A stretch of DNA of 64,000 nucleotides. Origin: a virus. Below the pieces are notes generated by a model. The model worked only from the letters and a program-made list of their open reading frames with translations, had not been told where the DNA came from and did not search any database. Location of the stretch: positions 2,925-66,924 of the IMG/VR virus record IMGVR_UViG_3300033463_000109. One strand, 5' to 3'. The translations under genes were made by a program, and so were the position numbers. Shown here in pieces: positions 1-64,000 of the stretch. Position 1 is the first letter of the stretch, and the number at the start of each line of letters is the position of its first letter.

Positions 1-718
1 TCATCAGCTATACTTCCTAAAGTTGCTATCGTTGGCACATTATGGCACCAACCTGTCAAGCAGTCAATAGGTCCTTCAGCTATCATAGCACGCTTTAAGT
101 TATTTTTAATAATTATATTTAGATTATATACCTCTCTTCGTGCATCTTTTGGCATAAAGAAACTCTTATAGTCTATAGATCTCTTAGCAAATAATACTAA
201 ATCACCTTTAATATTATATACGGGAAAAATAACTTTTCTTTCTTTTGGGTCATACTTAACATTAAACTCTTCACAGACTGTTCTGTTAATCTTTCTTTGA
301 GCTAAATATTGACAGTAAGAAGTATAATCATCTAATATAGATTCGTCTATTTTAATACCTGTATTCTTTTTTCCTAATTGAATAGGGTCTCCGAGCTTAA
401 TACTTGTAGTTAATACCTTGCCATATCTTCTGATTAGCCAATCTTTTGCAAAGTCATATGAGCTTTCAAAGCAAGCTTGCACAAATTGAGCTAAGTTTCC
501 TGAAGCATCGCAGCTAAAACAATGCCAAGCGCCCGTTTCTGGGTCTATATAACAGCTATTCTTTCTCTCTAAGCCGTTTTTATGCACTGGGCAAGGCACG
601 CTATAACCTGCTGTCTTCATTTCGTGAAAAGCCAACTTGCCATTCGTCAAGTTAGCCTTTAAATCACTTACTATCTTAGATATTTCTTCATCTATATAAT
701 AATTATCTACTGTAATCA
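1..718 (-). CDS. DNA primase, DnaG-like (N-terminal part; gene continues beyond window start)
   Basis: Minus-strand ATG at 716-718 directly after the helicase stop. Translation 'MITVDNYY...CPVHKNGLERKNSCYIDPETGAWHCFSCDASGN' shows a CHC2 zinc-binding primase motif. No stop before position 1. Confidence 0.55.
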
Positions 719-2080
719 TTAGTTAAATACACTATCTGGGTTTACTATTGTTCCAGAGCTTATTGGTGCATAGCTGTCAGCTAAGTTTTGTTGGTCTTCT
801 GAGCTTGTTACACCATCACCTTCAACTGGAATATAATTAAATCTACCTGTATTGAAATCTGTTGTATACTTAAGCTTATTATGATCGCCACCATCTCTTG
901 CTTTGATGATGTTCAATGTAAGCTCTATTGTATGATTTTCAAAGTCAGGGTTTTTTTGCTCTAATGCAATAATTGTTGTTGCATATCTGCTAATCTTATC
1001 TGAGCCTGCAACTTGTGTTGTGTCTTGCTCACCATCTTCATTTTTTGTTCTATTCATTTGACAAACTGAAATGATAGGTATTTGCTTCTCAACTTGTAAT
1101 TGCTTAATTCTCTTAGCTATTAAACCAACTCTTTCATGCTCAGCCTTTACATAAGCATGCTCTTCAAGTAAGTCATATTGGTCTACAAATAAGATTTCTA
1201 AGTTCTCTTTCTCAATAAAAGCTTTTAATGTATCTACTGTTACTTCACCGCCTGGCACATCATTTGGTGTTAATACTTTAATTGGTGCATGAGGTGTAGC
1301 TTTTAATGAATCAATATATGCTTTATATCTTTGTTGCACAAATAAATCGCCACGATTAATTGAGCTATTTTGAATATGGCTTATGAAAGTATCAATTCTA
1401 TAACCTACTTTATCAGCTGTCATTTCACCTTCATATATACCAACTCGTTTACCTTCTAACCAAGCTTCAGCAGCCATCTTTAATAAGACTTGTGTTTTAC
1501 CTACACCTGTTCTTGCTATGATGACCATATTTTCTTCAAGCATATCAATACCGCCTTCACTTACGCCTGTATTGTTCTTGTCTGTTCGGCTTAGCTTTTG
1601 GTCAAGTTCTGGGAAGCCTGTTGAAATATAATATTTGTTTTTCTTAACTGACTTCTCTAAGTATCTATCATAACGACTTGTATCTGTAATTAAGTCTGTG
1701 CATTGAATACCAGTCGTTATCTTTGATATTTTTTCAGCACCTTCTCTAAGTATTTGTTCAGCTTTAGCATATTGACCACTTTCAAGTTTACGTTTAGATT
1801 CATTATACATTTCAACCATACAGTTTACTTTATAATCTTGAATAAGCTGTTCAACTAAAAAGTTATCTGGCTCTTTAACTTCAACATATGTAAAGTCTGG
1901 GAACATACCTAAGAATGTAATTTTATCTGGCACCACTTTATACATTTCATAGTGTTGCTTAATAAACTTATATTCATTTTTTGTATCAGGGAAGAAAGCT
2001 TCAGTTAAATTATTATTTGTAATAAGAGATAGGTCTTTCTTATCTAAGATTCTACATAAAGCTTGTACTTGGCTTGTCAT
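719..2080 (-). CDS. dnaB: replicative DNA helicase, DnaB/gp41-like
   Basis: 453-aa ORF with Walker A 'ARTGVGKTQ', Walker B 'ILFVDQYDLL' and RecA-like C-terminal domain. TAA stop. Confidence 0.8.
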   Translation of the reverse strand: MTSQVQALCRILDKKDLSLITNNNLTEAFFPDTKNEYKFIKQHYEMYKVVPDKITFLGMFPDFTYVEVKEPDNFLVEQLIQDYKVNCMVEMYNESKRKLESGQYAKAEQILREGAEKISKITTGIQCTDLITDTSRYDRYLEKSVKKNKYYISTGFPELDQKLSRTDKNNTGVSEGGIDMLEENMVIIARTGVGKTQVLLKMAAEAWLEGKRVGIYEGEMTADKVGYRIDTFISHIQNSSINRGDLFVQQRYKAYIDSLKATPHAPIKVLTPNDVPGGEVTVDTLKAFIEKENLEILFVDQYDLLEEHAYVKAEHERVGLIAKRIKQLQVEKQIPIISVCQMNRTKNEDGEQDTTQVAGSDKISRYATTIIALEQKNPDFENHTIELTLNIIKARDGGDHNKLKYTTDFNTGRFNYIPVEGDGVTSSEDQQNLADSYAPISSGTIVNPDSVFN

Positions 2081-2790
2081 TATGCTTGACCTCCCTTATC
2101 TTCTGTTTGTAATGTGTATGCAAGTGCTCTCTTATCTTTGCCTTTTAGCTCTACATCTATTGAGAGATTACATATTCTACTGCCTAAACGTTCACCTAAA
2201 GCTGCATAAATAGCATCTTTACCTAAGTTTGATGTATAAATATTAGCTTTTCCATCAATAATTCTTGGATCAATGAAGTTTAATAACTGATTAATTTCAT
2301 ATTCTGTGCCCATTTTATTACAAATATCGTCCCAAACTACCAAATCTGCTTCATAAATATGCTCTTTTATATATTTTGCATAGTCATTTGAACTATCAAT
2401 ATTGTCTTTTAGAGCTACCAAAAGCTTTGGCACACTAACAAATAAAGCTCTACAAGCTAAATCTGAGCCTGGCCAAATCTTATTAAAGTATGCTTCTATC
2501 ATTCTATAGCACCAACTTGACTTACCATTTCCGCAAGTTGATGAATGAATAAATAGATTTCTACCTTCTTTTACAAAGTTTTCTATATCAGCTTCAATAC
2601 CTGCTAATTGTGTAAACTCATTTAGGTCCGTGCCATCTGCATCAATATGCAAAGTAATATGCTTACGCTTATTCTCAGGAATCAAAGCAGCAGTATAAAG
2701 ACTATCCATCTTATACTTTCTTAAACAAAACTCTGCTTCGCAATCCTTACCATTGCATATAGATCTTAAATAGCAATCTTTAACTGCCAT
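2080..2790 (-). CDS. AAA+ ATPase, putative helicase loader (DnaC/IstB-like) with N-terminal Cys cluster
   Basis: 236-aa ORF with 'CGNGKSSW' P-loop and 'LVVWDDI' Walker B. Translationally coupled to the helicase gene. Confidence 0.45.
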   Translation of the reverse strand: MAVKDCYLRSICNGKDCEAEFCLRKYKMDSLYTAALIPENKRKHITLHIDADGTDLNEFTQLAGIEADIENFVKEGRNLFIHSSTCGNGKSSWCYRMIEAYFNKIWPGSDLACRALFVSVPKLLVALKDNIDSSNDYAKYIKEHIYEADLVVWDDICNKMGTEYEINQLLNFIDPRIIDGKANIYTSNLGKDAIYAALGERLGSRICNLSIDVELKGKDKRALAYTLQTEDKGGQA

Positions 2791-2792
2791 TA

Positions 2793-3467
2793 TTATTTTG
2801 TCTCCTTCTTGTCTGTGCTGCCTTGCCAGCCAGTGCCACGCTTTGTTTTTTCTGTATAAAACTCTTCTGGTGTCATATCAACAATTTCTACTGGGTCTGT
2901 TGAAATTAAATGTGGAATAAATTGAACTGCTTTCTTACCAAATTCTAAATGTTGATAATGGTCAGAAGTATTAATTAAATTAATATGCCATTCACCTTGA
3001 TAAGATGCGTCTATGACTGATGCACCAAAAATAAGTTGCTTCTTTGTTGCAATACCTGATTTATTATTAGCAATTAAAGCTAATTCTGGTCCAAACTTGC
3101 TCATAATGCCTGTTGGAATAATAATAGCTTTATGTGGTGCTATTTGAATAGTATCACCTAAAATAAATGATAAACTTTGTGCTCTGCATTCGTCTGCCAT
3201 CTCTAATTGTTTATTGCGCTCTTCATACTCAGCATAAGTCTCTTTTAGAAATTCTAACTTTTGATCATAGGTCATTTTACCACTTAAACCCATTGCTACA
3301 TTTTCTGCTATAGATTCATTACTAAATGTATCAACTAACCTAAAGTTTTTAGCACATAAAGCTTTTCTAAACTCTGGTGTATTCTCTGGTATGTAAAAAT
3401 CTATACCTGCATTTTCATTTACGTCTCTTTCTGGGTTTTTAACATCTCTTGTTTTAATAAATTGCAT
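2793..3467 (-). CDS. dut: dUTPase / dCTP-deaminase-fold protein
   Basis: 224 aa with motif 'GASVIDASYQGEW' (dUTPase motif III-like) and 'AGIDFY'. Confidence 0.55.
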   Translation of the reverse strand: MQFIKTRDVKNPERDVNENAGIDFYIPENTPEFRKALCAKNFRLVDTFSNESIAENVAMGLSGKMTYDQKLEFLKETYAEYEERNKQLEMADECRAQSLSFILGDTIQIAPHKAIIIPTGIMSKFGPELALIANNKSGIATKKQLIFGASVIDASYQGEWHINLINTSDHYQHLEFGKKAVQFIPHLISTDPVEIVDMTPEEFYTEKTKRGTGWQGSTDKKETK

Positions 3468-3591
3468 ACTTTGCTCCTTAAATATTCTATTTTATTATAC
3501 GCTTTATTCTTTATCAATTTGTCAAAAATAAGCTAATTAACCTTAAACTTTCTTAATTAGCCTATATGGGCTTATAACGAGCCCACATCAA

Positions 3592-3607
3592 TATATTATA
3601 CAATATA
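3592..3607 (-). promoter_or_regulatory. candidate promoter, minus-sense extended -10 'TTGTATAATAT' family
   Basis: Plus 'atatattatacaatat' = minus 'ATATTGTATAATATAT' (TGnTATAAT). Lies upstream of the dUTPase gene start. Confidence 0.45.
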
Positions 3608-3614
3608 AAAAACA

Positions 3615-3642
3615 AAAAAGCCTGCATTTCTGCAAGCTTTTT
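3615..3642. terminator. hairpin flanked by A-run and T-run (bidirectional rho-independent terminator-like)
   Basis: 'aaaaaagcctgcatttctgcaagcttttt': GC-rich stem 'gcctgca/tgcaagc' flanked by A6 and T5. Lies between the lipoprotein gene end and the dUTPase promoter. Confidence 0.4.
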
Positions 3643-3660
3643 CATTATTTTTCTTTTTTG

Positions 3661-5688
3661 CTATTTAACAATAACTATTGTTCCATCTGGAAGTCTGTAT
3701 TCGCCGGCTTCTAATGTTCCAACATCAGTATCAGCAGCAATAACCTTAATAGCACTTACTGAAATTGTTAATTCAATGCTACCAACTTTTACCTTAGTTG
3801 TATCAGCTGTTAATGTGCCTTCAACTTTAATTGCTCCGTTTTCAACAATAATATTGTCATCTGTAATATCGGCTAACTTTGTGAAATCTTCAAGTTTAAT
3901 ACCTGTGATTTCTTCACCAGTTACTAAGTTCTTTGTGCTAATAGTAATATCTAAATCTTTAGCTGTGCCATCAATGAAGATAATACCATCAACTGAAGCT
4001 TCTGTAATAACTACAGGATCACCAGCATCATATAATTTCTTTTCTTGTCTACCGTTGAAGAAGCTCTTTTCACCTGAAGTAATCTTAGCTACGCTGTATA
4101 AGAATTTAACATCATAATAAATACCACCCTCGAAGTAGTAGCCATATACAGCTGAAATATCATCTTCTTTTAGATTTGTTGTGCCAATAGTTCCATAAAT
4201 CTTGTTATAGTTTCCAACTTCAGCACCAATACCAGCAGAAATTACACCACCTAATAGATCAAATTTAATAGTTGCATTAACACCTAAATAGATAGTTGCA
4301 TTTCCATCAAAGTATACTGTTGCAGCATCAAAAGATAAACCTTGTGTTTCTGTAATCTTAGCTGATTTTTCATCTGTTGCAGGGTTATACTTAATTTCTG
4401 CCTTGAATCCAGAAGTTGCAGTAGCTTCTACACCAAGCTCTCCAGAGAAAGCTAAATCTAAAGCTGCATTTACTTGGAAAGCAACATCAGCAACACCGCT
4501 ACCAATTGGAACTACCCAATTAAATACTGGAATAGTAACTAAATCTTCATCAGCATTTTGAACCATAGCTTTAATCTTAGCAATAATAGTATCCAAGTCT
4601 GAGCCTTCTGAAATAGCTACGCCATCTTTAACTTCTACACCGAATGTTAATGTATTGTAGAAGTCAGCTGTAATATCAATTTTACTCTTATTTCCAATAA
4701 CAGATCCAAGATTAATATCTGTCTCAACAGTTACTTGTGAATCGATTATGAAAGATAATTCTAAGTCTAATGAATTAATACCATCTTTTTCGCCTAAAAC
4801 ATCTTTTACAGTTATAACAATACTTAATCTAACTGTATCTTCACCAACCTTATTAGCATCAACTCTTACAGGTCCTACATCAAAACCAGCACATGATACT
4901 AAATTAACAATTTCATTAGTAGCTTCTTCTACATTTCCAAAATCTACTTTACCTTCTTCTAAGTTAGCTGTTGAATTAGCTGTTAAAGTTTTATAAACTT
5001 TTTCATAGTCTGGTGTTACATAAGCAACTTTATTTGTGCCAGCAACATTTGTATTCGCTACACCAGCAACTAAATAAGCTCTTGTGCCAGTATAAACAAT
5101 GTCGCCCATTTCTAATTCTCTATCTATTAAAGTAGAAACTACATCAGCATCATATTGGAATGTATTTAAGTTGCCATTTGATGAGAAGTTAGATAAGTAA
5201 GCTGAATCTAATTCAATAACGTTAGCTCCTAAATCTCTCTTAGAAATATCTTCAGAAGTAATTACAATAATTAAAGCTGAATTATTTTTATATCTTTTTG
5301 TGCTATCCTTTGGGTCTACAATAGATAATCTGCTATCTGTAGCTTTGATTCTATAGCTTACTCCAGCTTCAAAATTTGGATAAGTAATAATTTTGTATTG
5401 ATTACCACCAATTGGAACAGCATCAATTTGCACTTGACCTTTGCCTTCTTGTACAAAGCTAATACCTGAAATAACTTCACTTCTATCCATTGTTTCAGAA
5501 GCTTCTACAATTATACGGCTTCCTTGGTCAACATACTTCATTTCATTTACTACGAATGATGACCCTCTTGTCTCTTCTTCAATAGTGTTTGTGTCATTAG
5601 TATCTTCTTTGTTGCATGAGATTAAACAGGTAGCCATGCATACTAGCAACATAAGCACTAAAATTACTGATAATAGTTTCTTATTCAT
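3661..5688 (-). CDS. large secreted lipoprotein (lipobox 'LISC'), function unknown
   Basis: 675 aa. N-terminus 'MNKKLLSVILVLMLLVCMATCLISCNKED' is a signal peptide with lipobox Cys. Body is Gly/Thr/Val-rich and beta-rich. Confidence 0.5.
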   Translation of the reverse strand: MNKKLLSVILVLMLLVCMATCLISCNKEDTNDTNTIEEETRGSSFVVNEMKYVDQGSRIIVEASETMDRSEVISGISFVQEGKGQVQIDAVPIGGNQYKIITYPNFEAGVSYRIKATDSRLSIVDPKDSTKRYKNNSALIIVITSEDISKRDLGANVIELDSAYLSNFSSNGNLNTFQYDADVVSTLIDRELEMGDIVYTGTRAYLVAGVANTNVAGTNKVAYVTPDYEKVYKTLTANSTANLEEGKVDFGNVEEATNEIVNLVSCAGFDVGPVRVDANKVGEDTVRLSIVITVKDVLGEKDGINSLDLELSFIIDSQVTVETDINLGSVIGNKSKIDITADFYNTLTFGVEVKDGVAISEGSDLDTIIAKIKAMVQNADEDLVTIPVFNWVVPIGSGVADVAFQVNAALDLAFSGELGVEATATSGFKAEIKYNPATDEKSAKITETQGLSFDAATVYFDGNATIYLGVNATIKFDLLGGVISAGIGAEVGNYNKIYGTIGTTNLKEDDISAVYGYYFEGGIYYDVKFLYSVAKITSGEKSFFNGRQEKKLYDAGDPVVITEASVDGIIFIDGTAKDLDITISTKNLVTGEEITGIKLEDFTKLADITDDNIIVENGAIKVEGTLTADTTKVKVGSIELTISVSAIKVIAADTDVGTLEAGEYRLPDGTIVIVK

Positions 5689-5720
5689 ATAATTTCCCCT
5701 TTATGAAATTTTGTGGTTAC

Positions 5721-5762
5721 TATATAATTTAGCAAAAAATAACCTACTATATTATACAATAT
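5721..5762 (-). promoter_or_regulatory. candidate promoter region carrying both conserved motifs
   Basis: 'tatataatttagcaaaaaat' followed by 'ctatattatacaatat', upstream of the lipoprotein gene start (5688). Confidence 0.4.
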
Positions 5763-5801
5763 AATAGGCTTAAATTTATCATTTGCTATATTTGTTGCAG
5801 T

Positions 5802-6146
5802 TTAATCTTCAAATGTGGCTATAATTCGCTTATCAAAAAGGCCTCTTTCTTCAGCTTTTTTCTTATAGGCTTCTGCTACTTCATCCACTGTAATTTCTAT
5901 GCCACTATTTAGTTTTGCAACATTTATTAAGGTTGCTAAAATGTCAGCAGCTTCATTAGCTAAAGCCTCTTTAGAATGCTCTGGGTTGCTTGGCCACGTT
6001 GCAATTCCAAACTCACCAAGCTCTTCATAAATCTTATCTACAGCAAAAGGTCTAAAGTCTTCATCATCTTTAGCTATTCTATAGCTGCATTTAACACCAG
6101 CTGCTTCCATAATCTCTGGGATCTTATCTCTAACTAATTTTTCCAT
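5802..6146 (-). CDS. mazG: MazG-like nucleotide pyrophosphohydrolase
   Basis: 114 aa with 'KIYEELGEF...EALANEAADILATL', the EExxE/D metal-binding pattern of MazG. Confidence 0.65.
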   Translation of the reverse strand: MEKLVRDKIPEIMEAAGVKCSYRIAKDDEDFRPFAVDKIYEELGEFGIATWPSNPEHSKEALANEAADILATLINVAKLNSGIEITVDEVAEAYKKKAEERGLFDKRIIATFED

Positions 6147-6661
6147 TATTTAACCCTCTCATAAGTACAGTATCTTGTTGTGTATTCATTGTCTTCAACT
6201 GGGTCTTCTTCTTCAATAAGCCTCCAGTCAGGATCTGCATCTAAGTTTGGAAAGTCTACTTCTCCAAAGCCATCTGCATCAACCTTAGTAATATAAGCTA
6301 AATCACAGTAAGGAAGCATAGACTTATAAAACATAGCTCCGCCTATAATAAATACATCACTGCCATGTCTTGATAGGTTTCCAAGACAACTTAATGTTTC
6401 ATCAAAGTCATGCAAGCAAATGCAGTCAGCTACTTCAATGCCAGGTGGGCAAAGCACTACATTAACTCTATTTGGAAGCGGTTTTGAGCCAGGAAGTGAT
6501 AGCAAAGTGTTATAACCCATTGCTACAATGCCTCCTGAAGTAAGCTTCTTAAAACGCTTTAGGTCTAAAGGAAGCTTAAATAAAAGCTCTCCTTTGCCAG
6601 TTTCTGGGTTCGTCTTTCCAATATTCCAATTTTTATCAACTGCAACAATAGTCTTAATCAT
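6146..6661 (-). CDS. dihydrofolate reductase
   Basis: 171 aa. 'IVAVDKNWNIGK...LPLDLKRFKKLTSGGIVAMGYNTLLSLPGSKPLPNRVNVVL' matches the DHFR signature. Confidence 0.8.
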   Translation of the reverse strand: MIKTIVAVDKNWNIGKTNPETGKGELLFKLPLDLKRFKKLTSGGIVAMGYNTLLSLPGSKPLPNRVNVVLCPPGIEVADCICLHDFDETLSCLGNLSRHGSDVFIIGGAMFYKSMLPYCDLAYITKVDADGFGEVDFPNLDADPDWRLIEEEDPVEDNEYTTRYCTYERVK

Positions 6662-6672
6662 AATTTATTCCT

Positions 6673-7392
6673 CTATTTATATATTACTTGCATTCTGCCT
6701 TCTGGTGCAGGTATATCAAGCTTAGTAAGTGTAGCTGGTATTTGTCTATAGTCCGCCATATAATAGCAGTGCTCGTAAGAAGCATATAATATTAGTAGCT
6801 TTGTTTTATATAAAAACTTTGTATTTTTACCATAATATTCCAAACCTTCTTCTCCATTTCTACATTGCTTTAATTCAACATCGATTTTCTTACCATTTTC
6901 ATCATTATAATAGAAGTCTGAAATATATTCGCCTCTACCTTGACATAATTTATCGTGATTTGTAGGTATACCATCCTTATTGGTTTCTTGAAGATACAAT
7001 GTATGTCCTTCCCAAGTATGATTAGGCACTTGCATTTCTGTTAAATAATTATTGTAGAATATTTTTAAACGTTGCCACCAACTATAACTTGTGCTACGAG
7101 GTGGTATGCTACGCTCTAATAAATACAGTTGTTGTAGCATCCGTGTAGATGTAGTTTTTGGGTTCTTTAAGAACTGACCTAATTGTGGGTAGTCAATAGA
7201 CGTAATGCCGCCTAACTGTTGTATATATTCTTGAGCCTTTGCTGCACGTTCATTTAAATCTGTCATATCTTCCAAAGTAGCTACCATTAATATAAACTCA
7301 TCTGAAGCACCTTTTAAAATGTTTACATTTGGTGTTGGTGTTTTTACATTGGCCGGTATTTTTGCTTCAAGTTCTGCTCTATCTATTTCCAT
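6673..7392 (-). CDS. hypothetical protein
   Basis: 239-aa intact ORF in an operon with the nucleotide-metabolism genes. No recognisable motif. Confidence 0.4.
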   Translation of the reverse strand: MEIDRAELEAKIPANVKTPTPNVNILKGASDEFILMVATLEDMTDLNERAAKAQEYIQQLGGITSIDYPQLGQFLKNPKTTSTRMLQQLYLLERSIPPRSTSYSWWQRLKIFYNNYLTEMQVPNHTWEGHTLYLQETNKDGIPTNHDKLCQGRGEYISDFYYNDENGKKIDVELKQCRNGEEGLEYYGKNTKFLYKTKLLILYASYEHCYYMADYRQIPATLTKLDIPAPEGRMQVIYK

Positions 7393-7393
7393 T

Positions 7394-7882
7394 TTAATCT
7401 CCTAATTTTGCATTTATATAATACATTAAATCTGTTTCTGCAAGCTCATTAATGTCTCTTAACAAACCTTGTCTATCTCTTGCATAAATAACACCAGCTC
7501 TTGTAATAACCTTTCTAATACCTGCATTTTTAATAAGTCTTAGGCAGATTTCACAAGGTTTTGGTGCAACTCGCTCTTCATTTGCTTCAGGGTCAAAGCA
7601 AGCCAAATAAAGTGTTGAGCCTATCATGTCCTTCTTAGCAGCTATTAGAACTGAATTCATTTCTGCATGTATAGCTGGACAAGTTGCATATTCTTGCATG
7701 TCTTTATTACTGTCTACTTTTGTACAGGTCTCACAATGTTTTTCGCCAGCAGGTGTACCATTATAACCTGTAGAAAGTATAAAGTCATCTTTAACAATTA
7801 CAGCACCGTAATGCTTTTTCAAGCAAGATGATCTCTCTGAAACTGTTAAAGCAACATCTAAATAGTAGCTATCTTTATTCAT
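7394..7882 (-). CDS. dCMP deaminase (cytidine/deoxycytidylate deaminase family)
   Basis: 162 aa with 'CPAIHAEMNSVLIAA' (HAE zinc ligand) and 'PCEICLRLI' (PCxxC). Confidence 0.8.
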   Translation of the reverse strand: MNKDSYYLDVALTVSERSSCLKKHYGAVIVKDDFILSTGYNGTPAGEKHCETCTKVDSNKDMQEYATCPAIHAEMNSVLIAAKKDMIGSTLYLACFDPEANEERVAPKPCEICLRLIKNAGIRKVITRAGVIYARDRQGLLRDINELAETDLMYYINAKLGD

Positions 7883-8603
7883 TTATAGCCTCCAATCTTG
7901 CTCTAGCTTTAACAAAGTATTCATCATCAAGTTCAATACCTATGAAGTCTCTTTCAGCTTCTAAAGCAGCTACACCAGTTGAGCCACAGCCCATAAATGG
8001 ATCTAAAACTACTTCACCTTTATTAGATAACACCTCTACAAAAAACTTTAGAAGTGTTGTATTCTTTTCATTTGGGTGAAGGTTCTTGCTTGCTCGCTTA
8101 GCTGTAGCAAAGCCCCATTCAGTCTTTATCCAGTTTGGATAAGCATATGTATATGGCTTCGGATTCTTATTACGCTTGTCTTTAAACCAGCCCTCAGAAG
8201 TTGGAATAAAATCTACCTCGTTAAAGTCTTTGCCTTTGCCCTTTGAAAGCACAAGTATTGGCTGGAATTGGAAGCCAAAGTTATTCTTAGGTGTTGGTGA
8301 GCCATTATTAAAGCAACGTGTAGCAACTATATTCTTAAAAGTAAAGCCTGCTTTTAGAGCTTCATCTATCCAGATATTAAGATTTCTTAAGCCTACATAT
8401 AAAACAACATAGCAGTCGTCTTTAAGTATTCTATACATCTCTTGATACCAGACAGGAATTAATTGCTCAATATAGTCAGCCGAATCATTATAGACGTCAT
8501 TTTTGAAGTCTACGCCATATGGTGGGTCGGCTAAAATCAAATCAATGCTGTCTGATTCTTGCTTTTTCATAACAGCTAAACAGTCATTATTATATAATAT
8601 CAT
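7875..8603 (-). CDS. DNA N6-adenine/N4-cytosine methyltransferase (beta class)
   Basis: 242 aa with 'ILADPPYG' (DPPY motif IV) and 'DPFMGCGSTGVAA' (motif I) downstream. Confidence 0.8.
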   Translation of the reverse strand: MILYNNDCLAVMKKQESDSIDLILADPPYGVDFKNDVYNDSADYIEQLIPVWYQEMYRILKDDCYVVLYVGLRNLNIWIDEALKAGFTFKNIVATRCFNNGSPTPKNNFGFQFQPILVLSKGKGKDFNEVDFIPTSEGWFKDKRNKNPKPYTYAYPNWIKTEWGFATAKRASKNLHPNEKNTTLLKFFVEVLSNKGEVVLDPFMGCGSTGVAALEAERDFIGIELDDEYFVKARARLEAINE

Positions 8604-8786
8604 TTAATTAACCTACTATCTTTGTTGCTACTTCTTTAATAGCTTCAACTAAAGCTGAGGTTTCTTCATCAATTTTGTCAACTTCATTAGTTGATATTGC
8701 CTTAGCTAAAGTGCCTAAAGTATTACCTGTTTGTACTAATTGCTCTTTTTCTTGCTCTGTAAGTGAGCCAATCTTCGTAATATTCA

Positions 8787-9368
8787 TTAGTTATACTCCT
8801 TCTCTAACTTTTCTTTATTCTTATTATACCAAGCTACAAAATCATCTAAGTCTTTTGATTCTGACATCTTAGTAATTAACTTTACAAATAAATCTTGTGA
8901 ATCTTTATGCATTGCTCTCTTGCCTTCACACTTAGCCTTCCAATAATCAAGTGGTGCTTTAACTGTCCACTTTGTCTTATTATAAGCTTTTCCTGCACCA
9001 ACGAAATCACAAACCATTTCAATAACTCTATCATAAGGCATCTTTACAGCTTTACAAATGATAGTAAATGTGCCATCATCATTAGGTGTTGCCTCGTTAA
9101 AATCTGTCCAGTATTCCCAGTGATGTAGGTTTCTTGACTTATGATGTATCCAGCTTGGGCTATAACCAAGCTTTTCTCTTGCTATATCATGTGGGCTCTT
9201 TGTGCCATCTGCATACTTATAAATGTCGAATTCATCTGGCATAAACTTGCTTAGGTCGTGTTGCTCACCAAGCTCAGGAATACCCATCTTATAGCATAGC
9301 TCTTTAACGCATTCAATATGCTTTAATATTGTTTCTGTGTGTAAATCTTTCTTTTCTTGATCTGTCAT
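8787..9368 (-). CDS. HD-domain phosphohydrolase-like protein
   Basis: 193 aa. 'HIECVKELCYKMG...EQHDLSK' gives the H...HD metal-binding pattern. Confidence 0.4.
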   Translation of the reverse strand: MTDQEKKDLHTETILKHIECVKELCYKMGIPELGEQHDLSKFMPDEFDIYKYADGTKSPHDIAREKLGYSPSWIHHKSRNLHHWEYWTDFNEATPNDDGTFTIICKAVKMPYDRVIEMVCDFVGAGKAYNKTKWTVKAPLDYWKAKCEGKRAMHKDSQDLFVKLITKMSESKDLDDFVAWYNKNKEKLEKEYN

Positions 9369-9874
9369 TATCTAAGCTCCTCAACAACTCTATACATGAG
9401 TGTCTTTAAATCTCTTTCATGGTATTTATTTAACCACTTTAATCTAATTTCAATATAATTATTCTTCTCAGCATAATCTGGCCAACCGATTAGAATTTTA
9501 TTAATCTCATCCCTATTTAAATAAGCACCAAGCTCTATATTGGTTGTAAAGGCAGGATCTTCCTTTGTTCTTGGAATCCAAAAAACAATTTTATCAGCTT
9601 GATACATTGCAGCTTGCTCCCAATGTGTTTGTTTCTCTAAGTAAAGCGGGTCATTTTTATCAAAATATGGATTAGTTGGATTAAAAATTATACCATCAAA
9701 ACCTGCTTCTTGCAAGTATTTTTCAGCTTCAAAACGCCAGTCTCTTTCATAGTCGCCTCTTGGAGATGGACCAGCTAAAAAGATGCTATGCTTAGGATCT
9801 TTTTGCCAAGCAACTATACCTGGACTATTAAGTTCTCCTCCAAACTTTTTCGATGGGTGCACTACTTCAAACAT
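9368..9874 (-). CDS. nucleoside 2-deoxyribosyltransferase-like protein
   Basis: 168 aa with 'SIFLAGPSPRG' (Rossmann-like start), a conserved E in 'NIELGAY' and a 'WIPRT' region, as in deoxyribosyltransferase/DUF4406 proteins. Confidence 0.35.
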   Translation of the reverse strand: MFEVVHPSKKFGGELNSPGIVAWQKDPKHSIFLAGPSPRGDYERDWRFEAEKYLQEAGFDGIIFNPTNPYFDKNDPLYLEKQTHWEQAAMYQADKIVFWIPRTKEDPAFTTNIELGAYLNRDEINKILIGWPDYAEKNNYIEIRLKWLNKYHERDLKTLMYRVVEELR

Positions 9875-10719
9875 TATTCAGCCACCTCAAACTTTTCTTC
9901 TAATTTTGTAGATTGATAATTATCTAATCTAAAATCATCTTCTGTAAAAGCATAAAAATCTTTTACTTCTGGATTTAGCCATAACTTTGGTGCGTCATAT
10001 TCAGGATTATCACAAAGCTTCTTAACTACCTCTAAGTGTCTATCATAAATATGTAAATTATTTACAATATGAACAAGCTCACCTACTTCATAGCCACAAA
10101 CTTGTGCTAGCATATGTGTTAAAATAGCATATTGCATTGTGTCCCAACCACCTGAAGCGGCTGCTGCTAATAAGTCACCAGACCTTTGAATGACTGTGCA
10201 ATTAAGCTTATTATCTGCTACATACCAAAGTGTTTCATAAACGCATGGAGGTAAGGCCATATCATGTAAATCTTCTGGGCACCACATAGTTGTAATCATT
10301 CTACGGTCCATCGGCTTATTTTTTAATAAATAAATTAAGTTGTCAACTTGGTCTAGGTCTCCATATTCATAGTGAGAAACCTTACCTAATTGATAACCGT
10401 ATGTTTTACCAATTGTGCCATCTGGACGCTCCCAGGCACGCCATATCGCAGCCGATTTTCCTAGCTCTTCTACTACGTTAGACTTCTTTTGCCACATCCA
10501 TAAAAGCTCTCTTACAACGCCTTTGAACGCTTGAGTTCTTAATGTTAAAGCTGGAAACTCTTTACTTAAATCATAGCGTCTAACTGCACAATATGTTTTA
10601 ATAGTATGTGCAGGTGTTCCATCTGGCCACTTTGGTCTAACTTCAAAAGCTTCATCACTAAAACCTTTTGTAAGTATTTCTTCGACTTCCTCTTTGAAGT
10701 ACTTGTCAGCTTTACTCAT
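9874..10719 (-). CDS. thymidylate synthase family enzyme (ThyA, or pyrimidine hydroxymethylase)
   Basis: 281 aa with 'ALPPCVYETLWYV...VIQRSGDLLAA' (active-site Cys in a PPC context, QRSxD motif). It is divergent in the region that is 'PFNIASYALL' in ThyA. Confidence 0.7.
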   Translation of the reverse strand: MSKADKYFKEEVEEILTKGFSDEAFEVRPKWPDGTPAHTIKTYCAVRRYDLSKEFPALTLRTQAFKGVVRELLWMWQKKSNVVEELGKSAAIWRAWERPDGTIGKTYGYQLGKVSHYEYGDLDQVDNLIYLLKNKPMDRRMITTMWCPEDLHDMALPPCVYETLWYVADNKLNCTVIQRSGDLLAAAASGGWDTMQYAILTHMLAQVCGYEVGELVHIVNNLHIYDRHLEVVKKLCDNPEYDAPKLWLNPEVKDFYAFTEDDFRLDNYQSTKLEEKFEVAE

Positions 10720-11063
10720 TATTTATCCTCCTCATTTACTGGTATATCTATAAACATATCATCGTCCTCTAGTAAGCCAAGCAATAATATTAAATAATTA
10801 GTTATATCACCTGTCTTTTCAAGCCATAAGTCTCTTGTAAACTTCTTGCCACTATTGACCATATCAATAATAGAAGTAAGGTGCTTTAATAGATAGCCAA
10901 ATAATACTTGCTCATTTGACCAACCTGAAATAGAAGCACCATTCTTAAAGTTAGATAATCTGTCATCATCTAAGTTATATTCGCCTGCTTTCTTAACTAA
11001 AAGCTTTTTAATACGCTCTTCTGTAAACTCTTCAACAATTTCATTAAATCTTTCTGACGTCAT
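10719..11063 (-). CDS. hypothetical protein
   Basis: 114-aa ORF, start codon overlaps the upstream stop. The 'TTGTATAATAT' promoter motif lies upstream at ~11081-11148. Confidence 0.4.
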   Translation of the reverse strand: MTSERFNEIVEEFTEERIKKLLVKKAGEYNLDDDRLSNFKNGASISGWSNEQVLFGYLLKHLTSIIDMVNSGKKFTRDLWLEKTGDITNYLILLLGLLEDDDMFIDIPVNEEDK

Positions 11064-11080
11064 TTTTTACCTCATCTATA

Positions 11081-11148
11081 ATAGTATACAATATAAATTG
11101 CTAGTTTTTAGCCAGCAACTCTAAAGCTTCAATATATTATACAATACA
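11081..11148 (-). promoter_or_regulatory. two tandem 'TTGTATAATAT'-family motifs
   Basis: 'atagtatacaatat' and 'atatattatacaatac', upstream of gene start 11063. Confidence 0.4.
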
Positions 11149-11251
11149 AAAAATAAAAAAACTAAGCACCTCTTAAAAAAGAAGTGCCTAGTAAAAGGAA
11201 TATAATAAGAAAGTTAGACTATGGGAAAATAATCTAACCCGGAAAGGCTAA

Positions 11252-11587
11252 TTATTCAATAATAATTAACTTTGTCTTATTTACTAATGTTTCAACATCT
11301 CTGTTAGCTTTTCTAACTTTGATGCTATAATAATATGTAGCTGGAGGAAGTAATCTTGTTTCTTCAGCTTCTAATTTAATTTCTTTGAAATATCTGTTAT
11401 CGCCCTCACGCTTGTCTTCATTTGTTAATGAATATGACTTGCGAATAAGAGCTTCTTCAAAAGGTTGCTTAGGTAATGTAACTCCAAAATAAAGTCTATC
11501 ACCTTCTGTATAACTGTAAGTTTCTGGCAATACATAAGTGTATTTTAATGTGTCGCCTCTATTAAGCATAAATATTCTTTCTGACAT
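11252..11587 (-). CDS. hypothetical protein
   Basis: 111-aa ORF with the AT-rich codon usage seen in neighbouring genes. Confidence 0.35.
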   Translation of the reverse strand: MSERIFMLNRGDTLKYTYVLPETYSYTEGDRLYFGVTLPKQPFEEALIRKSYSLTNEDKREGDNRYFKEIKLEAEETRLLPPATYYYSIKVRKANRDVETLVNKTKLIIIE

Positions 11588-11611
11588 AATTAAATACCTC
11601 TAATTTAATTT

Positions 11612-12064
11612 TTATATATTGCTATATAAGCTGTCTTCTACAACAAAGCCAGGTAGCTCATAAATTTGTCTAGCGCCACCTAATAAATCAAAAACAACTT
11701 CTACTTTTGTTATTTCATCAATGTCTACTGGTGCAAATGTTTTTGTATAGTCAGATGTCAATAAATAGCTAACATCGCCTGTTTCTGGGTCATAATTAAA
11801 ATTATGGTCTTCGTTTAACTTAAAAGCATCTGTCTTTCTTATATAATATCCGCCAGCATCTCTTTCTGTAGATAAATAGTTGATAATTAAAGTCAAATCT
11901 AATAGTACAGGTCCCTGCTCTGTTGGATAGCTACTATCATCAATACCATAATTTCTAACATTAAAAGAAATATAATCAGAAGCACCTCTTGTGATATAAA
12001 ATACTTCTGGCTTTCTAAATGTTGGCTTTGTATCTAAAGTTGTTTTAACTTGAAATTCTCTCAT
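11612..12064 (-). CDS. hypothetical protein
   Basis: 150-aa ORF. Confidence 0.35.
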   Translation of the reverse strand: MREFQVKTTLDTKPTFRKPEVFYITRGASDYISFNVRNYGIDDSSYPTEQGPVLLDLTLIINYLSTERDAGGYYIRKTDAFKLNEDHNFNYDPETGDVSYLLTSDYTKTFAPVDIDEITKVEVVFDLLGGARQIYELPGFVVEDSLYSNI

Positions 12065-12074
12065 TTTATATTCC

Positions 12075-12611
12075 TTATGAAATGCTTAATTTGCCATCTC
12101 TTTCTGAGAATAAAGTATATGTTTTACCATATCTAAGTGTTGTATCAAGCTGCATTGTGTATAAGCCATACTTAAGTGGGCTATCTCCTGTAGCATCTAA
12201 TTCTACGCAAACTGTCTTGTCGTCAAATAATATACCTATATTAGCATATTCGCTTGCTGGCTCGTCAGTTTCGGCTTCTGGCTCAGCATTTGGCACTGGG
12301 TCTAATTCTATTGTCTTAGAAAGCAATACCTTATGTTGCCTATCAAAAACCTTGAAATTAAAAATAGCATCAGAAAGCACTGGGTATAAGCTACCATCAT
12401 CAAATAAAGTATCTAAGCTGAAATACAACTTAAATACTGAATTATCTTTGGCCTCTATACCAATTGGCTCGCCTTTAACATTTCTTAATATTTTAGCACA
12501 ATTACAACTTTCAGGCTTTTCTGGCTTATTAAGGTCAGTATAGTGAGTACCTACATATGGATCAGTAGGTAATATAACCTTATGGTCATAGTTGTAAAAC
12601 ATATCTTTCAT
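12075..12611 (-). CDS. hypothetical protein
   Basis: 178-aa ORF. Confidence 0.35.
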   Translation of the reverse strand: MKDMFYNYDHKVILPTDPYVGTHYTDLNKPEKPESCNCAKILRNVKGEPIGIEAKDNSVFKLYFSLDTLFDDGSLYPVLSDAIFNFKVFDRQHKVLLSKTIELDPVPNAEPEAETDEPASEYANIGILFDDKTVCVELDATGDSPLKYGLYTMQLDTTLRYGKTYTLFSERDGKLSIS

Positions 12612-12631
12612 TTTGTTTTGTCTATTCCTTA

Positions 12632-12961
12632 TTATTTATTATTAACTGTCTTAGACCACTTAATAAGTTCTTCAATATAAGCTATTACTTTCTTTAATGA
12701 TTCTTCATCTAATGCAATATTATTTGCAGCACACATTTGCTTAACAATTGTTAAAGCCATGTCTAGCTTGTCTTGTCCTGCCATTTCAGGATGCTCAGCA
12801 GCATATGCTTCTGCTTGAGACATAGCATCTTGTGCAAATTTAGCAATAGCTGTCCAGTTCTTATCTTTAATCATTTTAACAACTATTGTTACTAATGATA
12901 CAACTGTTGGCACTACACCAACTAATGCAATAACTAATTCTAAAATCAATTGTGTTGACAT
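12632..12961 (-). CDS. small membrane protein, holin-like
   Basis: 109 aa. One N-terminal TM segment 'LILELVIALVGVVPTVVSLVTIVV' and a charged C-terminus. Confidence 0.3.
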   Translation of the reverse strand: MSTQLILELVIALVGVVPTVVSLVTIVVKMIKDKNWTAIAKFAQDAMSQAEAYAAEHPEMAGQDKLDMALTIVKQMCAANNIALDEESLKKVIAYIEELIKWSKTVNNK

Positions 12962-12982
12962 ATTATATTCCTCGCTTTAATA

Positions 12983-13438
12983 TTAATCTTTTTTATGTTG
13001 ATGATCTGGTTGGTCCATCAAATCTTTATAACACTTATCCATAACACCATTCTTTCCCATGGCATGATAGTTTTGATATAGGTTGTCAAAATCTGCTTTT
13101 ACATCTCTTGGACAATAACCCTTATCTATCCAGGCATCATAAACTTCATAAATGTTATGTCTTAAACTTGCTTGGCTGCCTCTCTTCAATAATGCTAAAT
13201 CATCTTTGATAGGTTGGATCTCTTTAGCAATACTTATTTCAATAGTGTTAGCTAAAGTCTTATTTCTTTCTTGTTCTCTAAAAGCTTCTAGTTCTTCATG
13301 TTCAGCTCTTCTTGCAGCTTCCTTTTCATCCCTTTTCTTAAAGTTTTTATCAGTAACGCGCTTAAGTATAATACCAACTATTGTTGTTATTATTGCTGGG
13401 ATAGCTATACTAAGTGTCCAAATGATTGCTGATTCCAT
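12983..13438 (-). CDS. membrane-anchored coiled-coil protein
   Basis: 151 aa. N-terminal TM helix followed by a charged coiled coil 'KRDEKEAARRAEHEELEAFREQERNK'. Confidence 0.35.
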   Translation of the reverse strand: MESAIIWTLSIAIPAIITTIVGIILKRVTDKNFKKRDEKEAARRAEHEELEAFREQERNKTLANTIEISIAKEIQPIKDDLALLKRGSQASLRHNIYEVYDAWIDKGYCPRDVKADFDNLYQNYHAMGKNGVMDKCYKDLMDQPDHQHKKD

Positions 13439-13485
13439 TTAATGATACCTCTCCAGAATTGTCATCTCTAAAACTCAGAGATTTC

Positions 13486-13505
13486 TATATAATTTAGCAA
13501 AAAAT
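13486..13505 (-). promoter_or_regulatory. conserved motif 'TATATAATTTAGCAAAAAAT'
   Basis: The identical 18-20-mer recurs at 5721, 46317, 50085 (variant) and 34353 (variant). Here it is upstream of the 12983..13438 start. Confidence 0.35.
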
Positions 13506-13573
13506 TAGCCGCATAAATTCTAATTTACACGGCTTGTAAAATCTAAGTATAATTTATGTAAAAACTATACTAA

Positions 13574-13834
13574 TTATGAATTTACTGTAGCTGAAAATGT
13601 AAAAGTAATACCACCAACTGTCATAGTAATTGTGCCGTCGCCATTATCAGTAATATTAGTAACAAATTTTTTGCTAGCACCATCAGCAATTAAATCAGCA
13701 TTTGTTGATGTATTTAAATATAAAGCATTAGCATCTTCTGAATAAGTTTGTCCATCTTTACTTAAAGAACCACCATTTTTTAATACAGTTAGATTCTCAT
13801 CTGAAATTGGAATTATATTTGTTAAATCTGGCAT
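13574..13834 (-). CDS. hypothetical small structural protein
   Basis: 86-aa ORF. Confidence 0.3.
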   Translation of the reverse strand: MPDLTNIIPISDENLTVLKNGGSLSKDGQTYSEDANALYLNTSTNADLIADGASKKFVTNITDNGDGTITMTVGGITFTFSATVNS

Positions 13835-13848
13835 ATCTTATTATCTCC

Positions 13849-15432
13849 TTAATTATAATAATTTATATTAGTATTTTTTATCAAATAAAATGGTACATTT
13901 ATATTATCAATTTCTTTTGTTATACTTTCATAAGCATCATAAGATGGAACTGTTGCTGGTAAAGTGCTTGTGTAATCAAATGTTCCTTCTTTATAATATA
14001 CTTTATGACTTCCCGTTGCTGTTCCAGGCTCATTTGAAACATAACCATAATAGCCATAAGAAACAGCTGATATATCGCCAGTAATGTCTGATTTACTAAA
14101 TACTGGAGTATAGCCTTTAACACCTAAGCTTCTATAATCTTCACCATTTAATGTGGTGCCATTAATTGTTAAAGCCTTTATAAATGTTCCATTTTTAGCA
14201 TTCCATTTAGCTGGCCCAATATATACTTTGTCTTGTGAATGACAAAAACCTATTTCATCATCAGTCACTGAATATTCTCTGCGATCAGTTGCTGCTGAAT
14301 TTTCGACATCTCCTGACATCCAATTAGTTAAATTAAATCTATGGCACCAATTATTTAAATCAGTGTTGTAATATAAATTAATTACTGAAAAGTTGTCACT
14401 TTTGCCATTACTAAAGCCAAACAATAAACCTCTTGATTTAGTGCTACCAACTTGTGGAATTTCCACATTAAATGTGCCGCCAATTTTTACTCCATTTACG
14501 GCAGCCATTGCATTACTTCCTATTTCTCCAATAAGAGCACCAATTCTGCCATAAGCATTACCATTGCCACTCTGGCCATCAGCTCTATTTACATTAAAAA
14601 TACCACTACCAGTAGCTGTAATATTTGTTAAGGTAATACTACCAGTAGCTTCACCTACAAATGCACCACAACACAAATAGCAATCTCTATTGTCTGTTGC
14701 TCAACCAGGTCTTGTTGTTTTAATAGCTAATCTATTCAATACTTCAACTGTAGTATTAATAATCGATCCACCTAACATCTGTCCTGTAATTCCGCCTAAA
14801 TTACAATGTTTACCTGATGTAACCATAGCTTCTACAAAGTTATTTGAGCAATTAAATTTAACATAAATATTTGAGACTGTTCCGGCATTAATTCTACCAA
14901 CTAAAACTCCACAACCAAATGACTGTTTTAATCAGTTACTTCCACTTGTATTATAATAGCGTGCAGTAGAATAATAAGTTAAATTTTTTACAGCACTTCC
15001 TGTATACATTTCTCTTATTAAGCCACCATAGTACCTTAAACCAGAATCTCTATCATCATTATAGCCATCTGTATTAGCTGTTATTGTATGTCCACAACCA
15101 TCTAAAATACCATTTAGATAGTTATCATTAGTGTAAGTAATCGCTGTTGCAATATTAGCAGTTAAATAGCCATATTTACCGGTATTATCACTACCTAAGA
15201 AGTTTTGTAGCTCGCTATCATTAGAAATAGCTACAGCAGTATAACCTGTTGTGTCTGGTACATAGCCTTTAGGCACATCTCCATCTTTTAAGCCGTCTCC
15301 TAGTGCGGCATAAGAAATAGCAAAATCACCACTTGGTATCTCAGCATAGTTTAGTGGGTCATAATTAGCAAAAGCTGTTTTGCCTGCTATATAAACACTT
15401 GCACCTTCTCTTCCATTAATATAAAATGACAT
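13849..15432 (-). CDS. tail-fibre/structural protein with two in-frame TGA (Trp) codons
   Basis: ORF-track pieces 13849..14676 and 14932..15432 share one frame. In-frame TGA at 14932-34 and 14701-03, no other stops between. TAA stop at 13849-51. RBS 'aaggaag' before ATG 15430-32. Confidence 0.6.
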
Positions 15433-15455
15433 TAAATATTATCTTCCTTTATTTA

Positions 15456-16820
15456 TTAAACAACAGGTGTTGCATCTGTTAAATCTATAATTTGAATAGC
15501 ATTTTGCTTACCATTCCATGTTGCTTTTTCTGTTGCATTTGTAAACTTAGCGGTTGTGCTTGTATCTGAAATATCGTCAGCATCTAAGACAACTGTTCCT
15601 GTTGCTCCATTAACTGAATCAACAGCACCACTTCCTGAAGCACTAATTGTATAAGCACCAGCAGATCCTGTAATAGAAACACCTGTGCCAGCAGCTAATG
15701 ATAAGCTCTCTGATGAACCTAAAGCTGTGCCATCAATAGTAATAGGTCTCCATGTATTAGAATCATTTTCTGTATGAACTACATCATAAATAATACTTGG
15801 TGTTAAAGCATCACAAACTAAAATATCACCTACATGCACTGTTTCTGTGCTGTAAGAAAATTGTGCACTTGCTCTTGCTCAATCGCCTGTCTTTGTTGGT
15901 GCTAATGCAGCTAATTCTGTAGCATCAGCAACAACACCTAAATATTGAACGTGGTTAGTTAAAATAGTGTCAACTTGAGCTTTTGAATAAACTGTTATAT
16001 CACTGCCAGAAGCATTAGCAATAGCACCAGAAGATTGGTTTACTCCTGCTTTTAATGTAACAACCCCGGTAGAAGAATCTAAAGAAGCTATTGTGGCAGA
16101 GCCATCAGTAAACTTGGCTTCATAAGTAGAAGCAGCAGTTGAAGTTGTTAGATAGCTTGAAGCATCTGACAATTCAGCAACTGTTGTTGGTACTGTTGGC
16201 TTATTTTTAATAAAGTCTTTCTTTGTGTTATCAGCTTGATTCCAGTCGCTTTGAATTTGAGCATCTGGAATAGCTGGCTTGTCATCTAAGCTTGTATAGC
16301 TATTAGATAAAGCTACAGCAGCTAAGTCTGTTGACTTTGTATAGTTAGCTAAGTCGTCTACATTTTTTGTAATAAAGCCACTTAAATCTGGTTTATTCTT
16401 AATAAAATCTAATTTTGTATTGTCAGCTTGATTATAATCAGCTTGAATTTGAGCAGCTGGAATTGATGGCTTATTAGTTAAGTCATCATAGTCTCCACTT
16501 GTAGCAACATTAGCTAATGTAGGAGCTCCAGATAAGTCTGAATATGCACCGGTAGTAGCAACATCTGCTAAAGAAGCTGTTGGTGTATAATCAGCTAAAT
16601 CTGTTTTTGTAGCAACTACTGTCTCATCAATACTAATTTCATCATTGGTTATATCAATACCATTACCAGCAGTATAAGGAACGCCAGGCACAGCTGAACC
16701 AGGCACACCTAAGATAGTGTGATTTTGTAGTATATTCTCACTATCTAAGTCAGGCTCATAAATAGCTTGACCTTGTGAGTTTGTTAATATTTTATTATCT
16801 ACTGAAATATACTTTCCCAT
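15456..16820 (-). CDS. tail-fibre protein with internal repeats and one in-frame TGA
   Basis: Pieces 15456..15839 and 15879..16820 are in the same frame and separated only by TGA at 15879-81. Repeats 'NQADNTK(L/K)DFIKNKP'. TAA stop. RBS before ATG 16818-20. Confidence 0.6.
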
Positions 16821-16833
16821 TAGTTATCTCCTT

Positions 16834-18306
16834 TTATGCTACTGACGCCGGTGCTTCTACCATGAAATCTGCAACATTTGACCAGTGTGAATCACTTTGT
16901 CATACGCTAAGCATACCATATGGCACAATAATCTTGAAATCAAAACTATTGTATTGATTATCAATAAAATATCCAGACCATGTGCTATCACTTGGTTGAG
17001 GCACTGATGTGCATTTACTAAAGTCTAATTCAACAATACTTGGAGCGTATTGCATAATAACATATGTTTGATTACCACTAGATGGCTCATAATATCCTGA
17101 AATAGTGCTGATATTAGAAAATTTAACTTTAGTTAATCTTGATGGTCTACCATTATTATATGAATTACCTATTAATGCGCCAGCAGGGAAAGTGGTTACC
17201 ATAGTGTTTGAAAAGTCTAATTCAGTGTCATTAATATAATTTAATAAATTTGAATAAGATGACATTGAAGAGCCGAAACTTACAAAACCATTAGGGAAAT
17301 AAATTTTCTTTTCTGCCATGCTTAATGCTGATGGCATGCCTATGCTTGTGACACCAGTAGGAATTACTAAATTTTCCATACGTGTCGAATATGCTATTTG
17401 TTCAGGTATTGTTGTTAAACTATCTGATAAAGTAAAATTACCCATTTGAATATAAACACCTTCACCACCAATTAATGAATTTACACTTGTAAGATCATAA
17501 TTAAGCACTACATATTTTAATTGGCTGCTATATAGTAATCCGCCTCCGCCCATATCAGAAGTTGGTAAATAACAGTTTTGTGGTAAAATAAATGATTCTA
17601 ATGCTACACCACCATAGAAGAAACTAGTGCTTAATTTAGCTGTTGTTGTGTTATCAATAGAACAATGTTTTAATGATCCACAATATGTTAATTCCATAGA
17701 ACCACTGCTCATAGAATCACCACCAATATGTCCGCTATAAATATCAGCTTCTATAATGTTTTGGCCACCAACACAATAACCTAATTGAATTAAGCCTGAA
17801 ACTTTGACAGTATATTCACCAACACTAGCGTATAAGTGTGAATATTCTTGACCTGATGATGTAATTGATGTAGTATCTCCATCGCCCCAATCAATATAAT
17901 TGCTACTTCCTGGGCTTGTAATATTCACTACACGTACACCAAATTGATTAAAATATGATGAAGTAGCAGCAGATTGGCCTAAACGGCTAATTTTAATTTT
18001 AAAAGTAGTAATTGGATCATTTAAAATATAAGTAGCCCCGATAACCACATTAGTTTTACCAACTGTAAGTGTATTACCATTATTTAATTGCTTTGGCGAA
18101 ATCCAGCAATCAAATGTTCTATCACTATGTGTTGGAGCCGTTGGCAATGTATAAGTATCACCTTCATTCTTTTTAACTTGCTCAATTATAGAACCATCAT
18201 AGTCTATAACTGTAATTGTATAATCACCTGTGGCACCACCAGCTAATGGAATAGTTGTTCCATTATAAGTAACTGCTGTAATTGTTTTACTAGTATCTAA
18301 ACTCAT
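16834..18306 (-). CDS. tail-fibre-like structural protein (C-terminus read through TGA 16900-02)
   Basis: 468-aa ORF ends at TGA. The same frame continues 22 codons to TAA at 16834-36. Confidence 0.5.
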
Positions 18307-18326
18307 TTTTATTTATACTCCTTCTT

Positions 18327-18599
18327 CTATACATCTGTAATTGCTAACGTTTGTGTATCACCACTAATTGTAGCTATAATATTATATTCTTCGCCAGCAC
18401 TTGGTGCATCAGTAATAGTTAATGTACAAGTATCTCCTGTTATTGTTTGTAAGATATAATATGTTGAACCACCACCGGATGGAATGCTTAAAATTTCGCT
18501 TGGAAAATCTTGTGGATTAATAAGAGCTGATGTTCCCTTCTTTGCTCTTATAGCATCTGCAATAGCCTCAAATAAATCTGCTAAATTTGTATAACTCAT
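18327..18599 (-). CDS. hypothetical small protein
   Basis: 90-aa ORF. Confidence 0.3.
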   Translation of the reverse strand: MSYTNLADLFEAIADAIRAKKGTSALINPQDFPSEILSIPSGGGSTYYILQTITGDTCTLTITDAPSAGEEYNIIATISGDTQTLAITDV

Positions 18600-18612
18600 T
18601 ATTTAAGCCTCC

Positions 18613-20838
18613 TTAAACAGGTGTATTCATTACAGTGCCTATTGCATCTTGTAAATCTTTTAATGTTGCTAATGTATAAGCACTTCCATTTACAACCCTC
18701 TTTATATCACCTATTGCTGCTTGTGAATAAGCTAGCATAAAGAATTGATAGTCCTCTGTTGGTACTCCATCTACTACCATGCCTAAACGTAGCCTATCAT
18801 ACATATCATCATTTAAAATACGTGGGCTATATGGAGACATAGGATCATATACACCAAATGTATGACTATTTTCTGCTAGTGTAGTGCCATTCCATACAGT
18901 AATATCATCTACTATAGTACTATTCTGTCCTATTATGTTTACACCCATTGCAAAAGTATCTGTAGTAGATAATAATCTTAGTTTAACAGCTCTATCTATA
19001 GCTTCATAATTTTCTATATACAATACATATTGCCAATACTTTGTTGGATTTGGATCACCTGGCCCTTGATTAGGCACTGATATACTAAATATATTTAAAT
19101 ATCTATTAGCAGAGTTATTTGGGTCAGTTTGTATCTCCATCCCATAATAATTTATCATATTGTTTAAGTATGTAGCTGTATTTTTACTTAAATTATAGTA
19201 AATAGAGCCTGTAAAAGCTTGGCTATAATTATTTCAAGTAAGAAGTGTTTCTTCTCCTTCAGTATCTGCAATCTTATAATATTTACCATTATTTTGTAAT
19301 AAAGCTGGTGTAATTTCTTCTACTGTTTCAATTGGAGAATCAGAACTTCCGCCGCCTTCACCAAGTTTATACTTCTTAGCTACATAATTATATGAATAGC
19401 TATCAAAATCAATATATACTATGTATTTATCAAAATCTGTATAAGAACTTGCGCCTGATGTATTTTGATCAACAAAATGACCTATATAAATATAATGATA
19501 TTTATATGTAAATGTGCTTTGATCATAAAGCTCATAATAATTAGCATATGTTGTATATAAATTTAAGTTAGTAAAATATAATGGAAGTTTAGCTTGTATA
19601 TACGAGCCAAAATTACAATAGGTTTCTGTATCATATGTTAAATTATATGATGTAGTATTTACACCTGAAGTAAAAGCCTCTCTAACTGCATTTACACTTG
19701 GAACATTTGTTGTTGAACTTGATTGTAAGTTATTTGATCTACTTGAAGTAGAAATATAACTACTTAAATCAGACGAATGTGTTATACCATTTAAAGCACA
19801 AGATCCGTAATAACCTGCAGTAGAACCTGTATTATTTGTTGTATAGCCATAATATATTGTATCAAAACTTGTTGATCCACCTATACAATATCAATGCCAA
19901 TATGTTGTACTGTGCATATTTACAAATAACAACACCGCTCCCGTATTTGGAATTGTTACAGTTGATGTGCTATTCTTACCATTATAATAAATAGATTTTT
20001 GTCCACCATATGTTAATTTATAAACACCAGGTGTTAATGTTGTAATTCTAATAGGTGATGTTGAAATTTCTGTTATACCTTCTGGAATAGTTGGTGTATC
20101 TGTTAAGTTGTTATAACTACCTGTTGTAGCAACTGTAGCAAGGTCTGATTTCAATGGAACTGTTGTATTATCAATACCGATTTCATTATTAGAAATACTA
20201 ATACCTGTTCCAGCAGTATAATTACCACCTGCATTTTGAATAGCATCATATACACCACCTGAAGTTACTAAGTTTGTGCTATTTTCTGTTGGCTCAGTAT
20301 CAATACTCTTAGCACCACCAGATGTAGTATCTTGTGTTGTAAAATTAGCAACACCATTTTGCACAATAGAAACGCCATTTAATTGGACATCTCTTGTAGC
20401 AGTAAATGTTGTTGTATTATCATTATTATCTGTTAGAGTTAAAGTATTTGTTTGGCTGTCTACAGCAGCTGCCTTGATATATTGTGAAATAGCCGAACCA
20501 GAGCCACCAAATTTTATCCATTCGTAAGTGCCTGACTCAATATATTTACCCCAAACATATTCATCTCCACATTCTTCTTGGCCTGATGTTCCAGTATATT
20601 TAACTGTATAGCAAAAGCCCACATTCTTAGCTTTTTGTGCCTCAGTCCAAGCAGAGCTCATTGCAGTTAAATCAGCATAATAATCAACAGCACCTTTATA
20701 TTTGATGCCATTTCCTAAGCCATCTACTTTCTCATTTAACTCGGCAATTTCAGCTAGGGCTAAATTTGCTTTTTCTAAAGCCTCTGCCCCTTCACCGCCT
20801 GCTGCTTTCTTAGCTAATATATATGCAACTATATCCAT
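18613..20838 (-). CDS. large tail-fibre protein with in-frame TGAs
   Basis: Pieces 18613..19158 and 19891..20838 are in the same frame. In-frame TGA at 19891-93 and 19234-36. TAA stop at 18613-15. Confidence 0.5.
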
Positions 20839-21583
20839 CTTCTACTAGCCTCCTTATTAGCCTAATTTAATCCATTGCTTATTTTCTGCATCAAAAATAT
20901 AAACTGTGCATGTATCCATCTCAAGCAAAACAGATCCATTACCAACGCCTTCAGTTGGCTTTGCATCTGTGCTTAGGCAATAATACTCATAAGTTTGTTC
21001 ATTGAAAGGTGTAATCATCTGTATAATTCTCCTTAATTTCAAGAATTTAGTCTTTCTAACTAATTAATTTAGCAGATTTATAAGCATAATAAAATAAAAG
21101 AGAGCCTCAAAAAGCTCTCTTTTTAGCATTAGTTTAATTTTGCCAGATTATATGCAAATTTTGCCAAGTACTACTAATAATACTATTATACCAATAGTGC
21201 CTATGTAAAATAAAACGTCTTCTTTATTCATCTGCTTGCTCAACAGTGTCTTCTTCAGGTGGTATATCTTCATCACCTTCAATATATGTATAAATGTTAG
21301 GTATGTCTATTGCATCTATATACTTATCACCTGTTTCATTTTGAATGATATACTTATTAGCATCACTATAAGTATGAACAAATTCATTTCCTTCAATTTC
21401 TATAATTTCTTGAATTAACATATTAACCTCCTACATTGCAAACATAAATGATACATAGTATGTCGTACCTGATTGTATATACGATTCATAAAGTTGTCCA
21501 CCCGAGCCTATACTATTACCTGTCATTTCGTTTACAGTTATGAGTGTTCTTGTCCACCAGGCTGCTCCTGTAGTAGTTCCTGC

Positions 21584-23662
21584 TTTATACTTTGTTCTAT
21601 AAGAATCAGAATTATGACTATTTCAATATGCTAACTTACCTAATATACTGCCAGTTTTATAGCTTATAGTTTCGTTACTATTTGCATTGATTTCTCCATA
21701 AGAGTTTATAAAGATTTTTACAATGGCATCCGAAACACTGCTATCTCCTTGATATTCATGATTAAAATATTTTATCTTAATATTATGTAATTGTGCTTTT
21801 AAGTCACTAGCTAATACATTATATAGTGTGCTATCTACATAAGCTTTAAGTTCTGAATTGCCATAATTTCTACCATAAAGTGGATTATATTTATTACCTG
21901 TTTCTTTGTTAAAGAAATATTCAGCTGTTGTTCCTGTTTGTGCACAATCAAATGTAATATATGTGTACATATCGTTGTCAACATCATAGTATCTACCTTC
22001 TAAGAATTCCATAATTCTTATTGTATAAGTATTACCATCTTCACCTATAGTATCTTTAGTATCTCCAATTTGCCAACCTATATCTTCTGCTATTCTATTT
22101 TCTGCTACATATCTTATTTGTGATCAAGAGTTGTTTGCAAATCCTGTTGTTTCATAAGGGTTATTAACTCCGTCATATACGCTTACAAAGATAGCTAAAC
22201 CTGCAGATGCTGTAACTGTATATGACAATGTTGATGTTATAGTAGTTGAATTAGCTCTGGCTTCGTAAATAACATAACTTGGATCATTTGGTGTATACTG
22301 TATAGTTAATTGAGTTCCTACTGGTATCCAATCACCTTCTTGATACGTATTAATTCCATCTGTAACTTCTACAGAGCAATCTAAACCTTTAAGTGATTTT
22401 AATTTCGTGTGTGTTTGTGATGTAGAGATTTCGCAATAGTAAGGTTCACCTACTATAGCTTCAGTTACTTGTGCACTTGCTGGTAAAGCGCTATTACCTC
22501 TTGTATAGTTAGAATACCAAGTTAATGAATAACCTTCTTCGTTAACAGCAGGTAAAATAGTTGATTCAGCTTCTGGCAACCACCCCTTAATCCAAGAAGC
22601 ATATGAAGACCAATTTGTTTTTACTTTTGCTTCATGTACTTGGTTGTACGGAACGAATAATAACGTGTATTGCATATTATAAAAAACATTAGATTGCGTA
22701 ATATTAGGAACGCTTAAAAACTTTGCTACGTTGTATTGCCAATATCCAAAAGAATATGAACCCGAAACAGTTGCAAGTACTTCAGGTAAAGAAATATCCA
22801 TATACTTAAATCTATAAGAGCTAGAATTCGCACCTATACAATAACTGCTGCCTAGAGTAGTGAATGTAGCATTTGTAAAATCTAAAGTTATTATGCTACT
22901 AGAAGGGGAACTTCTTGAAACACCCAGTTGTCTAAAAGCATGTTGTCCTACAGATGATACTCTACCTTTTAGCTTAAAGCTCGTTGCATAGTCTAAATAA
23001 CCAAAAGCTTGTGTACCTATTAAACCATTGACTTCTATATCAAAAGCACAATAATTATTTCTTATTGAACCAAAAGCATATTCAGCTACTGAACCTAAAA
23101 TACCTGTTACACTTTTTAAGTTTGCACCATTAAATGCATAGCTACCTACGTTGCATTGTTGTGCAAAATGTAGTTCTATTGTCTTATTAGATGTACTACC
23201 ACCTAAAGCATAAAAAGCATATGTGTTTATATTTGTTACTTTAGGTATACTCAAAGATGTACACAACTTACAAGAGCTAAATACATAGCTACCTATACTT
23301 CTACATTCTGGTAATGAAATTGATAAAACAGGGCGAGTACCTCCTTCTATATAATCTAAACTGAATGCACAATTACCTATAGTCTCTACTTTTGGTAATT
23401 CAAAAGTTGCAGGCATAGTAACTCCTTGAAAAGCATATTGACCTATAGTTATACAATTTGGTAATGTAGGAAAAATATTCATTGTACTCTCCCTATAGAA
23501 CATATAAGGTCTAACAGAAGTCCATGTAGATAAATCTAATTGCACATTTGTTAAGCTATTATCATTAACTTGTTTTAAGTAATCATTATCTGGTATGCTT
23601 ACACCGCCACCAGCTCCTGCTAATACTTTTCCATTATATACTACTATCTTTCTATCTGCCAT
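21584..23662 (-). CDS. BspA-type leucine-rich-repeat surface/tail protein with two in-frame TGAs
   Basis: Pieces 22124..23662 and 21623..22012 are in the same frame. TGA at 22124-26 and 21623-25. TAA at 21584-86. Repeats 'IGxxAFxxCxxLxSIxIPKVTxI'. Confidence 0.55.
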
Positions 23663-23667
23663 ATTAT

Positions 23668-24528
23668 TTATTCCTCTATTGCTTCAAATGTTATAGTGCC
23701 ATTATTATAAAGTGTGGATCAGTAGGTAGCCGCCTTATAGCTTTCAATTAAGCTTTCTGGCACATATACAGTTATGCCGGACTTGCCCCAATCAGTGCTA
23801 ACTAAGCTACAAACTGTGCTAGCACCTAATGTAACTGCAGCAAGTTTTGGGCAATTAAGAAATAAGCTTTCACCACTACTAGTATTATTTATTTTAGTTG
23901 CTTTTGGCAAAATAATTGTTTCTAAATTACTACAATAGGCAAAACATTTTCCAACAGTTATGCATTCAGGTAAAGTTAAAGTTTTTAATCCATAATTGCT
24001 TCTAAATGCCGAATTTCCGACTGATGTTACTTTTGGCAAATCATATGAAGATACACTAGAACAACCGCTAAAAGTTTCACTATTTAATGTAGTTAACTTA
24101 GGCAAAGAAATAGTTCCTGATAGTCTATTATCACTTGAAAATGCACCTAAGCCAATATCTGTTAGGCCTGCTGGATTTAAACCTGCTATTGTTTGCAAGT
24201 TTGTACATTGCATAAATGCATATGTGCCGATTGAAGTCAACTTCGGTATGCTAATTTTATAGCCTGTCAAACCAGTGCACCTTGAAAAAGCATAATTTCC
24301 CAATGTTGTAACATTTGGCAAATCAAGCTCAACTAGCTTTGGTAGACGGCATGACCCACCTGAAGCACTGCCTGATAGATTGGCAGTCACTTTAGTTACT
24401 TTATCTGTTTTAATAGAAGTAATACTGCCATCTAAAATACCTGATAAATCTGGAATAACATCTATAGTTGGCGTTCCAATATTACCTGTTAAAACTTTTC
24501 CATTACATGTTACTACTGCTTTACTCAT
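23668..24528 (-). CDS. BspA-type leucine-rich-repeat protein (read through TGA 23719-21)
   Basis: 269-aa ORF with 'LPNVTTLGNYAFSRCTGLT...IPKLTSIGTYAFMQCTNL'. Ends at TGA. The frame continues 16 codons to TAA 23668-70. Confidence 0.5.
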
Positions 24529-24972
24529 CTATATTCCTTCTATTCAGTTAATTGCTTTTGTGCCATATTTTGTAGCTGTGCCTTCAAACCATATAGCATC
24601 ATATTCTTTATTAGGTAGGCCTCTTCTATCTCTTATAGTTTGATACCAATATCTTATAACACTTGGTATTGCTACTATAAATAACTGTAACGGCCCAAAA
24701 ATTATATTTTGTAATGAATGTCCAAATTCATGTCTTCTTGTAGGTTGAAAATAATTTTCTCCTGAGTTCTCTATAAAAGAAATAACCCCTAAATTTAATC
24801 CTCCTCAATTATTTCCTACAACAACTATATAGCTAAATCCATTCTTATAGATAGGGCAACCAGCTAAGCCTAAAATAACTAAGCCAATTAAACCTGGTAT
24901 TGAAAGCAACGCTCCCCAGGTTAATGATAGTATCCAATATAAAATCTTTAATAATGTCTTTTTTATATCCAT
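24529..24972 (-). CDS. small integral membrane protein with in-frame TGAs
   Basis: ATG at 24970-72 with several predicted TM helices. In-frame TGA at 24805-07 and 24544-46. TAG stop 24529-31 directly before the next ATG. Confidence 0.35.
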
Positions 24973-24974
24973 TG

Positions 24975-25784
24975 TTATCCTTCAATCTGAAAGTCTATGT
25001 TTGACAAGTCTATATTAAAAGCTGCTACACAATAACAATATTGGTACGTTGCATCATAGTATGTGTCTATATAGCTGCCAGGGCTATTGCCTGTGCAATA
25101 CATTCAAGCTGCTGTCGAATTTGTTGCTGCAGCTGAACTGAATCGATATACATTAGCATCATCATCAGGTAAATCAAACATATTTTTTTTAATAGCTGTA
25201 GTGCTAATATTATAACTATTATTAAAATATGATACAATATCATCTATGTCTAAAGCAAAGCAATTCAATTCTCCATTTGTCTTTTGTGTCACTTTTGTAT
25301 AATAAATATTCATTTGTGTTGAATCATCATCTACCTGTAGACAAAAAGTCTCACTTCCGCTATGAGTAGTGCTTAGAGTATAACAACTTTGGACCCTATT
25401 AGTAGGTATAATTGCAGCTTTTACATTGGTAGCTAATGTATTATAATAAGTATTATTTAATTTTATTGATAATGTGCTATTTGTATAATCTTGATAATAA
25501 TTACCATTATCAAATTGAGCTGTTTTACTAGTTGTATTAAATGCTGACGCACCAACTTTATTTGATACTTCAAGTAGCTTAGCTACATTACCGCTAATAC
25601 TTAACACTCTAAAACGTATATTTGTGCCATTGGCTAATGCATTAAAGTTAATTATATCTCCTTTAACAGGCATTTTTTTATTAGCAGATCAAACTTCAAC
25701 GTTACCATTATATACCTTTTTAATTTCAGTATTACCATAAAATATTTTCTTTATTTGGTTTGTTCCAAAAAACATTCCTGACAT
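24975..25784 (-). CDS. structural protein with two in-frame TGAs
   Basis: ATG 25782-84 after RBS 'agagagg'. TGA at 25689-91 and 25104-06. TAA at 24975-77. The 25104..25673 track ORF is its central part. Confidence 0.45.
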
Positions 25785-25795
25785 AAAATACCTCT

Positions 25796-27703
25796 CTAGC
25801 CTGAAATTAAATAAATATATCCACTATATCTATTTGAAGGCTCTGAAGATAGATATACAATATGTATACCGCCATCTGATATAGCTGCTGTTGGAGCAGT
25901 TGTTTGTAATGTACACATTGAAGCATCTAGCTTTGAATATATCATATTTTCAACTGATGTATTATTAGTTAGTCTAAACCAACCCAAACCATTAAGTGCT
26001 CAGTATGCTTTACCATCTGCTATTCAAACTCGATTACCTTCTATTTGATTTTGTTGGCCTGTTCCTGGTCAAGTTTTGACATTTCAAGTTAAGGTAGCTT
26101 TATCTAAAACATATTGATTTAAGCCTAATGAGTAATAAAGATTATCTCCATCAGACCAAATGCAGATACCATCAAAGCTTGTTAAACCTGACCATGTTTT
26201 AGTAGATCATGTAGATGTTGATTTATCTAAAATATACTGAGTTGAACTGTTTGAATAATAAATATCTTCTCCGTCTGTTCAAACAGACCTACCATCAAAA
26301 TCTGTTAATCCTGTTCAAGTTTTAGTTGACCAAGTAGATGTTGATTTATCTAAAACATATTGATATGAGCCATATGAATAATAAGTATCAGTGCCGTCAG
26401 TCCATATATACTGACCATCTTCTGGAGTAAGGCCTGTCCAACTCTTAGCTGACCAAGTAGAAGTTGATTTATCTAGCACATATCAGCTTCCTAAAATCCC
26501 ACCAGCTTTAATATAAATATTCTCTCCATCTGTTCAAGCACTTTGACCATCAAGATATGTTGCACCTGTTCAGGTTTTAGCTGACCAAGTAGAAGTTGAT
26601 TTATCAAAAGCATATTGATAAGACATATACGAATAATAAATATTGTCCCCATCTGTTCATACATATTGACCATCGATAGCTGTTAAGCCGCTACTGTCTG
26701 GCATCTTACTTCAATAAGCTTCCATTAGCTTATCTTGCTTCTTTTCTTCAACAGCTTTAGCACTTGGCACTTGGCTCTCTCTTGATAAAGCTGATAACTC
26801 TTGCGTAACGAATGGCCCTTCAAAAGCTAATGTTTTGTCTAGTATATATTGGTCAGAGTCACTTGAATAGTAGATATTATCATTGTCTGATCAAATATCA
26901 CGCTTGTAAAAATCAGTGATACCAGTTCAAGTTTTTGTTTCTCAAGTAGATGTTGACCTGTCTAAAACATATTGAAAATAGCTGCTATTTGAATGATATA
27001 TATTTTTGCCATCAGATCAAATATACTGTCCAAATAAGTTATATAAATCAACATTATCTCCAGCTATTCAAATCTTTTCTTCTCAAGCAGATGTTGTTTT
27101 ATTTAAAATATATTGATCGGCTCCATTTGAATGATAAATATTACCATTGTCTGTTCATATATGTTGACCATAAACATTGTCAAACCCTGTCCAGATTTTT
27201 TGTGACCAAGTAGATGTGGCTTTGTCTAGCACATACTGATTGTTGGGACCAACCGACCAATAGATATTCTCACCATCAGACCAAATACTTTCAGATGTAA
27301 ATTCTGTTAATCCAATCCAAGTTTTTTCAGACCAGGTAGATGTAGCTTTGTCTAAAACATATTGTTCAGAGTTGTTTGAATAATAGATATTATCTCCATC
27401 AGATCAAATATAATCTCCTCTAAAGCTTGTAAATCCTGACCATGTTTTTTCAGACCAAGTAGATGTAGCTTTGTCAAGTACATAGTGAGTTGAGTCAGAA
27501 TAGAAAGTATTATCACCATCAGACCATATAAGTGACCCTGCAAAACCCGTTAATCCTGTTCAAGCTTTTGTTGATCAATTATTTGTATATTGATAATCTT
27601 TTACTGTGTTATCTTGCTTCTCAGCTAATTGTCCAGAAACTTGTGCATCATATTTTTCTTTAAATCTTTGTAGTTGTTCTATCTTAATTACTTCATTAGC
27701 CAT
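25796..27703 (-). CDS. tandem-repeat (~40-aa 'YVLDKSTSTWS...DG.NIYYS' units) structural/receptor-binding-like protein with many in-frame TGA (Trp) codons
   Basis: ATG 27701-03 with RBS 'aaggaaaag'. Same frame as terminal piece 25796..25987. DNA repeat of ~120 nt. No ORFs in the track because of roughly 20 in-frame TGAs. Repeat copies align TGG with TGA. Confidence 0.5.
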
Positions 27704-27725
27704 ATCTTATTCTTTTCCTTTACTA

Positions 27726-28424
27726 TTAATTAAATAAGTTATCTATATCATTATCTGTTGCAAATGTTAATGCATCTTGTTTATTTACTATATTTGCCAC
27801 AGAGATAGAGTTTGTTCCATCAGTTAAATTACGAGATAAGTATAAATCTCTCCATCTATTCTTTCCTGTACCTGTTCCTAAATCAACATTACCAGAACCT
27901 CTATCATAAGGAATAACTTTTGATGCATTTATTTGGACATATGTAAGATTAGTAGGATCACCTAATTCTATATTATTATTTAATCCTAATAATTGAAAAT
28001 CTCCATTAGTCCATCGTCCATAAATATACTTATATCTAGTAATATAAATATTACTATCAAATATCTTTGGACCTGTAATAGTTTGATTTCCATTTAATGT
28101 TACATAGTTACTTAAATCAGGTTGATTTTCCTTAATTACTTCCTCAATATTTTTAGCATCCCATTTAGTATTATCAAAATCTTCTGCTACATTTACTGCT
28201 GTTTTACATTTATATACTTGACCTTCATAAATAACTACATCACCTACTGCATATGTTGAAGTATTATCATATTCTTCAGCAATATTTGTTAAATCGGTTT
28301 TTGTGGCTAACTCAGTCTTATCTGCTTTAGCCTCTATAATGTCGGAAGTGCTAATAGCTGCAGCAGCTTGTGTGTCAGCTATAGTAGCTACCTGTGTATT
28401 TGTACTAAATGATGAATTTGGCAT
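27726..28424 (-). CDS. tail-fibre-like protein
   Basis: 232-aa ORF with TAA stop. Confidence 0.45.
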   Translation of the reverse strand: MPNSSFSTNTQVATIADTQAAAAISTSDIIEAKADKTELATKTDLTNIAEEYDNTSTYAVGDVVIYEGQVYKCKTAVNVAEDFDNTKWDAKNIEEVIKENQPDLSNYVTLNGNQTITGPKIFDSNIYITRYKYIYGRWTNGDFQLLGLNNNIELGDPTNLTYVQINASKVIPYDRGSGNVDLGTGTGKNRWRDLYLSRNLTDGTNSISVANIVNKQDALTFATDNDIDNLFN

Positions 28425-28445
28425 TCTCTATTCTCTCCTTTACTA

Positions 28446-29360
28446 TTACATTACTTGAGCACATCTTAAAATAATTTTTCCATCGCCACTATTTAAATAT
28501 GTTGAAATTTCATATAAGTCTGAACTTTCAGTTACAAAGAATAACCCAGCATATTCAAAGCTTGCATTTCTATTTAATGCTATGCTATGTGATGTGCCAT
28601 CAATTTTAATAGCTATTTTAATAATATCATTTTGAAGTGAATCATAATCATATGGCCAAGCAGAAGGTGTAATGACTAAGTAGTGGTTTGTCTTTAATGA
28701 AGTCCAATCACTTGCACTTACTATCAATGAGCTTGACATGCTAATTAAATCTTTAATAGTAGCACGAGTTGATTTTAAATTGTCTATATCAGTATAAATA
28801 TTACTTAATTTAATTTGGCTCCATTTAGTTGGGTCAAAAGCGCCTGTTTGTGTAGGTGCTTGTATACATCTATAATATAGGCCATTATAATTTACTATAG
28901 CACCCTTAATATATAGAGTATTTATGCTATAAGTAGGAGCTAAAGCAGTTAAAGTCATGTACTCTTGCAATACTTCTAATGCTTTAGTCATATCAGCTGC
29001 TGTTAAAATATCTTGCACAAAACTGTTTAGTATTAGTTTACCATTTACAAGTGTAGCATTTTTAACTGCTGCTGGGAAATCTGCCCAATTATAAGACTTT
29101 TGTGTAAATATTTCTTGACATTTAGCTAACGTTGGCTCTGAACCAGCACCATACATACGTGTTAAGTTTATAATCTTAAGGTAGTTTGTAGTAAATGCTA
29201 AGCCAGTATAGTTCCACATAACAATTTCATCTATATCTTGTGTTAATATTAATAGACTTTCTTTATTAGCTTCTATGAGTTCTAAATACTGTATTGTTGT
29301 TCCAGCTGCTTTAAGTGTAATACGCTCATTAACATTGTAAGAATTATTAGCATTAGGCAT
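28446..29360 (-). CDS. structural protein
   Basis: 304-aa ORF. An in-frame TAA at 29391-93 bounds it upstream. Confidence 0.45.
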   Translation of the reverse strand: MPNANNSYNVNERITLKAAGTTIQYLELIEANKESLLILTQDIDEIVMWNYTGLAFTTNYLKIINLTRMYGAGSEPTLAKCQEIFTQKSYNWADFPAAVKNATLVNGKLILNSFVQDILTAADMTKALEVLQEYMTLTALAPTYSINTLYIKGAIVNYNGLYYRCIQAPTQTGAFDPTKWSQIKLSNIYTDIDNLKSTRATIKDLISMSSSLIVSASDWTSLKTNHYLVITPSAWPYDYDSLQNDIIKIAIKIDGTSHSIALNRNASFEYAGLFFVTESSDLYEISTYLNSGDGKIILRCAQVM

Positions 29361-29393
29361 AGCATATGAAATATAAAGTATGTCGCCAGCTTT

Positions 29394-32300
29394 ATAATCT
29401 AATGAACTACCAGATATAGTAGCAACATCACCTACAGTATTTGCCCAAGTATATTCACCAATATATGTATTTGTTACTGCTTGTGAAAAGTTTACATCGA
29501 TAATACTAGCCTTATCTACTTTTGTAGCTAAAGCATCATATACACCACCAGAGGTTACTAAGTTTTCACTATCTTCTGTTGGCTCATCTTCAATAGATAA
29601 TAAGTCTGCTTCACTTGACGGTAAACTAATCTTACCTGTGTTGTCAACTGAATAAGCTGTTCCGTCAATTTCAATACTTGTTGCTGCATTTACATTAACA
29701 TTTTTATTTACAATAGCTAATGGTGTACCATTTAAATCTATTGTATCTATTTTACCACCAGCTAAATCTATTAATTGTAGAATACTAATTGCTGTCCATT
29801 TTAATGGATCAAAATCTTCTGCAACTGTAATTGCTGTTATACATTTATATAAAGTATTATTATAAATTACTACATCATTAACATTATAAGTTGCTGTATT
29901 ATCATAAGTATCTGTAATATCTGTATAATTTACTTTACCTGCTAATGCATTTTCTACATCACCAAAGCTATCTATTGCTGTGCCATCTTTAATATTTGTT
30001 ATTTCAGAAGATAGCTCACCTGATTTCTCATCTAAAAGAATTTCAGCTGCAGTTGCTCTAGCTGTTTCAGCACTTATAGCACCATGTAATGTAGCTTCTT
30101 CATTAGTTGTTAAAAACCATCTCTTAGCTTGTGGAGGTTCTGCACCACTATAAGCTAATACTTCTAGTGATGTATTTGTAAATGCTGCCCAACCAAAGAT
30201 ATATAAAACATTTTTTCAGTCTGCTGGTGCATACCAAGCACTTTCATCTGTAGCCTCAATCTCTTTAGTTGTGCCTATAGCATAGATTAAAGTCAATTTC
30301 TTTTGGTTATCTTCAATAGCAGTATCAGCTAGTATAGTATCCAAGCTAGCTACTAAGTTAGTATAAGCATCTTTCTTATTAGACCATTCATTTGCTCTAA
30401 TTTGTGTGTCAGTTAATGAGGTACGTCTATCTATAAGTTTTACATACTTAGTCGTTTCATCTACAATACTATTATATTCTACTCAGATGCTACCTATTAC
30501 TTCATGTTGTTCTTCCAAGTCTAGATCTGTAGTTATATCTTCTTGACAAACTTCAACAAATAAATCTAAGTCTGTTTTTAAATTTGCAGATGATGTTCTG
30601 CTATCAAAATATATACTATGAGAAGTATATGCAATATTTAATATGCCATCAAATGTAGCATCATTATAGAATTCAGCTTTATTTGATTGATATTTACCAT
30701 CAATACCTAAACCAATAATTGTGCCTAACTTATTACTATTTATTGTAATATTAGATGGAGTTGATGGTGGATATTCATAACAAGTAGAGCCTTTACCATT
30801 TCCAGCATTATGTTCCCAGCCAGCTCTTACCTTAACATCACCATTTGTTGTATAATAGCTTTGTCCTGTTGGTTGTGTTGCAATATCATACTTATTAAAG
30901 CCTGTATTGTTATTTGTTGAATAATTTAATATTCTATTTGCTTGCTGTGATGTCTTATTAGGATTTGTTTGAATGCTTGATAGCTTATTAGCTGTAAGCT
31001 TTAAGTCATTATAAACATTTATTGTTGTGAAAGGAACTAATGTCATTGTTCCCTCTTGACTTATAGGTTGTGGCTGTTGTGTAAATTCTATTTTGTAAAT
31101 ATAATTATTTCTAAATTGTCCACTATCTTGACCTGTATATCTAATATAATAGCCATTATAATTTGAAGTAATATAGTTATTTATTTCAGCTGGATTGCTT
31201 ACATTAATGAAGGCTTCTTTTTCTAATTGGTCTTGAACAGCCTTTGTAGTTGGAGCATTATTATTATTTATATTTCCGGCTTGACCCTTAGTAAATGAAA
31301 CTTCAAAACCTTGCGGAGTAGCTGTAATAATACCATCAACTTCAACAATAGTCTTTAAGTAGCTTCCATCTTGTCCTACATTTGCTGTATTTAACGCTGC
31401 AATTTTTGTATCTGTATATGTTTTTGCAGCTAATGTTGTAGGCGCATTATTATCTGTTGGTGTCTCAAAGTTGGTATCAAATGCTTTTGTATGTGAATGA
31501 GCAATACCATCAGTTTCAGTAATATAATCTACATACTCACCATTTGTTGTTGATTCAGCTGTATTATCTAAAGCAGCAATAGCTGAGCTTACTGTGCTTT
31601 CAGTAGCTAGCTTGTTAGTGCTTGCATTATAAGTGCCATCTACAGCAAAGTCTACATTTTTATCTTGGTCAATTGGTAGCTTTGTCTTATCACCATTAAT
31701 TGATAGCGTATCAATTTTACCACCTTCTGTTTTTACATAGTTTTCGGTAGCAAGTTGATTATTATAAGCAGCATCATCTGGAAGAATATCTCCGGCATCT
31801 ACTAATGTGTGATTAGTATCATCCCATACAACAAGTTGACCATCAACTAAAGCACCTCTTGTAGCGATTTTTTGGCCTTGATTTGTATCAAAGTCAAACT
31901 CTCCATCAATATATTTGCCTTCGCCTAACATCAAAGCATTTTCTACAGGGTCATATAAGCCAACACCTTCTGCTTTAGCTACATAATATTGACGTCCTTG
32001 TGTAAATGTTAATGAATCATCTAATTTATATTTATTTGTTTCATATTCATAATAATATGTGTCAGGCTTATAATCTTGCTCTAACAAAGCATATTCAGCA
32101 TATTCGCCTGTAAGAGCCACTACACCTGTTAAATCAGTTAATGGTGCATTTGTACTATTAGTAACTAATAAATTAGATTTAGCTTGAATAGTTTCTTGGT
32201 CAACAGTAGTAGTTGTGCCCTTAACAGTTAAGTCTCCCATAACTGTTGTATTATTTTTAGCCGTTAAGTTTCCTTGACCATCTACTGCTATTGCTGTATC

Positions 32301-32549
32301 AAACGTATCAAGTCTGCTATCTAAAGCACTTTCTGCTGCTCTTGCTGTTTCTGCTTCTTGAGCTAAATCTAGTGATAAAGCCCTTTCAGCAGCCTTTGCT
32401 CTAGCCTCTTCGTCGTCCACATCAGCTACTCTATTAGCTTCTTCAGTATCTATTCTATTTTTTACATCATTATTAAGCTTATTAAGAACCTTATCTGATT
32501 CTTGTTTATAAAGCTTTAATTCTTCTAATGATACTATTTTATCACTCAT
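29394..32549 (-). CDS. giant tail-fibre protein. The 30483..32549 portion is secure; the extension to ~29394 through TGA codons is likely.
   Basis: The 688-aa ORF ends at TGA 30483-85. The same frame stays open for at least 30 further codons. No M-initiated ORF is listed for 29361-30482, which fits multiple TGAs. Nearest in-frame TAA is at 29391-93. Confidence 0.35.
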
Positions 32550-32580
32550 TTTTTGTTCTTTTCCTTTTTGTTATTTTATA

Positions 32581-33030
32581 TTATAATGCTGTTACTGTAT
32601 CTGTAAATCCTGTACCTGGCGTATAAATTGTAACCGAATATAAGCTGCCTTCTTCTAAAATCAATGCTGTCAATATAGCACGTGTATCTGATCCATCATA
32701 AATTATACTGCAAGGTAAGCCTGATATTATATAAGAGATTGCTTCATAATCACTATAACTAAGCGTTTCGCTAAGCTTAGTAAAAGCTGTTGACTTAGTA
32801 GTATAGATATAAAAAGTATCCTCTACCTCGCCATCTTCAGAATAAGCAATATCAATAGCATGCTTATATAATTGTGTACCGCCTCCACCTGAAACTTCAG
32901 CAAATTCTAAAGATAAATCATCTTTAACTTTTAAATATTTACCTACATCAGCATTTGTAATATTAGGCATTCTAATATCTTGAATATCTGTAACTTCTTG
33001 ACCTTTTTGTACTTGATTAATATATCCCAT
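32581..33030 (-). CDS. hypothetical structural protein
   Basis: 149-aa ORF. Confidence 0.35.
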   Translation of the reverse strand: MGYINQVQKGQEVTDIQDIRMPNITNADVGKYLKVKDDLSLEFAEVSGGGGTQLYKHAIDIAYSEDGEVEDTFYIYTTKSTAFTKLSETLSYSDYEAISYIISGLPCSIIYDGSDTRAILTALILEEGSLYSVTIYTPGTGFTDTVTAL

Positions 33031-33043
33031 AAAGCATTCTCCT

Positions 33044-34312
33044 TTATTCTAAAACTAGTTTATTATTTACTATTTGGCTATTTGTGCCAATATTTAATTC
33101 TAATGTATTATTACTAATATTGTCAGCTTCTGTTAATTCCATTGTCTCATCTACAATTTCATTACCACTTGTGTTAAACAAATCTAAAATATCTTGTTGA
33201 GTTGCTCTTGTATTTAATTGCTCCTGTAAATTAGCTTCAACACCTTTAGCTCTTGTCTCTTCTGTATCAACATCAGCTGCTCTGTCGATTATTTCTTGAT
33301 CAATTTTATCATCTAAGACACCTTCAGCGGTTGTAGCTCTTAGCTCTTCAGCATCAACATCATCAGCTCTATCTTGAATTTCTTGATCTAGCTTGGCTTC
33401 TATTCTGGCCTCTTCATCACCAGCTCTTTGCTCTTCAGCTTCAATATTATCTTGTAAGACGCCCTCAGCTTCAATCGCCCTGGCTTCTTCTGCATCTACA
33501 TCATCTATTCTATCTTGAATTTCTTGGTCTATCTTCTCGTCTAAAGCTGTTTCAGCATCTATAGCTCTAGCCTCTTCATCATCGACATCTTGAATTCTAT
33601 CTGCTATTTCTTGATCAATTTTATCATCTAAGTCTTTTTCAGCTGCTTTAGCTCTTGCAATTTCTGCTATTAAATTTTCGTTTAGATTTTCTAAAATATC
33701 AATGCCGGCTAAAATTCTAACTTCAATTTCATCCAGCTCCGCTAAATATTCATTCATAGTGTCTGCATTTAGCTTTGCAAGTTTAGCTATTTCAACTTCT
33801 GGCTCTGGGTCATCTCTTTTTAATCTAGCATCTGTAACTTGTGCAGTTGTCGCCCAGGCAGCAGTATATCTATCTCCTGTTTCAGCATCTGTATATATTA
33901 CACGCAAATAAAGTAATACTTGCTCTAAATAGATAGGCACACGATTAAAATATTCGGCAGGAATTGTAAATGTTTGACCAATTGGGTCTATACCTTCTAT
34001 TTTATCTGTAGCATCTATTATAGCATTATAATTTAGACCTTCAACAGCTGAAGTTAATTTAACAGCTCTAATCTTTCTTAATTCTGAGTCATCATTTGAA
34101 ATATATACATAGTCAGAATCTAAAAGAGCATCAAAATCCGGAATCTCTTTTGCTATTCTTTTTGTATTTTTTGGAACTAGTCTATCTTCTAAAACCTTTA
34201 ATCTGCCATTTTCGCCTAAATCTCTTGGAGCACCAGGAACAACTGGAGCAGCATTAGGCACAATTGGTGGTCTATTTGGATACAAAGGTTGATTTATTGG
34301 CTTTTTATTCAT
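33044..34312 (-). CDS. acidic coiled-coil repeat protein (tail-fibre or assembly-associated)
   Basis: 422 aa. N-terminus is Pro-rich. The body has repeats 'IDQEIQDRIDDVDAEEARAIEAEG'. Confidence 0.4.
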   Translation of the reverse strand: MNKKPINQPLYPNRPPIVPNAAPVVPGAPRDLGENGRLKVLEDRLVPKNTKRIAKEIPDFDALLDSDYVYISNDDSELRKIRAVKLTSAVEGLNYNAIIDATDKIEGIDPIGQTFTIPAEYFNRVPIYLEQVLLYLRVIYTDAETGDRYTAAWATTAQVTDARLKRDDPEPEVEIAKLAKLNADTMNEYLAELDEIEVRILAGIDILENLNENLIAEIARAKAAEKDLDDKIDQEIADRIQDVDDEEARAIDAETALDEKIDQEIQDRIDDVDAEEARAIEAEGVLQDNIEAEEQRAGDEEARIEAKLDQEIQDRADDVDAEELRATTAEGVLDDKIDQEIIDRAADVDTEETRAKGVEANLQEQLNTRATQQDILDLFNTSGNEIVDETMELTEADNISNNTLELNIGTNSQIVNNKLVLE

Positions 34313-34967
34313 TTAGTGCTCTCCTGCGCAATATTTTTAACTTGTCAGTCAAATAATTTAGCATAAAAATACCAGCTAATAATTAAATTGCTGGTGTTGG
34401 TTTGAATAAAAAATGAGCTCATTATAAGCCCATATTTCAACGAGATTATAATAGGTAGATATTTTGCTTGCTTATAGCTTTATAAGTCTTATATAAGACT
34501 TAGCTAAGTCATATAAATAAAATGAGACGGCTCCCGTAAAGCAGAAAGTCGCCCCATCCTATATTTTAGCCCCAGTATGAATTTAATCCATAACCGGTAA
34601 CTTTTCCTAAATCAATTAAGAAGTCTCTTAACCAATTAGACTTGCTTTGTTTTTGTTGAACTTTTTTGCGTCCACACATTAAAATTATACTTACCATACC
34701 TCTCATTTACCCGGATACTTGCTCTTTTTGTATCCTTCCTTTAAAACATATATTTAATCTTTGCTCTAAAATAGCACATTTTAGCACCTAATATGCTCTA
34801 CACCTAAGTAATTAGCTTAGATATTAGCTTTTCATAGCACTATTTTAAGATTATCTAAGTAATTTGCCTCCAGAATCACCTTAATTTAGCTTAAAATTGC
34901 AACAAATTATTGCAAATTTGCCACACTCTAGGCTATAAAAGTAGAGCCAAATTTGGCCCTTGCTTTT
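34313..34967. promoter_or_regulatory. 655-bp ORF-free regulatory region rich in perfect palindromes
   Basis: It contains 'TAAGTCTTATATAAGACTTA' (a 20-nt perfect palindrome), 'GGCCAAATTTGGCC', the hairpin 'CCAGCtaataattaaattGCTGG', repeated 'TTGCAA', and the 'AATAATTTAGCATAAAAAT' motif. Confidence 0.35.
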
Positions 34968-35168
34968 TTAATACTTAACCTTTGGTCCTAAACCTAAAGA
35001 AATGCCTGAAGGTGGAAGCTCTCCTTCTTTTAATTTATACTGGCAAGTCCTCACGCTGTCTTTGCATCTAAACTTGCATCTTGGTGTCTCACAATAATAG
35101 CAGCATAAAAACTTTTTGTCTTTATCTTCACACATATTCTTAAAACTACAATTATAAGTCTTACTCAT
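34968..35168 (-). CDS. small Cys-rich (zinc-ribbon-like) protein
   Basis: 66 aa with nine Cys arranged as CxxC pairs. Confidence 0.3.
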   Translation of the reverse strand: MSKTYNCSFKNMCEDKDKKFLCCYYCETPRCKFRCKDSVRTCQYKLKEGELPPSGISLGLGPKVKY

Positions 35169-36093
35169 CTAAAAGTTCGTCCTCCAATACCAACATATTT
35201 ATTTTATGTCCATAAACTGTGCAATGATCACAGAAAATAACCTTATGCTTTTCATCTACTACATAGTTATATTCTTCTGGTTTTACATCTTCTTTGCTCC
35301 ACCAGCCATCAAAGAATTCAGCTCTTGGCCCAAAAGCAAATGCATGCCAATGACCTACCACTATCCACTTATCCCAACCATTTGGAAAATAGCTGCAGTG
35401 TTGTGCATAATCAAAAGGTGTTTTAGTCCATATCCAATGATGCCAATCTTCATCTGAATACTTATTAAGTTTTTTATAGTCATAAACCATATCATAATTA
35501 TAATCAGATAGCTTAGGTGATTTCTTCACTTGTCTATAAGGAAGCCAGCCATGTGTAAAAACATAGTTTTTAGTCTCAAAATAATATGGTAAATTATCAC
35601 ACCATTCTTTTAGCTGCTTTCCTTCGCCAAGCATATTTACAGCACAAACTTCTTCTTCATATGACTTGCCAAAATATCTATCATAGAATTTGTCCGGTTC
35701 AGGCTTATCTGGTAGACTATTAAGGTAATCATAAACCGGATCCATTATATCTGGGTCTTTATTTATATTTTTTATATTAGCAAAGAAGCTAAGTATCGTT
35801 TTGTCTTCGCCATTTTGTTCATCAAGGTCTGATACAAAGCCTTTTTCAAGCATTTTAGCTACAAAGTATTCTTCGTGATTACCCTTAATACAAATAGGCT
35901 TATTTTTATGTGTATTAGAAATTAAGTATCTCCAGATACCATAAGGACCCTTACCTGTTGTAGCACGGCCAAAATAGTCGCCAATAACAACTATTTGATG
36001 ATCTGGATTCTTTTTGTCATAGCCAGATTCTTTAATAGCTGCCATCATAGCTTTATAATCGCCATGAATATCGCTCATTACAAATAACTTCAT
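35161..36093 (-). CDS. calcineurin-like metallophosphoesterase
   Basis: 310 aa with 'VMSDIHGD' and 'VVIGDYFGR' (MPE motifs I and II). Confidence 0.6.
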   Translation of the reverse strand: MKLFVMSDIHGDYKAMMAAIKESGYDKKNPDHQIVVIGDYFGRATTGKGPYGIWRYLISNTHKNKPICIKGNHEEYFVAKMLEKGFVSDLDEQNGEDKTILSFFANIKNINKDPDIMDPVYDYLNSLPDKPEPDKFYDRYFGKSYEEEVCAVNMLGEGKQLKEWCDNLPYYFETKNYVFTHGWLPYRQVKKSPKLSDYNYDMVYDYKKLNKYSDEDWHHWIWTKTPFDYAQHCSYFPNGWDKWIVVGHWHAFAFGPRAEFFDGWWSKEDVKPEEYNYVVDEKHKVIFCDHCTVYGHKINMLVLEDELLDE

Positions 36094-36452
36094 TTCTTCT
36101 TACGCTTATCCTTTTTTGGCTTATTGTTCCAATACCATAGCACATCCCAGTTATTATACTTACCTATCATAAATAACAAGATAATTGCTGATGTAAATGA
36201 AACACCTAATGCCACCCATCCATTAACCATTCTTTTTATCCTCCTTGGTGTATAAAGCTCTATTGCTCTTAATTATAATCAAAACATCATCAAGCTGTTC
36301 AATTTTGCCTGTTAAAATGTCAATCTTTTCTTTCATAAGCTTACTTCTAAACAAGAAAAATTGTTTATCATACATCTTTTTTAATGCTTCTCTTTCTGCT
36401 ATTAAACCATTTCTTTTTAGCTCTAATGTTTTGTATAAACTAACGCTCATCT

Positions 36453-37082
36453 TTAATACTCCTTTGTTTCTGGTATATATTTATCAAATTCTTCAATTTG
36501 AATAGGTCTAAAGTTTTGTCTTTCAACACAAACGCATTGTGAGTGCTCTGTATGTGTATTATACATTGAGTTTCCATGCACGTGCCCATAAATATTAAAA
36601 AATGGCATATTGTCATTCATATAAGCAAGCGGCGCATGAGAAAGCACAAAGAAATCTTTTAAGATAATTGGATACTTAGATACATACTCAAAGCCGCCAT
36701 CTAAATAAGCTGCAAGTGGCAAGTTATCGTGATTTCCCATAATCATACGCTTGTGTCCATTTAGCTTTTTGATGAAGTCTTTAATGTTAGCTTTATTTCC
36801 CATAGCTAAATCGCCTAAAAACCAAACTGTATCTTCTGGTTTTACAACCTTATTCCAGTTTCTTATCAAGCACTCATTATGCACTTCTAAGATAAACTTT
36901 CTTTGCTCTTCATCCTCTAAGTATTCCAATACCTTATTTACTTTTTCTGCATGGCTTAAGCCTTCATTCCATCTATACTTTTTTTCGAGCTCCTCAATAA
37001 CCATATCAATACGAGATGGCTCATATTTTAATATGTTCTTATGGTTAAAATGTAAATCGCTTATAAAGTATGTCTTGTTCAT
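36453..37082 (-). CDS. calcineurin-like metallophosphoesterase
   Basis: 209 aa with 'ISDLHFNH', 'LGDLAMGN', 'GNHD'. Confidence 0.6.
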   Translation of the reverse strand: MNKTYFISDLHFNHKNILKYEPSRIDMVIEELEKKYRWNEGLSHAEKVNKVLEYLEDEEQRKFILEVHNECLIRNWNKVVKPEDTVWFLGDLAMGNKANIKDFIKKLNGHKRMIMGNHDNLPLAAYLDGGFEYVSKYPIILKDFFVLSHAPLAYMNDNMPFFNIYGHVHGNSMYNTHTEHSQCVCVERQNFRPIQIEEFDKYIPETKEY

Positions 37083-37834
37083 TAAAAGTTAATCCTCTTT
37101 TCAATATAGTCTCTGCCTTCATTTACAAACTTAGGAATGTCTAAGTCTACAAACCAGCCATCATTATTTCTAACTGCACAGCTTCCTCTCTTTAGATAAG
37201 TTGGAAAGTTATTCCAGTTAATTCCCTTTTGAAGCATTAGCATATCTTGAAGCTCATTACAGCTCTTACCTTGAAGCTCCTTGTGCGAGAAGTTTGCTTG
37301 AGCTACCATTTGCACAGAGTTTCTTTCAGCATCCATTTGTCTCCAAAGCACACAGTTGCATACTTCTTCTTTAGGGATATTAAATGCTCTTGCATCAAAC
37401 ATAGCTTGTCCAAGCTTTTTAGCATAAGCTTTAAACTCATCTGTATTGCCGGTCATCTCAGCTACATTTTCAGCAAAGTGCTTATTAAAGCTAAGTGTTG
37501 CAATAGAAGCTCCAATTGATACAATCTTTTGTACTTGATAATCAAACCAAGCTTCTGATTCTAATGTCTTATAATCTACTAAGACTAATGTAATTTCATC
37601 TGATTGTGTGTAGCCTAATACACAGCCTTGCACATTCTTACATAAGTCTAACATTGTGTCTTGCATTGTCTTTACAAGAATATCATCAAAAGGCTTGCGC
37701 ATCTGTTTCGTAAACGAATGAAATGCGCGACCATCTAAACGCATAATAACAGGCACACGTCTTGTTAAGTATGTTTTAGATCTATTCTCGTAGTTTTCTT
37801 TCATTCTGTTTCCTAAATCATCTCTTAGTGCCAT
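37082..37834 (-). CDS. Thg1-like protein (tRNA-His guanylyltransferase family, 3'-5' nucleotide addition)
   Basis: 250 aa. 'VPVIMRLDGRAFHSFTKQMRKPFDD' matches the Thg1 'VVRLDGRxFHxFT...KPxD' signature. Confidence 0.5.
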   Translation of the reverse strand: MALRDDLGNRMKENYENRSKTYLTRRVPVIMRLDGRAFHSFTKQMRKPFDDILVKTMQDTMLDLCKNVQGCVLGYTQSDEITLVLVDYKTLESEAWFDYQVQKIVSIGASIATLSFNKHFAENVAEMTGNTDEFKAYAKKLGQAMFDARAFNIPKEEVCNCVLWRQMDAERNSVQMVAQANFSHKELQGKSCNELQDMLMLQKGINWNNFPTYLKRGSCAVRNNDGWFVDLDIPKFVNEGRDYIEKRINF

Positions 37835-37860
37835 AATTATATTCCTCTTTTATCTTTTAT

Positions 37861-38211
37861 TTAGCCAATTGTAAAGCCACATAAACCTTCCCATTCTTTT
37901 GGCCTTTCAATATGTTGATACTTGTCATCAATCCATTCAAAAAATATTGGGTCAAGGTCATCTGGATATAGCCCTGGCTCAAGGCCTTCAATTACTGCAT
38001 ATTTATAGCAGTTTTCATGTATATCACATTTATTCTTTTCAATTACATCAATAGCTTCATCTAAGGTCCCAAAGAAACCGACTACTCTGCTAATATCTCC
38101 GCTTAAGTCTTCTATTGTTGCTACAAAATATAACTTCATATTAATCTCAAACTTCATATTAGTCCCACCATCCTCTAAAATGTCTTGATACGTACAAGAA
38201 GAAGTCATCAA
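37861..38211 (-). CDS. hypothetical protein
   Basis: 116-aa ORF. Confidence 0.3.
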   Translation of the reverse strand: MMTSSCTYQDILEDGGTNMKFEINMKLYFVATIEDLSGDISRVVGFFGTLDEAIDVIEKNKCDIHENCYKYAVIEGLEPGLYPDDLDPIFFEWIDDKYQHIERPKEWEGLCGFTIG

Positions 38212-38875
38212 AAGCTTTTTGTTCAGCTTTATATGCTTTTCTTAGCTTATACTTCCATATATACTTGTTTATGAAGCAGTCCCATCTTGAGCAGTAAGAA
38301 TAATGCACATCTTTATAGTTTTTATGACCATTAGCTTTGCACCAGTCATCTGCTTCTTGATTCTTCAAGAAATTAAGCTCCTCTTTCCTATCATCTCTTA
38401 TTTCTTTAGTCTTATATAGAAGCTTTCCACTATGCATACAGTCGCCTTCGTGTATTTCTACCCAGCTATATGTATGCTTATTTGCCCAAGTGTACACATT
38501 ATCATCAAAATCAGTATCTTGAGCATAATTATAAAGTCTTATGGCTTCCTCTATCTCAGCTGCTATCTTCCCACGCTCTTCTTCCGCAGTCATACCAAAA
38601 CGAGAAAACCAAGCTTTCATCTTTTGTAGCTTATATAAAATCAAGTCCATTAAGAAGCCATGATCCCAGTCCATATCATATTTGATAAAGTCCTTCCACT
38701 CAGCTTGCCATTGGCTGTTTACATAGCTTCTTGGCTTATCTTTAGGTGCATGCTCTTTTTGAAGCTCTTTTATTTCAGCTAAGAAATCAGGATAGCCTGC
38801 TTTTAAGCCTTCTCTATAAGCTTCCTTACAAGCCTCTAATTCTGCCATTGGGTCTCTTTCTAATTCTTCTGCCAT
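38159..38875 (-). CDS. hypothetical protein (Trp/Tyr-rich)
   Basis: 238-aa ORF. The 'TTGTATAATAT' promoter motif lies upstream at ~38901. Confidence 0.35.
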   Translation of the reverse strand: MAEELERDPMAELEACKEAYREGLKAGYPDFLAEIKELQKEHAPKDKPRSYVNSQWQAEWKDFIKYDMDWDHGFLMDLILYKLQKMKAWFSRFGMTAEEERGKIAAEIEEAIRLYNYAQDTDFDDNVYTWANKHTYSWVEIHEGDCMHSGKLLYKTKEIRDDRKEELNFLKNQEADDWCKANGHKNYKDVHYSYCSRWDCFINKYIWKYKLRKAYKAEQKAFDDFFLYVSRHFRGWWD

Positions 38876-38900
38876 ATTAGTCCTTTCCTTATTATACTAA

Positions 38901-38916
38901 TATATTATACAATATT
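38901..38916 (-). promoter_or_regulatory. 'TTGTATAATAT'-family motif
   Basis: 'atatattatacaatat', upstream of gene start 38875. Confidence 0.4.
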
Positions 38917-39268
38917 TTATTTATTTTTATTATACTTTATCAATAAATAAATGTTAAAAAACATAATAAAAAGTTGTAGGAGACCCACAACTAAAATTAA
39001 AAATGAAAAATTGCCTGATAACATTTCAGTCCAAATTGTCTGTAGCCAAGTTAGCATATACACAAATACCTCTCTAAATAGTTTTACAAAATTTAGCAGA
39101 AAAAAAGACCAAGATTATTCTTTTGCTTGATCGGAGCAGTGAATAACCTTGGCTGAAATATTACAGTGGCTAAACTATTAAATAGGTGTGCTACCGTTAC
39201 ACTATCGCCCTATACATTGTTGGCAGGGCTTATCGGAGTCGAACCGTTCCACCGGATTTGTAGTCCTA

Positions 39269-39288
39269 AGAAATAAGTATTAGCTCTA
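39269..39288 (-). repeat. conserved 20-nt motif, copy 1 (plus 'AGAAATAAG-N5-GCTCTA'; minus sense 'TAGAGC-N5-CTTATTTCT')
   Basis: 'agaaataagtattagctcta'. Lies immediately 5' (minus sense) of a tRNA 3'-half-like segment (T-arm 'GGTTCGACTCC', ...CCCTGCCA). Confidence 0.5.
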
Positions 39289-39345
39289 TGTATTTAGTTT
39301 TTTGGCCTAACTATCCTTTTTAATAATCCCAATTTGCTAAAAAAT

Positions 39346-39364
39346 GAAATAAGTATAGGCTCTA
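39346..39364 (-). repeat. conserved motif, copy 2
   Basis: 'gaaataagtataggctcta'. Confidence 0.45.
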
Positions 39365-39395
39365 AAACTTTATGTCAAAATTTGGCTTGGCTAGT

Positions 39396-39476
39396 GTAAT
39401 ACAAGCCGCTGCTCTACCCCTGAGCTACACCCGGCATACTGTGTCGGGTGATGGGAATCGAACCCATGACTCGCGG
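39396..39476 (-). ncRNA. permuted tRNA-like unit (3' half then 5' half; anticodon-stem halves split between the two)
   Basis: Minus sense: 'GGGC GCCGC GAGTC ATGGG TTCGATT CCCAT CACCCGA C' + 'ACAGTAT G' + 'CCGGGTG TA GCTC AGGGGTA GAGC A GCGGC'. CCGGGTG/CACCCGA pair 6/7. GCGGC/GCCGC pair as an anticodon stem. Confidence 0.35.
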
Positions 39477-39494
39477 CGCCCTTTAATATTTGTT

Positions 39495-39514
39495 AGAAAT
39501 AAGCACAAGCTCTA
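39495..39514 (-). repeat. conserved motif, copy 3
   Basis: 'agaaataagcacaagctcta', 5' of a tRNA 3'-half-like segment 'ATGGG TTCGATT CCCAT CACCCGA'. Confidence 0.5.
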
Positions 39515-39540
39515 ATTGTTATATTCAAGTTTGAGGCCAG

Positions 39541-39598
39541 GCTATTAATAATACGCGGTTTGGTTGCGTATTATAGGAATCGAACCTATAATAACCAT
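39541..39598 (-). ncRNA. permuted tRNA-like unit (T-arm + acceptor 3' strand, linker, then perfectly complementary acceptor 5' strand)
   Basis: Minus sense: 'ATAGG TTCGATT CCTAT AATACGC A ACCAAACC GCGTATT AT...'. GCGTATT is the exact complement of AATACGC. Confidence 0.3.
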
Positions 39599-39599
39599 T

Positions 39600-39619
39600 A
39601 GAAATAAGCACTGGCTCTA
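39600..39619 (-). repeat. conserved motif, copy 4
   Basis: 'agaaataagcactggctcta', 5' of a 3'-half-like segment 'ATAGG TTCGATT CCTAT AATACGC'. Confidence 0.5.
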
Positions 39620-39737
39620 ATTGTTGGCTGAACTATAAATCTGTTTGGCTGGGACTGCAACCCAGATTTCCGCCTTAGGAGGACGGTGTTTTTTACGCTT
39701 TTTAAACTACCAAACTTGGTCTTTTGTTAAGAAAGAT

Positions 39738-39757
39738 AGAAATAAGTATCAGCTCTA
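39738..39757 (-). repeat. conserved motif, copy 5
   Basis: 'agaaataagtatcagctcta', 5' of an anticodon arm 'CCGTC CTCCTAA GGCGG' and T-arm-like 'CTGGG TTGCAGT CCCAG'. Confidence 0.45.
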
Positions 39758-39766
39758 TTTTTATTG

Positions 39767-41734
39767 TTAATTTGCATTAGCTAAGGCTACTAGCTTTTCT
39801 AGTTCAAATGTTCTAATAACCTTTTGCTTTTCTGTATTGATTACAGCTGTATCATCTAAGACAATATCAGCTTCTTCTGGAGTGGCTACTAATTCACCTC
39901 TTTGCTCCATAATATTACCAATATTCAAGTCTAAGAATGATGGGTCTAAATACTTGTCAAAACCTGCACCATCTGAAGCTGTCAATGTTCTAGCGTTGCA
40001 TTCTACCATTAAGTTTAATGAAATGATTTCCATTGTATCTAAATCAATAGCAAATGCTGTGCAGTATCTTGTATCACCCTTTACATGGAATTGTAAAGCC
40101 ATATTCTTTGGATCCCAAGCTCTTGTATTTAGATCATCCTTGTTTTGGTATCCACAGTAGATTTCACCCTCATTTAGAGTGCTTTGGTAGCCATGTAAAC
40201 CTTGAATGATGTACTTACATCCTCTTGCCTTCATGGCTTGTAGGTTAATGTCAAAGTATTCAGCACCATCTCTACCTCTGTCATCGCCTGAGAATAAAAT
40301 GTCGTTTCCAAATGGCTTTTCTGAATAATTGCAATAGTTCATTGTAGCTACTCTGCCATCTTCAAATATTAATAGTAAGTCTGAATCAATATCATAAGCA
40401 TTCTTCCAATAGATGAAAGATCTAATATACTTACCTTGACAAGCTACTCTTGAGCCTGTTGGTAATGTATCAATGCCCTTACCAGAAGCTGAAGTATTAG
40501 TTGGTAAACCAATGTTATAGAAAGCTGGGTTAATGTAAATCTTTCCTAACTTTGGCAAATTAGCATAGTATTCTAATACCTTTCCAATGCACTTTTCTCT
40601 TAGGAACTTTAATGTGCCTTCTGATAATCTTGACTTTCTCCATCTTGCTTCGTAGTCAGTTTCAACGTGTCTCTTAACCTTATTCTTAGCGAAGAATGTG
40701 AATGTTCTAGCTTGATTTCCATCAGCCTTTAATGTATTTACCAATTGTAGTAAAACGATTGGATTCTTGGCTTCTAACAAGCCCAAAATCTTAATTTGGT
40801 CTTCTGGATTAGCTCTTGATAAAAGCATCTTTAGGTTTCTTTGCAATAAAGAACCATTCTTAGCATATACTTGTGCTGCTTCATAAATCTTACCTTGCTT
40901 AAACAAAGCTGTAGCCTTCTTATATGGAGAGTTGGCTTCAACTTGCTTCATAAAAGCTGCATCACCAAACTTTTGGATTAGCTTGTTGAAATACTTAGCT
41001 TGCTTCTTTGACAATGGGCAGTTTCTTGATAGCTTCAAAGCAGCTTCTAAAATAGTAGCTTGCTTGTCTGACAAAGCCTTTACAGCTTGATCTAATGAAG
41101 CCTTTTCACCCATGTACTTAATAGATAGCTTTACTACGTCCTTCTTATCTAAGAACTTAGCGAATTCAACATTCTTATCTAATAATAACATAATGTTATC
41201 CTTACACTTTAAGCCATTTTCTGTATCTACTAAGCCTTCATTGAATAGCAATTCAAATTCAGCTACTTCGTCTAAGCCGAATGGTCTTGTGTAAGCACAG
41301 TAAGCATCAGCTACTTCTCTTAGCTTAGCTAAAGCCTCTGTTGGCTCTAAGATAGTGAAATTACGTAAAACAATTTCATCGCCTACCTTATATTCTGGCA
41401 AGTCCTTCTTAAAGATTTCTGGTCTTGTATAAATTCCTGTGCCTGTTTCAACTAAGAAATATGAAACTAATTGTTCAATTAGCAACTCTGACTTAGTAAA
41501 ATATCTTAAATCTTGTGGATTTGCATAGAAAGAAGCTGGAACATTTAGCTTGTAAAGTCTTGAAATGTCTTCTACCATTTCCTTTGTTAACAAACCTGGC
41601 TTATCTACAGCTATACCATAATTGCATAGCAAATAAGCATTCATGTAAGCATTCTTAGAAGCATCCCTTGTACCTGCTTCATCTGCGACTAAAAAACGTC
41701 TCTTAACTAATAAATCCTTTAATTCCTTTCTCAT
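39767..41734 (-). CDS. large protein with C-terminal TerD-like (Ca-binding) domain, embedded at the edge of the tRNA island
   Basis: 655 aa. 'ILFSGDDRGRDGAEYFDINL' resembles the TerD 'SGDNxTGEGDGDDE' motif. An internal 'LKADGNQAR' resembles ligase motif I but is unverified. Confidence 0.4.
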   Translation of the reverse strand: MRKELKDLLVKRRFLVADEAGTRDASKNAYMNAYLLCNYGIAVDKPGLLTKEMVEDISRLYKLNVPASFYANPQDLRYFTKSELLIEQLVSYFLVETGTGIYTRPEIFKKDLPEYKVGDEIVLRNFTILEPTEALAKLREVADAYCAYTRPFGLDEVAEFELLFNEGLVDTENGLKCKDNIMLLLDKNVEFAKFLDKKDVVKLSIKYMGEKASLDQAVKALSDKQATILEAALKLSRNCPLSKKQAKYFNKLIQKFGDAAFMKQVEANSPYKKATALFKQGKIYEAAQVYAKNGSLLQRNLKMLLSRANPEDQIKILGLLEAKNPIVLLQLVNTLKADGNQARTFTFFAKNKVKRHVETDYEARWRKSRLSEGTLKFLREKCIGKVLEYYANLPKLGKIYINPAFYNIGLPTNTSASGKGIDTLPTGSRVACQGKYIRSFIYWKNAYDIDSDLLLIFEDGRVATMNYCNYSEKPFGNDILFSGDDRGRDGAEYFDINLQAMKARGCKYIIQGLHGYQSTLNEGEIYCGYQNKDDLNTRAWDPKNMALQFHVKGDTRYCTAFAIDLDTMEIISLNLMVECNARTLTASDGAGFDKYLDPSFLDLNIGNIMEQRGELVATPEEADIVLDDTAVINTEKQKVIRTFELEKLVALANAN

Positions 41735-41783
41735 TTTTTTATATTCCTTTCCTTTATTTATTTGGCTCAGCTGTTATATAAGG

Positions 41784-41864
41784 TGCTCTACCGATTGAGC
41801 TACTGATAGCTTCGCAGCTACCAGACGGGGCTCGAACCCGCAACCACCCGCTTAGAAGGCGATC
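41784..41864 (-). ncRNA. circularly permuted tRNA-like unit: 3' half (anticodon TCT arm + T-arm + acceptor 3' strand), 7-nt linker, then cognate 5' half (acceptor 5' strand + D-arm)
   Basis: Minus sense: 'ATCGC CTTCTAA GCGGG TGGTT GCGGG TTCGAGC CCCGT CTGGTAG C' + 'TGCGAAG' + 'CTATCAG TA GCTC AATCGGTA GAGC A'. CTATCAG pairs with CTGGTAG (6 Watson-Crick pairs + 1 G-U). Confidence 0.4.
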
Positions 41865-41875
41865 ATAGAAATAAG

Positions 41876-41896
41876 CATGAGCTCTTATAGGTATTT
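41876..41896 (-). repeat. conserved motif, copy 6
   Basis: 'agaaataagcatgagctctta', 5' of a permuted tRNA-Arg(TCT)-like unit. Confidence 0.5.
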
Positions 41897-42004
41897 TTAG
41901 ATATATCCGCCGCCTGATCAAATTGACCAGGACGGCTAGTTTAATTTGCTTTCGGGGACTCAACATCCCAATGCACCAAAAGCAAACATCAACTTCAATT
42001 TTAT

Positions 42005-42085
<81 letters not shown>

Positions 42086-42089
42086 TTAG

Positions 42090-42465
42090 TTCTTTGCCCA
42101 GTGAACTTGTGATCTCTGCTCAAGGGATCTAGTGGTATTTCACACATCGCACTCTCTCCTTGGAAGCTCGTGCTTGCCCTCTCGCTGCAGCTATTGAGGG
42201 TCTGTTGAGAACGCTTCTTATTCAGGGAGGACTATTATAGTGTTAGTGGTTATCTCACAATGAGCATACGTCTTAATATTTTCACTATTATTATAGGAGC
42301 ACTCTGTTCTTCCAGCTACTTCCACCACTTGTCTTCCAACAACAGCTTGAGCAGTGCCCTTCCACCTGACTGTGAGCTTTTCACCTAAATAAGATTTACG
42401 CCAACTAGCCGGCCGAATATCTGGTATACAATATCGCCTCTGTATATAGGCAAGCCTTTTGATAG
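42090..42465 (-). ncRNA. ORF-free GC-enriched block with its own upstream extended -10 motif. Candidate structured ncRNA, identity unresolved.
   Basis: No ORF of 60 aa or more on either strand. About 45% GC versus about 35% in the genome. Lies between tRNA-Met and tRNA-Cys. A minus-sense 'TTGTATAATAT' motif sits at 42471-42486 just upstream. Confidence 0.3.
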
Positions 42466-42525
42466 GCTCAATATATTATACAATATACGTTTTCATTTTT
42501 TATTAAAAAAACTAAAATATTTTTC

Positions 42526-42601
42526 TGGAGCACCGACCTAGATTTGAACCAGGGAATAGTGGTTTTGCAGACCACCGCCTTAACCACTTGGCTACCGGTG
42601 C
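42526..42601 (-). tRNA. tRNA-Cys (GCA)
   Basis: Anticodon arm 'GTGGT CTGCAAA ACCAC'. T-arm 'CCTGG TTCAAAT CTAGG'. Acceptor GCACCGG/TCGGTGC. CCA encoded. Confidence 0.7.
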
Positions 42602-42606
42602 ATATT

Positions 42607-42682
42607 TGGCAGGCCTGAAACGACTCGAACGCCCATCTCGCGAATTTGGAGTTCGCTGTTTTACCAATTAAACTACAGACCT
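42607..42682 (-). tRNA. tRNA-Trp (CCA)
   Basis: Anticodon arm 'GCGAA CTCCAAA TTCGC'. Acceptor AGGTCTG/CAGGCCT. The T-stem has G-U pairs. Confidence 0.6.
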
Positions 42683-42687
42683 ATATT

Positions 42688-42763
42688 TGGTGTGCCGTAG
42701 AAGATTCGAACTTCTGACAGAGCGTTCGTAGCGCCCTATTTTAATCCACTAGACTAACAGCAC
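42688..42763 (-). tRNA. tRNA-Arg (ACG)
   Basis: Anticodon arm 'GGGCG CTACGAA CGCTC'. T-arm 'AGAAG TTCGAAT CTTCT'. CCA encoded. Confidence 0.65.
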
Positions 42764-42768
42764 ATATC

Positions 42769-42842
42769 TGGAGCGGGATAACGGTTATGCTCCGTCGTCT
42801 GAACATTGGCAATGTCCTATTCTGCTATTAAACTAATCCCGC
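42769..42842 (-). tRNA. tRNA-like, probable Gly (GCC), non-canonical T-loop 'AGCATAA'
   Basis: Acceptor GCGGGAT/ATCCCGC. Anticodon arm 'GGACA TTGCCAA TGTTC'. The T-loop lacks T54-T55-C56. Confidence 0.45.
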
Positions 42843-42845
42843 ATA

Positions 42846-42920
42846 TGGAGCGCGAAGCGGATCCTGCCACCGCACCTGAGGTTTGGAAGACCCCAATACT
42901 GACTTTTATACGATTCGCGC
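42846..42920 (-). tRNA. tRNA-like, probable Gly (TCC), non-canonical T-loop 'GGCAGGA'
   Basis: Acceptor GCGCGAA/TTCGCGC. Anticodon arm 'GGGGT CTTCCAA ACCTC'. Confidence 0.45.
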
Positions 42921-42925
42921 ATTTA

Positions 42926-43006
42926 TGGTCTACGTAGAGAGACTTGAACTCCCATGAAAATATCCTGACCCCAAATCAGGTGGCTTACCAATTAGCCCAT
43001 ACGTAG
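42926..43006 (-). tRNA. tRNA-Pro (TGG)
   Basis: Acceptor CTACGTA/TACGTAG. Anticodon arm 'CCTGA TTTGGGG TCAGG'. T-arm 'GGGAG TTCAAGT CTCTC'. Confidence 0.6.
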
Positions 43007-43013
43007 ATATTTA

Positions 43014-43090
43014 TGGTCAGGGTACCGTGACTCGAACACGGATAACTCCTCGTTCCAGGCGAGGCAGCCTACCAATTGGCCCATACCCTG
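43014..43090 (-). tRNA. tRNA, anticodon TGG (Pro-like; C33 in loop 'CCTGGAA')
   Basis: Acceptor CAGGGTA/TACCCTG. Anticodon arm 'CCTCG CCTGGAA CGAGG'. T-arm 'CCGTG TTCGAGT CACGG'. Confidence 0.5.
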
Positions 43091-43103
43091 ATATTTATTA
43101 TTC

Positions 43104-43179
43104 TGGTCCTTCTACTTGGATTTGCACCAAGACTTTGTAAGGTTTGAGCTTACCGCCTCTGCTATTGGGCTATAGAAGG
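43104..43179 (-). tRNA. tRNA, anticodon CAA (Leu anticodon but short variable arm), T-loop 'TGCAAAT'
   Basis: Acceptor CCTTCTA/TAGAAGG. Anticodon arm 'GTAAG CTCAAAC CTTAC'. Confidence 0.5.
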
Positions 43180-43184
43180 ATATT

Positions 43185-43274
43185 TGGTGGAAACGGTGAG
43201 ATTTGAACTCACACAAACCTTTCGGTTTCCAGTTTCTAAGACTGGTGCGTCTCAGCCAGTTGCGCCACGCTTCC
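43185..43274 (-). tRNA. tRNA-Leu (TAG), class II
   Basis: Anticodon arm 'CCAGT CTTAGAA ACTGG'. Long variable arm 'AAACCGAAAGGTTT'. T-arm 'GTGAG TTCAAAT CTCAC'. CCA encoded. Confidence 0.75.
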
Positions 43275-43378
43275 ATATTAAATATTGCCTCACGTCACAC
43301 TATCCCGATGCTCCCTTACCCAGGCGGTCTTTGTCATTCCTGGCACGTTCGTTGTTTACTGAGCTTTTGGCAATACTT

Positions 43379-43456
43379 TGGTCGGAGTGGAGAGATTCGA
43401 ACTCTCGATTGTATAGGGCTTAAACCTACTGCGTATGCCAGTTCCGCCACACTCCG
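43379..43456 (-). tRNA. tRNA, anticodon TAA (Leu anticodon, short variable arm)
   Basis: Acceptor CGGAGTG/CACTCCG. Anticodon arm 'GTAGG TTTAAGC CCTAT'. T-arm 'GAGAG TTCGAAT CTCTC'. Confidence 0.55.
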
Positions 43457-43461
43457 TTATC

Positions 43462-43537
43462 TGGTGCAAGCTATAGGACTCGAACCTATAATCTACGCCT
43501 TAGAAGGACGCTGCGTTATCCATTGCGCCAAGCTTGC
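43462..43537 (-). tRNA. tRNA-Arg (TCT)
   Basis: Acceptor GCAAGCT/AGCTTGC. Anticodon arm 'GCGTC CTTCTAA GGCGT'. T-arm 'ATAGG TTCGAGT CCTAT'. Confidence 0.65.
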
Positions 43538-43745
43538 ATATTTCGGAGGCCACTTAAGGAATCGAACCTACAATTACTACTAAAAAGCTTTTTACTAATA
43601 CTTACTCTATCTTGTATGCATCCAAATAAAGCAGTATATTAATAATACACTTACCATTTTAAGTCATCTTGCTGACACTTAATTGTGTTAGTATTATCCA
43701 CAATAAGCATGTGCGCCGCCTTGGCGTGTCCATATTTGTTATTAT

Positions 43746-43833
43746 TGGTGGGTCGGGTAGGATTCGAACCTACGATGTATCAGACGTCCCTGTTTTACAG
43801 ACAGGTGCCCTCGCCAGCTAGGCATACCGGCCC
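43746..43833 (-). tRNA. tRNA-Tyr (GTA), class II
   Basis: Anticodon arm 'CCTGT CTGTAAA ACAGG'. Long variable arm. T-arm 'GTAGG TTCGAAT CCTAC'. CCA encoded. Confidence 0.75.
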
Positions 43834-43855
43834 ATACGTATTTTAAGTTTCATTT

Positions 43856-43930
43856 TGGAGCACCCAGTCCGCAACGATCGGGCAACTATTGCTTACAAGG
43901 CAATTGTTTTGCCAATTAAACTATAGGTGC
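43856..43930 (-). tRNA. tRNA-Thr (TGT)-like, non-canonical T-loop
   Basis: Acceptor GCACCTA/TGGGTGC. Anticodon arm 'ATTGC CTTGTAA GCAAT'. Confidence 0.45.
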
Positions 43931-43988
43931 ATTTTTGAGTAATTAGTTTAAACAGCGTCGCCAACGTGAAGGCTTACTCAATGACGCC

Positions 43989-44061
43989 AGCTCCCGGGTC
44001 GATTTGAACGGCCGATCTGCTGTTTACAAGACAGCTGCCTTAACCGCTGGGCTACGGGAGC
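43989..44061 (-). tRNA. tRNA-Thr (TGT)
   Basis: Acceptor GCTCCCG/CGGGAGC. D-arm GCCC..GGC. Anticodon arm 'GCTGT CTTGTAA ACAGC'. CCA not encoded. Confidence 0.65.
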
Positions 44062-44169
44062 ATAAGACCTACAAAAGCAGTACTACTTTTATAGGGTTGC
44101 AGGTTACGCCAATTGGCCTGCTATTTGTCGCTTAGCAAGACTGATCAGGTCTGGACCGCGTGCGATCAC

Positions 44170-44246
44170 TGGTAGTGATGGTAAGATTCGAACTTACGAC
44201 TTCCTGTGTATCAGACAGGTACTCTAACCAACTGAGTTACACCACT
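44170..44246 (-). tRNA. tRNA-Ile (GAT)
   Basis: Anticodon arm 'CCTGT CTGATAC ACAGG'. D-arm 'ACTC AGTTGGTTA GAGT'. T-arm 'GTAAG TTCGAAT CTTAC'. CCA encoded. Confidence 0.75.
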
Positions 44247-44260
44247 ATACTTATTTTTAT

Positions 44261-44333
44261 TGGCTCCCTCCCGATGAGTTGCACATCGCTTCGCAGTTCA
44301 TGATGCTGCGAACCACCTGGTCTTCAGAGGGCA
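44261..44333 (-). tRNA. atypical tRNA-like element (T-arm 'CGATG TGCAACT CATCG', enlarged anticodon loop containing CAT)
   Basis: Starts TGG + acceptor-like 'tccctcc' + perfect T-arm hairpin. Anticodon-arm candidate 'TTCGCAG CATCATGAA CTGCGAA'. The 5' acceptor match is imperfect. Confidence 0.25.
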
Positions 44334-44337
44334 TATT

Positions 44338-44429
44338 TGGCGATGGTGGAGAGACTCGCACTCCCAATACGGCTCTGCACCGTACTAACGCTTTTCAAGA
44401 GCGTCCCCTCATCTAGCCGGATCACCACC
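44338..44429 (-). tRNA. tRNA-Ser (TGA), class II
   Basis: Acceptor GGTGGTG/CACCATC. Anticodon arm 'ACGCT CTTGAAA AGCGT'. Long variable arm. CCA encoded. Confidence 0.6.
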
Positions 44430-44463
44430 AAACTATATTTTTGTTTTTATAATAATTATTTGC

Positions 44464-44552
44464 TGGCGGAGAGTATTGTTGCTGCCACAAATAGCCTAAT
44501 GGCTACGCAACGCTTAGCAGGCGTGCTCCAGGACTGCCTGGATTTGCTCTCC
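44464..44552 (-). tRNA. tRNA-Ser (GCT), class II, T-loop 'GGCAGCA'
   Basis: Acceptor GGAGAGC/ACTCTCC. Anticodon arm 'ACGC CTGCTAA GCGT'. Long variable arm. CCA encoded. Confidence 0.5.
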
Positions 44553-44557
44553 ATATT

Positions 44558-44638
44558 TGGTGGGCAAGGCTAGAGTCGAACTAGCGAACCTCTGGTTTTT
44601 CAGACCAGCGCTCTAAACCTGATGTGAGCTACTTGCCC
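44558..44638 (-). tRNA. tRNA-Phe (GAA)
   Basis: Acceptor GGGCAAG/CTTGCCC. Anticodon arm 'CTGGT CTGAAAA ACCAG'. T-arm 'GCTAG TTCGACT CTAGC'. CCA encoded. Confidence 0.7.
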
Positions 44639-44642
44639 ATAC

Positions 44643-44717
44643 TGGTCCGCGGGACAGGAGTTGAACCTGCATCGGCGGGGTCACAATCCGCTGCACTAAC
44701 CGTTGTGCTACCCAGGG
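44643..44717 (-). tRNA. tRNA-His (GTG)
   Basis: Anticodon arm 'GCGGA TTGTGAC CCCGC'. T-arm 'GCAGG TTCAACT CCTGT'. CCA encoded. Confidence 0.65.
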
Positions 44718-44723
44718 TATATC

Positions 44724-44811
44724 TGGTGTCGGATGAAGGACTTGAACCCTCGTAAACCTTTCGGCCCCCTGGATGTAAGCCAGGTGCTCTAACCAACTGA
44801 GCTAATCCGAC
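44724..44811 (-). tRNA. tRNA-Val (TAC) with unusually long variable region
   Basis: Acceptor GTCGGAT/ATCCGAC. D-arm 'GCTC AGTTGGTTA GAGC'. Anticodon arm 'CCTGG CTTACAT CCAGG'. T-arm 'GAGGG TTCAAGT CCTTC'. CCA encoded. Confidence 0.65.
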
Positions 44812-44820
44812 ATAATTTGT

Positions 44821-44861
44821 AATAAAAAAGATGCTTGAGTTTTTTGTTTGTCCCAAGCATC
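44821..44861 (-). terminator. rho-independent terminator-like hairpin upstream of the tRNA block
   Basis: Minus sense 'GATGCTTGGGacaaacaaaaaaCTCAAGCATC' followed by T-run (plus 'aataaaaaa'). Confidence 0.4.
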
Positions 44862-45373
44862 CTATAAATCGTTTTAATTATTATATACTATAATGTATTT
44901 AACAATCCAGGTCCTGAGACATATTCTTACTACCAAAGCTAATAGGGCGTGGGAAGCAATAAGAACTAACTGATGTTCTTCCAAGCACTAAAGATAAGGT
45001 ATGTCTCCAAGATCTCATGTTCATCATTTTTTGTTTTCCTTTTGCACTTCTACGTGCACACATAATAATTTAGCGTTATGTTTTGCTTAGTTTTTTATTT
45101 TTTTCATTTTTTGTAAGTAGTGTATGCTTTTCCCCTATCACCAGCTGCAACTTTACGATAGGTCCTTTTCTAACTTCTTTTCTCACGGTGTATGCTTTAT
45201 TTAGAGTTGAGTCGCTCCTTCAACTATACGCACCGAATAGGTTAGCTCTGGCACTGGTCTATCTCTCTTTTGAGAGGCCTGTATCTCAGGCACATATTAG
45301 CTTACTATTATATTATACAGTATTTTTTTTAATTTGTAAACTATTTTTACAAACTTTTTTTATTTTTTTATTT

Positions 45374-46294
45374 TTACTTTTTATAGCAGTTCTTATAAAA
45401 ATCTGGCATATGTCTAATCAACCACTTTTTAGCACTTTGATGCGATACATTAAGTAGTCTAGATAGGTCGGCAAGCCAGCCTGGAGCATTAAAATTAATA
45501 TTGCATTTTAAAATTATCTGCTCACGTTCTTTATTTGCTATATTAGCTTGTATCTTAAAGCTATTATCTGTCTCTCTTTTTGTTTTGCCTCTTATAAAAG
45601 CATTATCAAAGTAATTAGGATAGTGCTTAATTGTATCACGCACTTGGCCCCTGGTTAACCCTGTAGTATTTTGAACAGCTTCTTGCCAACCTTGCTTACT
45701 AAAGTCTACTTTGCTATCTAATATTAAATTAAGTCGTTTAGCCCAAATTTCAGGATCAAGCACACTTATTGTGGCTCTCCCTAAGCTGTTGACTCTACCT
45801 TGCTCTATTAAAGCTTCTTTTTCAAGTTGCTTCTGCTCTCTTTTTGAAATAAACTTTTCAATGAAAGCTGAATTTATAATAGCATCTTTGATAGCTAGTA
45901 AATAACTATGCTTTTCTTTTCTATTTAAAGCTTGATAGTCTGGCCAATATACTCTACCTATACACTTCCAGCCTAGATTAGATAAATATTCTGTTCTAAC
46001 TCTGTCATGCTCTTGCATCCAAGCAAGCTTATGCTGACTGCCATCAATTTCTAAATATATTTTTTTATCTGGCCAAGCAAAATCTAAAGTATATCTGTCA
46101 ATTTGTAGTTCTTGTGCCTCAAATATTTTTTCTTTCTTTAGCCAAGCTTTAAAATATTTTTCAGGATAACTCTCTTTAGATGAATGATTTAGCTTAAATG
46201 GCACCTTGTCAGGATGTTCATTTAAGTATTTTTTTCGTGCTTCACTAATCTTTCTCTTAGTTTCTTCTGTATGTTTGCTACCGTAAGTGCCCAT
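45374..46294 (-). CDS. homing-endonuclease-like protein (NUMOD-like N-terminus + Vsr/DUF559-like endonuclease domain)
   Basis: 306 aa. 'GSKHTEETKRKISEARKK' is a NUMOD-type motif. 'YTLDFAWPDKKIYLEIDGSQH' gives the D..D....E.DG..H restriction-endonuclease-like fold. Sits between tRNA blocks. Confidence 0.5.
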   Translation of the reverse strand: MGTYGSKHTEETKRKISEARKKYLNEHPDKVPFKLNHSSKESYPEKYFKAWLKKEKIFEAQELQIDRYTLDFAWPDKKIYLEIDGSQHKLAWMQEHDRVRTEYLSNLGWKCIGRVYWPDYQALNRKEKHSYLLAIKDAIINSAFIEKFISKREQKQLEKEALIEQGRVNSLGRATISVLDPEIWAKRLNLILDSKVDFSKQGWQEAVQNTTGLTRGQVRDTIKHYPNYFDNAFIRGKTKRETDNSFKIQANIANKEREQIILKCNINFNAPGWLADLSRLLNVSHQSAKKWLIRHMPDFYKNCYKK

Positions 46295-46357
46295 ATTTTA
46301 TTTCGCTCCCTCTACTCTATATAATTTAGCAAATAAAGTTGAGAGGTTTTTACAAAA

Positions 46358-46628
46358 TGGTGCGCCTGGAGGGATTCGAACCCTCGACCCCACGATTACT
46401 TCACCACATTTTTTTCAAGTAGTGGTCCGGACTTTGTCTTAGCCATATATTACTACTTAGGCTCTCCGTGTAAAGTCTCTACACATAAGAATTTCTTCTC
46501 TTGCTCGGCGTTATCATATGCTTTACACTTAGATTTCACCGAATTAGCGGAGTGTTCATCAATAAATTTCTTTATTGAGCTTCTATTAGTCAAAAGTCGT
46601 GTGCTCTAGCCATCTGAGCTACAGACGC
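46358..46628 (-). tRNA. tRNA interrupted in the anticodon loop by a ~180-nt group I intron (anticodon probably TTT, Lys)
   Basis: 5' exon (plus 46601-46628 reverse complement) 'GCGTCTG TA GCTC AGATGGCTA GAGC A CACGA CTTT...'. 3' exon '...TAA TCGTG GGGTC GAGGG TTCGAAT CCCTC CAGGCGC A CCA'. Acceptor and anticodon stems pair perfectly across the insertion. Confidence 0.55.
46413..46596 (-). mobile_element. group I intron (compact, no ORF) within the tRNA anticodon loop
   Basis: The intron contains 'GTGTAGAGACTTTACACGG' and 'AAGACAAAGTCCGGACC'. These resemble the group I P7/R-S core elements 'CAGAGACTA' and 'AAGATATAGTCCGGACC'. Confidence 0.5.
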
Positions 46629-46632
46629 ATAT

Positions 46633-46708
46633 TGGTGGAACGCATGGGATTCCAACCCATATCTTTCGGATTAAGAGTCCGATATATTAGCAATTATACG
46701 AACGTTCC
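46633..46708 (-). tRNA. tRNA-Lys (CTT), T-loop 'TTGGAAT'
   Basis: Acceptor GGAACGT/GCGTTCC. Anticodon arm 'TCGGA CTCTTAA TCCGA'. CCA encoded. Confidence 0.6.
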
Positions 46709-46761
46709 ATATGGCCTAGCTATCATACCGCAAATTTAAAAGATTTGTGCTCTGTCGAGCT

Positions 46762-46781
46762 CGAAATAAGCATAGGCTCTA
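46762..46781 (-). repeat. conserved motif, copy 7 (between tRNA-Gln and tRNA-Lys)
   Basis: 'cgaaataagcataggctcta'. Confidence 0.45.
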
Positions 46782-46785
46782 TTTA

Positions 46786-46860
46786 TGGCGCCGGGTGAGG
46801 GACTTGAACCCCCATAAGCTGGTTCAAAGCCAGCTGAATTAACCCTTATTCTAACCCGGT
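46786..46860 (-). tRNA. tRNA-Gln (TTG)
   Basis: D-arm 'GAAT AAGGGTTA ATTC'. Anticodon arm 'GCTGG CTTTGAA CCAGC'. T-arm 'GGGGG TTCAAGT CCCTC'. CCA encoded. Confidence 0.7.
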
Positions 46861-46862
46861 AT

Positions 46863-46896
46863 AAAAAATGCACTTCCTTTTTATCAGAAGTGCACT
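46863..46896 (-). terminator. rho-independent terminator-like hairpin
   Basis: 'GCACTTCC ttttttatca GAAGTGC', followed in minus sense by T-run. Confidence 0.35.
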
Positions 46897-47054
46897 TAGC
46901 TTTCATTTTTGCTTTTATAGTTTAGCTTTCTATAAATGCGCTTCTTTCAAGGCAAGGATAACCTAAGAATACTTGAGTACTCTTTTGTTTAGGTTGTTGT
47001 TTATATTGTTTAAAAATCAACTTTGTCATCTTTGTCTTTTCCTTTATTTTTATT

Positions 47055-47130
47055 TGGCCACGCATAGAGGATTCGAACCACTGTTAGATGGCTGAGAACC
47101 ACCTGTCCTAGTCCACTAGACGAATGCGCG
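47055..47130 (-). tRNA. tRNA-Glu (CTC)
   Basis: Acceptor CGCGCAT/ATGCGTG. D-arm 'GTCT AGTGGACTA GGAC'. Anticodon arm 'GGTGG TTCTCAG CCATC'. CCA encoded. Confidence 0.6.
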
Positions 47131-47199
47131 TTATGGTCGCACCTATGATAGGGTCTGGCCGAACTGACTATCATAACTTGTACAAGTCTTTCGGTGCAA

Positions 47200-47274
47200 T
47201 GGTCACGCCTACGGGAGTTGAACCCATATTCCCACCGTGAAAGGGTGATGTCCTAACCATTAGACGAAGGCGCG
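47200..47274 (-). tRNA. tRNA-Glu (TTC)
   Basis: Acceptor CGCGCCT/AGGCGTG. D-arm 'GTCT AATGGTTA GGAC'. Anticodon arm 'TCACC CTTTCAC GGTGG'. T-arm 'ATGGG TTCAACT CCCGT'. CCA encoded. Confidence 0.65.
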
Positions 47275-48058
47275 ATATAAATTTGCCTGCTCTAAATCAA
47301 AGATAACTCTCGTTTTCTTCTATAACTCACAGACCAGCACTTGATAGCCATTTACTAGTATAGCTATCATTAAACTGAGTTTGTTCCTTATGACTCAACG
47401 TGGTCCGCATTACTAGCTCTTTCGAGTGCGTGTTGAGTTCTCTTTTAACCCCGGGCCCGAAGGATTCACCGGGGTGCGATCCCAAAAACTCCTGGGCCCA
47501 AAGGCTTCCAGAAGTGCAATCGTATTTTACTAACCTTTTGGACTAAACTTATCAGCTAGCATTTTTCAGACAGATTCAAACCCTTTATTCAGCGTTTTTT
47601 CTAACTCCTCTGCCATGCCTACTCCACTATGCTACTCCGCTTTCAGCTTTTTTGAAGCAATTTCCATTCATCTACTAAGACTTCGGTCTTGTCTGTTTGA
47701 CTACTAACTGGCCGGCGCTCACAAGCTTTAGTATTCTGCTTTTTACCTCTGCTTTAATTTAGTCTCATCCAGCAGGTTGCTATACTAATTGTTGTTGCAT
47801 TCCCTTATAGTAGGCGTTTCCTAATGTTTGACGAGCCCAACCTCGTCTGGCGCGAAATTCGCTTGCGTTCTCCTGGCTTTCTTAACCCCACTGACTTGCT
47901 TTTGCAAACATGATGCAGTACCTTGGATGGTGGAGGTTTTTTAGCTTACATGGCTTCTCTGGCCATTTGACACACTCATAATCGTGCGGACATCCCTGGC
48001 TCTACCTGAGCCGAATGACTGGTGGGACTTGCTATTGCTATCCATCTCAGTAAGCTTC
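47275..48058 (-). ncRNA. ORF-free, GC-enriched ~780-nt block between tRNA-fMet and tRNA-Glu. Candidate large structured RNA(s) or intron.
   Basis: No ORF of 60 aa or more, even when TGA is allowed. GC-rich helices such as 'ccccgggcccgaagg...caccggggtg'. Cotranscribed with the tRNAs. Confidence 0.3.
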
Positions 48059-48132
<74 letters not shown>

Positions 48133-48184
48133 AATACTTATTGAGGCTTTCTTTTTGCAGTGGCGCCTCTACCACTGTATCTTA

Positions 48185-48259
48185 TGGTTGCAGCTGTGGG
48201 GGTTGAACCCACCTGTCGAGGGTATGAGCCTCGCGAGTAATCCGCTACTCTAAGCTGCT
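48185..48259 (-). tRNA. tRNA (CAT), third CAT-anticodon species (Ile2/Met candidate)
   Basis: Acceptor AGCAGCT/AGCTGCA. Anticodon arm 'CGAGG CTCATAC CCTCG'. T-arm 'GTGGG TTCAACC CCCAC'. CCA encoded. Confidence 0.55.
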
Positions 48260-48498
48260 ATAATTTTCAATGTCTACCAGGCAAAGAATCGAACTTGCAA
48301 TAATGACTTCAGGTACCTTGCCATTATCCTTTGCTCTCAACAGAACAGCTGCACCAGCAGCACCTGGCATACGTGTAGTTTTCTTTTGCTAAAGCTACTA
48401 TCTCCAGATAGCTACGCACCACACAGCGCATCTTAAGAATCGGCAATGAGCCATACCCAGCAGGTCATTCTCAACGTCTATCTTAAACTTTTTTTCCT

Positions 48499-48575
48499 TG
48501 GAGGCTCCGGAGGGATTTGAACCCACGACACCGCGGTTAACAGCCGCGTGCTCTGACCAGCTGAGCTACGGAGCC
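48499..48575 (-). tRNA. tRNA-Asn (GTT)
   Basis: Acceptor GGCTCCG/CGGAGCC. D-arm 'GCTC AGCTGGTCA GAGC'. Anticodon arm 'CGCGG CTGTTAA CCGCG'. T-arm 'GTGGG TTCAAAT CCCTC'. CCA encoded. Confidence 0.75.
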
Positions 48576-48727
48576 ATATAAAGAGATGCTTTCCTCATGA
48601 GCTACTCACATCTCTCCGTTGCCTTGGACAAAGCCTCTGACAACTAATACGTCTTCTTTGGGTCACATTGTTAAGAGGTGCAAAAAGTCCTGTTATACTG
48701 TTTAATCTATACTACAGCTAAGATTTC

Positions 48728-48827
48728 TGGCGATCCTAAGGAGACTCGAACTCCTACAAAAGCGATTTCGTCTTCCGGCTGACAACCGGGCGTTTTAACC
48801 ATTTAAACTATAGGACCATATTAAAAA
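48728..48827 (-). tRNA. tRNA-Asp (GTC) with long variable arm
   Basis: Acceptor GGTCCTA/TAGGATC. Anticodon arm 'CCGG TTGTCAG CCGG'. Extra-arm hairpin 'GACGAAATCGC'. T-arm 'AGGAG TTCGAGT CTCCT'. CCA encoded. Confidence 0.55.
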
Positions 48828-49047
48828 TAATAACGAGTAATGCTACCAATTACATCACATGTCGCTCGGGTGCTATTTCACCCGTGACCTTCATATTGCT
48901 ATGACTATTTGCTTATAGGTATGCTGGCACAGTTGGATTCGAACCAACACTTCTGTTATTATTCTTTGGATTATAGATAAATATTAGTTTTGGCTCGCTA
49001 AGAAACTCACTCAAAATGAAAAAAGCATTACATTTATTTATCTATAT

Positions 49048-49126
49048 TGGTGGAACCTGTCGGTAATGCTCCGACCTGCTTTCCGCATTGCAAGTGCGGC
49101 GACCACTCTATGCAGTCCCAGGCCCC
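49048..49126 (-). tRNA. tRNA-Ala (TGC)-like, non-canonical T-loop 'AGCATTA'. Overlaps the last codons of CDS 49108..50088.
   Basis: Acceptor GGGGCCT/AGGTTCC. Anticodon arm 'CCGCA CTTGCAA TGCGG'. T-arm 'GTCGG AGCATTA CCGAC'. CCA encoded. Confidence 0.4.
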
Positions 49127-50088
49127 ATTTTATTTAAGTATGATGGCTTATCTCTGTCGTATAGCTCAGTAAAATTGCTGCCATATACTTTTTTACAATA
49201 AGTTAAATATTTTTTTATACCATTCTTATAAATAATTTGATACTTTAAGTGCTTTGGAAAACAATCAATTTTTGCTTGAACTTGTTCTGTCCAGTAGTTT
49301 TTTATCTCTACATAAGTATCATCTATTATAAAATCTGGATAATAATTATGGTACTCACCATTATAGCTATAATTAAAACATTGTCTATTTCTTTTAACAC
49401 TAATATTATGGTCTAAACAATAAATTACATAAGCAAGCTCGTAGCTAGAATCGCACTCAATGCCTTTATATGTTCCATATTTAGCATTTCTTGTTGGATT
49501 TAGATTTCCACCATGTAGTTTGATAGCTGCAATAGTATTATTCTTTAATAACATATGCTTGCAAGCTTCACTACAAGTTTTTTTAGAACGACGCTCATAT
49601 GGTAGCTCTTTGCCGCAAATAACACAGAATTTAGGAGATAATTTATAAATTTCTCTATTTTCTATTGCTTTTTGTTTATTATCCGCTGCAGTTCCACTAG
49701 CTACTACCTTAAGTTTATCTGAAATTTTATGTTTTGTAAACGCAGATAACTTACGAGTATTAGCACAAGCTCTCGAACAAAACCTACCTGATCCAAATTT
49801 TTCGGTCATTACTTTACCACATTTTTCACAAGTATGCTTTTCAGACAACCATTTGTAGTTTGATAGCTTAATAGCATTAGCTGTTTTCATTTTACAAGTA
49901 TTACTAGAGTTTTTTCCTCTATTCTTAGCTTCTAAATCTACTTGTTCAATGGTTTTACCTTTTAATAATGCATGTATTTTACAATGGCTCTTATGTCCAT
50001 TATAACTTTGTGCATTTTCAAACTCTCTTCCACATTCACATTTATACATATTTATGCCTCTCATTATAGTATACAATAAATTTAGCAT
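49108..50088 (-). CDS. zinc-ribbon + PD-(D/E)XK-type endonuclease-like protein (possible homing endonuclease)
   Basis: 326 aa. Multiple CxxC/CxxH pairs. C-terminal 'CDSSYELAYVIY...YYPDFIIDDTYVEIK' gives a D...D/E.K nuclease motif. Two upstream 'TTGTATAATAT'-type motifs. Confidence 0.45.
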   Translation of the reverse strand: MLNLLYTIMRGINMYKCECGREFENAQSYNGHKSHCKIHALLKGKTIEQVDLEAKNRGKNSSNTCKMKTANAIKLSNYKWLSEKHTCEKCGKVMTEKFGSGRFCSRACANTRKLSAFTKHKISDKLKVVASGTAADNKQKAIENREIYKLSPKFCVICGKELPYERRSKKTCSEACKHMLLKNNTIAAIKLHGGNLNPTRNAKYGTYKGIECDSSYELAYVIYCLDHNISVKRNRQCFNYSYNGEYHNYYPDFIIDDTYVEIKNYWTEQVQAKIDCFPKHLKYQIIYKNGIKKYLTYCKKVYGSNFTELYDRDKPSYLNKMGPGTA

Positions 50089-50185
50089 AAATTTGGTGGA
50101 CTGTTTCTAAATTGAGCTCTGCTTTCCTATAAGGTTGCACTTATTATTTTTGGTTTTCAATGTTCATTCGTATATATTATACAAC
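50066..50185 (-). promoter_or_regulatory. two 'TTGTATAATAT'-family motifs plus a 'AATTTAGCATAAAT' variant
   Basis: 'tatagtatacaatataaatttagcataaat' and 'tatatattatacaac', upstream of the nuclease gene start 50088. Confidence 0.35.
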
Positions 50186-50530
50186 TTATTTTTTGTTTTG
50201 TAAACTGTTTTTGCAAAAAAATATCGACTTTTTTAGGGTCGATATTATCTGCTTCTATTTTTAGGATGAAAAAGTAAATAATATCTACCCGATAGATACC
50301 TCTTGTTCTGCTTTCGCATTATCTTGATTCTTCATAATAAATATTTTTAGCATTTTCTTCCTTCGCAATAGCATTTTCGCTATGCACTATAATTTAGCGT
50401 TAATATCTAAACCATTTTTTTATTTTTTTGCTTACACTATATTATACGCTATTTTTTTCAAATTTTCAATTTTTTTGAAAAATATTTTTTATCTATTATA
50501 ATTTACTGTTATGCTACCTTGACCATTTTC

Positions 50531-51208
50531 TCAGTTAGCAGCTTTTTGCATAGCATTCCAATTAGCTTGTGAGCTTGCATAGTCAATAGTTTGCGTTGTG
50601 TTTCTCGCTGGCATAAATGCGCCTGTGCCAATGCTTTCAAGTGTGCTTGGTAGATGGAAAGTAGTCTTGCCAGTAATACTTGCAAAAGCTCCATCACAGA
50701 TATATGTATAACCTTCTGGCACATAGACATTATTGCTACCTAAGCCAAACCAAACAGATCCTAAATCTATACTTAGTGGTTGGTCTATACCTATAATTGG
50801 ATATTCAACACCATTCACTGATAAAGCTGTTGGTAAATATACTGTGCTTCCAAAGAAAGCTAAAGCACCTGAATTAGAGGTTGTAAACTCTGTTAATACT
50901 AAGTCTCCATTTTCATTTGGCTCAATAGTAATGCTTACATCGCCTCTATCATAAGTATCATTTCCATTTACTGTTACTATTTCACCTTCAACTACTTCGT
51001 CATTTACAATAACTTGGCCTGATTCATCTACAACAATTAAAGTTCCAGGTGTAACTACAGGGTCAGTGTTTTCGAATACTCAGCTTAATACTACAGTGCT
51101 TATAGTTCTATTTAGCTCAACTTGAGGCATAAAAGTCCAAGCGGCATAAGATGTCCCTATTATTAAAATAAATATAAGTACAATAATAAATGCTATACTA
51201 CGCTTCAT
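50531..51208 (-). CDS. secreted protein with SipW-cognate-type signal peptide ('SYAAWTF') and BspA-like repeat. One in-frame TGA.
   Basis: ATG 51206-08 gives 'MKRSIAFIIVLIFILIIGTSYAAWTFMPQ'. In-frame TGA near 51080-82. The C-terminal 95 aa match the track ORF 50531..50818. Confidence 0.45.
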
Positions 51209-51953
51209 ATTGAATCTGTCTTAAATAATCTAATCTTTTTTTATTTACCTTATTGAATTGATAGCTAGCGAACTCAGAATTAATTATTACAGAAGCAATA
51301 GCAATAAAAGACCATATACCTAAATATGACTTTAAGTATAAAACAAAACTACCTATACCTTCTATTTTTCTTCCAGTATAGTGATAAATAATATTATCTC
51401 TCTTAACAAGCTTTCCTGAATACTTATAATCAGAGATAGCATTAGCATCCCCTTTGAATTCATAGCCTGTAGAATATATATTAATTAATCTATGGGTGAT
51501 TATTGTATTGTTATTCTTATAGCCGTAGACTTCGCCTTCTATCAGCTCTGTTTCTTGCTCTACACGCTCAAAGATGCAGATGTCGCCTATGTTAAATTGT
51601 AGGCTATCATCATATATCTCTTCATCATAATTTTTTGACATTGAGCCCGTTTTAATAACAAGTATTGTCTTGCCATCTATTTCTAAATCTTTATTCTGCA
51701 CTTTGAATACTATTCCTGCTGTGAATAAAGCTATAACAAATGCTAACAAAATATATGAGAATATAGAAAGAAGTATTTGTAATTTTTTCTTCTTTGCTGT
51801 ATATTCTGCATATATCTCTTTGTCATGCTTACCTTGATCAACCTCAGCTTTATATGCCTTCAAGCAATAATAGTAAGCTGCTCAAGATAATACAAAAATT
51901 ATAATTGTTAGAACAATAACTACGACTATCGTAATAATCGTAATTGGATTCAT
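51198..51953 (-). CDS. signal peptidase I, SipW-like (S26 family)
   Basis: 'VIKTGSMSKNY' carries the catalytic Ser. 'GDICIF' and 'IITHRLI' carry the His. True start is ATG 51951-53 with an N-terminal TM helix, reached through in-frame TGA 51882-84. Confidence 0.55.
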
Positions 51954-51973
51954 TTCTATTCTAGTCTAACCTC

Positions 51974-52633
51974 TTATGCTACTGATACTACATTAAATGT
52001 GAAGCTAAATGTTAAGCTTAAAGCATTTACTTCTGCTTGTAATAAATTAACTTCTGCTACACTTGTTGGGATATTAGCTACTACATAGCTTGGTGCCGGC
52101 AATGTAAATGTTGTTTGAACATCTGCATTCTTTGAAGCTGAAACAACTTCTTGGTTTAAAGCTGTTGTAGCTGCAATATTTACATAAGTTCCATTTACTG
52201 CTGCTGTTGCTGTAGATGCAAATAAACCTGTATAAGTAGTAATATCAGCAATATCATTATCATCTTCATTAACTGAACCAATTAATGTCAATGTAGTGAT
52301 AGGATTTGCTCCTTGTGCATCTGTTGCCCAATAAATACCGTCCCCTGCTACTAGACCTGTTTGTCCTGAAGGTGCATCACAAATTAAGTATAATGTTGTA
52401 ACTGCATTTCCATTGCCATCTTCTACTGCTAAGCCATTAGCTTCAATAGCAGCTGTAGCTTTTCCATCAATGACAGCACTGTCTGTTGCTTGGTTTGCGA
52501 ATGTCCATGCTGCAAAGCCAACACCTAAGATGGCAATTACAGCAATTACTGTAATAACTGTCAATTTGTTTCTTAAACTCATTCTAAAATACCTCGTTTT
52601 CTTATATTTTGCAGCAATATGCCACAAACTCAA
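51974..52633 (-). CDS. TasA/camelysin-like secreted protein with SipW-cognate signal ('GFAAWTF')
   Basis: 219 aa. N-terminus 'MSLRNKLTVITVIAVIAILGVGFAAWTFANQATD'. Body is Ala/Thr/Gly-rich and beta-rich. Confidence 0.45.
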   Translation of the reverse strand: MSLWHIAAKYKKTRYFRMSLRNKLTVITVIAVIAILGVGFAAWTFANQATDSAVIDGKATAAIEANGLAVEDGNGNAVTTLYLICDAPSGQTGLVAGDGIYWATDAQGANPITTLTLIGSVNEDDNDIADITTYTGLFASTATAAVNGTYVNIAATTALNQEVVSASKNADVQTTFTLPAPSYVVANIPTSVAEVNLLQAEVNALSLTFSFTFNVVSVA

Positions 52634-52768
52634 CTTAATTTAGCCAATTTTTGCCACAAAAGTATAAAAAAATAAGCAATATATTACTATTGCTTATTAG
52701 CATAATTTAGTTTCTCCATTTCTGGATACTTAGCAGGTTTACCACGTCAAGGTATATGCTCTAAACCT

Positions 52769-52863
52769 GAGGGGCTGCAGGATTCGAACCCGCGCCACTG
52801 AGTGTGGACCTCAGTCTTTCTACGGTTTTGAGGACCGCTGTACTACCGTTATACGAAGCCCCT
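52769..52863 (-). tRNA. suppressor tRNA, anticodon UCA (reads UGA), class II (long variable arm), CCA not encoded
   Basis: Reverse complement 'AGGGGCT TC GTA TAACGGTAG TAC A GCGGT CCTCAAA ACCGT AGAAAGACTGAGGTCCACACTCAGTGGC GCGGG TTCGAAT CCTGC AGCCCCT C'. Perfect 7-bp acceptor. Anticodon 34-36 = TCA, with C33 instead of the usual U33. Confidence 0.6.
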
Positions 52864-52951
52864 ATTTTATTATACATTATACATTAAGTTTTTTTAGTTC
52901 TCTTGGTTAATTTGCTTACTTAGCTTTCGGTGCTTGCCTATGGGCTTATAA

Positions 52952-53161
52952 TTAGCCCAAAAGCACCTTTTGGCCATCAGTTAGCTTATCTATTTGCTTA
53001 TAATCATCTGGGCTTATAAAGAAGTTATGTCCATTGACTAAACAAACCTTGTAATTATTTAAAGCTTCGTCTTTTGCTTCCATAATTTGTATATAAGCTA
53101 TATGATCTAAAAATAGGTCTAACTTTTCACCTGTTGTAGTAATTAGTTTATATTTTTGCAT
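52952..53161 (-). CDS. hypothetical small protein
   Basis: 69-aa ORF. Confidence 0.25.
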   Translation of the reverse strand: MQKYKLITTTGEKLDLFLDHIAYIQIMEAKDEALNNYKVCLVNGHNFFISPDDYKQIDKLTDGQKVLLG

Positions 53162-53615
53162 ATGCTGGTTCCTTTTCGACTGAAATATGATTTAGCACAA
53201 TTTGGTCTTGCAATAAATGTAGCAAAGCAGACAAGTTGTCTTTTGCAGATTCAACTTCTCTGACTGTTTTATTAACATTACGTACTAATTTTAGCAATTT
53301 ATTATAACCATCTTTAACTAAATCATCTGAAATTTTAATATCTTTTTCTGTAATAAACTTATATAAAGCTGTAATATTATTGAAGATCATTGTAAGCATT
53401 ATTTTATCATCTAACATTCTTGTGCTGGCTGAATAACCAAAGCTATCTGCTAATTCATTAGCTATTTTTGTAGCTTGCTTAAGGTCTAAAGTTGTATGTC
53501 TAATATCAAACTTTAATTCAGCTAATACTGGGTTAAATAAAGCTGCCACTTCGCTGCTATCTGAGAAGTTTAGTCCCTCTAATGTTAAACTGTAATCTAA
53601 TGCTGTCAATGTCAT
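53148..53615 (-). CDS. hypothetical protein
   Basis: 155-aa ORF. Promoter motif upstream at ~53646. Confidence 0.35.
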   Translation of the reverse strand: MTLTALDYSLTLEGLNFSDSSEVAALFNPVLAELKFDIRHTTLDLKQATKIANELADSFGYSASTRMLDDKIMLTMIFNNITALYKFITEKDIKISDDLVKDGYNKLLKLVRNVNKTVREVESAKDNLSALLHLLQDQIVLNHISVEKEPAYAKI

Positions 53616-53658
53616 CTTAATATCTCCTAATTATTTAATGTATTCATATTATTATACA

Positions 53659-54387
53659 TTATTGTTTATTATTTTTTAATTGTCTTTTTTGCTTTCTTTC
53701 TGTTGCTGTATCAACTGTGACTCTATGAATGTTTTGTATCTTTGACAAGCCACCCTTTTTTATAAAGTTTATTAAAGAAATTGGTGTATAGTCTATATGC
53801 TCTGCACAGACATTCAAATGATGTACTGTATCTTTAGTTTCTATATTTGCATGGTCATGTCCATGAATATTAAACATATAATCTGGCACAGCTATTGGCT
53901 CATGTGATAAGATAATTCTATCATTTATCATCAGTGGGCCTTCATAGACCTCATCAAATAAGCCATTATCTATCTTTTTAACCTTCATATACTTGGTATA
54001 TACTTCCATAAGCTTTTCTTCAAGCTTTGCTGGCTCTAAGTTGTATAAGTCAGCTGGGTCAGTTATATCCATTGTGTTAAAAGTAGCTACTTCAGTTATT
54101 TTTCGCTTGTAATTAGAAGCTCCTTTTTCATGATTTCCCATTATAAGCACTTTATAACCTGCTTTAATATACTTTACAAAGCTTGGATTCCCAATGTCGC
54201 CTAAACATACAAAAGTATCATTCTTGCTTACTTTTGCATTTATTCTTGCAACCTGTTCAGCATCAACTATATACTTATCTCCTCTTAGCTTAACCATTTC
54301 TGGGTCGGCGAAGTGCGGATCGCTGTATAAATATATATTTCCACCTGGTTTTTTCCAAGCTTTTTCAAATATCTCGTATAGAAACAT
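53659..54387 (-). CDS. calcineurin-like metallophosphoesterase
   Basis: 242 aa with 'CLGDIGNP', 'IMGNHE', 'GHDH'. Confidence 0.55.
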   Translation of the reverse strand: MFLYEIFEKAWKKPGGNIYLYSDPHFADPEMVKLRGDKYIVDAEQVARINAKVSKNDTFVCLGDIGNPSFVKYIKAGYKVLIMGNHEKGASNYKRKITEVATFNTMDITDPADLYNLEPAKLEEKLMEVYTKYMKVKKIDNGLFDEVYEGPLMINDRIILSHEPIAVPDYMFNIHGHDHANIETKDTVHHLNVCAEHIDYTPISLINFIKKGGLSKIQNIHRVTVDTATERKQKRQLKNNKQ

Positions 54388-54785
54388 TACATATCCTCTA
54401 ATCTTTCTTCTAAGCTGTCTGCAATTACTTTTGAATCTGCTAGCGCTTTTGCAAGTGCTTTTTGTAGCTTTTCAACTTCTTTAATAGCATTATATACTTC
54501 AGTATTAAAGTTTCTTTGCGCTAATAACTCAGCTTTAATTCTAGCTATCGTTTCACCTTTCTTAGCATCAAAAGTATCCTTAGGGTCTACTTTAGCTACA
54601 CCCTTAGTTTGATAATCCTCAAAATAAGGATCATTCTCATATTTAATAAAATTGATAATAGCTCTATTTGCTTTCCAAGCTTGGGTAGTTAAATCTGTTC
54701 CGGCTTTGATATATGCCTTTTGCTTAACAATTGTTGTTGTGCCATTTATAATTGGCTCTTCTTTCTTATATTTTAAGTAATTCAT
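54387..54785 (-). CDS. hypothetical protein
   Basis: 132-aa ORF. Confidence 0.3.
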   Translation of the reverse strand: MNYLKYKKEEPIINGTTTIVKQKAYIKAGTDLTTQAWKANRAIINFIKYENDPYFEDYQTKGVAKVDPKDTFDAKKGETIARIKAELLAQRNFNTEVYNAIKEVEKLQKALAKALADSKVIADSLEERLEDM

Positions 54786-54813
54786 TTTATACCTCTTGCC
54801 TTATGGCAACACC

Positions 54814-55890
54814 CTAAGGTGTTACCATAATTGTTGCTGATCCATCTGTCACAAGGGTTGTAGGTAATTCACCGTCCCAAGTCTCATAGTAGATGATTTG
54901 TTCTAATAGCTCAGCCATAAGCTTCTTATCTTCGGCAGTATCATATGTAATTGTATATGATGTTACCAAACCGTCTTCATCAAGTGTTGTTGTCATGTCT
55001 AAGTCTAATGCTTGTGCAATTTCAATAGCTTTATATCTTAGCTCAATAGCAACAGCCTTTGCTGCTTCTGCTTTAGCTTTCTTGTCTGCTTCAGCTTCAA
55101 TTAGCTTCTTTTCAGCTTGCTTCTTAGCTACTTCTACTTCAACTTCTGCTGCTCTTTGCTTAGCTTCAGCTTCTGCCTTTGCTTTAGCAATAGCTTGTTC
55201 GTTTTCATAGTCAGCTTGTAATTTCTTTTGTTCTGCAATCATCTTGTCTTCTACAGCTTTCTCAAATTGGTCTGTAAAGTCAATATTAGTTACTACAACT
55301 GTCGTGATAGTTACATAATAATCTGGCGTAATTGTAGCTCTAATTGTATCTGAAATAAGTGGTGACATAGTGCTTCTGTTAGCAATAATATCCATAGCTT
55401 TATATGCTGATAATACAGACTTTGTTTTTTCAATAGATACACTTTGAAGCTTATTTTCAAGTGCTGCTACATCACCATATTGATTTATAATATCAATTAG
55501 ATTTTCTTGATTCAAGTGATATTGAATAGTCATTGTAATATCCATCGTTTGAGCATCATTTGAATAAGTCATCGTCTCAATATCGATAGTTCTTACCTTC
55601 ATATCATACTTTTCAACTTTGTTTGTCATCCAGAAGTTAGCATATGTTCCAGATGCTTTAATTTCTTTAGCAACACCTAAGTCCTTAATAACTGCTGCTT
55701 CACCTGCTTGCACAGTGTAGAAGTTCCAAGGCACTAAAATAAATGCTACTAAACAAGCTAATGTAATAATTGTAATAATACCATCAGCTTTTGTCCAATC
55801 TTCATCGTTAACTCTACGCACAATACCTGCAATAAGTCCACCGATAAATAATAGGCCGAATAATACTGCTAATAAAACTCTAAAAACCAT
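54814..55890 (-). CDS. SPFH/band-7 (prohibitin/HflC-like) membrane protein
   Basis: 358 aa. N-terminal TM, SPFH core, Ala/Lys/Glu-rich coiled coil 'AKAKAEAEAKQRAAEVEVEVAKKQAEKK'. Confidence 0.55.
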   Translation of the reverse strand: MVFRVLLAVLFGLLFIGGLIAGIVRRVNDEDWTKADGIITIITLACLVAFILVPWNFYTVQAGEAAVIKDLGVAKEIKASGTYANFWMTNKVEKYDMKVRTIDIETMTYSNDAQTMDITMTIQYHLNQENLIDIINQYGDVAALENKLQSVSIEKTKSVLSAYKAMDIIANRSTMSPLISDTIRATITPDYYVTITTVVVTNIDFTDQFEKAVEDKMIAEQKKLQADYENEQAIAKAKAEAEAKQRAAEVEVEVAKKQAEKKLIEAEADKKAKAEAAKAVAIELRYKAIEIAQALDLDMTTTLDEDGLVTSYTITYDTAEDKKLMAELLEQIIYYETWDGELPTTLVTDGSATIMVTP

Positions 55891-56076
55891 TATTGATTAT
55901 CTCCTTCGTTTGTCTTATAATATTCCTTTAATGTTTTAACTAAAAGTTCGTCTTCTACAAAAAATGGATCTGGGTAAGGGTTTGAAATAAGTTGCCCTAA
56001 TCTAAAGTCAGGATATTTTTCCCATACTTTTCTAATCTCGTCTAAAATAACTGGTATTCTATTTGGATCTCTCATC

Positions 56077-56538
56077 TTATACCTCTCTTCTTATATATTC
56101 TCTTACTTCCATTAAAGCTTTGCCTAATAGATTAGTTCCATTTACTTGACTTACATCTGTTGAGCCAATGCCCCAGATTTTATCATATGGGCTTGCTTCA
56201 TAAAGCTCAGCATCGCCTGTGCCTAGTAACACACTTGCAATGCTTGGATTTTGCATAAACTTATCCTTTAAGATGTCAACCATAATTCTGTATCTTAAAG
56301 CTGCCCATTGCTCATCAATATAGCCTTTAACCTCGCGGCCTAAAGCTTTAATTTCATTTTGTCTTTGTGTTTGCATAATCTTAGCCATTGTTTCTGTATC
56401 GCCAAATAGCTTAGCTTTATGCCACATTAGTGCTTGCTCAGATGATATAAAATAATGACCTTCGTGCATAAATTCACTTATATACCAATTTGAAAAAGCA
56501 CCATATGTATCTGTTATTTTCCAAAAACCTATTTTCAT
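56077..56538 (-). CDS. NADAR (YbiA-like) domain protein
   Basis: 153 aa. 'FSNWYISEFMHEGHYFISSEQALMWHKAKLFGD' matches the NADAR/DUF1768 core. Confidence 0.5.
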   Translation of the reverse strand: MKIGFWKITDTYGAFSNWYISEFMHEGHYFISSEQALMWHKAKLFGDTETMAKIMQTQRQNEIKALGREVKGYIDEQWAALRYRIMVDILKDKFMQNPSIASVLLGTGDAELYEASPYDKIWGIGSTDVSQVNGTNLLGKALMEVREYIRREV

Positions 56539-56648
56539 TTACATTCTCCCGATACCAAATACGGCTAAGAAAATAGTAACCGTAATAGAAGCGGCCATTA
56601 ATAAGGCAAATATAATATCACTCTTATCTAAATCTGGTCGCTTCATAA

Positions 56649-57659
56649 TTATCTATAAATATGCTTATAGCACTTAGAATAGTTGCCTGTAACAACCTTG
56701 CTATTTGTTTTAACTACAAACTTATTGATCTTATCATAATCTACCTTATCTGGCACTACATCTAATTCCTTAGCTTTTTGTAGTCTGTCCTCTAAGTAGT
56801 TTAGATAGTCTCTAAATTCTTGTGTTAATTGATTATCCTTTACAAACTTACCTGCTCTGATTTCAAGTAAGAAATCTCTGTCAGCAGCTCTGTATGTATT
56901 AATTTCGCCCTTTTCTAAGATGTCAAAGCACATATGATATAGTCTTACTAAGTGCATAATATGCTTATTTAACTTAGCTTCTGTTGGCTTGTTATTTCTT
57001 TGTCCTGCTTTTGTAAAGTCTCTTTGAATATCTGTTAAAGTATTTAGAGCATCTTTAATTTCGTCTGTTGTTCTATCAACACAGTTAATGCTCCATAATA
57101 GCTTATCAGTATCAACTCTAACCTTGATTTCATCTTCCTTAAACATTGGTGTTCTGTCAGCTAATTTCACCTTAGTAACGTCAATTACTTCAGCTGTTCT
57201 CTTAGCTCTCATTTCTTCAGTTACTTCGCCATGCGTAAAGGCATTTTCAACTCTTCTTAATTGTGAATTAGCATAACCTGCAAAACTATATAAACACTTC
57301 TTGCTTACAAAGTCTTTTGCCATTCCAATTAGCTCTTCACCAATGTCATTGAAAATAATATATTGATTAGCTCCAAGCATTTCAACAACATTAGGGTTTG
57401 TATTGCATACTAACTTAATAAACTTATTAAACTCATATAAAGTTGTATCTGTTTCTGCATCCATTCTTTGCTCAAAATGCTTTAGACCAATTAGCTCATC
57501 TACTGTCGGAAGCATAACACCTCTAACATCAATATCAGAGCCTTCAATATTTGTACCGTAACTCCAGCTGCCACCTAGCGTAATAAAGCATAGTCTATCA
57601 CGATAATCATTTACCCAAGCATATTCAGGTCTCTTTAATACTTCCTCTAAATCTAACAT
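56649..57659 (-). CDS. Pol-beta-superfamily nucleotidyltransferase (possible tRNA 3'-end/CCA-type NTase)
   Basis: 336 aa. 'GGSWSYGTNIEGSDIDVRG' matches the GS...G....SDxD NTase motif. Confidence 0.45.
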   Translation of the reverse strand: MLDLEEVLKRPEYAWVNDYRDRLCFITLGGSWSYGTNIEGSDIDVRGVMLPTVDELIGLKHFEQRMDAETDTTLYEFNKFIKLVCNTNPNVVEMLGANQYIIFNDIGEELIGMAKDFVSKKCLYSFAGYANSQLRRVENAFTHGEVTEEMRAKRTAEVIDVTKVKLADRTPMFKEDEIKVRVDTDKLLWSINCVDRTTDEIKDALNTLTDIQRDFTKAGQRNNKPTEAKLNKHIMHLVRLYHMCFDILEKGEINTYRAADRDFLLEIRAGKFVKDNQLTQEFRDYLNYLEDRLQKAKELDVVPDKVDYDKINKFVVKTNSKVVTGNYSKCYKHIYR

Positions 57660-57683
57660 TTCTCTTTCCTCTTATTATCTTAC

Positions 57684-57707
57684 TATATTATTATACAATA
57701 TTATTTA
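57684..57707 (-). promoter_or_regulatory. 'TTGTATAATAT'-family motif
   Basis: 'ctatattattatacaatattat', upstream of gene start 57659. A similar motif at 53646-53660 precedes 53615. Confidence 0.35.
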
Positions 57708-58055
57708 TAGCTTTCTTATCATTCTTCCATAAATATTTTTCTTAGAAATCCAACCATTTACATGTTTATGATTATTTGATATTTGATATGTATTACCTTT
57801 AATTGCTGAAATAAGATGACAATAATAATGTCCCTTAACTTTACATAGCACTATATCATTTTTATGCAATTCTGTTTCTTCTGTTACGGGTTCCATTACT
57901 ACCGCCTCTCCAGACATTAATTTAGGAACCATAGAATTGCCATAACCTACAACAATACAGGTTTCACCTGCTTGCAAATGTTCTGCTGTATCTTTATTTT
58001 CTTTTCCTGTATACATCTTATTTATCTGTTTCTTTAATATTTCCTCGATATTCAT
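57705..58055 (-). CDS. S24/S26-type peptidase-like protein
   Basis: 116 aa with 'VGYGNSMVPKL', the Ser-nucleophile motif of the LexA/signal-peptidase fold. Confidence 0.4.
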   Translation of the reverse strand: MNIEEILKKQINKMYTGKENKDTAEHLQAGETCIVVGYGNSMVPKLMSGEAVVMEPVTEETELHKNDIVLCKVKGHYYCHLISAIKGNTYQISNNHKHVNGWISKKNIYGRMIRKL

Positions 58056-58620
58056 CTACAACAGTGCCATCTTCATTAAGCATTCCATACTTTTTAAGTA
58101 GTGCATTGGCTTCGTCTGCTGTATATGGTTCTTTCTTAAACTTTTTATTATATTGCTTTTTTGCTATACTAAAGTTATCACTGCCTGTCATAGCTTCTCT
58201 TACAGGTAAACCTGAAGCATATTCATCGAAAGGTTGCTTGTTTGGATCATTTGTAGTATCCATAGTTAGCTTAACTGTTGTGCCATCTGAAAGCTTTGTT
58301 GCCCCTGTGCCTGTTGTTGTTAAGCTTATATTTATATCTTGTGGCTTTGTAAGTGTATCTCTACAAGTTACTTTAAATGGATTCTTGCCGCACCAATAAC
58401 AACTATCATCTACTACCATTTCGCCTTTCTTAATTCTTTCATTAATTGGACAACCTTCACAAGGATTTGCAACTGGATTTGGCCAAATAGCTGGGTTTGT
58501 TGTAACGATAGGATAAGTTGGCTTTATATCCTTCTCTACTTTTTTATATTCTTTTAGAAAATCTAAAAGCTCTTCTAATGTTCCTTCAACTTTTGTTCCA
58601 TCATTCAAAATTAACTTCAT
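58018..58620 (-). CDS. hypothetical protein
   Basis: 200-aa ORF. Confidence 0.3.
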   Translation of the reverse strand: MKLILNDGTKVEGTLEELLDFLKEYKKVEKDIKPTYPIVTTNPAIWPNPVANPCEGCPINERIKKGEMVVDDSCYWCGKNPFKVTCRDTLTKPQDINISLTTTGTGATKLSDGTTVKLTMDTTNDPNKQPFDEYASGLPVREAMTGSDNFSIAKKQYNKKFKKEPYTADEANALLKKYGMLNEDGTVVDEYRGNIKETDK

Positions 58621-58629
58621 AATGTCTCC

Positions 58630-59865
58630 TTATTCTTCTTCACTATAAATTTCAGCTGAAATAGGATGCTCAGCTGCTCCCCAGAAATATTCTGGTTTTG
58701 GTCTTGCAATAATCTTATCTTTTGTAGCTTCAATCTTATCTACATCATCTGACATAATTAAACAGCCATGACCTAATAAGTTAATAACTGCAAACTTAGT
58801 ATCCTTACCTTCATAATTCTTTTCTAAAGCATTCATAATTTCAGCTACTTCTTCTAAAGCACCGCAAGGCAAAATTTCATTTGTAAAAGGTGCGCCTTTA
58901 ATATATGTATGTGTATGTAGCATATACTTAATATTAGGCAACTTGTCATATAATTGTAGTTGCACAGGTGAATCTACAGATGGTTTATTTTCGCCTAAAT
59001 AATAAACCTTATTATCTTTTAAGTATGTTGGGATAAACTCATCAATGGTAATATGAGACTTATCTACATTTCTTTTTGAAACAAAAATATATTCACCCTC
59101 TCTGAAAGATGGGAAACCTTTAGGACATCTGAATGAAGCATTACCTAAAAATCTTGTAATCTTCACAGGGTCTTCTGTTCTAAAAATTACGCCAGCTAAA
59201 ATAGGTGCATAATCTTTAACTACTTGTAAGAAGTGCTTTTTATTGTAAACGTCATATTCAGCTAAAACATCTTTTACATCCTTAGAAGTATCTGTCAACA
59301 TTTCTTCCTTAAACATATTAAAATACCAATTTAAGGCATCTCTTGATTCCTCTGCATTTAATGTTGAATGTCTTGTAATATTTGAAACAAAGCTTGCTCT
59401 TTTAACAATAGTTTTAGCTAACATTTCAATATCATTGCCACTATAGAAGATATTGCCAAGTGGGTCAGTTACATAAAAGCTAAACTTTCCATCAGCCTCT
59501 TTCTTAAATACTACACATAAGTTCATTTTTTGCACGAACATTCTTGATAGGATGTCTTGATATGAATAAGTATTATCATCATCACGCTTTGAAAGCACAG
59601 TGATAGTCTTATAATTAACTTCTTTGACATCTCTAATCTTTGCATAAGTATTTGGCACATTTGCCCACCAAATAGTAATATCGGCATCTTTTGCATGCTG
59701 AATAATCTCTGTTAATTCATTATAATTGCCACCATTATAAAACTCTGTTGTGTAGCCTTCTTTAACAATAAAAGTGTTTACCTTCTCAGCTAAACTAGAA
59801 GGTCTGCCACCATTATCATCAAATGATCCACCTACAAATAAAATTCTCTTATCCATATTACTCAC
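58630..59865 (-). CDS. hypothetical protein
   Basis: 411-aa ORF, no confident motif. Confidence 0.3.
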   Translation of the reverse strand: MSNMDKRILFVGGSFDDNGGRPSSLAEKVNTFIVKEGYTTEFYNGGNYNELTEIIQHAKDADITIWWANVPNTYAKIRDVKEVNYKTITVLSKRDDDNTYSYQDILSRMFVQKMNLCVVFKKEADGKFSFYVTDPLGNIFYSGNDIEMLAKTIVKRASFVSNITRHSTLNAEESRDALNWYFNMFKEEMLTDTSKDVKDVLAEYDVYNKKHFLQVVKDYAPILAGVIFRTEDPVKITRFLGNASFRCPKGFPSFREGEYIFVSKRNVDKSHITIDEFIPTYLKDNKVYYLGENKPSVDSPVQLQLYDKLPNIKYMLHTHTYIKGAPFTNEILPCGALEEVAEIMNALEKNYEGKDTKFAVINLLGHGCLIMSDDVDKIEATKDKIIARPKPEYFWGAAEHPISAEIYSEEE

Positions 59866-60469
59866 CTTGTCTCAAAGCACTTGCTAAGATTTCTTTATAT
59901 AATGCTAAATAACCTAAATAACCTGTCATAGTTAAAGGTAATTCATTACCCATAACTTTAGTTACTAATTCTTCAAACTTGAATACAGCTACTTCAATGT
60001 CTTCAGTTGGCTCTAAATGTTGCTTATCTGGTTTGCCTACTCTTGTTAAAGCAATAAAATTAGCTTCATCAGTCATACCTGCACACATTGGCATTGGGTA
60101 AGTTTGCAATAACTTGACCTTTAATGTTTCTGCTCCAATTTCCTCATAGATTTCTCTTTCAAAAGCTTGACCAATGTCTTCACCCTCTTCAATTAAACCT
60201 GCTGGGAATGAATAGACATACTTACCTAATGCTGATCTAAATTCTTTGATCATAACAACATAAATATGGTCTCCTTCCTCATAGTAAGTAATAGCTTCAA
60301 TAGCTGTTGGCTTTACAAACTTATTATTGACAGCTAAATCTTTCTTGTTATGTCTTGAAGCAAAATAATAATCTCGCTCAATATCGTCTGTTTGATATTT
60401 AGCTTTATAAAACTTTAGATGTTTATTATCTTGTAGTTTTTCTACACCTAATAATTTTTGCTTTTTCAT
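59858..60469 (-). CDS. Nudix hydrolase
   Basis: 203 aa with Nudix box 'GLIEEGEDIGQAFEREIYEEIGAE'. Confidence 0.65.
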   Translation of the reverse strand: MKKQKLLGVEKLQDNKHLKFYKAKYQTDDIERDYYFASRHNKKDLAVNNKFVKPTAIEAITYYEEGDHIYVVMIKEFRSALGKYVYSFPAGLIEEGEDIGQAFEREIYEEIGAETLKVKLLQTYPMPMCAGMTDEANFIALTRVGKPDKQHLEPTEDIEVAVFKFEELVTKVMGNELPLTMTGYLGYLALYKEILASALRQGE

Positions 60470-60487
60470 TACTCATTCTCCTTTTTT

Positions 60488-60883
60488 TTAAAATAATATT
60501 TCTTTATTTTTAACTTCTATTTGTTTAAGTGGTAATCCTTTTATTCCTTTTTCATACTTTTCTAATGGTATATATACATAAGCTGATGCATCCATAGTGC
60601 CTTTACTAAATCCCATCAAATACTTGCTGCTATCCATGTATGGACTAAAATAAATTTTAATATCTTTACCATTATCATCCTTATCAGTATCGATAAGTCC
60701 AGTAGTCTCTATCTTGCTATCTGGATAGATTATCTCTTTTACTTCTGATCCTATAATTGCATAAGAAAATACATAATCATCTTTATTAATTTTATTAGAT
60801 GCCATGATTTTAAGCATTTCAATGAACTTATCTCTAGTTACAAGTTTCTTAAAATCTTCTTTACCCATACTTATTTCAAACAT
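60488..60883 (-). CDS. hypothetical protein
   Basis: 131-aa ORF. Confidence 0.3.
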   Translation of the reverse strand: MFEISMGKEDFKKLVTRDKFIEMLKIMASNKINKDDYVFSYAIIGSEVKEIIYPDSKIETTGLIDTDKDDNGKDIKIYFSPYMDSSKYLMGFSKGTMDASAYVYIPLEKYEKGIKGLPLKQIEVKNKEILF

Positions 60884-60910
60884 AATTATACCTTCTTTCT
60901 AATAAATCCA

Positions 60911-61492
60911 TTAGATTACTTCAATTTGGCACATTGCCATAGCTTTTAAAGCATTCTCATGGCTTTCTGGTGTTAAGCCTGCACATAGGTCTTTCAAAAC
61001 CTTAAGGGGTGTTTCTGGGTTTTCAGCTTTCAAAATAATAGCATTAGAAATAACACAAATATCCGTGCAAGTTCCACAAACCTGAATCTCATCATCTGAG
61101 CTATGTGCATAATAGCCTAATAAGTTGGTTTCACCAAATTGCTTCTTATCTTTATACCAAATGTATCTATTCTTTTCTGCTTTTTCCCATTCTTCCGCAG
61201 CTTTTCTTAAGTCTTCATGCACACACCAGCCAGGTGTTCCTTCAATACAGTGCTCAACAGGGAGCTTTCTACCTTCTTGTGTTGTTAAATAATCTTTACT
61301 ATGCGTATCTCTTGTGAATACAACTTCGTCTCCATCAAAAGCTTTAATATATTCAGCTATCTTTGGCACAATAGCTGCTGCTGCTGGATTTGCTAAAGCT
61401 CCATCAATAAAGTCATATTGCATATCTACTACAACTAAGATTTTTTCAGGGTCTTTAATTGCTACACAAGTATCACATTTCATTTCTTCCAT
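60911..61492 (-). CDS. nicotinamidase / isochorismatase-family hydrolase (PncA-like)
   Basis: 193 aa with 'ILVVVDMQYDFIDG' and 'VCGTCTDICV' (catalytic Cys). Confidence 0.6.
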   Translation of the reverse strand: MEEMKCDTCVAIKDPEKILVVVDMQYDFIDGALANPAAAAIVPKIAEYIKAFDGDEVVFTRDTHSKDYLTTQEGRKLPVEHCIEGTPGWCVHEDLRKAAEEWEKAEKNRYIWYKDKKQFGETNLLGYYAHSSDDEIQVCGTCTDICVISNAIILKAENPETPLKVLKDLCAGLTPESHENALKAMAMCQIEVI

Positions 61493-62016
61493 TATTTTAT
61501 TTCTCCTTTAATAACTTTATATACATTTTTAGATATATACTTATTTATAATATCTTTTTGGCCTTGTTTTAGGACTATACGGCACTCAGTTCCGCTAATG
61601 ACAATATTGTGTCTGGTTAACCTTAATTCATCCATATTTGGGGCAATTTCATTTGTAAACCAACTTGACCTTTCTTTCTCACAACCTGTAATATACAAGT
61701 CTGGCAAGCAACCATTATCAGCTTTGAAAGTATCAAGCACATATTGTCCCCAAGAAGGACAGTTTCCTAAGCCTTGATCATATAGCGGGTTGATAACTAT
61801 TCTGCCAGCTCTAAACTCTTTTCCAAATACAGTTAGCAAGAAAAGCTTTCTATCATAATAGCTATATGGGTTAACTTCTGTGCCACCTTCTTGTGCTGAC
61901 CCTACATAAATATATACAATGTCACAAAGCGATAATGCACGTTTTATTAGAAATTCGTGCCCTTTATGTAGTGGTTGAAATCTACCTATAACTAAGCCTG
62001 TTTTATATAGTCTCAT
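61492..62016 (-). CDS. nicotinamide/nicotinate mononucleotide adenylyltransferase (cytidylyltransferase fold)
   Basis: 174 aa with 'GLVIGRFQPLHKGHEFLI' (the (H/T)xGH motif). Confidence 0.6.
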   Translation of the reverse strand: MRLYKTGLVIGRFQPLHKGHEFLIKRALSLCDIVYIYVGSAQEGGTEVNPYSYYDRKLFLLTVFGKEFRAGRIVINPLYDQGLGNCPSWGQYVLDTFKADNGCLPDLYITGCEKERSSWFTNEIAPNMDELRLTRHNIVISGTECRIVLKQGQKDIINKYISKNVYKVIKGEIK

Positions 62017-62021
62017 TATTT

Positions 62022-63080
62022 TTACCTCTCAACTGTATATAGTGGCATTACACAATGTTTAAATTCTGGTGCTTCTGCTTGTCTATCAACAAGAGCTTTA
62101 ACTTTATTATAAACTTCATCTGTTTCAGACAAATCTTGCACATAAGAATATGAATCTAACTTATGATAGAAGCGTCCATCCCAGTCACAATTTTTAATAT
62201 CCATATTTAGGTAATCTGATAAGTGCTCTCTTACATAATATATTGGTTGCTTAATATCAGCTATATGCCCTGTAACTACTCTCTTTGGCATCTTATCTGT
62301 CCATTCTGGATAGCAGCTATAGCCTTTTTCATTTAAGTCATCAATGTCTATAAATACATGGAATAATCTTGGCTCGGCAAGAAACTTTACTGCATAATGT
62401 TCTTTACTTGTAGCCCTATAATAGCCCGTTTGATAGTAGCTTTCCCAGTAAACATCTTTAATGTCAAATATTTTATAAATAGTTCCAAGATATACTTGTT
62501 TCTTTGTTAAAGTGCTTACAATATCACCCACTACATATTTATCAGTCTTTTTATTCATATTGGCTCTCATAACATCATCTAACTTAGATTGTTTATAAGA
62601 TTGCATATTTTCTGTATAAACACCTACTTGACTTGCTGTTCTACCTAAATAAACTTTATTTTGACAGGTGCCATTTATAAAAGTATTTTCTAATAAAGTA
62701 TCTAGCAGTAGCTCAGCATTAATACCTACTAAAAACTCTTTACCATCTGGTGCTGTTAAAACACAGTTCCAAAAAGATAACTTACCACTATTTGAGCTGT
62801 CATCTGCAGCATCTTGAAGCTTTAATTTAAAGCTACCATTTTCATAGGTGTGCTCAATGGGATCTGCATACCAACAACTTGCCCAATTTCTTGCTGATTC
62901 CAAGACCTTCTTATTGCCTTCGGCTACTACATAAGCTTGCGGAATTTTCTTTAGCCTATCTCTTATCCATGTATAAGTGTTATTATTTTTAGTTTCTTCT
63001 GCTTTAATCTTTGCTTCAGAAATATGCTTTTCAACTAATATAATATTTTTTGGAATATTAACTGCCTTATAATCTGCCAT
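62022..63080 (-). CDS. hypothetical protein inside the NAD-salvage operon (candidate phosphoribosyltransferase-like step)
   Basis: 352-aa ORF between the NMNAT-like and NadE genes. No recognisable motif. Confidence 0.3.
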   Translation of the reverse strand: MADYKAVNIPKNIILVEKHISEAKIKAEETKNNNTYTWIRDRLKKIPQAYVVAEGNKKVLESARNWASCWYADPIEHTYENGSFKLKLQDAADDSSNSGKLSFWNCVLTAPDGKEFLVGINAELLLDTLLENTFINGTCQNKVYLGRTASQVGVYTENMQSYKQSKLDDVMRANMNKKTDKYVVGDIVSTLTKKQVYLGTIYKIFDIKDVYWESYYQTGYYRATSKEHYAVKFLAEPRLFHVFIDIDDLNEKGYSCYPEWTDKMPKRVVTGHIADIKQPIYYVREHLSDYLNMDIKNCDWDGRFYHKLDSYSYVQDLSETDEVYNKVKALVDRQAEAPEFKHCVMPLYTVER

Positions 63081-63081
63081 A

Positions 63082-63993
63082 TTAAATCTCCTCTCCGTCT
63101 GGTCTCATATAACTTGGCATTTTCTTAAGCTTATGTAAATTAGCTAAATGTTTTCTCTCAACTTTATTTTGAAAATCTATAAGGTTAAACACATTTATGT
63201 CATCACCTAATCCTGCTTCTTTTTGAATTGCTTTATATTCAGCAAACTTATTATCCCAAGCTTTTTCATCAGCAATTGTTAATGCTTCTTTTGGAATAGC
63301 TTTAAAACTTTCTACATAATCTATCCAATTTATATAATTATCAAGTTGTCTATAAGTAAAACCTAAATTATCTTCATCAGTCTTGCCACATAGGCCGTCA
63401 GAAGGTGTTTTATGCACAAGCTCTTTTGGAAGCTCTTCCATAGTATCTCCAATAGCTAATACTTCTGAAACTAATAAGTCTTGAAGCACTGATACATCAC
63501 CTGCTTGGTCACCAAACTTAGTTGAATAGCCAATATAATCTTCAGATCTATTACAAGTATTAACTACCATAGAAGGCACTGGCTGACAAGCATTAACTAA
63601 ATATAGCTCTGTCATTCTTACTCTTGGTGGTGTATTAATCTTAGCTCCTTCTTTAATTGTAATGCCTGCTTTTTCATTAGTTTCCATAAAAGCTTTTGTC
63701 ATAGCATAAATGCTGATAATCTTGTAGTCAATACCTAAGCATTCACAAACCTTCTCAGCATCATTTATATCAGGCATTTCTTTGTCAGGCATGATAACGC
63801 CTAAAACTCTTTCTTTACCTAAAGCTCTAACTAATAAAGCTGCACAAATAGTTGAATCCTTTCCACCTGAGATACCAATAATAGCTCTTGAATTTGGATT
63901 CAAGCTATCAAACTTATTTCTTAAATATGTAATTATTTTTTCTCTTTCTTCTAATGCATTAAAGTTTAACATAAATCTCTCCTTAGTAATCAA
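63082..63993 (-). CDS. nadE: NAD+ synthetase (NadE), PP-loop ATPase
   Basis: 303 aa with 'IGISGGKDSTICAALL' (SGGxDS PP-loop). Confidence 0.7.
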   Translation of the reverse strand: MITKERFMLNFNALEEREKIITYLRNKFDSLNPNSRAIIGISGGKDSTICAALLVRALGKERVLGVIMPDKEMPDINDAEKVCECLGIDYKIISIYAMTKAFMETNEKAGITIKEGAKINTPPRVRMTELYLVNACQPVPSMVVNTCNRSEDYIGYSTKFGDQAGDVSVLQDLLVSEVLAIGDTMEELPKELVHKTPSDGLCGKTDEDNLGFTYRQLDNYINWIDYVESFKAIPKEALTIADEKAWDNKFAEYKAIQKEAGLGDDINVFNLIDFQNKVERKHLANLHKLKKMPSYMRPDGEEI

Positions 63994-64000
63994 TTATTAC

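Follow-up and report, generated by a model that had tools for sequence, protein, structure and literature searches.

A large gut-type phage that very probably reads TGA as tryptophan in a subset of its genes, and its predicted tRNA(UCA) decoder with an anticodon-loop-like extra arm

Recoding of TGA to tryptophan in phages is a known, published phenomenon. The closest described systems are the Jade, Sapphire and Agate jumbo phages of the gut, in which TGA recoding of late genes is accompanied by suppressor tRNAs (Borges et al., bioRxiv 10.1101/2021.08.26.457843; later Nat Microbiol 2022). The phage analyzed here, represented by a stretch of 64,000 nucleotides (hereafter, the window), resembles them in the low-GC genome of ~150-230 kb and the origin from gut-type metagenomes, in TGA codons that occur in scattered structural-type modules next to standard-code replication genes, in a tRNA array that comes with a TGA suppressor, and in the scarcity of TGA stops; unlike in those phages, the TrpRS or RF1 “code-change operon” is not seen in the window. 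The window contains no gene for capsid, portal, terminase or lysis proteins, so that this likeness does not amount to a clade assignment; relatives have genomes of 220-233 kb. Yutin et al. are said to have described in 2021 the recoding of TAG to Gln or of TGA to Trp in late genes of crAss-like phages. These phages are similar in that the reassigned stop is limited to late genes and the host uses the standard code, with proteomics for code 15 (Peters et al. 2022, PMC9523058), but they belong to a different order, have Bacteroidetes hosts and reassign mostly TAG rather than TGA. In a screen of 31 phage UGA suppressors, 13 of the 13 tRNA(UCA) tested in E. coli extract inserted Trp via the E. coli synthetase (Seki et al. 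2025, PMC12636597); an anticodon-like extra arm is not mentioned in the text of that study. The phage tRNA(UCA)/TrpRS pairs AP1 and HF2 likewise insert Trp at UGA, but with a phage-encoded TrpRS, whereas none is seen in the window. In cellular code 4 (Mollicutes, some endosymbionts), UGA is also read as Trp through tRNA-Trp(UCA), but genome-wide, and the variable loop of this tRNA is of the usual short kind.

The window very probably derives from a large gut-type phage with a subset of genes in genetic code 4 (TGA = Trp) and its own tRNA(UCA) decoder. Two stretches would make up this subset: 13.8-32.5 kb, with tail-fiber/adhesin genes, and 50.5-52.0 kb, with two genes for membrane or secreted proteins (Table 1); all other genes of the window would fit both codes, with no in-frame TGA, and TGA is the stop of no gene in the whole window. 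When TAA and TAG alone are taken to end a gene, the interrupted ORFs on the minus strand between 13.8 and 32.5 kb become 10 tightly packed genes with 37 TGA, 0 TAA and 0 TAG among 5,659 in-frame codons; the two off-frames contain 565 TAA, 379 TAG and 308 TGA. An earlier note on this DNA, made from the sequence alone, had listed eleven TGA codons and proposed to join the ORF pieces that they separate. All eleven are real on the minus strand (those with positions in Table 1 other than 24807, 24546, 25691 and 30218), and the joins are exact, with no TAA or TAG between the pieces. The same note had four frames running past a listed TGA stop to a nearby TAA: the TGAs are there, but the last fusion is ~2 kb longer than thought and crosses TGA 30218. 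The comparison of translation tables that it called for raises the coding density of 13849-32549 from 73.6% (table 11) to 98.2% (TGA as sense), with nearly no change elsewhere in the window. Contigs of three other datasets are 99.99-100% identical to the window over 14975-33961, and in these independent assemblies the genes were already called with code 4, yielding the same protein lengths; the 1367-aa gene is called identically in one of them.

Table 1. Features of the window. Positions of TGA codons (plus-strand numbering) are in brackets.
Feature	Coordinates	Strand	Details
TGA-free block, 20 genes	719..13834	-	45 TGG, 0 in-frame TGA; stops all TAA/TAG
Recoded gene	13849..15432	-	527 aa; TGA codons 167, 244 (14934, 14703)
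Recoded gene	15456..16820	-	454 aa; tail-fiber-like repeats; TGA codon 314 (15881)
Recoded gene	16834..18306	-	490 aa; TGA codon 469 (16902)
Recoded gene	18613..20838	-	741 aa; TGA codons 316, 535 (19893, 19236)
Recoded gene	21431..23662	-	743 aa; LRR_5 and DUF6273; TGA codons 513, 680 (22126, 21625)
Recoded gene	23668..24528	-	286 aa; LRR_5; TGA codon 270 (23721)
Recoded gene	24529..24972	-	147 aa; membrane protein, HEFGH motif; TGA codons 56, 143 (24807, 24546)
Recoded gene	24975..25784	-	269 aa; TGA codons 32, 227 (25691, 25106)
Recoded gene	25796..27703	-	635 aa; eleven ~41-aa Trp-rich repeats; 22 TGA, 17 TGG
Recoded gene	28446..32549	-	1367 aa; tail-fiber-like, CBM5/12; TGA codons 689, 778 (30485, 30218)
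tRNA gene array	39641..48817	-	26 ARAGORN tRNAs, Gly-GCC 42772-42842, Phe-GAA 44561-44638
tRNA-Trp(CCA), ordinary phage type	42607..42682	-	76 nt; short variable loop
Degenerate Gly-UCC (probable)	42849-42920	-	in tRNA array
Secreted-protein gene	50489-51208	-	2 in-frame TGA; weak LRR_5 match under Pfam cut-off
Membrane-protein gene	51198-51953	-	1 in-frame TGA
tRNA(UCA), predicted UGA decoder	52769..52863	-	95 nt; Rfam tRNA 49.1 bits

The sequence features of individual proteins extend across the TGA codons. In the 743-aa protein, the Pfam DUF6273 match (595-714) spans the second TGA. The 490-aa protein, which has weak matches to the BspA-type LRR, the Listeria-Bacteroides repeat and PKD (all under Pfam cut-offs), continues for 21 codons past TGA 16902 to a TAA, and the sequence HWSNV that follows the TGA is similar to the conserved C-terminal NW motif (family consensus from a homolog alignment). 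The 269-aa protein gives a DUF6273-like match, likewise weak and under the Pfam cut-off, and a family search with the 527-aa protein gives no match.

A tryptophan reading of TGA in the recoded genes is strongly supported by the comparison of repeats and homologs, as the earlier note had proposed: 25 of the 37 TGAs could be assessed in this way, and 24 of them face Trp whereas one faces Tyr. The most extensive evidence comes from the 635-aa protein, in which 18 of the 22 TGAs fall within three repeat columns that are otherwise all TGG; the 33 cells of these columns in the 11 repeats contain 15 TGG, 18 TGA and no other codon. The two repeat peptides that the note singled out, with TGG (plus 26438-40) in one and TGA (plus 26315-17) in the other, read exactly as described. 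The alignment to homologs adds Trp at six TGAs, at two of them in the nearest homologs only. Position 56 of the 147-aa protein is W in 50 of 50 homologs, two of which were checked and are translated with the standard table, and position 513 of the 743-aa protein is W in all six homologs. Position 227 of the 269-aa protein is W in 16 of 18, and position 270 of the 286-aa protein lies opposite the invariant W351 column (hhalign to A1, probability 98.9). The two narrower cases are position 32 of the 269-aa protein, with W in the two nearest homologs only, and position 143 of the 147-aa protein, with W only in the six closest homologs, at least two of which are themselves TGA-coded there; orthologs of this gene in recoded phages (L034, L035, L029) interchange TGA and TGG at W columns. 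The Tyr is found at position 680 of the 743-aa protein, in 5 of 6 homologs.

The classes of genes that contain TGA in the window are tail-fiber/adhesin-like genes and the two membrane- or secreted-protein genes. By contrast, the TGA-free block, which encodes DnaB, a DnaC-like loader, dUTPase, DHFR, dCMP deaminase, a DNA methyltransferase and ThyA, among others, has no TGA among its 45 Trp-type codons, versus 37 of 102 in the recoded block (Fisher p = 1.7e-7), in agreement with the claim that the early replication genes lack TGA. No in-frame TGA occurs in replication, nucleotide- or NAD-metabolism genes of the window, and the only two TGAs outside the recoded blocks belong to doubtful ORFs of 50 and 58 aa, the well-supported genes there having none. 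When TGA is counted by gene class, the proposed confinement of recoding to late-type genes holds within the window, with “late” inferred from the type of gene. The same pattern recurs adjacent to ThyA in related phages (e.g., L001, L003 and L026), in which the genes around ThyA contain no in-frame TGA. By analogy with published phages of this kind, the recoded genes would yield no product until the suppressor tRNA has been made and aminoacylated with Trp and would thus be tied to the late phase. The host presumably reads TGA as stop, as would fit early genes devoid of TGA and a suppressor tRNA encoded by the phage. The tRNA(UCA) gene at 52769-52863, the absence of TGA-ended genes and the prior publication of the phenomenon are points that the earlier note did not contain.

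The tRNA(UCA) is the sole member of its family in the window (family model R1, 94.7 bits). Its acceptor stem (AGGGGCU/AGCCCCU) is Trp-like, its anticodon loop reads CCUCAAA, and it bears an extra arm, ACUGAG-GUCCACA-CUCAGU; the MFE fold is a cloverleaf with an extra hairpin. In related phages, tRNA(UCA) is a paralog of the co-resident tRNA-Trp(CCA); in L053, the two are identical in 62 of 74 positions, with C34U and the inserted arm as the difference. From these features, the gene is predicted to be a tRNA-Trp derivative and the phage's own UGA decoder. Bacterial Trp identity involves G73, C34C35A36 and A1-U72 with further acceptor pairs (PMC9976931). The window tRNA departs from its family at important positions: C33 (near-universally U33), the discriminator C73 (G73 being the bacterial Trp determinant), the absence of an encoded CCA, and the arm loop (GUCCACA vs NUCCAAA). 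It may therefore be weak, and the phage may have a further tRNA(UCA) copy, or a TrpRS of its own, beyond the window. ARAGORN without the intron option does not detect this gene, an observation that accords with the remark that non-canonical suppressors may escape detection, made in a study that does not comment on suppressor-tRNA structure (Borges et al., bioRxiv 10.1101/2021.08.26.457843).

Other readings of TGA fit these data less well. The lack of TGA stops would also be expected of a wholly code-4 genome, and one tRNA of the same family comes from a contig that was binned under “Bacilli bacterium”, so that the host itself might be a Mollicutes-like or other UGA=Trp bacterium that the phage follows without any early/late switch of code. 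This appears unlikely, given that such organisms use TGA in all gene classes, as opposed to the TGA-free replication genes, the well-supported genes outside the recoded blocks and the surroundings of ThyA in relatives, and that tRNA-Trp(CCA) and tRNA(UCA) coexist in the phage. Decaying pseudogenes, rare leaky read-through or assembly errors, to which the mere presence of in-frame stop codons might point, are very improbable: the interruptions are exclusively TGA, fall inside domains and recur in three independent assemblies, and the genes abut after read-through. Glycine, as in code 25 of Gracilibacteria/Absconditabacteria and their phages, is an extremely improbable meaning; although such phages exist, and L048 and L057 have TGA opposite Gly of orthologs, none of the 25 assessed positions faces Gly and the acceptor stem of tRNA(UCA) is of the Trp rather than the Gly type. 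Selenocysteine hardly deserves more credence, despite the ARAGORN label “tRNA-SeC(tca)” for this tRNA family, the UCA anticodon and the long variable arm. The tRNA has a 7/5 acceptor/T arrangement, a 4-bp D stem and A1-U72 as the first pair, not the 8/5 Sec form, the tRNA-Sec control genes look different, and a single gene has 22 TGAs, 18 of them in Trp columns interchanging with TGG.

The covarying extra arm is common to the window tRNA(UCA) and about 34 related phage tRNAs, all but three of which have UCCA in the arm loop, a motif shared with the anticodon loop of tRNA-Trp. An alignment of 20 sequences shows compensatory changes at each of the six pairs of the arm, while in the loop CCA is invariant and the preceding U and following AA are at least 90% conserved. 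In IMG/VR, all 28 unique long-arm tRNA(UCA) have CCA in the arm region, in 22 cases as UCCAAA. Long paired variable arms are also typical of tRNA-Sec, which shares the UCA anticodon, class II tRNAs (Ser, Leu, bacterial Tyr) and allo-tRNAs (Mukai et al. 2017, PMC5389517), but their loops are short and unconserved in sequence, whereas that of the phage arm, of 7-9 nt, repeats the Trp anticodon loop and is combined with Trp-type acceptor pairs. The arms of eight tRNA-Sec controls from genomes of bacteria are just as long, with loops of 3-4 nt (6 nt in one) that lack the CCA motif. No published description of an anticodon-loop-like extra arm on a UGA-reading tRNA was found in the literature.

The change of the anticodon from CCA to UCA would entail the loss of C34, a TrpRS identity nucleotide, and the stem-loop in the variable region would copy the tRNA-Trp anticodon loop (N-U-C-C-A-A-A). 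A possible role of the arm is to restore recognition by TrpRS: it may offer the synthetase a CCA loop or allow the tRNA to alternate between two folds. The tip of the variable arm differs from the site where TrpRS expects the anticodon, and the geometry of recognition is hypothetical. A role unrelated to TrpRS is only slightly less likely than not: the arm could be what remains after the anticodon arm was duplicated in tandem, or it could bind a modification enzyme or some factor of the phage, shield the tRNA from nucleases of the host, or serve as a decoy that engages a Trp-sensing T-box riboswitch. The arm with its linker looks like a second “anticodon arm + variable loop”. The tRNA-Val and tRNA-Asp of the window phage also contain extra hairpins, with unrelated loops, so that the insertion of an arm is not by itself specific to suppressors; neither is the arm indispensable, given that some close relatives recode with a short-variable-loop tRNA(UCA) (e.g., L043 of a 223-kb relative). 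However, the invariance of the loop despite complete turnover of the stem is unexpected for a neutral leftover, its conserved letters match the Trp anticodon loop exactly, with the U33-like and A37/A38-like positions among them, and the arm is present on the UCA paralog but absent from the co-resident tRNA-Trp(CCA).

In the ten minus-strand genes of the fibre block, TGA very probably encodes tryptophan: the frames are open, TGA falls at Trp positions, and a Trp-derived tRNA(UCA), the predicted UGA decoder, is encoded in the window. Every TGA that the earlier note had listed as splitting these genes is a minus-strand TGA where the note had placed it, and the pieces fuse exactly as it had proposed when only TAA and TAG are treated as stops, with no TAA or TAG in between. 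The single correction concerns the gene starting at 32549, for which TGA read-through holds but the proposed end near 30483 does not: a second TGA is crossed at 30218, and the gene ends at 28446, encoding a protein of 1367 aa. The 5,659 codons of the ten fused genes include 37 in-frame TGA but no TAA or TAG; the two off-frames of the same genes contain 565 TAA, 379 TAG and 308 TGA. The spacers between the fused genes are 0-31 nt long, with one exception of 205 nt. The comparison of coding densities that the note had called for favors the recoding as well: with TGA as sense, the density of 13849-32549 increases from 73.6% (table 11) to 98.2%, and that of the replication block is 93% either way.

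Features of the window discussed in the text, with codon counts where available
Feature	Position	Strand	In-frame TGA	TGG	Remarks
Replication and nucleotide-metabolism genes	0.7-13.8 kb	-			DnaB, DnaC-like loader, dUTPase, DHFR, dCMP deaminase, DNA methyltransferase, ThyA
20 replication genes			0	45	
Large tail-fibre/adhesin-like proteins	13.8-34.3 kb	-			BspA-type LRR, DUF6273, CBM5/12 domains
Fibre block	13849-32560	-	37	65	
All other window genes, pooled			5	93	
Thg1-like 3'-5' nucleotidyltransferase, RlaP-family nucleotidyltransferase, several metallophosphoesterases	37082-37834, 56649-57659, 35161-37082, 53659-54387				
tRNA gene array	39.6-48.8 kb	-			~29 genes
tRNA-Trp(CCA)	42607-42682				Ordinary, 76 nt
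tRNA-Val	44724-44811				Inserted variable-region hairpin
tRNA-Asp	48728-48817				Inserted variable-region hairpin
Weak family-model match	42849-42920	-			Anticodon loop CUUCCAA
Weaker family-model matches	46361-46464, 38272-38356, 39224-39331				
Auxiliary genes	49-64 kb	-			NAD synthetase, NADAR, Nudix, isochorismatase-family, cytidylyltransferase-like, SPFH, RlaP nucleotidyltransferase
tRNA(UCA)	52769-52863	-			Rfam tRNA match, 49 bits; missed by ARAGORN
NAD-related gene cluster	56077-63972		0		

The amino acid encoded by TGA can be read from a repeat gene and from homologue alignments. Gene 25796-27703 encodes eleven repeats of ~41 residues with three Trp columns, and the resulting 33 cells hold 15 TGG and 18 TGA codons and nothing else. 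In gene 21431-23662, position 513 corresponds to W in all six full-length homologues, and position 680, the second TGA, which is spanned by the match to Pfam DUF6273, corresponds to Y in five of the six. In the 147-aa membrane protein, position 56 is aligned with W in 50 of 50 homologues and position 143 with W in the six closest ones. The closest homologues of this protein come from other recoded phages, where W is itself a TGA translated with code 4, and were left out of the independent evidence for Trp. The distant homologues P0077 and P0063 are translated with the standard table, so that their W at column 56 is encoded by TGG. At conserved W columns, TGA also stands opposite TGG when the gene for this protein is compared with its closest recoded-phage orthologues and with L029. 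Position 270 of gene 23668-24528 is opposite an invariant W. For gene 24975-25784, homologues taken from a database search have W at position 227 in 16 of 18 cases and at position 32 in the two nearest sequences only; an hhalign comparison of this gene with the DUF6273 alignment gives an uninformative probability of 2.7. The assignment of TGA to Trp proposed in the note is thus strongly supported: 24 of the 25 assessed sites, from a total of 37, are opposite W or TGG (positions 143 and 32 in the nearest homologues only), and the remaining one faces Tyr.

The sense use of TGA is concentrated in the tail-fibre/adhesin block and absent from the replication genes, as had been proposed; the label "late" is a reading of gene types from annotation, in a window that contains no capsid, portal, terminase or lysis gene. 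The TGA share of Trp codons in the fibre block (37/102) differs from that in the replication block (0/45) with p = 1.7e-7, and from that in all outside genes pooled (5/143) with p = 1.9e-11. Three of the five outside TGAs belong to two adjacent genes at 50489-51953, one coding for a membrane protein and one for a protein that has a signal peptide and a weak LRR match below threshold; the other two are in doubtful ORFs of 50-58 aa. No gene in the whole window ends in TGA, and for every table-11 ORF outside the recoded blocks, a scan with TAA and TAG as the only stops yields the identical terminal TAA or TAG. These stop and sense counts indicate that TGA has been lost as a stop throughout the window and is used as sense in one gene class only. 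Some relatives around ThyA, among them L001, L003 and L026, show the same TGA pattern, and the rest lack in-frame TGA. Another TGA-recoded phage lineage is represented by L034 (a 60-kb contig, Logan SRR9866660) and L035. In this lineage, the gene for DNA polymerase III alpha has 21 TGG and no TGA, and its neighbors, including a GIY-YIG endonuclease, have 5-8 TGAs each, so that the recoding extends beyond structural genes.

Other explanations of the interrupted frames fare poorly against these observations. Pseudogenes or assembly errors would not be expected to leave in-frame TGA only, and are further contradicted by independent assemblies: over 14975-33961, the window is matched at 99.99-100% identity by contigs that come from three other datasets, so the TGAs are real rather than assembly errors, and in the near-identical contigs L083-85 all TGA codons are unchanged. 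Public gene calls on the identical contigs use code 4 and yield the same protein lengths (1367, 635, 269, 147, 286, 743, 741, 490 and 454 aa). The alignments contradict a translation of TGA as Gly (code 25), with none of the 25 assessed TGA positions opposite Gly. Selenocysteine is contradicted both by the alignments and by the architecture of the tRNA(UCA), which has a 7/5 acceptor/T arrangement and a 4-bp D stem instead of the 8/5 (or 9/4) arrangement and 6-bp D stem of tRNA-Sec. A host that uses code 4, with the phage following it, is unlikely given that TGA is absent from ~50 well-supported genes that use TGG. The recoding of TGA to Trp is one more case of a published pattern, known from the structural and lysis modules of gut jumbo phages that belong to the Jade, Sapphire and Agate clades (bioRxiv 10.1101/2021.08.26.457843), and the same genes are already called with code 4 by public pipelines. 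The standard table loses about one quarter of the 18.7-kb fibre block and splits or truncates ten proteins, including the 1367-aa fibre and the Trp-rich repeat protein with 22 TGAs, and these are the host-recognition proteins that are most important for host prediction.

The tRNA(UCA) provides a more useful lead than the recoding itself. Its fold is a cloverleaf whose anticodon loop, CCUCAAA, gives the anticodon UCA, and its variable region contains an additional 6-bp hairpin, ACUGAG-GUCCACA-CUCAGU. The intron mode of ARAGORN reports "Leu(caa) with a 9-nt intron" at this place, which is an artefact, given that Rfam, the MFE fold and 30+ homologues all back an intron-free UCA cloverleaf. The identity elements of bacterial TrpRS (tryptophanyl-tRNA synthetase) are G73, the acceptor pairs A1-U72 and G2-C71 to G5-C68, and C34-C35-A36 (PMC9976931). 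The acceptor stem of the window tRNA(UCA), AGGGGCU/AGCCCCU, is of the bacterial tRNA-Trp type and contains all these pairs. Its anticodon is U34 C35 A36 in place of C34-C35-A36, with UCCA present in the loop of the extra arm, and its discriminator is C73 in place of G73. Among 29 other tRNA(UCA), the discriminator is G73 in 25, A73 in one (L041) and U73 in the three Gly-like ones. No CCA is encoded, and position 33 is C, as opposed to the almost universal U33; C33 occurs in four independent phage tRNA(UCA) (the window, L049, L059 and L070), a recurrence that argues against a sequencing error. The combination of C33, C73, the lack of CCA and the loop GUCCACA could mark a weak copy; within the window, there is no further tRNA(UCA) of the same family.

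Searches for related molecules reveal that this extra arm is a conserved feature. An IMG/VR search with a pattern that fixes no more than anticodon arm and T loop identifies 29 phage tRNA(UCA); a looser pattern brings the unique long-arm tRNA(UCA) up to 28, and further examples come from a metagenome (one) and from phage-like contigs in GTDB bins (four). The exact 19-nt anticodon-arm string is absent from IMG/VR. The arm-bearing family comprises the window copy and those of loci L042, L044-L048, L050, L052-L058, L061-L066, L068-L071, L076, L077, L080, L090, L093, L095, L102, L109, L117, L123 and L139. In these phages, tRNA(UCA) and the neighboring tRNA-Trp(CCA) are paralogues: in L053, the two are identical in 62 of 74 positions and differ by C34U and the inserted arm, the tRNA-Trp(CCA) paralogues having short variable loops. 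Across 20 aligned sequences, each of the six base pairs in the extra arm has changed in a compensatory manner on its two sides (e.g., one pair is CG in 8 sequences, GC in 5, AU in 4 and GU in 2), and each arm folds as a hairpin on its own. The CCA of the loop is invariant in these sequences, and the preceding U and the following AA are at least 90% conserved, so that the consensus, C/G-U-C-C-A-A-A, equals the anticodon loop of tRNA-Trp. The 28 unique arms from IMG/VR comprise 22 with UCCAAA, five with other CCA-containing hairpin loops and one in which GUCCAAC lacks a clear stem. As a control, eight genuine tRNA-Sec found in bacterial genomes with the same pattern have equally long arms, with loops of 3-4 nt (one of 6 nt) and without the motif. 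The arm is not obligatory, given that the 223-kb contig of L003/L043, a close relative, encodes a tRNA(UCA) with a short loop.

Several neighboring observations concern other tRNAs. In L061 and L063, a single tRNA array holds both an arm-bearing tRNA(UCA) and a tRNA(CUA) amber suppressor; these two tRNA(CUA) are 77 nt long with short variable loops and show no analogue of the extra arm. In several loci like these, ORFs gain more from TAG as sense than from TGA as sense. In L048, L057 and L068 (IMG/VR, 38% GC), TGA occurs where orthologues have Gly (e.g., PCQ-X-FS in a C5-methyltransferase), and the acceptor stem of their tRNA(UCA), GCCCCAG, is Gly-like, with U as the discriminator and AUCCA or AACCA as the extra-arm loop; on this thin evidence, the arm may likewise display the Gly identity C35-C36, in parallel to the Trp case. 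The tRNA-Val and tRNA-Asp of the window carry inserted hairpins of 4-6 bp, unusual for these tRNAs, with GAAA-type loops (GAAA in tRNA-Val) and no anticodon copy. The family model also finds weak matches missed by ARAGORN and by the Rfam gathering threshold, of which the one at 42849-42920, whose fold shows the anticodon loop CUUCCAA, probably represents a degenerate tRNA-Gly(UCC); the other three are much weaker.

The distribution of TGA is compatible with a scheme in which the early genes would be readable by the host unchanged, and the fibre genes would become translatable once tRNA(UCA) builds up in competition with RF2. Insertion of Trp at UGA is indirectly supported by other phage tRNA(UCA), of which all 13 that were assayed in E. 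coli extract insert Trp (PMC12636597). Borges et al. did not settle how an anticodon-reading host enzyme charges a stop-codon-reading tRNA (bioRxiv 10.1101/2021.08.26.457843). We tentatively suggest, with somewhat more doubt than confidence, that many phage UGA suppressors are two-headed: the UCA arm would decode, and the Trp-loop arm (N-U-C-C-A-A-A) would provide the CCA identity to the host TrpRS, directly or in an alternative fold, so that no synthetase of the phage's own would be needed. The suppressor, having lost C34, would thus re-present a CCA loop to TrpRS on the extra arm. The arm with its 3' linker of 3-4 nt resembles a second "anticodon arm + variable loop" module, so that, in alternative folds, either hairpin might stack on the D stem. 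The conserved structure of the arm is solid, and its function and novelty are uncertain; in a literature search with incomplete coverage (recoded phages, UGA suppressors, non-canonical tRNAs, tRNA identity), an anticodon-like extra arm on suppressor tRNAs is not mentioned. If the proposal is correct, the synthetase and the ribosome would read separate elements of one natural tRNA. With its conserved duplicate of the Trp anticodon loop, the arm offers a concrete hypothesis that mutation could test, and it could guide the design of engineered suppressor tRNAs. ARAGORN misses variants like the window tRNA (C33, 95 nt) and labels arm-bearing family members "tRNA-SeC", which may partly explain why suppressors are detectable in only ~35% of TGA-recoded phages.

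The 64-kb window has 34% G+C, and all credible genes are on the minus strand; the plus strand shows a strong asymmetry (T 36.7%, A 29.3%, C 19.7%, G 14.3%). The IMG/VR phage contigs that carry relatives of its ThyA reach 220-233 kb, which makes the window a jumbo-phage fragment. There is no cultured relative among GenBank phages: a megablast search with the 20-kb late block yields no matches, and DnaB is less than 30% identical to its best matches, from Firmicutes phages. These DnaB matches and the published work on recoded phages are what hints at a standard-code host. An exact look-up of the window ThyA in public assemblies returns no record, and IMG/VR relatives were found neither for two tail-fibre segments nor for the phosphoesterase adjoining the tRNA. 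No tRNA genes are present in the 33 ThyA-anchored loci, and the loci with related tRNA(UCA) are not syntenic with the window.

Two groups of auxiliary genes deserve mention. The Thg1-like and RlaP-family nucleotidyltransferases and the metallophosphoesterases could form a joint tRNA/RNA repair toolkit adjoining the tRNA array, which, if such, may matter given that several window tRNAs, including tRNA(UCA), lack an encoded CCA. The NAD-related cluster, free of TGA, combines NADAR, Nudix and NAD synthetase genes with an isochorismatase-family protein, possibly a nicotinamidase, and a cytidylyltransferase-like protein, possibly an NMN adenylyltransferase.

Follow-up and report, generated by a model that had tools for sequence, protein, structure and literature searches.

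A group I intron in the anticodon loop of a bacteriophage tRNA-Lys(UUU) gene, adjoined by a candidate homing endonuclease gene

The window (the whole stretch of viral DNA analyzed here, 64,000 nucleotides in length) contains an array of about 30 tRNA genes between 39.6 and 52.9 kb. One member of that array, a 271 nt tRNA-Lys(UUU) gene at 46628..46358, is split within its anticodon loop by an intron and is followed immediately downstream by a free-standing gene for a predicted nuclease, whose reading frame begins 63 nt past the end of the tRNA; an uninterrupted tRNA-Lys(CUU) gene belongs to the same array (Table 1). An identical locus is present in two Logan runs from the source samples, SRR10393135 and SRR10393136. 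The split gene lies on the minus strand, which corrects the strand of the initial annotation of this locus.

Table 1. Positions in the window of the split tRNA-Lys(UUU) gene, the elements of its intron and the neighboring genes.
Feature	Position	Strand	Description
tRNA-Lys(CUU), uninterrupted	46633..46708	-	4 nt upstream of the split gene
5' exon	46593..46628	-	acceptor GCGTCTG, D-arm GCTC-AGATGGCTA-GAGC, A, anticodon stem CACGA, loop CTTT
Group I (IC3-type) intron, ORF-less	46399..46592	-	194 nt; starts UGACUAAUAG, ends GUGGUGAAG
P1	46580..46596	-	exon CUUU and intron UG (46596-46591) with internal guide UAGAAG (46585-46580)
P2 hairpin	46559..46578	-	8 bp, GAAA tetraloop (L2); compensatory changes relative to L083
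P3, 5' strand	46548..46552	-	CUCCG; partner CGGAG at 46468-46464
P4 enclosing P5	46504..46543	-	P4 46543-46537 / 46510-46504; P5 46533-46526 / 46520-46514
P6 hairpin	46484..46503	-	GAAA loop; 93.7% paired
J6/7, P7 5' strand, J7/3, P3 3' strand	46464..46482	-	P7 G-A bulge-GACUUU 46479-46472; CGGAG 46468-46464
P8 hairpin	46441..46463	-	canonical 11-nt receptor motif CCUAAG...UAUGG, GUAA loop; 93.2% paired
J8/7 and P7 3' strand	46429..46440	-	J8/7 AAGAC; P7 AAAGUCC (46435-46429); P7 is the guanosine-binding helix, in a pseudoknot with P3
P9 hairpin	46403..46426	-	GAAA tetraloop (L9); next comes GAAG, whose last base is omega G
3' exon	46358..46398	-	TAA (U36 A37 A38), TCGTG, GGGTC, T-arm GAGGG-TTCGAAT-CCCTC, CAGGCGC, A73, encoded CCA
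Free-standing nuclease gene	45374..46294	-	306 aa; N-terminal NUMOD3 and DUF559 (Vsr-like, PD-(D/E)XK clan)

All of the exon elements listed in the initial annotation are present, and they assemble across the insertion into a cloverleaf. The loop bases of the 5' exon correspond to C32 U33 U34 U35, of which U35 (46593) is U-1 of the 5' splice site; in the 3' exon the GGGTC segment forms the variable loop and CAGGCGC the 3' strand of the acceptor stem. Once the intron was removed, the sequence was called as a canonical 77-nt tRNA-Lys(UUU) (tRNA-Lys(ttt)), the isoacceptor that the annotation had read from the reconstituted loop CTTTTAA. The gene was missed by ARAGORN with default settings and by the Rfam tRNA model, and was placed by ARAGORN with intron detection at exactly c[46358,46628], as tRNA-Lys(ttt). 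The intron boundaries drawn by that program (i(39,183)) ignore the U-1 and omega G rules, and some of its isotype labels are also off (L083 'Leu taa', L053 'Asp', 'Pyl cta', 'Tyr ata'); both were reset by eye where used. Four other split-tRNA calls made in the window in the same mode were rejected as artefacts that join neighboring tRNA genes.

The spliced tRNA aligns without gaps to uninterrupted phage tRNA-Lys genes, and its rejoined anticodon arm (CACGA-CUUUUAA-UCGUG) is the same as that found in 18 such genes from IMG/VR. Across 64 homologous split genes, 99.1% of cells in the acceptor stem are paired across the insertion. Taken together, that pairing and the identity of the anticodon arm place the cloverleaf far beyond chance. 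Pairing in the acceptor, anticodon and T stems is moreover kept through compensatory changes among the window, a related phage contig (L083) and a bacterial chromosome (L045). The gene is the sole tRNA-Lys(UUU) gene in the window, where AAA accounts for 3.9% of codons, and it is uninterrupted in more distant relatives from the same phage clade.

The insertion had initially been put at about 180 nt; it measures 194 nt. Its last base is a G (omega G, 46399), such that the intron ends in ...GUGAAG and is followed by UAA UCGUG, and the terminal G is likewise present in L083, L045, L117 and L162. The insertion point is CUUU|UAA, between anticodon-loop nucleotides 35 and 36, and is fixed there by the bacterial copy in L045 (CUUU|AGAA...), which has only three U residues before its intron. 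That same feature rules out the alternative junction at 36/37 (CUUUU|AA), for which the intron would in addition end in U. The sole open frame within the intron is a meaningless 46-aa TTG ORF. Its description as ORF-less thus stands for the intron itself, with the adjoining nuclease gene as an addition to that picture. Its description as small for its class holds in general and fails within its own lineage, where lengths of 165–230 nt are normal. A close relative, L023, does use the 36/37 position.

The Rfam group I intron model (RF00028) aligns over its full length (model positions 1–253) to 46602..46406 on the minus strand, with an E value of 4.7e-9 in a 501-nt search, although the score of 40.7 bits falls below the gathering score of 50, which is an operational cut-off and no structural feature of the group I family. 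L023 scored 49.1 bits against the same model. Under-scoring of bacterial tRNA introns by RF00028 is described in a 2020 preprint by Williams and in a recent survey of bacterial tRNA introns (Nakagawa et al. 2026, PMC13011429). A permissive Rfam scan of 15 kb did not list the intron. Because its filters dropped an intron that the 501-nt scan found, absence from large Rfam scans is no evidence against an intron.

In the window, standard base pairs suffice for every core helix from P1 to P9, including the P3/P7 pseudoknot. The U35·G pair of P1 marks the 5' splice site, and the Rfam alignment sets the conserved U at the same base. Both of the core-like motifs quoted in the initial annotation were found: GTAGAGACTTTACACGG (46482..46466) comprises J6/7, the 5' strand of P7 and the 3' strand of P3, and AAGACAAAGTCCGGACC (46440..46424) comprises J8/7 and the 3' strand of P7. 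An unconstrained minimum free energy fold recovered P2, P3, P4, P5, P6, P8 and P9 (z = -3.3). The architecture has the features of subgroup IC3, being compact, lacking P5abc, closing P2 and P9 with GNRA loops, and having receptor motifs in both P8 and P5 (the latter a tetraloop-receptor-like motif, UCUAAG...UAUGA). The GAAA loops L2 and L9 probably dock in the P8 and P5 receptor motifs; these contacts were assigned from sequence motifs and by analogy with the Azoarcus intron structure.

Comparison with 64 non-redundant relatives, all of them split tRNA genes, supports this structure. The proposed pairs are formed in 89.0% of cells (as compared with 35–44% in slid controls), 64 of the 82 pairs change on both sides, and the covariation score is 0.520 (as compared with 0.07–0.13 in controls); none of 500 shuffles reached the observed values. 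P3 is paired in 99.7% of cells, and in its two variable pairs both partners differ in 33 and 41 sequences, respectively. P4 is 93% paired and P1 83%, and two-sided changes occur in P4, P6 and P8 as well. A further compensatory change, from CCAC/GUGG to CUAC/GUAG, is found in P9 of L045. P7 is invariant in this set and stands outside the covariation support, because the search pattern fixed its sequence. From the full-length RF00028 match, the helices and the covariation, the insertion is a group I intron, as had been proposed at the outset, and motifs read from the sequence together with the class of the nearest relative assign it to the Azoarcus-like IC3 type.

An intron that is unable to splice, or splices too poorly, would leave a dead tRNA gene decaying within the array. 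The sub-threshold RF00028 score and the very small size of the intron are compatible with that reading, as is the presumption that the host supplies tRNA-Lys. The same is true of P10, for which only 1 bp was found where the pairing was looked for, so that it is essentially absent; in introns of this kind it is the anticodon stem, and not P10, that brings the exons into register (Zaug et al. 1993, as cited in PMC3984707). Against decay, the elements of the catalytic core, the U-1·G pair and omega G are all intact, the exon stems are maintained both by the compensatory substitutions in three diverged copies and throughout the 64 split genes, and the gene supplies the one tRNA-Lys with a UUU anticodon in the array. 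Furthermore, members of the class of introns at position 35/36, which includes the closest published relatives, self-splice in vitro (PMC13011429). We consider a dead gene very unlikely, and estimate at roughly 0.88 the probability that this is a real group I intron able to splice, and that the phage tRNA-Lys gene which holds it is functional. That estimate refers to the intron and the gene, and leaves the homing model discussed below to be judged separately.

After transcription the intron folds, as sequence and comparative analysis show, such that P1 presents U35·G and the P3–P8 and P4–P6 domains form; docking of L2 and L9 probably clamps these domains. As a member of its family it would then remove itself by two guanosine-initiated transesterification steps, while the anticodon stem holds the exons together, and splicing would yield a normal tRNA-Lys(UUU).

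The interest of the case depends on the genome being that of a phage. The window's 49 ORFs of 150 aa or more are all encoded on the same strand, and most of them are ORFans that match no family. Relatives of a flanking 655-aa protein were found in IMG/VR on 12 viral contigs, which reach 233 kb in length. An opal suppressor tRNA(UCA) is present, and in-frame TGA codons are confined to one block of genes, a combination described for recoded phages (bioRxiv 10.1101/2021.08.26.457843). The alternative, that the window is a segment of a bacterial chromosome or plasmid with a tRNA array and so holds one more bacterial tRNA intron, might draw on several observations: no virion hallmark gene was identified among the large ORFs of the window by PHROGs and Pfam (whose results were mostly empty), tRNA arrays exist in bacteria, and the genuine bacterial chromosome L045 (that of a spore-forming member of the Clostridia, with SpoVAC and SpoVAD) carries an intron-bearing copy at 89% identity. 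A megablast search of 44800–47300 against GenBank phages gave no match. The one-stranded ORFs without family matches, the viral relatives of the 655-aa protein, the TGA block with its suppressor tRNA, and a GC content of 33% (versus 47% in L045) all speak against a bacterial segment, which we regard as very improbable. The genome is that of a large bacteriophage that, judging from its codons and tRNAs, reads TGA as tryptophan.

We compared the intron with its closest known counterparts. It shares with the Azoarcus-type tRNA introns a set of core sequence blocks (AAUUCGG.GAAA, ..CGCCGAGC.., GUAGAGACU..AC.CGG and AAGA.A.AGUCC) and the plan of a compact, ORF-less anticodon-loop intron in which P2 and P9 end in GNRA loops and P5 and P8 hold receptor motifs. 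It differs from them in its host gene (tRNA-Lys(UUU)), its site (35/36, rather than 36/37, 34/35 or 33/34), its P7 (GACUUU/AAAGUC) and the phage genome in which it resides. Group I introns at 35/36 are documented in bacterial tRNA-Asn, tRNA-Asp and tRNA-Tyr genes, most of them of subgroup IA in Patescibacteria, in a survey that covers bacterial genomes only (PMC13011429). The nearest of these is a 210 nt intron of tRNA-Asn(GUU) in Bacillota_A genome GCA_022846035.1, classed there as IC3 (Table S5), which has the same site and lineage, a 3' exon that likewise begins with UAA, P7/P3' and J8/7-P7' blocks of identical sequence, and 71% global identity to the phage intron. The 35/36 introns of that survey, like the one described here, are missed or mis-set by ARAGORN and tRNAscan-type tools, and none of the Table S5 rows examined lists a lysine tRNA at 35/36. 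The same table does list tRNA-Lys(UUU) introns at 34/35 in Actinomycetota (IC3 or IB2, 218–255 nt). These interrupt the same isoacceptor in its anticodon, but lie one nucleotide upstream, belong to other sublineages (with GAGACUGGACGG cores) and occur in cellular genomes, and no linked nuclease is reported for them.

The product of the adjoining gene matches Pfam DUF559 (34.9 bits, cut-off 20.6) and, at a borderline score, NUMOD3 (20.5 bits, cut-off 20.4). A PDB sequence search gave only a weak match, to the DUF559 protein 3hrl (E 0.011), and we made no assignment to the EDxHD family. The domain content and position of the gene make it a candidate homing endonuclease linked to the intron. A second nuclease-like ORF, at 49108–50088, and relatives with shuffled domains change their place in the array with no tie to any intron.

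The order tRNA::intron followed by nuclease recurs in L083, in a further related phage contig (L332) and in L045, and the homology between the window and L045 starts at the 5' end of the tRNA and extends into the nuclease gene. In other phage tRNA arrays, too, homologs of the nuclease accompany tRNA-Lys genes; of nine other loci examined, eight have a homolog directly beside such a gene. In two of these the neighboring tRNA-Lys(UUU) gene has an unrelated insertion in the same loop, and many homologs adjoin tRNA-Lys genes that are uninterrupted.

This recurrence of the cassette, and the placement of nuclease homologs beside tRNA-Lys genes, suggest collaborative homing without amounting to proof of it. 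On this model, tRNA-Lys(UUU) genes without the intron would be cleaved by the nuclease within the anticodon arm or close to it, at a site that the intron would disrupt in its own carrier genome, and repair by recombination would then transfer intron and nuclease jointly. The three-part cassette of tRNA, intron and NUMOD3+DUF559 nuclease has moved between a Clostridia chromosome and phages. A precedent exists in the psbA group I intron of cyanophage S-PM2 and its free-standing endonuclease F-CphI (Zeng, Bonocora and Shub 2009; PMC6083498), and homing in trans is also known for T4 mobE/I-TevIII (PMC2790892). As in the psbA system, an ORF-less intron in a phage gene is accompanied here by an adjacent free-standing endonuclease gene with which it is co-inherited (in L083, L332 and L045). 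In contrast to that system, the target is a tRNA rather than a protein gene, the nuclease is of NUMOD3+DUF559 rather than Endo VII-like or HNH type, and the cleavage specificity is a predicted one.

A different explanation of the mobility (and of the mobility only) is that the intron splices and the nuclease is unrelated to it, being a free-standing homing endonuclease of the ordinary kind found in tRNA arrays. In that case an intron-bearing tRNA-Lys gene and a neighboring selfish nuclease would have been captured from a Clostridia host, or the reverse, or the intron would have spread by reverse splicing. The GIY-YIG enzyme SegB, which resides in the T4 tRNA cluster and promotes inheritance of neighboring tRNA genes (PMC2330249), shows that such free-standing endonucleases are known in phage tRNA arrays; the T4 array has no intron, and SegB differs in family from the nuclease described here. 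The homology with L045 takes in the exons from the tRNA 5' end onward, as capture of the whole cassette by ordinary recombination would also produce, and a search of the exon differences between the window and L045 found no co-conversion gradient, which argues against homing. The frequent location of nuclease homologs beside uninterrupted tRNA-Lys genes, and the independent travels of the 49108–50088 ORF and its relatives, fit this explanation as well. It accounts less readily for the better conservation of the intron between phage and bacterium (91% identity, versus about 79% for the exons, a value made approximate by the short sequences and by comparison of the window exon without its CCA), or for a gene order shared by four genomes, phage and bacterial. 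Nor does it readily explain three unrelated insertions in one anticodon loop, found specifically beside this nuclease family, a pattern that is difficult to account for unless the loop holds a target site. We hold an unrelated nuclease to be a real possibility, appreciably short of even odds. Collaborative homing is in our view the most likely mechanism of mobility, although we would still place it slightly under even odds.

A broader and more doubtful interpretation, which as a whole we think rather unlikely, would join these observations. Both in large phages with a recoded stop codon and in the Clostridia that host them, the NUMOD3+DUF559 family might target the tRNA-Lys(UUU) anticodon arm, and carriers might protect themselves by breaking the site with any insertion that can be removed from RNA. 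At this locus the protecting insertion would be a self-splicing IC3 intron, engaged in collaborative homing on a tRNA gene. Elsewhere in phages it would be a nested tRNA-like element of 67–123 nt at 34/35 (as in L203 and L333), which tRNA-processing enzymes would have to cut out before an RNA ligase rejoins the tRNA, and self-splicing introns would be common and overlooked in phage tRNA arrays, code-switching suppressor tRNAs included. If true, the nested tRNA-like insert would represent a type of tRNA intron that has so far gone undescribed in bacteria and phages. Transfer RNA-Lys is a frequent target of anticodon nucleases.

To our knowledge, tRNA-intron surveys published in recent years have covered cellular genomes only. 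The cassette shared by a Clostridia chromosome and a phage offers a concrete case in which the traffic of introns and endonucleases between phages and hosts, as well as collaborative homing directed at an RNA gene, can be tested. The locus is a real further case of a known kind of intron in an under-described setting; a phage tRNA gene split by an intron and adjoined by a nuclease gene was undescribed in the literature within reach of our search, and looks common in metagenomes. According to a 2014 review, none of the introns then known in phages interrupts a tRNA gene. The window provides a clean, comparatively validated counter-example to that statement, and not an isolated one. Because standard tRNA finders miss split genes, phage tRNA repertoires are under-counted, and the under-count takes in tRNA-Lys and recoding suppressor tRNAs. 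Among the first 120 IMG/VR matches listed, at least 74 are split tRNA genes with IC3 introns, and many of these sit in arrays of 10–22 tRNAs on contigs of 160–335 kb.

The only tRNA-Lys(UUU) gene in the window (AAA makes up 3.9% of codons) is split in its anticodon loop and sits within an array of about 30 tRNA genes at 39.6-52.9 kb. Default ARAGORN and the Rfam tRNA model both overlooked it in the window; with intron detection, ARAGORN called tRNA-Lys(ttt) at exactly c[46358,46628]. The initial annotation had placed a split tRNA-Lys(UUU) with the same exons at 46358-46628, and its coordinates, exon sequences and isotype hold, although the gene lies on the minus strand and the insertion, put at about 180 nt, measures 194 nt. 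Its removal leaves a 77-nt canonical tRNA-Lys(UUU) with an encoded CCA, as drawn by ARAGORN. The rejoined anticodon arm (CACGA-CUUUUAA-UCGUG) is identical in 18 uninterrupted phage tRNA-Lys genes, which were retrieved from IMG/VR with a 16-mer of the 5' exon, and the spliced gene can be aligned without gaps to these as well as to unsplit tRNA-Lys(UUU) genes from related phages. Between the window and two relatives (L083, a phage contig, and L045, a bacterial locus) the acceptor, anticodon and T stems differ by compensatory pairs, which points to selection on the spliced tRNA and therefore to splicing taking place.

Features of the split tRNA-Lys gene, its intron (P1-P9 as in the hand-drawn structure) and the downstream nuclease gene
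Feature	Position	Strand	Description
5' exon	46628..46593	minus	GCGTCTG-TA-GCTC-AGATGGCTA-GAGC-A-CACGA-CTTT
Insertion between exons	46592..46399	minus	194 nt
3' exon	46398..46358	minus	TAA-TCGTG-GGGTC-GAGGG-TTCGAAT-CCCTC-CAGGCGC-A-CCA
P1			exon CUUU + intron UG vs UAGAAG; U35·G at splice site
P2			8 bp, GAAA loop
P3			CUCCG/CGGAG
P4			UUCGGUG/CGCCGAG
P5			contains UCUAAG...UAUGA
P6			GAAA loop
P7			G, bulged A, GACUUU vs AAAGUCC; pseudoknot with P3
P8			CCUAAG...UAUGG, GUAA loop
P9			GAAA loop
Terminal G of intron	46399	minus	
Nuclease ORF	46294..45374	minus	306 aa; N-terminal NUMOD3 motif + DUF559 (Vsr-like) nuclease domain

The earlier proposal of a group I intron was borne out in part by the Rfam model RF00028: a permissive search of 501 nt gave a full-length match (46602..46406, model positions 1-253, E 4.7e-9), but its 40.7 bits fall under the curated gathering score of 50, and speed filters drop the match when the searched stretch is 15 kb. 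A P1-P9 fold, suggested earlier as a check, could be drawn by hand in its entirety with all proposed pairs standard in the window, and P2, P3, P4, P5, P6, P8 and P9 were recovered independently by an unconstrained minimum free energy fold (-43.2 kcal/mol, z = -3.3). Judged by its sequence, the insertion is a group I intron that shares its layout and sequence blocks with the compact, Azoarcus-like IC3 introns found in tRNA genes of bacteria. The nearest published relative, a Bacillota_A tRNA-Asn intron (210 nt, at 35/36, given as IC3 in Table S5 of PMC13011429), is 71% identical overall to the window intron.

The run of U residues allows two formal splice options, CUUU|UAA or CUUUU|AA; the second was rejected, as only the first yields the P1 U·G pair together with a terminal G. 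Because L045 (89% identical) has three U only (CUUU|AGAA...), the predicted insertion point is settled at 35/36. The gene carries the group I fold, the splice-site signals and an intact product. As in other members of the family, splicing would proceed in two transesterification steps initiated by guanosine, and the anticodon stem would take over from P10 in holding the exons.

Introns are likewise found at 35/36 in L117 (Lys UUU) and L162 (Lys CUU), and in L023, an IMG/VR contig of 332 kb, a homologous intron interrupts a Lys(UUU) gene at 36/37 (RF00028, 49.1 bits). The split gene of L117, a 444-kb contig, lies in a tRNA array and is adjoined by CCA-adding enzyme and Thg1-like genes (6003-6272 and 6703-9068); in L162 (910-1171 and 2313-2939), a GIY-YIG+NUMOD1 endonuclease gene lies 1.1 kb upstream of the split gene.

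Searching with a 16/17-mer of the core (GTAGAGACTTTACACGG) recovered two related introns in IMG/VR, 42 loci in GTDB genomes and at least 119 in metagenomes. Among the matches listed, the core lay within a split tRNA in 99 of 165 stretches (ARAGORN intron mode), with Asn, Leu, Arg, Lys, Thr, Glu, Tyr and suppressor-type anticodons represented. We counted the hand-drawn structure on a MAFFT alignment of 64 non-redundant pre-tRNAs and observed standard pairs in 89.0% of cells, versus 35-44% with the 3' partners slid by 1-3 columns, changes on both sides at 64 of 82 pairs, and a covariation score of 0.520, versus 0.07-0.13 in the slid versions; none of 500 shuffles attained any observed measure. 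P3 was 99.7% paired, and its two variable pairs had both partners changed in 33 and 41 sequences; P4, P6 and P8 reached 93%, and the acceptor stem, whose strands lie on either side of the intron, 99.1%. P7 is invariant in this alignment and uninformative for covariation because the search pattern fixed its sequence, and the lower pairing of P2, P5 and the P9 tip (58-72%) arises because their lengths vary and the MAFFT alignment is not structural.

All 49 ORFs of at least 150 aa in the window lie on the minus strand, its GC content is 33%, and most of its proteins have no PHROG or Pfam family match. Twelve IMG/VR contigs, the longest of 233 kb, carry relatives (48-56% identity) of a 655-aa protein that flanks the tRNA array. 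Translation of TGA as Trp (code 4) joins fragmented minus-strand ORFs across 13849-32549, giving a 635-aa ORF with 22 in-frame TGA at 25796-27703 and one of 1367 aa at 28446-32549. This reassignment is presumably implemented by a 95-nt opal suppressor tRNA (anticodon UCA, loop CCUCAAA; 52769-52863, minus strand) with a long variable arm and a 7-bp acceptor, which scores 49.1 bits with Rfam and is overlooked by default ARAGORN. In L083, an 85-94% identical relative, Trp codons W51, 74, 109, 184, 203 and 291 of the nuclease gene (2159-3070) are TGA, and the window gene keeps TGG at all six. These features are the signature of stop-codon-recoded large phages (Borges et al., bioRxiv 10.1101/2021.08.26.457843). 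We infer with good support that the window is from a phage, and the identification stays at that level because no virion genes were found in it. Also present in the window are an ORF for RlaP, an RNA-repair pathway protein (56649-57659), and two weak, sub-cut-off Rfam matches to YrlA (Y RNA-like) on the minus strand (39407-39475, 36.9 bits; 41778-41849, 34.2 bits), in which the order of T-arm, acceptor stem closed by a short loop, and D-arm is that of the permuted tRNA mimic typical of YrlA.

Against the PDB, the nuclease gave only a weak DUF559 match. Its N-terminal module occurs in 195 metagenomic homologues, and of nine further neighbourhoods, eight have the homologue between tRNA-Lys(UUU)/(CUU) genes of phage-type arrays or immediately behind them. 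Two phage contigs that share the window's array order, L083 and L332, carry the split gene (intron 95% identical) and then the nuclease gene. L045 is a real bacterial chromosome (SpoVAC, SpoVAD, HAD hydrolase; GC 47%), and its split tRNA-Lys (intron 91% and exons about 79% identical to the window) is followed by a nuclease homologue with 82% amino-acid identity. Homology between the two starts at the tRNA 5' end, extends through tRNA, intron and some of the spacer, and runs into the nuclease gene; upstream of the tRNA 5' end none was found. Further out in this phage clade, L193, L197 and L200 have a tRNA-Lys(UUU) gene that is not interrupted.

Our favoured reading of this circumstantial evidence, at roughly 45%, is mobility by collaborative homing, for which the cyanophage S-PM2 psbA intron and the endonuclease F-CphI are the established precedent (PMC6083498). 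On this model, tRNA-Lys(UUU) genes that lack the intron would be cleaved in their anticodon arm by the nuclease, the presence of the intron would break that target site in the carrier genome, and repair would copy intron and nuclease gene together. The main rival, plain capture of a cassette with an unrelated selfish nuclease, is quite possible, if somewhat short of an even chance.

Two neighbourhoods of nuclease homologues have beside the nuclease gene a tRNA-Lys(UUU) whose anticodon loop is interrupted at 34/35 by unrelated insertions of tRNA-like form (123 nt in L203, 4863-5061; 67 nt in L333, 543-685, and L334), and removing these restores a canonical tRNA-Lys(UUU). They are not group I introns: each combines an acceptor-like stem with a T-arm and ends in ACCA, giving a tRNA-like ‘top half’. 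Several contigs (L204-L211, up to 296 kb, from pig gut and other metagenomes) have two to four tandem tRNA-Lys genes (UUU, CUU) beside nuclease homologues, several of them 83-87 nt long with long variable arms, unusual for tRNA-Lys; these forms may reflect diversification of a tRNA targeted by defence nucleases. A second nuclease-like ORF in the window's array (49108-50088, minus strand, 326 aa) has a zinc-finger-like N-terminus and a C-terminal YPDF...VEIK resembling PD-(D/E)XK. In L083 (5625-6542) a DUF559 domain is joined to the N-terminal part of this ORF, and the fusion sits at another place in the array, which indicates that endonuclease modules are shuffled and moved.

A 2026 paper (PMC13011429) described introns at 35/36 in Asn, Asp and Tyr tRNA genes, and its Table S5 has tRNA-Lys(UUU) introns at 34/35; relative to these cases, the Lys(UUU) insertion at 35/36, the phage genome and the linked Vsr-like nuclease are new. 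The intron is notable for this setting. Hausner, Hafez and Edgell (2014) described the known phage introns as all lying in protein-coding genes, despite numerous phage tRNA genes, and our literature search, incomplete in coverage, turned up no subsequent account of group I introns interrupting phage tRNA genes, which is absence of evidence only. The classical IC3 core is present in at least 120 IMG/VR contigs, some of which may include bacterial flanks, and lies within a split tRNA in at least 74; phage split tRNAs with IC3 introns are therefore widespread but under-described. Among the matches listed (L212-L331), many such contigs have arrays of 10-22 tRNAs and span 160-335 kb, Leu UAA is the commonest isotype, with Arg, Phe, Met/Ile2, Lys and Ser also present, and some introns reach 500-1200 nt and may hold ORFs. 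The 335-kb IMGVR_UViG_3300028888_000045 (L239, L244) has two different interrupted tRNAs, and L245 has 22 tRNAs.

The window's intron lineage also occurs at 35/36 in the loop CUCU|AAA of amber suppressor tRNAs (anticodon CUA) with a long variable arm, on metagenome contigs L104, L124, L131, L137, L140, L142, L147, L151 and L173. Because these split tRNAs lie in arrays of 10-20 tRNAs and the contigs' ORFs lengthen with TAG as sense (the longest from 387 to 766 aa in L140 and from 271 to 570 aa in L147), recoded phages appear to carry putative self-splicing introns in suppressor tRNAs. A related core with the same GUAGAGACUUUACACGGAG block, preceded by the end of an ORF resembling an HNH endonuclease, lies outside any tRNA called by ARAGORN in L026 (IMGVR_UViG_3300009008_000297, about 13870-14250), and the lineage therefore occurs beyond tRNA genes in viral contigs too.

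Follow-up and report, generated by a model that had tools for sequence, protein, structure and literature searches.

A few bacterial biofilm systems are known to use a dedicated signal peptidase of the SipW type that acts on cognate substrates of its own; in the sipW-bsaA matrix operon of Clostridium perfringens and in the TIGR04089 and TIGR04090 operons of Firmicutes and Actinobacteria, a SipW-like peptidase is accompanied by neighbouring substrates carrying a family-specific signal. The presence of a comparable gene arrangement in a phage raises the question of what a virus might do with a secretion enzyme of its own. The window analysed here, i.e., the whole stretch of 64,000 nucleotides taken from IMG/VR record IMGVR_UViG_3300033463_000109, carries on its minus strand three co-oriented genes transcribed in the order C, B, A, among which B encodes the predicted peptidase. 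A sequence-only reading of this DNA had described them as a phage-borne, probably late-expressed set of a SipW-like peptidase, a TasA/camelysin-like protein and an LRR protein. All the peptidase and signal-peptide strings that it quoted are found on the minus strand; its SipW-like peptidase, cognate-looking signal, LRR domain, phage setting and late-class TGA codons hold up, whereas the TasA/camelysin label, the TIGR04088 signal and the virion appendage that it also put forward do not. It overlooked the copies of the trio on bacterial contigs, the c-di-GMP riboswitch of relatives and the suppressor tRNA beside the operon. Our best explanation, to which as a whole we give a probability of roughly two in three, is that the trio forms a three-gene operon (C-B-A) on a large tailed phage, that B cleaves both C and A, and that the two products make up a surface structure on the host cell. 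No report of the trio was found in the literature and no source names the proteins.

The trio in its phage setting

That the element is phage-borne is confirmed by the gene content of the window, which encodes a holin, DnaB/DnaC and a thymidylate synthase, together with about 29 tRNAs and TGA recoding, and by the occurrence of relatives on IMG/VR contigs of 115-232 kb. The source is a large gut or rumen phage in which TGA stands for tryptophan. A DNA similarity search against GenBank phages gave no match, the sole match of the protein search was one unannotated faecal phage fragment (30% identity), and PHROGs holds a family neither for B nor for C. The leader between the upstream tRNA and gene C (52583..52768, minus strand), read directly from the sequence, contains an AT-rich hairpin with a T-run behind it (AAGCAATA..TATTGCTT TTTTTTT), two copies of TTGTGGCA (52620..52627 and 52652..52659) and, for gene C, a GAGG ribosome-binding site. 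Two candidate control elements, TTGTGGCA as a phage-wide late promoter and a sigma-54-like TGGCA-N6-TTGCA motif, were rejected, neither being enriched in the window, and a promoter/terminator consensus scan around the operon returned matches no more numerous than in shuffled sequence.

Gene B encodes a SipW/Sec11-type protein

Gene B (51198..51953, minus strand; 251 aa) matches two NCBIfam peptidase models, SipW (E 1.2e-11, 44.6 bits, below the curated cutoff of 190) and TIGR02228, the archaeal-type signal peptidase I (E 1.9e-9, 37.6 bits, below the cutoff of 51.85). Both models are matched by all 28 homologues of B, with best E-values of 6.9e-16 for SipW and 4.6e-15 for the archaeal type, and the homologue from a Christensenellales-labelled contig (L017) lies above the TIGR02228 cutoff with 53.3 bits. 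The window protein contains VIKTGSMSKNY and NTIITHRLINIY, and residues S104, M105, T153, H154, R155, L156, G168, D169 and N171 are invariant in the alignment of 28 sequences. Ser104 in GSMS (codon 51642..51644, minus strand) is the predicted nucleophile and His154 in ITHRL (51492..51494, minus strand) the predicted general base, a role that His also has in SipW and Sec11, while Asp169 (51447..51449, minus strand) sits in a G-D-x-N box that reads KGDANAISD in the window protein and aligns with KGDNN of SEC11A; likewise, the counterpart of the THRL segment in human SEC11A is IVHRV, with His and not Lys in the box. Matches to the two models and invariant catalytic residues thus bear out the SipW-like S26 assignment of the sequence-only reading, and B is a SipW/Sec11-type (S26B) protein with predicted peptidase activity. 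An S24 enzyme of the LexA/UmuD kind, the alternative named at the time, does not fit: SipW and archaeal signal peptidase I are the sole peptidase models matched and the protein has three hydrophobic segments. The Pfam scan of B gave neither an S24 nor an S26 match at E<=1.

Hydropathy peaks at residues 1-32, 56-87 and ~206-229, and the layout comprises TM1 (~1-23), a K-rich loop (~24-58), TM2 (~59-83), the catalytic region (~84-200) and TM3 (~203-228). From hydropathy and the distribution of Lys and Arg, the catalytic domain is predicted to lie outside the membrane, and the K-rich loop 24-58 as well as the K/R-rich C-tail in the cytoplasm; the loop is conserved as Y-K-x-E-V-x-x-G-K-H-D-x-E-I. 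With SipW of Bacillus subtilis B shares the Ser/His catalytic pattern GSM...THR, but it has in addition an N-terminal transmembrane helix and the conserved cytoplasmic loop. With the Sec11/archaeal-type signal peptidase I (TIGR02228; MEROPS S26B; SEC11A, PDB 7p2p) it shares the catalytic boxes, the alignment covering both HR and GDNN; unlike these enzymes, it has three transmembrane helices instead of one or two, and it appears to be reserved for the two substrates encoded next to it, with no housekeeping role.

Genes C and A share a predicted signal peptide

Gene C (51974..52582, minus strand) encodes an exported beta-sandwich protein of 202 aa from an unannotated family, beginning with MSLRNKLTVITVIAVIAILGVGFAAWTFANQ. 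Its start had been placed at TTG 52633 and is corrected here to ATG 52582, the start common to all homologues. The search for homologues found 107, and in a set of 1.84 billion representative proteins the family makes up 82 clusters. The predicted signal peptide spans residues 1-24 (52511..52582, minus strand) and consists of an n-region MSLRNK, a hydrophobic core of 13 residues and a c-region GVGFA; according to the -3/-1 rule, the cut would fall between A24 and A25 and leave AWTF as the mature N-terminus. Conservation in the family is highest over the first 30 residues: among 59 members G20 is found in 100%, G22, A24 and W26 in 95% and F28 in 92%. What follows AWTF is a variable stretch and not a conserved donor strand. 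On the other side of B, gene A (50489..51208, minus strand; 239 aa) begins with MKRSIAFIIVLIFILIIGTSYAAWTFMPQ, and its start overlaps the end of the peptidase gene by 11 nt, an overlap that is retained in relatives. Its signal peptide, predicted from the A-family alignment and from hhalign against the C family, covers residues 1-22 (51143..51208, minus strand), and a cut at A22/A23 would again expose AWTF.

The signal common to both proteins ends G-x-[GS]-[FY]-A/A-W-T-F, the slash marking the predicted cut. When the A and C family profiles are compared, their first 58 columns align (probability 93.6%, E 2.2e-7). When all six frames of the 64 kb window were translated with code 4, a loose pattern of the motif gave seven matches, two of which stand behind an N-terminal hydrophobic segment; these two are the genes flanking B, and no other window proteins have it. 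The sharing is beyond chance, and the matching signal peptides seen by the sequence-only reading are real, their predicted cleavage-site region being nearly invariant in relatives. Their assignment to the TIGR04088 type is not sustained: the N-terminus of A scores 10.9 bits (E 0.41) against a cutoff of 19 bits, and the model does not match the N-termini of C and five relatives. The trio also differs from sipW-bsaA and the TIGR04089/TIGR04090 families, whose NCBIfam substrate models match neither C nor A.

One may ask whether these N-termini are removed at all. C and A might stay uncleaved, with their N-termini as permanent anchors and G-x-G-F-A-A-W-T-F as an interfacial or partner-binding element, in which case B would be a general auxiliary peptidase that strengthens or redirects secretion by the host. 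W and F/Y are indeed typical at membrane interfaces, the core and motif together span ~22 residues, and the motif stays under the TIGR04088 cutoff. However, both proteins, and their families at large, have small residues at -1 and -3 (A and G/S), which is what a signal peptidase I needs, and the peptidase is always sandwiched by exactly these two, bacterial contigs included; a general peptidase would not need to be inherited together with C and A, which speaks against such a role. We hold permanent anchoring to be improbable and favour cleavage of both proteins by B.

Gene C has no match to TasA

The label TasA/camelysin-like, given to C in the sequence-only reading, fails and was rejected: the AF2 model of C (pLDDT 82.6) is a beta-sandwich unlike TasA in sequence and in fold, and family and fold searches with C gave no match. 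The peptidase lies between two exported proteins as in tapA-sipW-tasA of Bacillus subtilis, and the signal has the TasA style, i.e., a glycine-rich c-region and alanines at -1 and +1 that are flanked by aromatic residues at -2 and +2. Both features could be taken to make C a divergent branch of the TasA/camelysin family (peptidase M73) and the operon a true homologue of tapA-sipW-tasA, a possibility that C, with neither sequence nor fold similarity to TasA/CalY, makes extremely unlikely. C has no detectable relative of known function, and its context suggests that it may be a structural subunit.

In plan the two operons are alike: both have three genes, with an ER/archaeal-type peptidase between two exported proteins bearing a specialised signal, and in both the sequence is conserved around and after the cut site. 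In contrast to tapA-sipW-tasA, the phage substrates are unrelated to TasA and TapA in sequence and fold, their signal stays under the TIGR04088 cutoff, one of them has an LRR adhesin domain, and this copy is phage-borne with TGA sense codons. Mature TasA begins at residue 28, and with one further residue at its N-terminus it no longer forms fibres (10.1101/188995); this need for an exact N-terminus offers a rationale for the conserved residues after the predicted cut in C and A. Directly after that cut, both AF2 models are of low confidence.

Gene A carries a BspA-type LRR domain

In the product of gene A, the signal peptide is joined to an N-terminal extension with the conserved pattern V-x-V-x-x-W-x-F, and the rest is made up of a small beta domain plus an LRR domain of the BspA type. 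The LRR protein announced by the sequence-only reading is confirmed by the A family profile, which matches the LRR cell-surface protein 4gt6_A with an E-value of 2.8e-24, and by precomputed PF13306 matches in 7 of the 13 A homologues; the window protein itself scores 23 bits (E 8e-5) with PF13306 (LRR_5), whose cutoff is 27.7. With the family profile, the C-terminal half also matches 4fs7 (E 6.7e-12) and TpLRR 6mlx (E 2e-3). The AF2 model (pLDDT 82.9) was built from P0228, a near-identical database protein lacking the signal. From BspA-type LRR proteins A differs in its small size (239 aa), its few repeats and its fusion to an N-terminal module specific to the trio. In relatives the third gene keeps this N-terminal module while the C-terminal domain is swapped, and in other phages the place of the LRR is taken by an unrelated module of 312-329 aa. 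The idea that the LRR domain of A was copied from the phage's own tail-fibre LRR proteins, which would have favoured receptor masking, was discarded, the similarity being at motif level only (best E 0.2).

TGA recoding suggests late expression of genes A and B

Immediately upstream of gene C lies a tRNA (52769..52863, minus strand; Rfam tRNA model 49.1 bits, E 2.2e-9) with anticodon UCA, which reads UGA, and a long variable arm. It folds as a cloverleaf with anticodon loop CCUCAAA and is a candidate TGA suppressor; the ARAGORN run did not report it. As the sequence-only reading stated, two of the three genes need readthrough of TGA, B having one such codon, A two and C none. Codon 24 of B (51882..51884, minus strand) falls in a column that is Trp in >90% of homologues, and at least three of the Trp-bearing homologues (P0046, P0089 and the L017 peptidase) are encoded without an in-frame TGA. 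Codon 43 of A (51080..51082, minus strand) corresponds to W43, invariant in the A family. Codon 226 of A (50531..50533, minus strand) had been taken for the end of the gene; it is read through, since at this place homologues carry Y or W and go on with ENGQGSITINYN to their own stops, and the stop of A is TAA 50489..50491. TGA at conserved Trp positions and a tRNA with UCA anticodon are both found in the window phage, as code 4 (TGA=Trp) implies.

Out of 41 in-frame TGA codons, 37 lie in the late block 13849..32549, three in A and B and one in a small ORF, and the remaining ~50 window genes have none. The late block is the tail-fibre block, in which LRR_5-like proteins are also present. The near confinement of TGA sense codons to this block and the trio agrees with the late class assigned earlier, and codon usage suggests that the trio is probably expressed late. 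In standard-code relatives the trio is free of TGA, and in two others (L010, L013) the Trp of the motif (S-A-W) is itself a TGA codon. Phages of the Agate, Jade and Sapphire clades read TGA as Trp, encode a suppressor tRNA, confine recoding to late structural and lysis modules and have standard-code close relatives (Borges et al., 10.1101/2021.08.26.457843). The window phage resembles them in these traits and in coming from cattle or other gut samples, a likeness of traits and not a clade placement; that paper mentions a peptidase 0 times.

The trio is shared by phages and bacterial contigs

All 13 related loci whose flanking sequence is long enough contain the C-B-A trio; in L021 and L022 it is present in rearranged order. 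It also occurs on contigs with ordinary bacterial genes, from MAGs labelled Christensenellales and Bacilli, and on two higher-GC contigs with Firmicutes-type genes. In L017 the trio adjoins nusG-rplKAJL, and in L015 it lies between PAP2 and ABC transporter/DinB genes; L021 and L022 are further cases of bacterial-type contigs. On such contigs the 12-17 kb examined around the trio contain no phage genes. Of 11 related loci that were scanned, five (L007, L010, L013, L015 and L018) have a c-di-GMP-I riboswitch (RF01051; 47-59 bits, cutoff 35) directly upstream of the C-like gene. The Rfam scan of window positions 52400..53200 detected neither a c-di-GMP nor any other riboswitch at E<=10, the leaders of L004 and L012 gave no match to another riboswitch class, and the riboswitch-less leaders, once aligned, show little conservation. 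Given its bacterial copies and the riboswitch of its relatives, the trio therefore looks like a bacterial surface-protein module common to phages and bacteria.

This distribution bears on the proposal that the products are virion appendages or decorations matured by a dedicated peptidase. TGA codons do link A and B with the structural class of genes, and LRR_5-like proteins are encoded in the tail-fibre block too, but the trio stands apart from the structural block, and Sec-type signals along with an outward-facing protease would put the products outside the cytoplasm, the compartment in which tailed virions assemble. As the same trio occurs on bacterial-type contigs devoid of phage genes over the distance examined, we consider a virion appendage very unlikely.

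A different purpose would be superinfection exclusion or receptor masking, A binding the host receptor, or C and A replacing a homologous structure of the host, such that released or competing phages could not adsorb to infected cells or debris. The binding domain of the third gene differs between phages in the manner of receptor-binding proteins, the homologous trios of bacteria could themselves be receptors, and expression appears late; yet the phage's own LRR tail proteins are not close relatives of the LRR domain of A (best E 0.2), and masking seems to us an improbable purpose. It concerns what the module is for and not how it works, and it is compatible with our best explanation, in which an adhesin-bearing structure on the infected cell is the most likely purpose.

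Discussion

From these comparisons we infer that both proteins are cut, and where, that they assemble at the cell surface, when they are expressed and what the phage would gain. B would act as a membrane-embedded serine protease with Ser104, His154 and Asp169, its catalytic domain facing outward. The host Sec pathway would export C and A by virtue of their near-identical, family-specific signal peptides, and B would cleave both between the alanines of the shared motif, giving mature proteins that start with A-W-T-F and continue with a flexible extension. C may be a small, abundant beta-sandwich component and A the carrier of a binding domain, here of the BspA-type LRR kind; the most likely outcome is a structure on the outside of the infected Firmicutes cell that the two proteins build or decorate, and they would not be virion parts. 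In the five riboswitch-bearing relatives the trio would be controlled by the c-di-GMP-I riboswitch. In the window phage, which lacks the riboswitch, translation of B and A would depend on the suppressor tRNA encoded upstream, and the module would be tied to the late, recoded phase.

It is tempting to go further, although the following scenario is speculative and, taken as a whole, rather unlikely. The trio might encode a new extracellular filament or adhesive layer of gut and rumen Firmicutes, with C as subunit and A as tip or side adhesin, both docking through their conserved N-terminal extensions once the peptidase has exposed A-W-T-F. Jumbo phages would have captured it, sometimes along with its riboswitch, and here it would have been rewired to the code switch, making infected cells sticky before lysis. 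If true, such stickiness would hold the progeny near new hosts or on the plant-fibre surface.

The trio extends the logic of SipW peptidases to two new substrate families, and is conserved across many large uncultivated phages; it is also found on bacterial-type contigs assigned to poorly studied gut and rumen Firmicutes. Its signal-peptide motif is new and could be used as bait for further substrates. Between the relatives and the window phage, it provides a natural case in which control of an operon may have passed from a second-messenger riboswitch to dependence on a suppressor tRNA, and it offers a testable example of a phage that would export adhesin-like proteins from the infected cell.

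Gene layout and identity of the peptidase

The trio is made up of C (51974..52582, 202 aa), the peptidase gene B (51198..51953, 251 aa) and A, all in one orientation on the minus strand of the window. A starts at 51208, so that its first 11 nt overlap the end of B, and ends at a TAA at 50489. The strings quoted in the sequence-only reading were correct: 'VIKTGSMSKNY' and 'NTIITHRLINIY' are both found in B, and AAWTF-type signals open both C (MSLRNK, 13 hydrophobic residues, GVGFAAWTF) and A (MKRS, 13 hydrophobic residues, GTSYAAWTF). Two of its gene boundaries were wrong. C had been started at TTG 52633 instead of the ATG common to all homologues, and A had been stopped at TGA 50531..50533, where homologues have Y or W and then run on with ENGQGSITINYN, so that the gene extends to the TAA.

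Our profile searches assign B to the SipW/Sec11-type peptidases. The NCBIfam models for SipW (E 1.2e-11) and for archaeal-type signal peptidase I (E 1.9e-9) both match B below their curated cutoffs; both are matched by all 28 diverse B homologues (best 6.9e-16 and 4.6e-15, respectively), and the copy on a contig labelled Christensenellales passes the cutoff of the archaeal-type model, TIGR02228. A Pfam scan of B returned no S24 or S26 match, and no clustering with S24 peptidases was seen, the eventuality that the sequence-only reading had raised against itself. Ser104, Met105, Thr153-His154-Arg155-Leu156, Gly168-Asp169 and Asn171 are invariant in the B alignment, and human SEC11A can be aligned over the His and GDNN boxes. 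Hydropathy indicates three membrane segments, and K-rich stretches before the second and after the third predict a catalytic domain placed outside the membrane. B differs from SipW, which is without its extra N-terminal helix and its conserved loop Y-K-x-E-V-x-x-G-K-H-D-x-E-I; since both are also present in the copies on bacterial contigs, they are a trait of the B family.

Two probably exported neighbours with a conserved signal

C and A look like dedicated substrates of B, as judged from conservation and gene order. All related loci with sufficient flanking sequence have the order C-B-A (L004/5, L007, L010-L018 and L020), and two further loci, L021 and L022, have the trio in a different gene order with two C-like paralogues. 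Among the window proteins, C and A are the only ones with the motif behind an N-terminal hydrophobic segment. The 59 members compared of the C family share about 40-70% identity elsewhere and are best conserved in their first 30 residues (G20 100%; G22, A24 and W26 95%; F28 92%), with a hydrophobic core of constant length. Ordinary signal peptides show the reverse, and the pattern resembles that of sorting signals. Position -1 is Ala or Ser and position -3 is Gly, Ser or Thr, which fits the signal peptidase I rule if the cut precedes A-W-T-F. The A and C family profiles align over their first 58 columns (probability 93.6%). The third gene of the trio is modular, with a BspA-type leucine-rich repeat (LRR) domain in the window phage and L012 and an unrelated domain of 312-329 aa elsewhere; its N-terminal module G-T-T-Y-S-A-W-x-F ... 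V-x-V-x-x-W-x-F is retained throughout. AF2 modelled C with pLDDT 82.6 and signal-less A with 82.9, both models being of low confidence over the roughly 20 residues that follow the predicted cut. The shared signal, the co-occurrence of the trio and the LRR profile match bear out the proposal of two cognate substrates, with an LRR protein among them; cleavage of both proteins by B is what we infer.

C and A are two unannotated substrate families. The C-terminal half of A is a BspA-type LRR domain (family profile against the cell-surface protein 4gt6_A, E 2.8e-24). C is predicted to fold as a beta-sandwich with one helix and has no match in Pfam, NCBIfam or PHROGs; its family is small (82 clusters among 1.84 billion representatives), and its members, where named by their source at all, are 'hypothetical protein'. 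The earlier label 'TasA/camelysin-like' found no support, as the C profile retrieved no TasA from PDB sequences at E<=10, Foldseek of C against PDB and BFVD found nothing, and the SipW-cognate signal model TIGR04088 was not matched. The trio resembles tapA-sipW-tasA in its operon logic and the style of its signals rather than through homologous substrates.

TGA recoding and a candidate suppressor tRNA beside the trio

The codon evidence establishes TGA as a sense codon in the window: no gene uses it as a stop, and translation with TGA read as Trp (code 4) yields 41 in-frame TGA codons. Ten genes of the minus-strand block 13849..32549, which encode tail-fibre-like, LRR and repeat proteins, hold 37 of them, A and B three, and a 50-aa ORF (36078..36230) the last; about 50 other window genes have none in the same count. 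Gene 25796..27703 (minus strand), for a 635-aa repeat protein of this late block, has 22 in-frame TGA against 17 TGG, and its TGA codons fall repeatedly on the Trp positions of 'TSTWSxKTW...IWSDGDNIYYS' repeats, a striking internal confirmation, at codon level, of TGA read as Trp. These repeats look propeller-like. The single TGA of B, codon 24, falls in a column that is Trp in >90% of the 28 homologues, at least three of which (P0046, P0089 and the L017 peptidase) are encoded without in-frame TGA; the first TGA of A, codon 43, falls on an invariant Trp of its family, and in relatives L010 and L013 the signal-motif Trp is itself a TGA codon.

Directly upstream of C lies a UCA-anticodon tRNA (52769..52863, minus strand) with a cloverleaf fold, found by Rfam though missed by ARAGORN. 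Its variable arm is long (25 nt), making it type II, like Ser, Leu, Tyr or Sec tRNAs, and its discriminator position is, by eye, C. The tRNA is type II, yet the TGA positions align with Trp.

Large TGA-recoded gut phages recode late genes (10.1101/2021.08.26.457843), and the TGA pattern of the window matches this published picture. Late expression of the trio, as first proposed, is probable, A and B sharing TGA sense codons almost only with the late tail-fibre-like block.

Phage context

The window is phage DNA, with nearly all genes on one strand and with DnaB- and DnaC-like, thymidylate synthase and holin genes, and the description of B as a phage-borne SipW-like peptidase stands. ARAGORN found 26 tRNAs and Rfam three more; all 26 and two of the latter, Phe-GAA (44561..44638) and Gly-GCC (42772..42842), form an array at 39641..48817 (minus strand), broken up by protein genes at 39767..41734 (655 aa) and 45374..46294 (306 aa) and followed by a cysteine-rich, zinc-finger-like 326-aa gene (49108..50088). 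Relatives of B occur on IMG/VR contigs of 115-232 kb and on metagenome contigs of 64-224 kb, dense with tRNAs and carrying a tmRNA. In related phage contigs a tmRNA lies near the trio (L004 7518-7898, L007 6640-7019, L013 7834-8239); L010 has a ROOL RNA (250-843, 196 bits), and L004 and L007 have about 40 tRNA matches each within 21 kb.

Upstream of the trio, 53659..56538 (minus strand) encodes a metallophosphoesterase, a Band_7/SPFH membrane protein (358 aa) and a NADAR-domain protein, in the same arrangement in the near-identical contigs L001 and L002. The holin (phrog_6918 and phrog_608) and a second membrane protein (12632..12961 and 12983..13438, minus strand) adjoin the edge of the recoded late block, with no TGA in either. 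A 675-aa protein without family match (3661..5688, minus strand) has a lipoprotein-type signal (…LLVCMATCLISC) and is probably another phage protein exported to the host envelope.

Counterparts on bacterial-type contigs and a riboswitch in relatives

The trio is also found on contigs with ordinary bacterial genes, on which the 12-17 kb examined showed no phage genes. In a MAG labelled Christensenellales (L017, 1..12777, from a contig of 205 kb) it follows nusG-rplK-rplA-(L10 leader)-rplJ-rplL and a rubrerythrin gene; in a rumen MAG labelled Bacilli (L015) it has acyltransferase/PAP2 genes on one side and an ABC transporter and DinB on the other. Two higher-GC contigs carry SpoIIE and Fe-hydrogenase genes, with a 920-aa third protein and the peptidase placed last (L022), or RecX, SufC-like and SufBD genes (L021). 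This distribution suggests a module that arose in bacteria and that phages share. A virion appendage matured by its own peptidase, as also suggested at the outset, is unlikely, given these homologous trios on bacterial contigs and the export signals of C and A.

In five relatives the C-like gene is immediately preceded by a c-di-GMP-I riboswitch aptamer, which scores 47-59 bits where the cutoff is 35. These are the phage-type loci L007 (9132-9209), L010 (5315-5390) and L013 (5197-5271), the bacterial-type contig L015 (5196-5268), and L018 (5202-5280). Three of the loci have a hairpin and U-run after the aptamer, and L010 has an RBS-pairing segment there. No such aptamer was found in the window, L004, L011, L012 or L017; in the window the suppressor tRNA sits where the riboswitch stands in relatives. 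Firmicutes c-di-GMP riboswitches control flagella, pili, adhesins and surface proteases, targets that fit a cell-surface role for the trio. The C leader of the window holds two TTGTGGCA copies (52620..52627 and 52652..52659, minus strand), and the riboswitch-less leaders of the bacterial contigs L017 and L014 read TTGTGGCAAC-TTTG-TTGCAC, which fits the sigma-54 -24/-12 spacing (TGGCA-N6-TTGCA). The leader motif is not enriched elsewhere in the window.

Proposed function

We propose that B would insert in the host membrane and trim C and A, exported by Sec, to mature proteins starting A-W-T-F, which would remain at the surface of the infected cell or close to it, A providing the binding specificity. 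C may polymerise, and A may dock on C through its conserved N-terminal strand. In the window phage, translation of B and A would need the TGA suppressor, which would tie their production to the late, recoded phase.

We came across no previous description of a phage module of this kind. The system is of a known kind, a SipW-type peptidase with cognate substrates, here with two unannotated substrate families; to what was first noted we add the trios on bacterial contigs, the riboswitch of relatives and the candidate suppressor tRNA beside C. For the phage, adhesion of infected cells, receptor masking or exclusion are possible gains.
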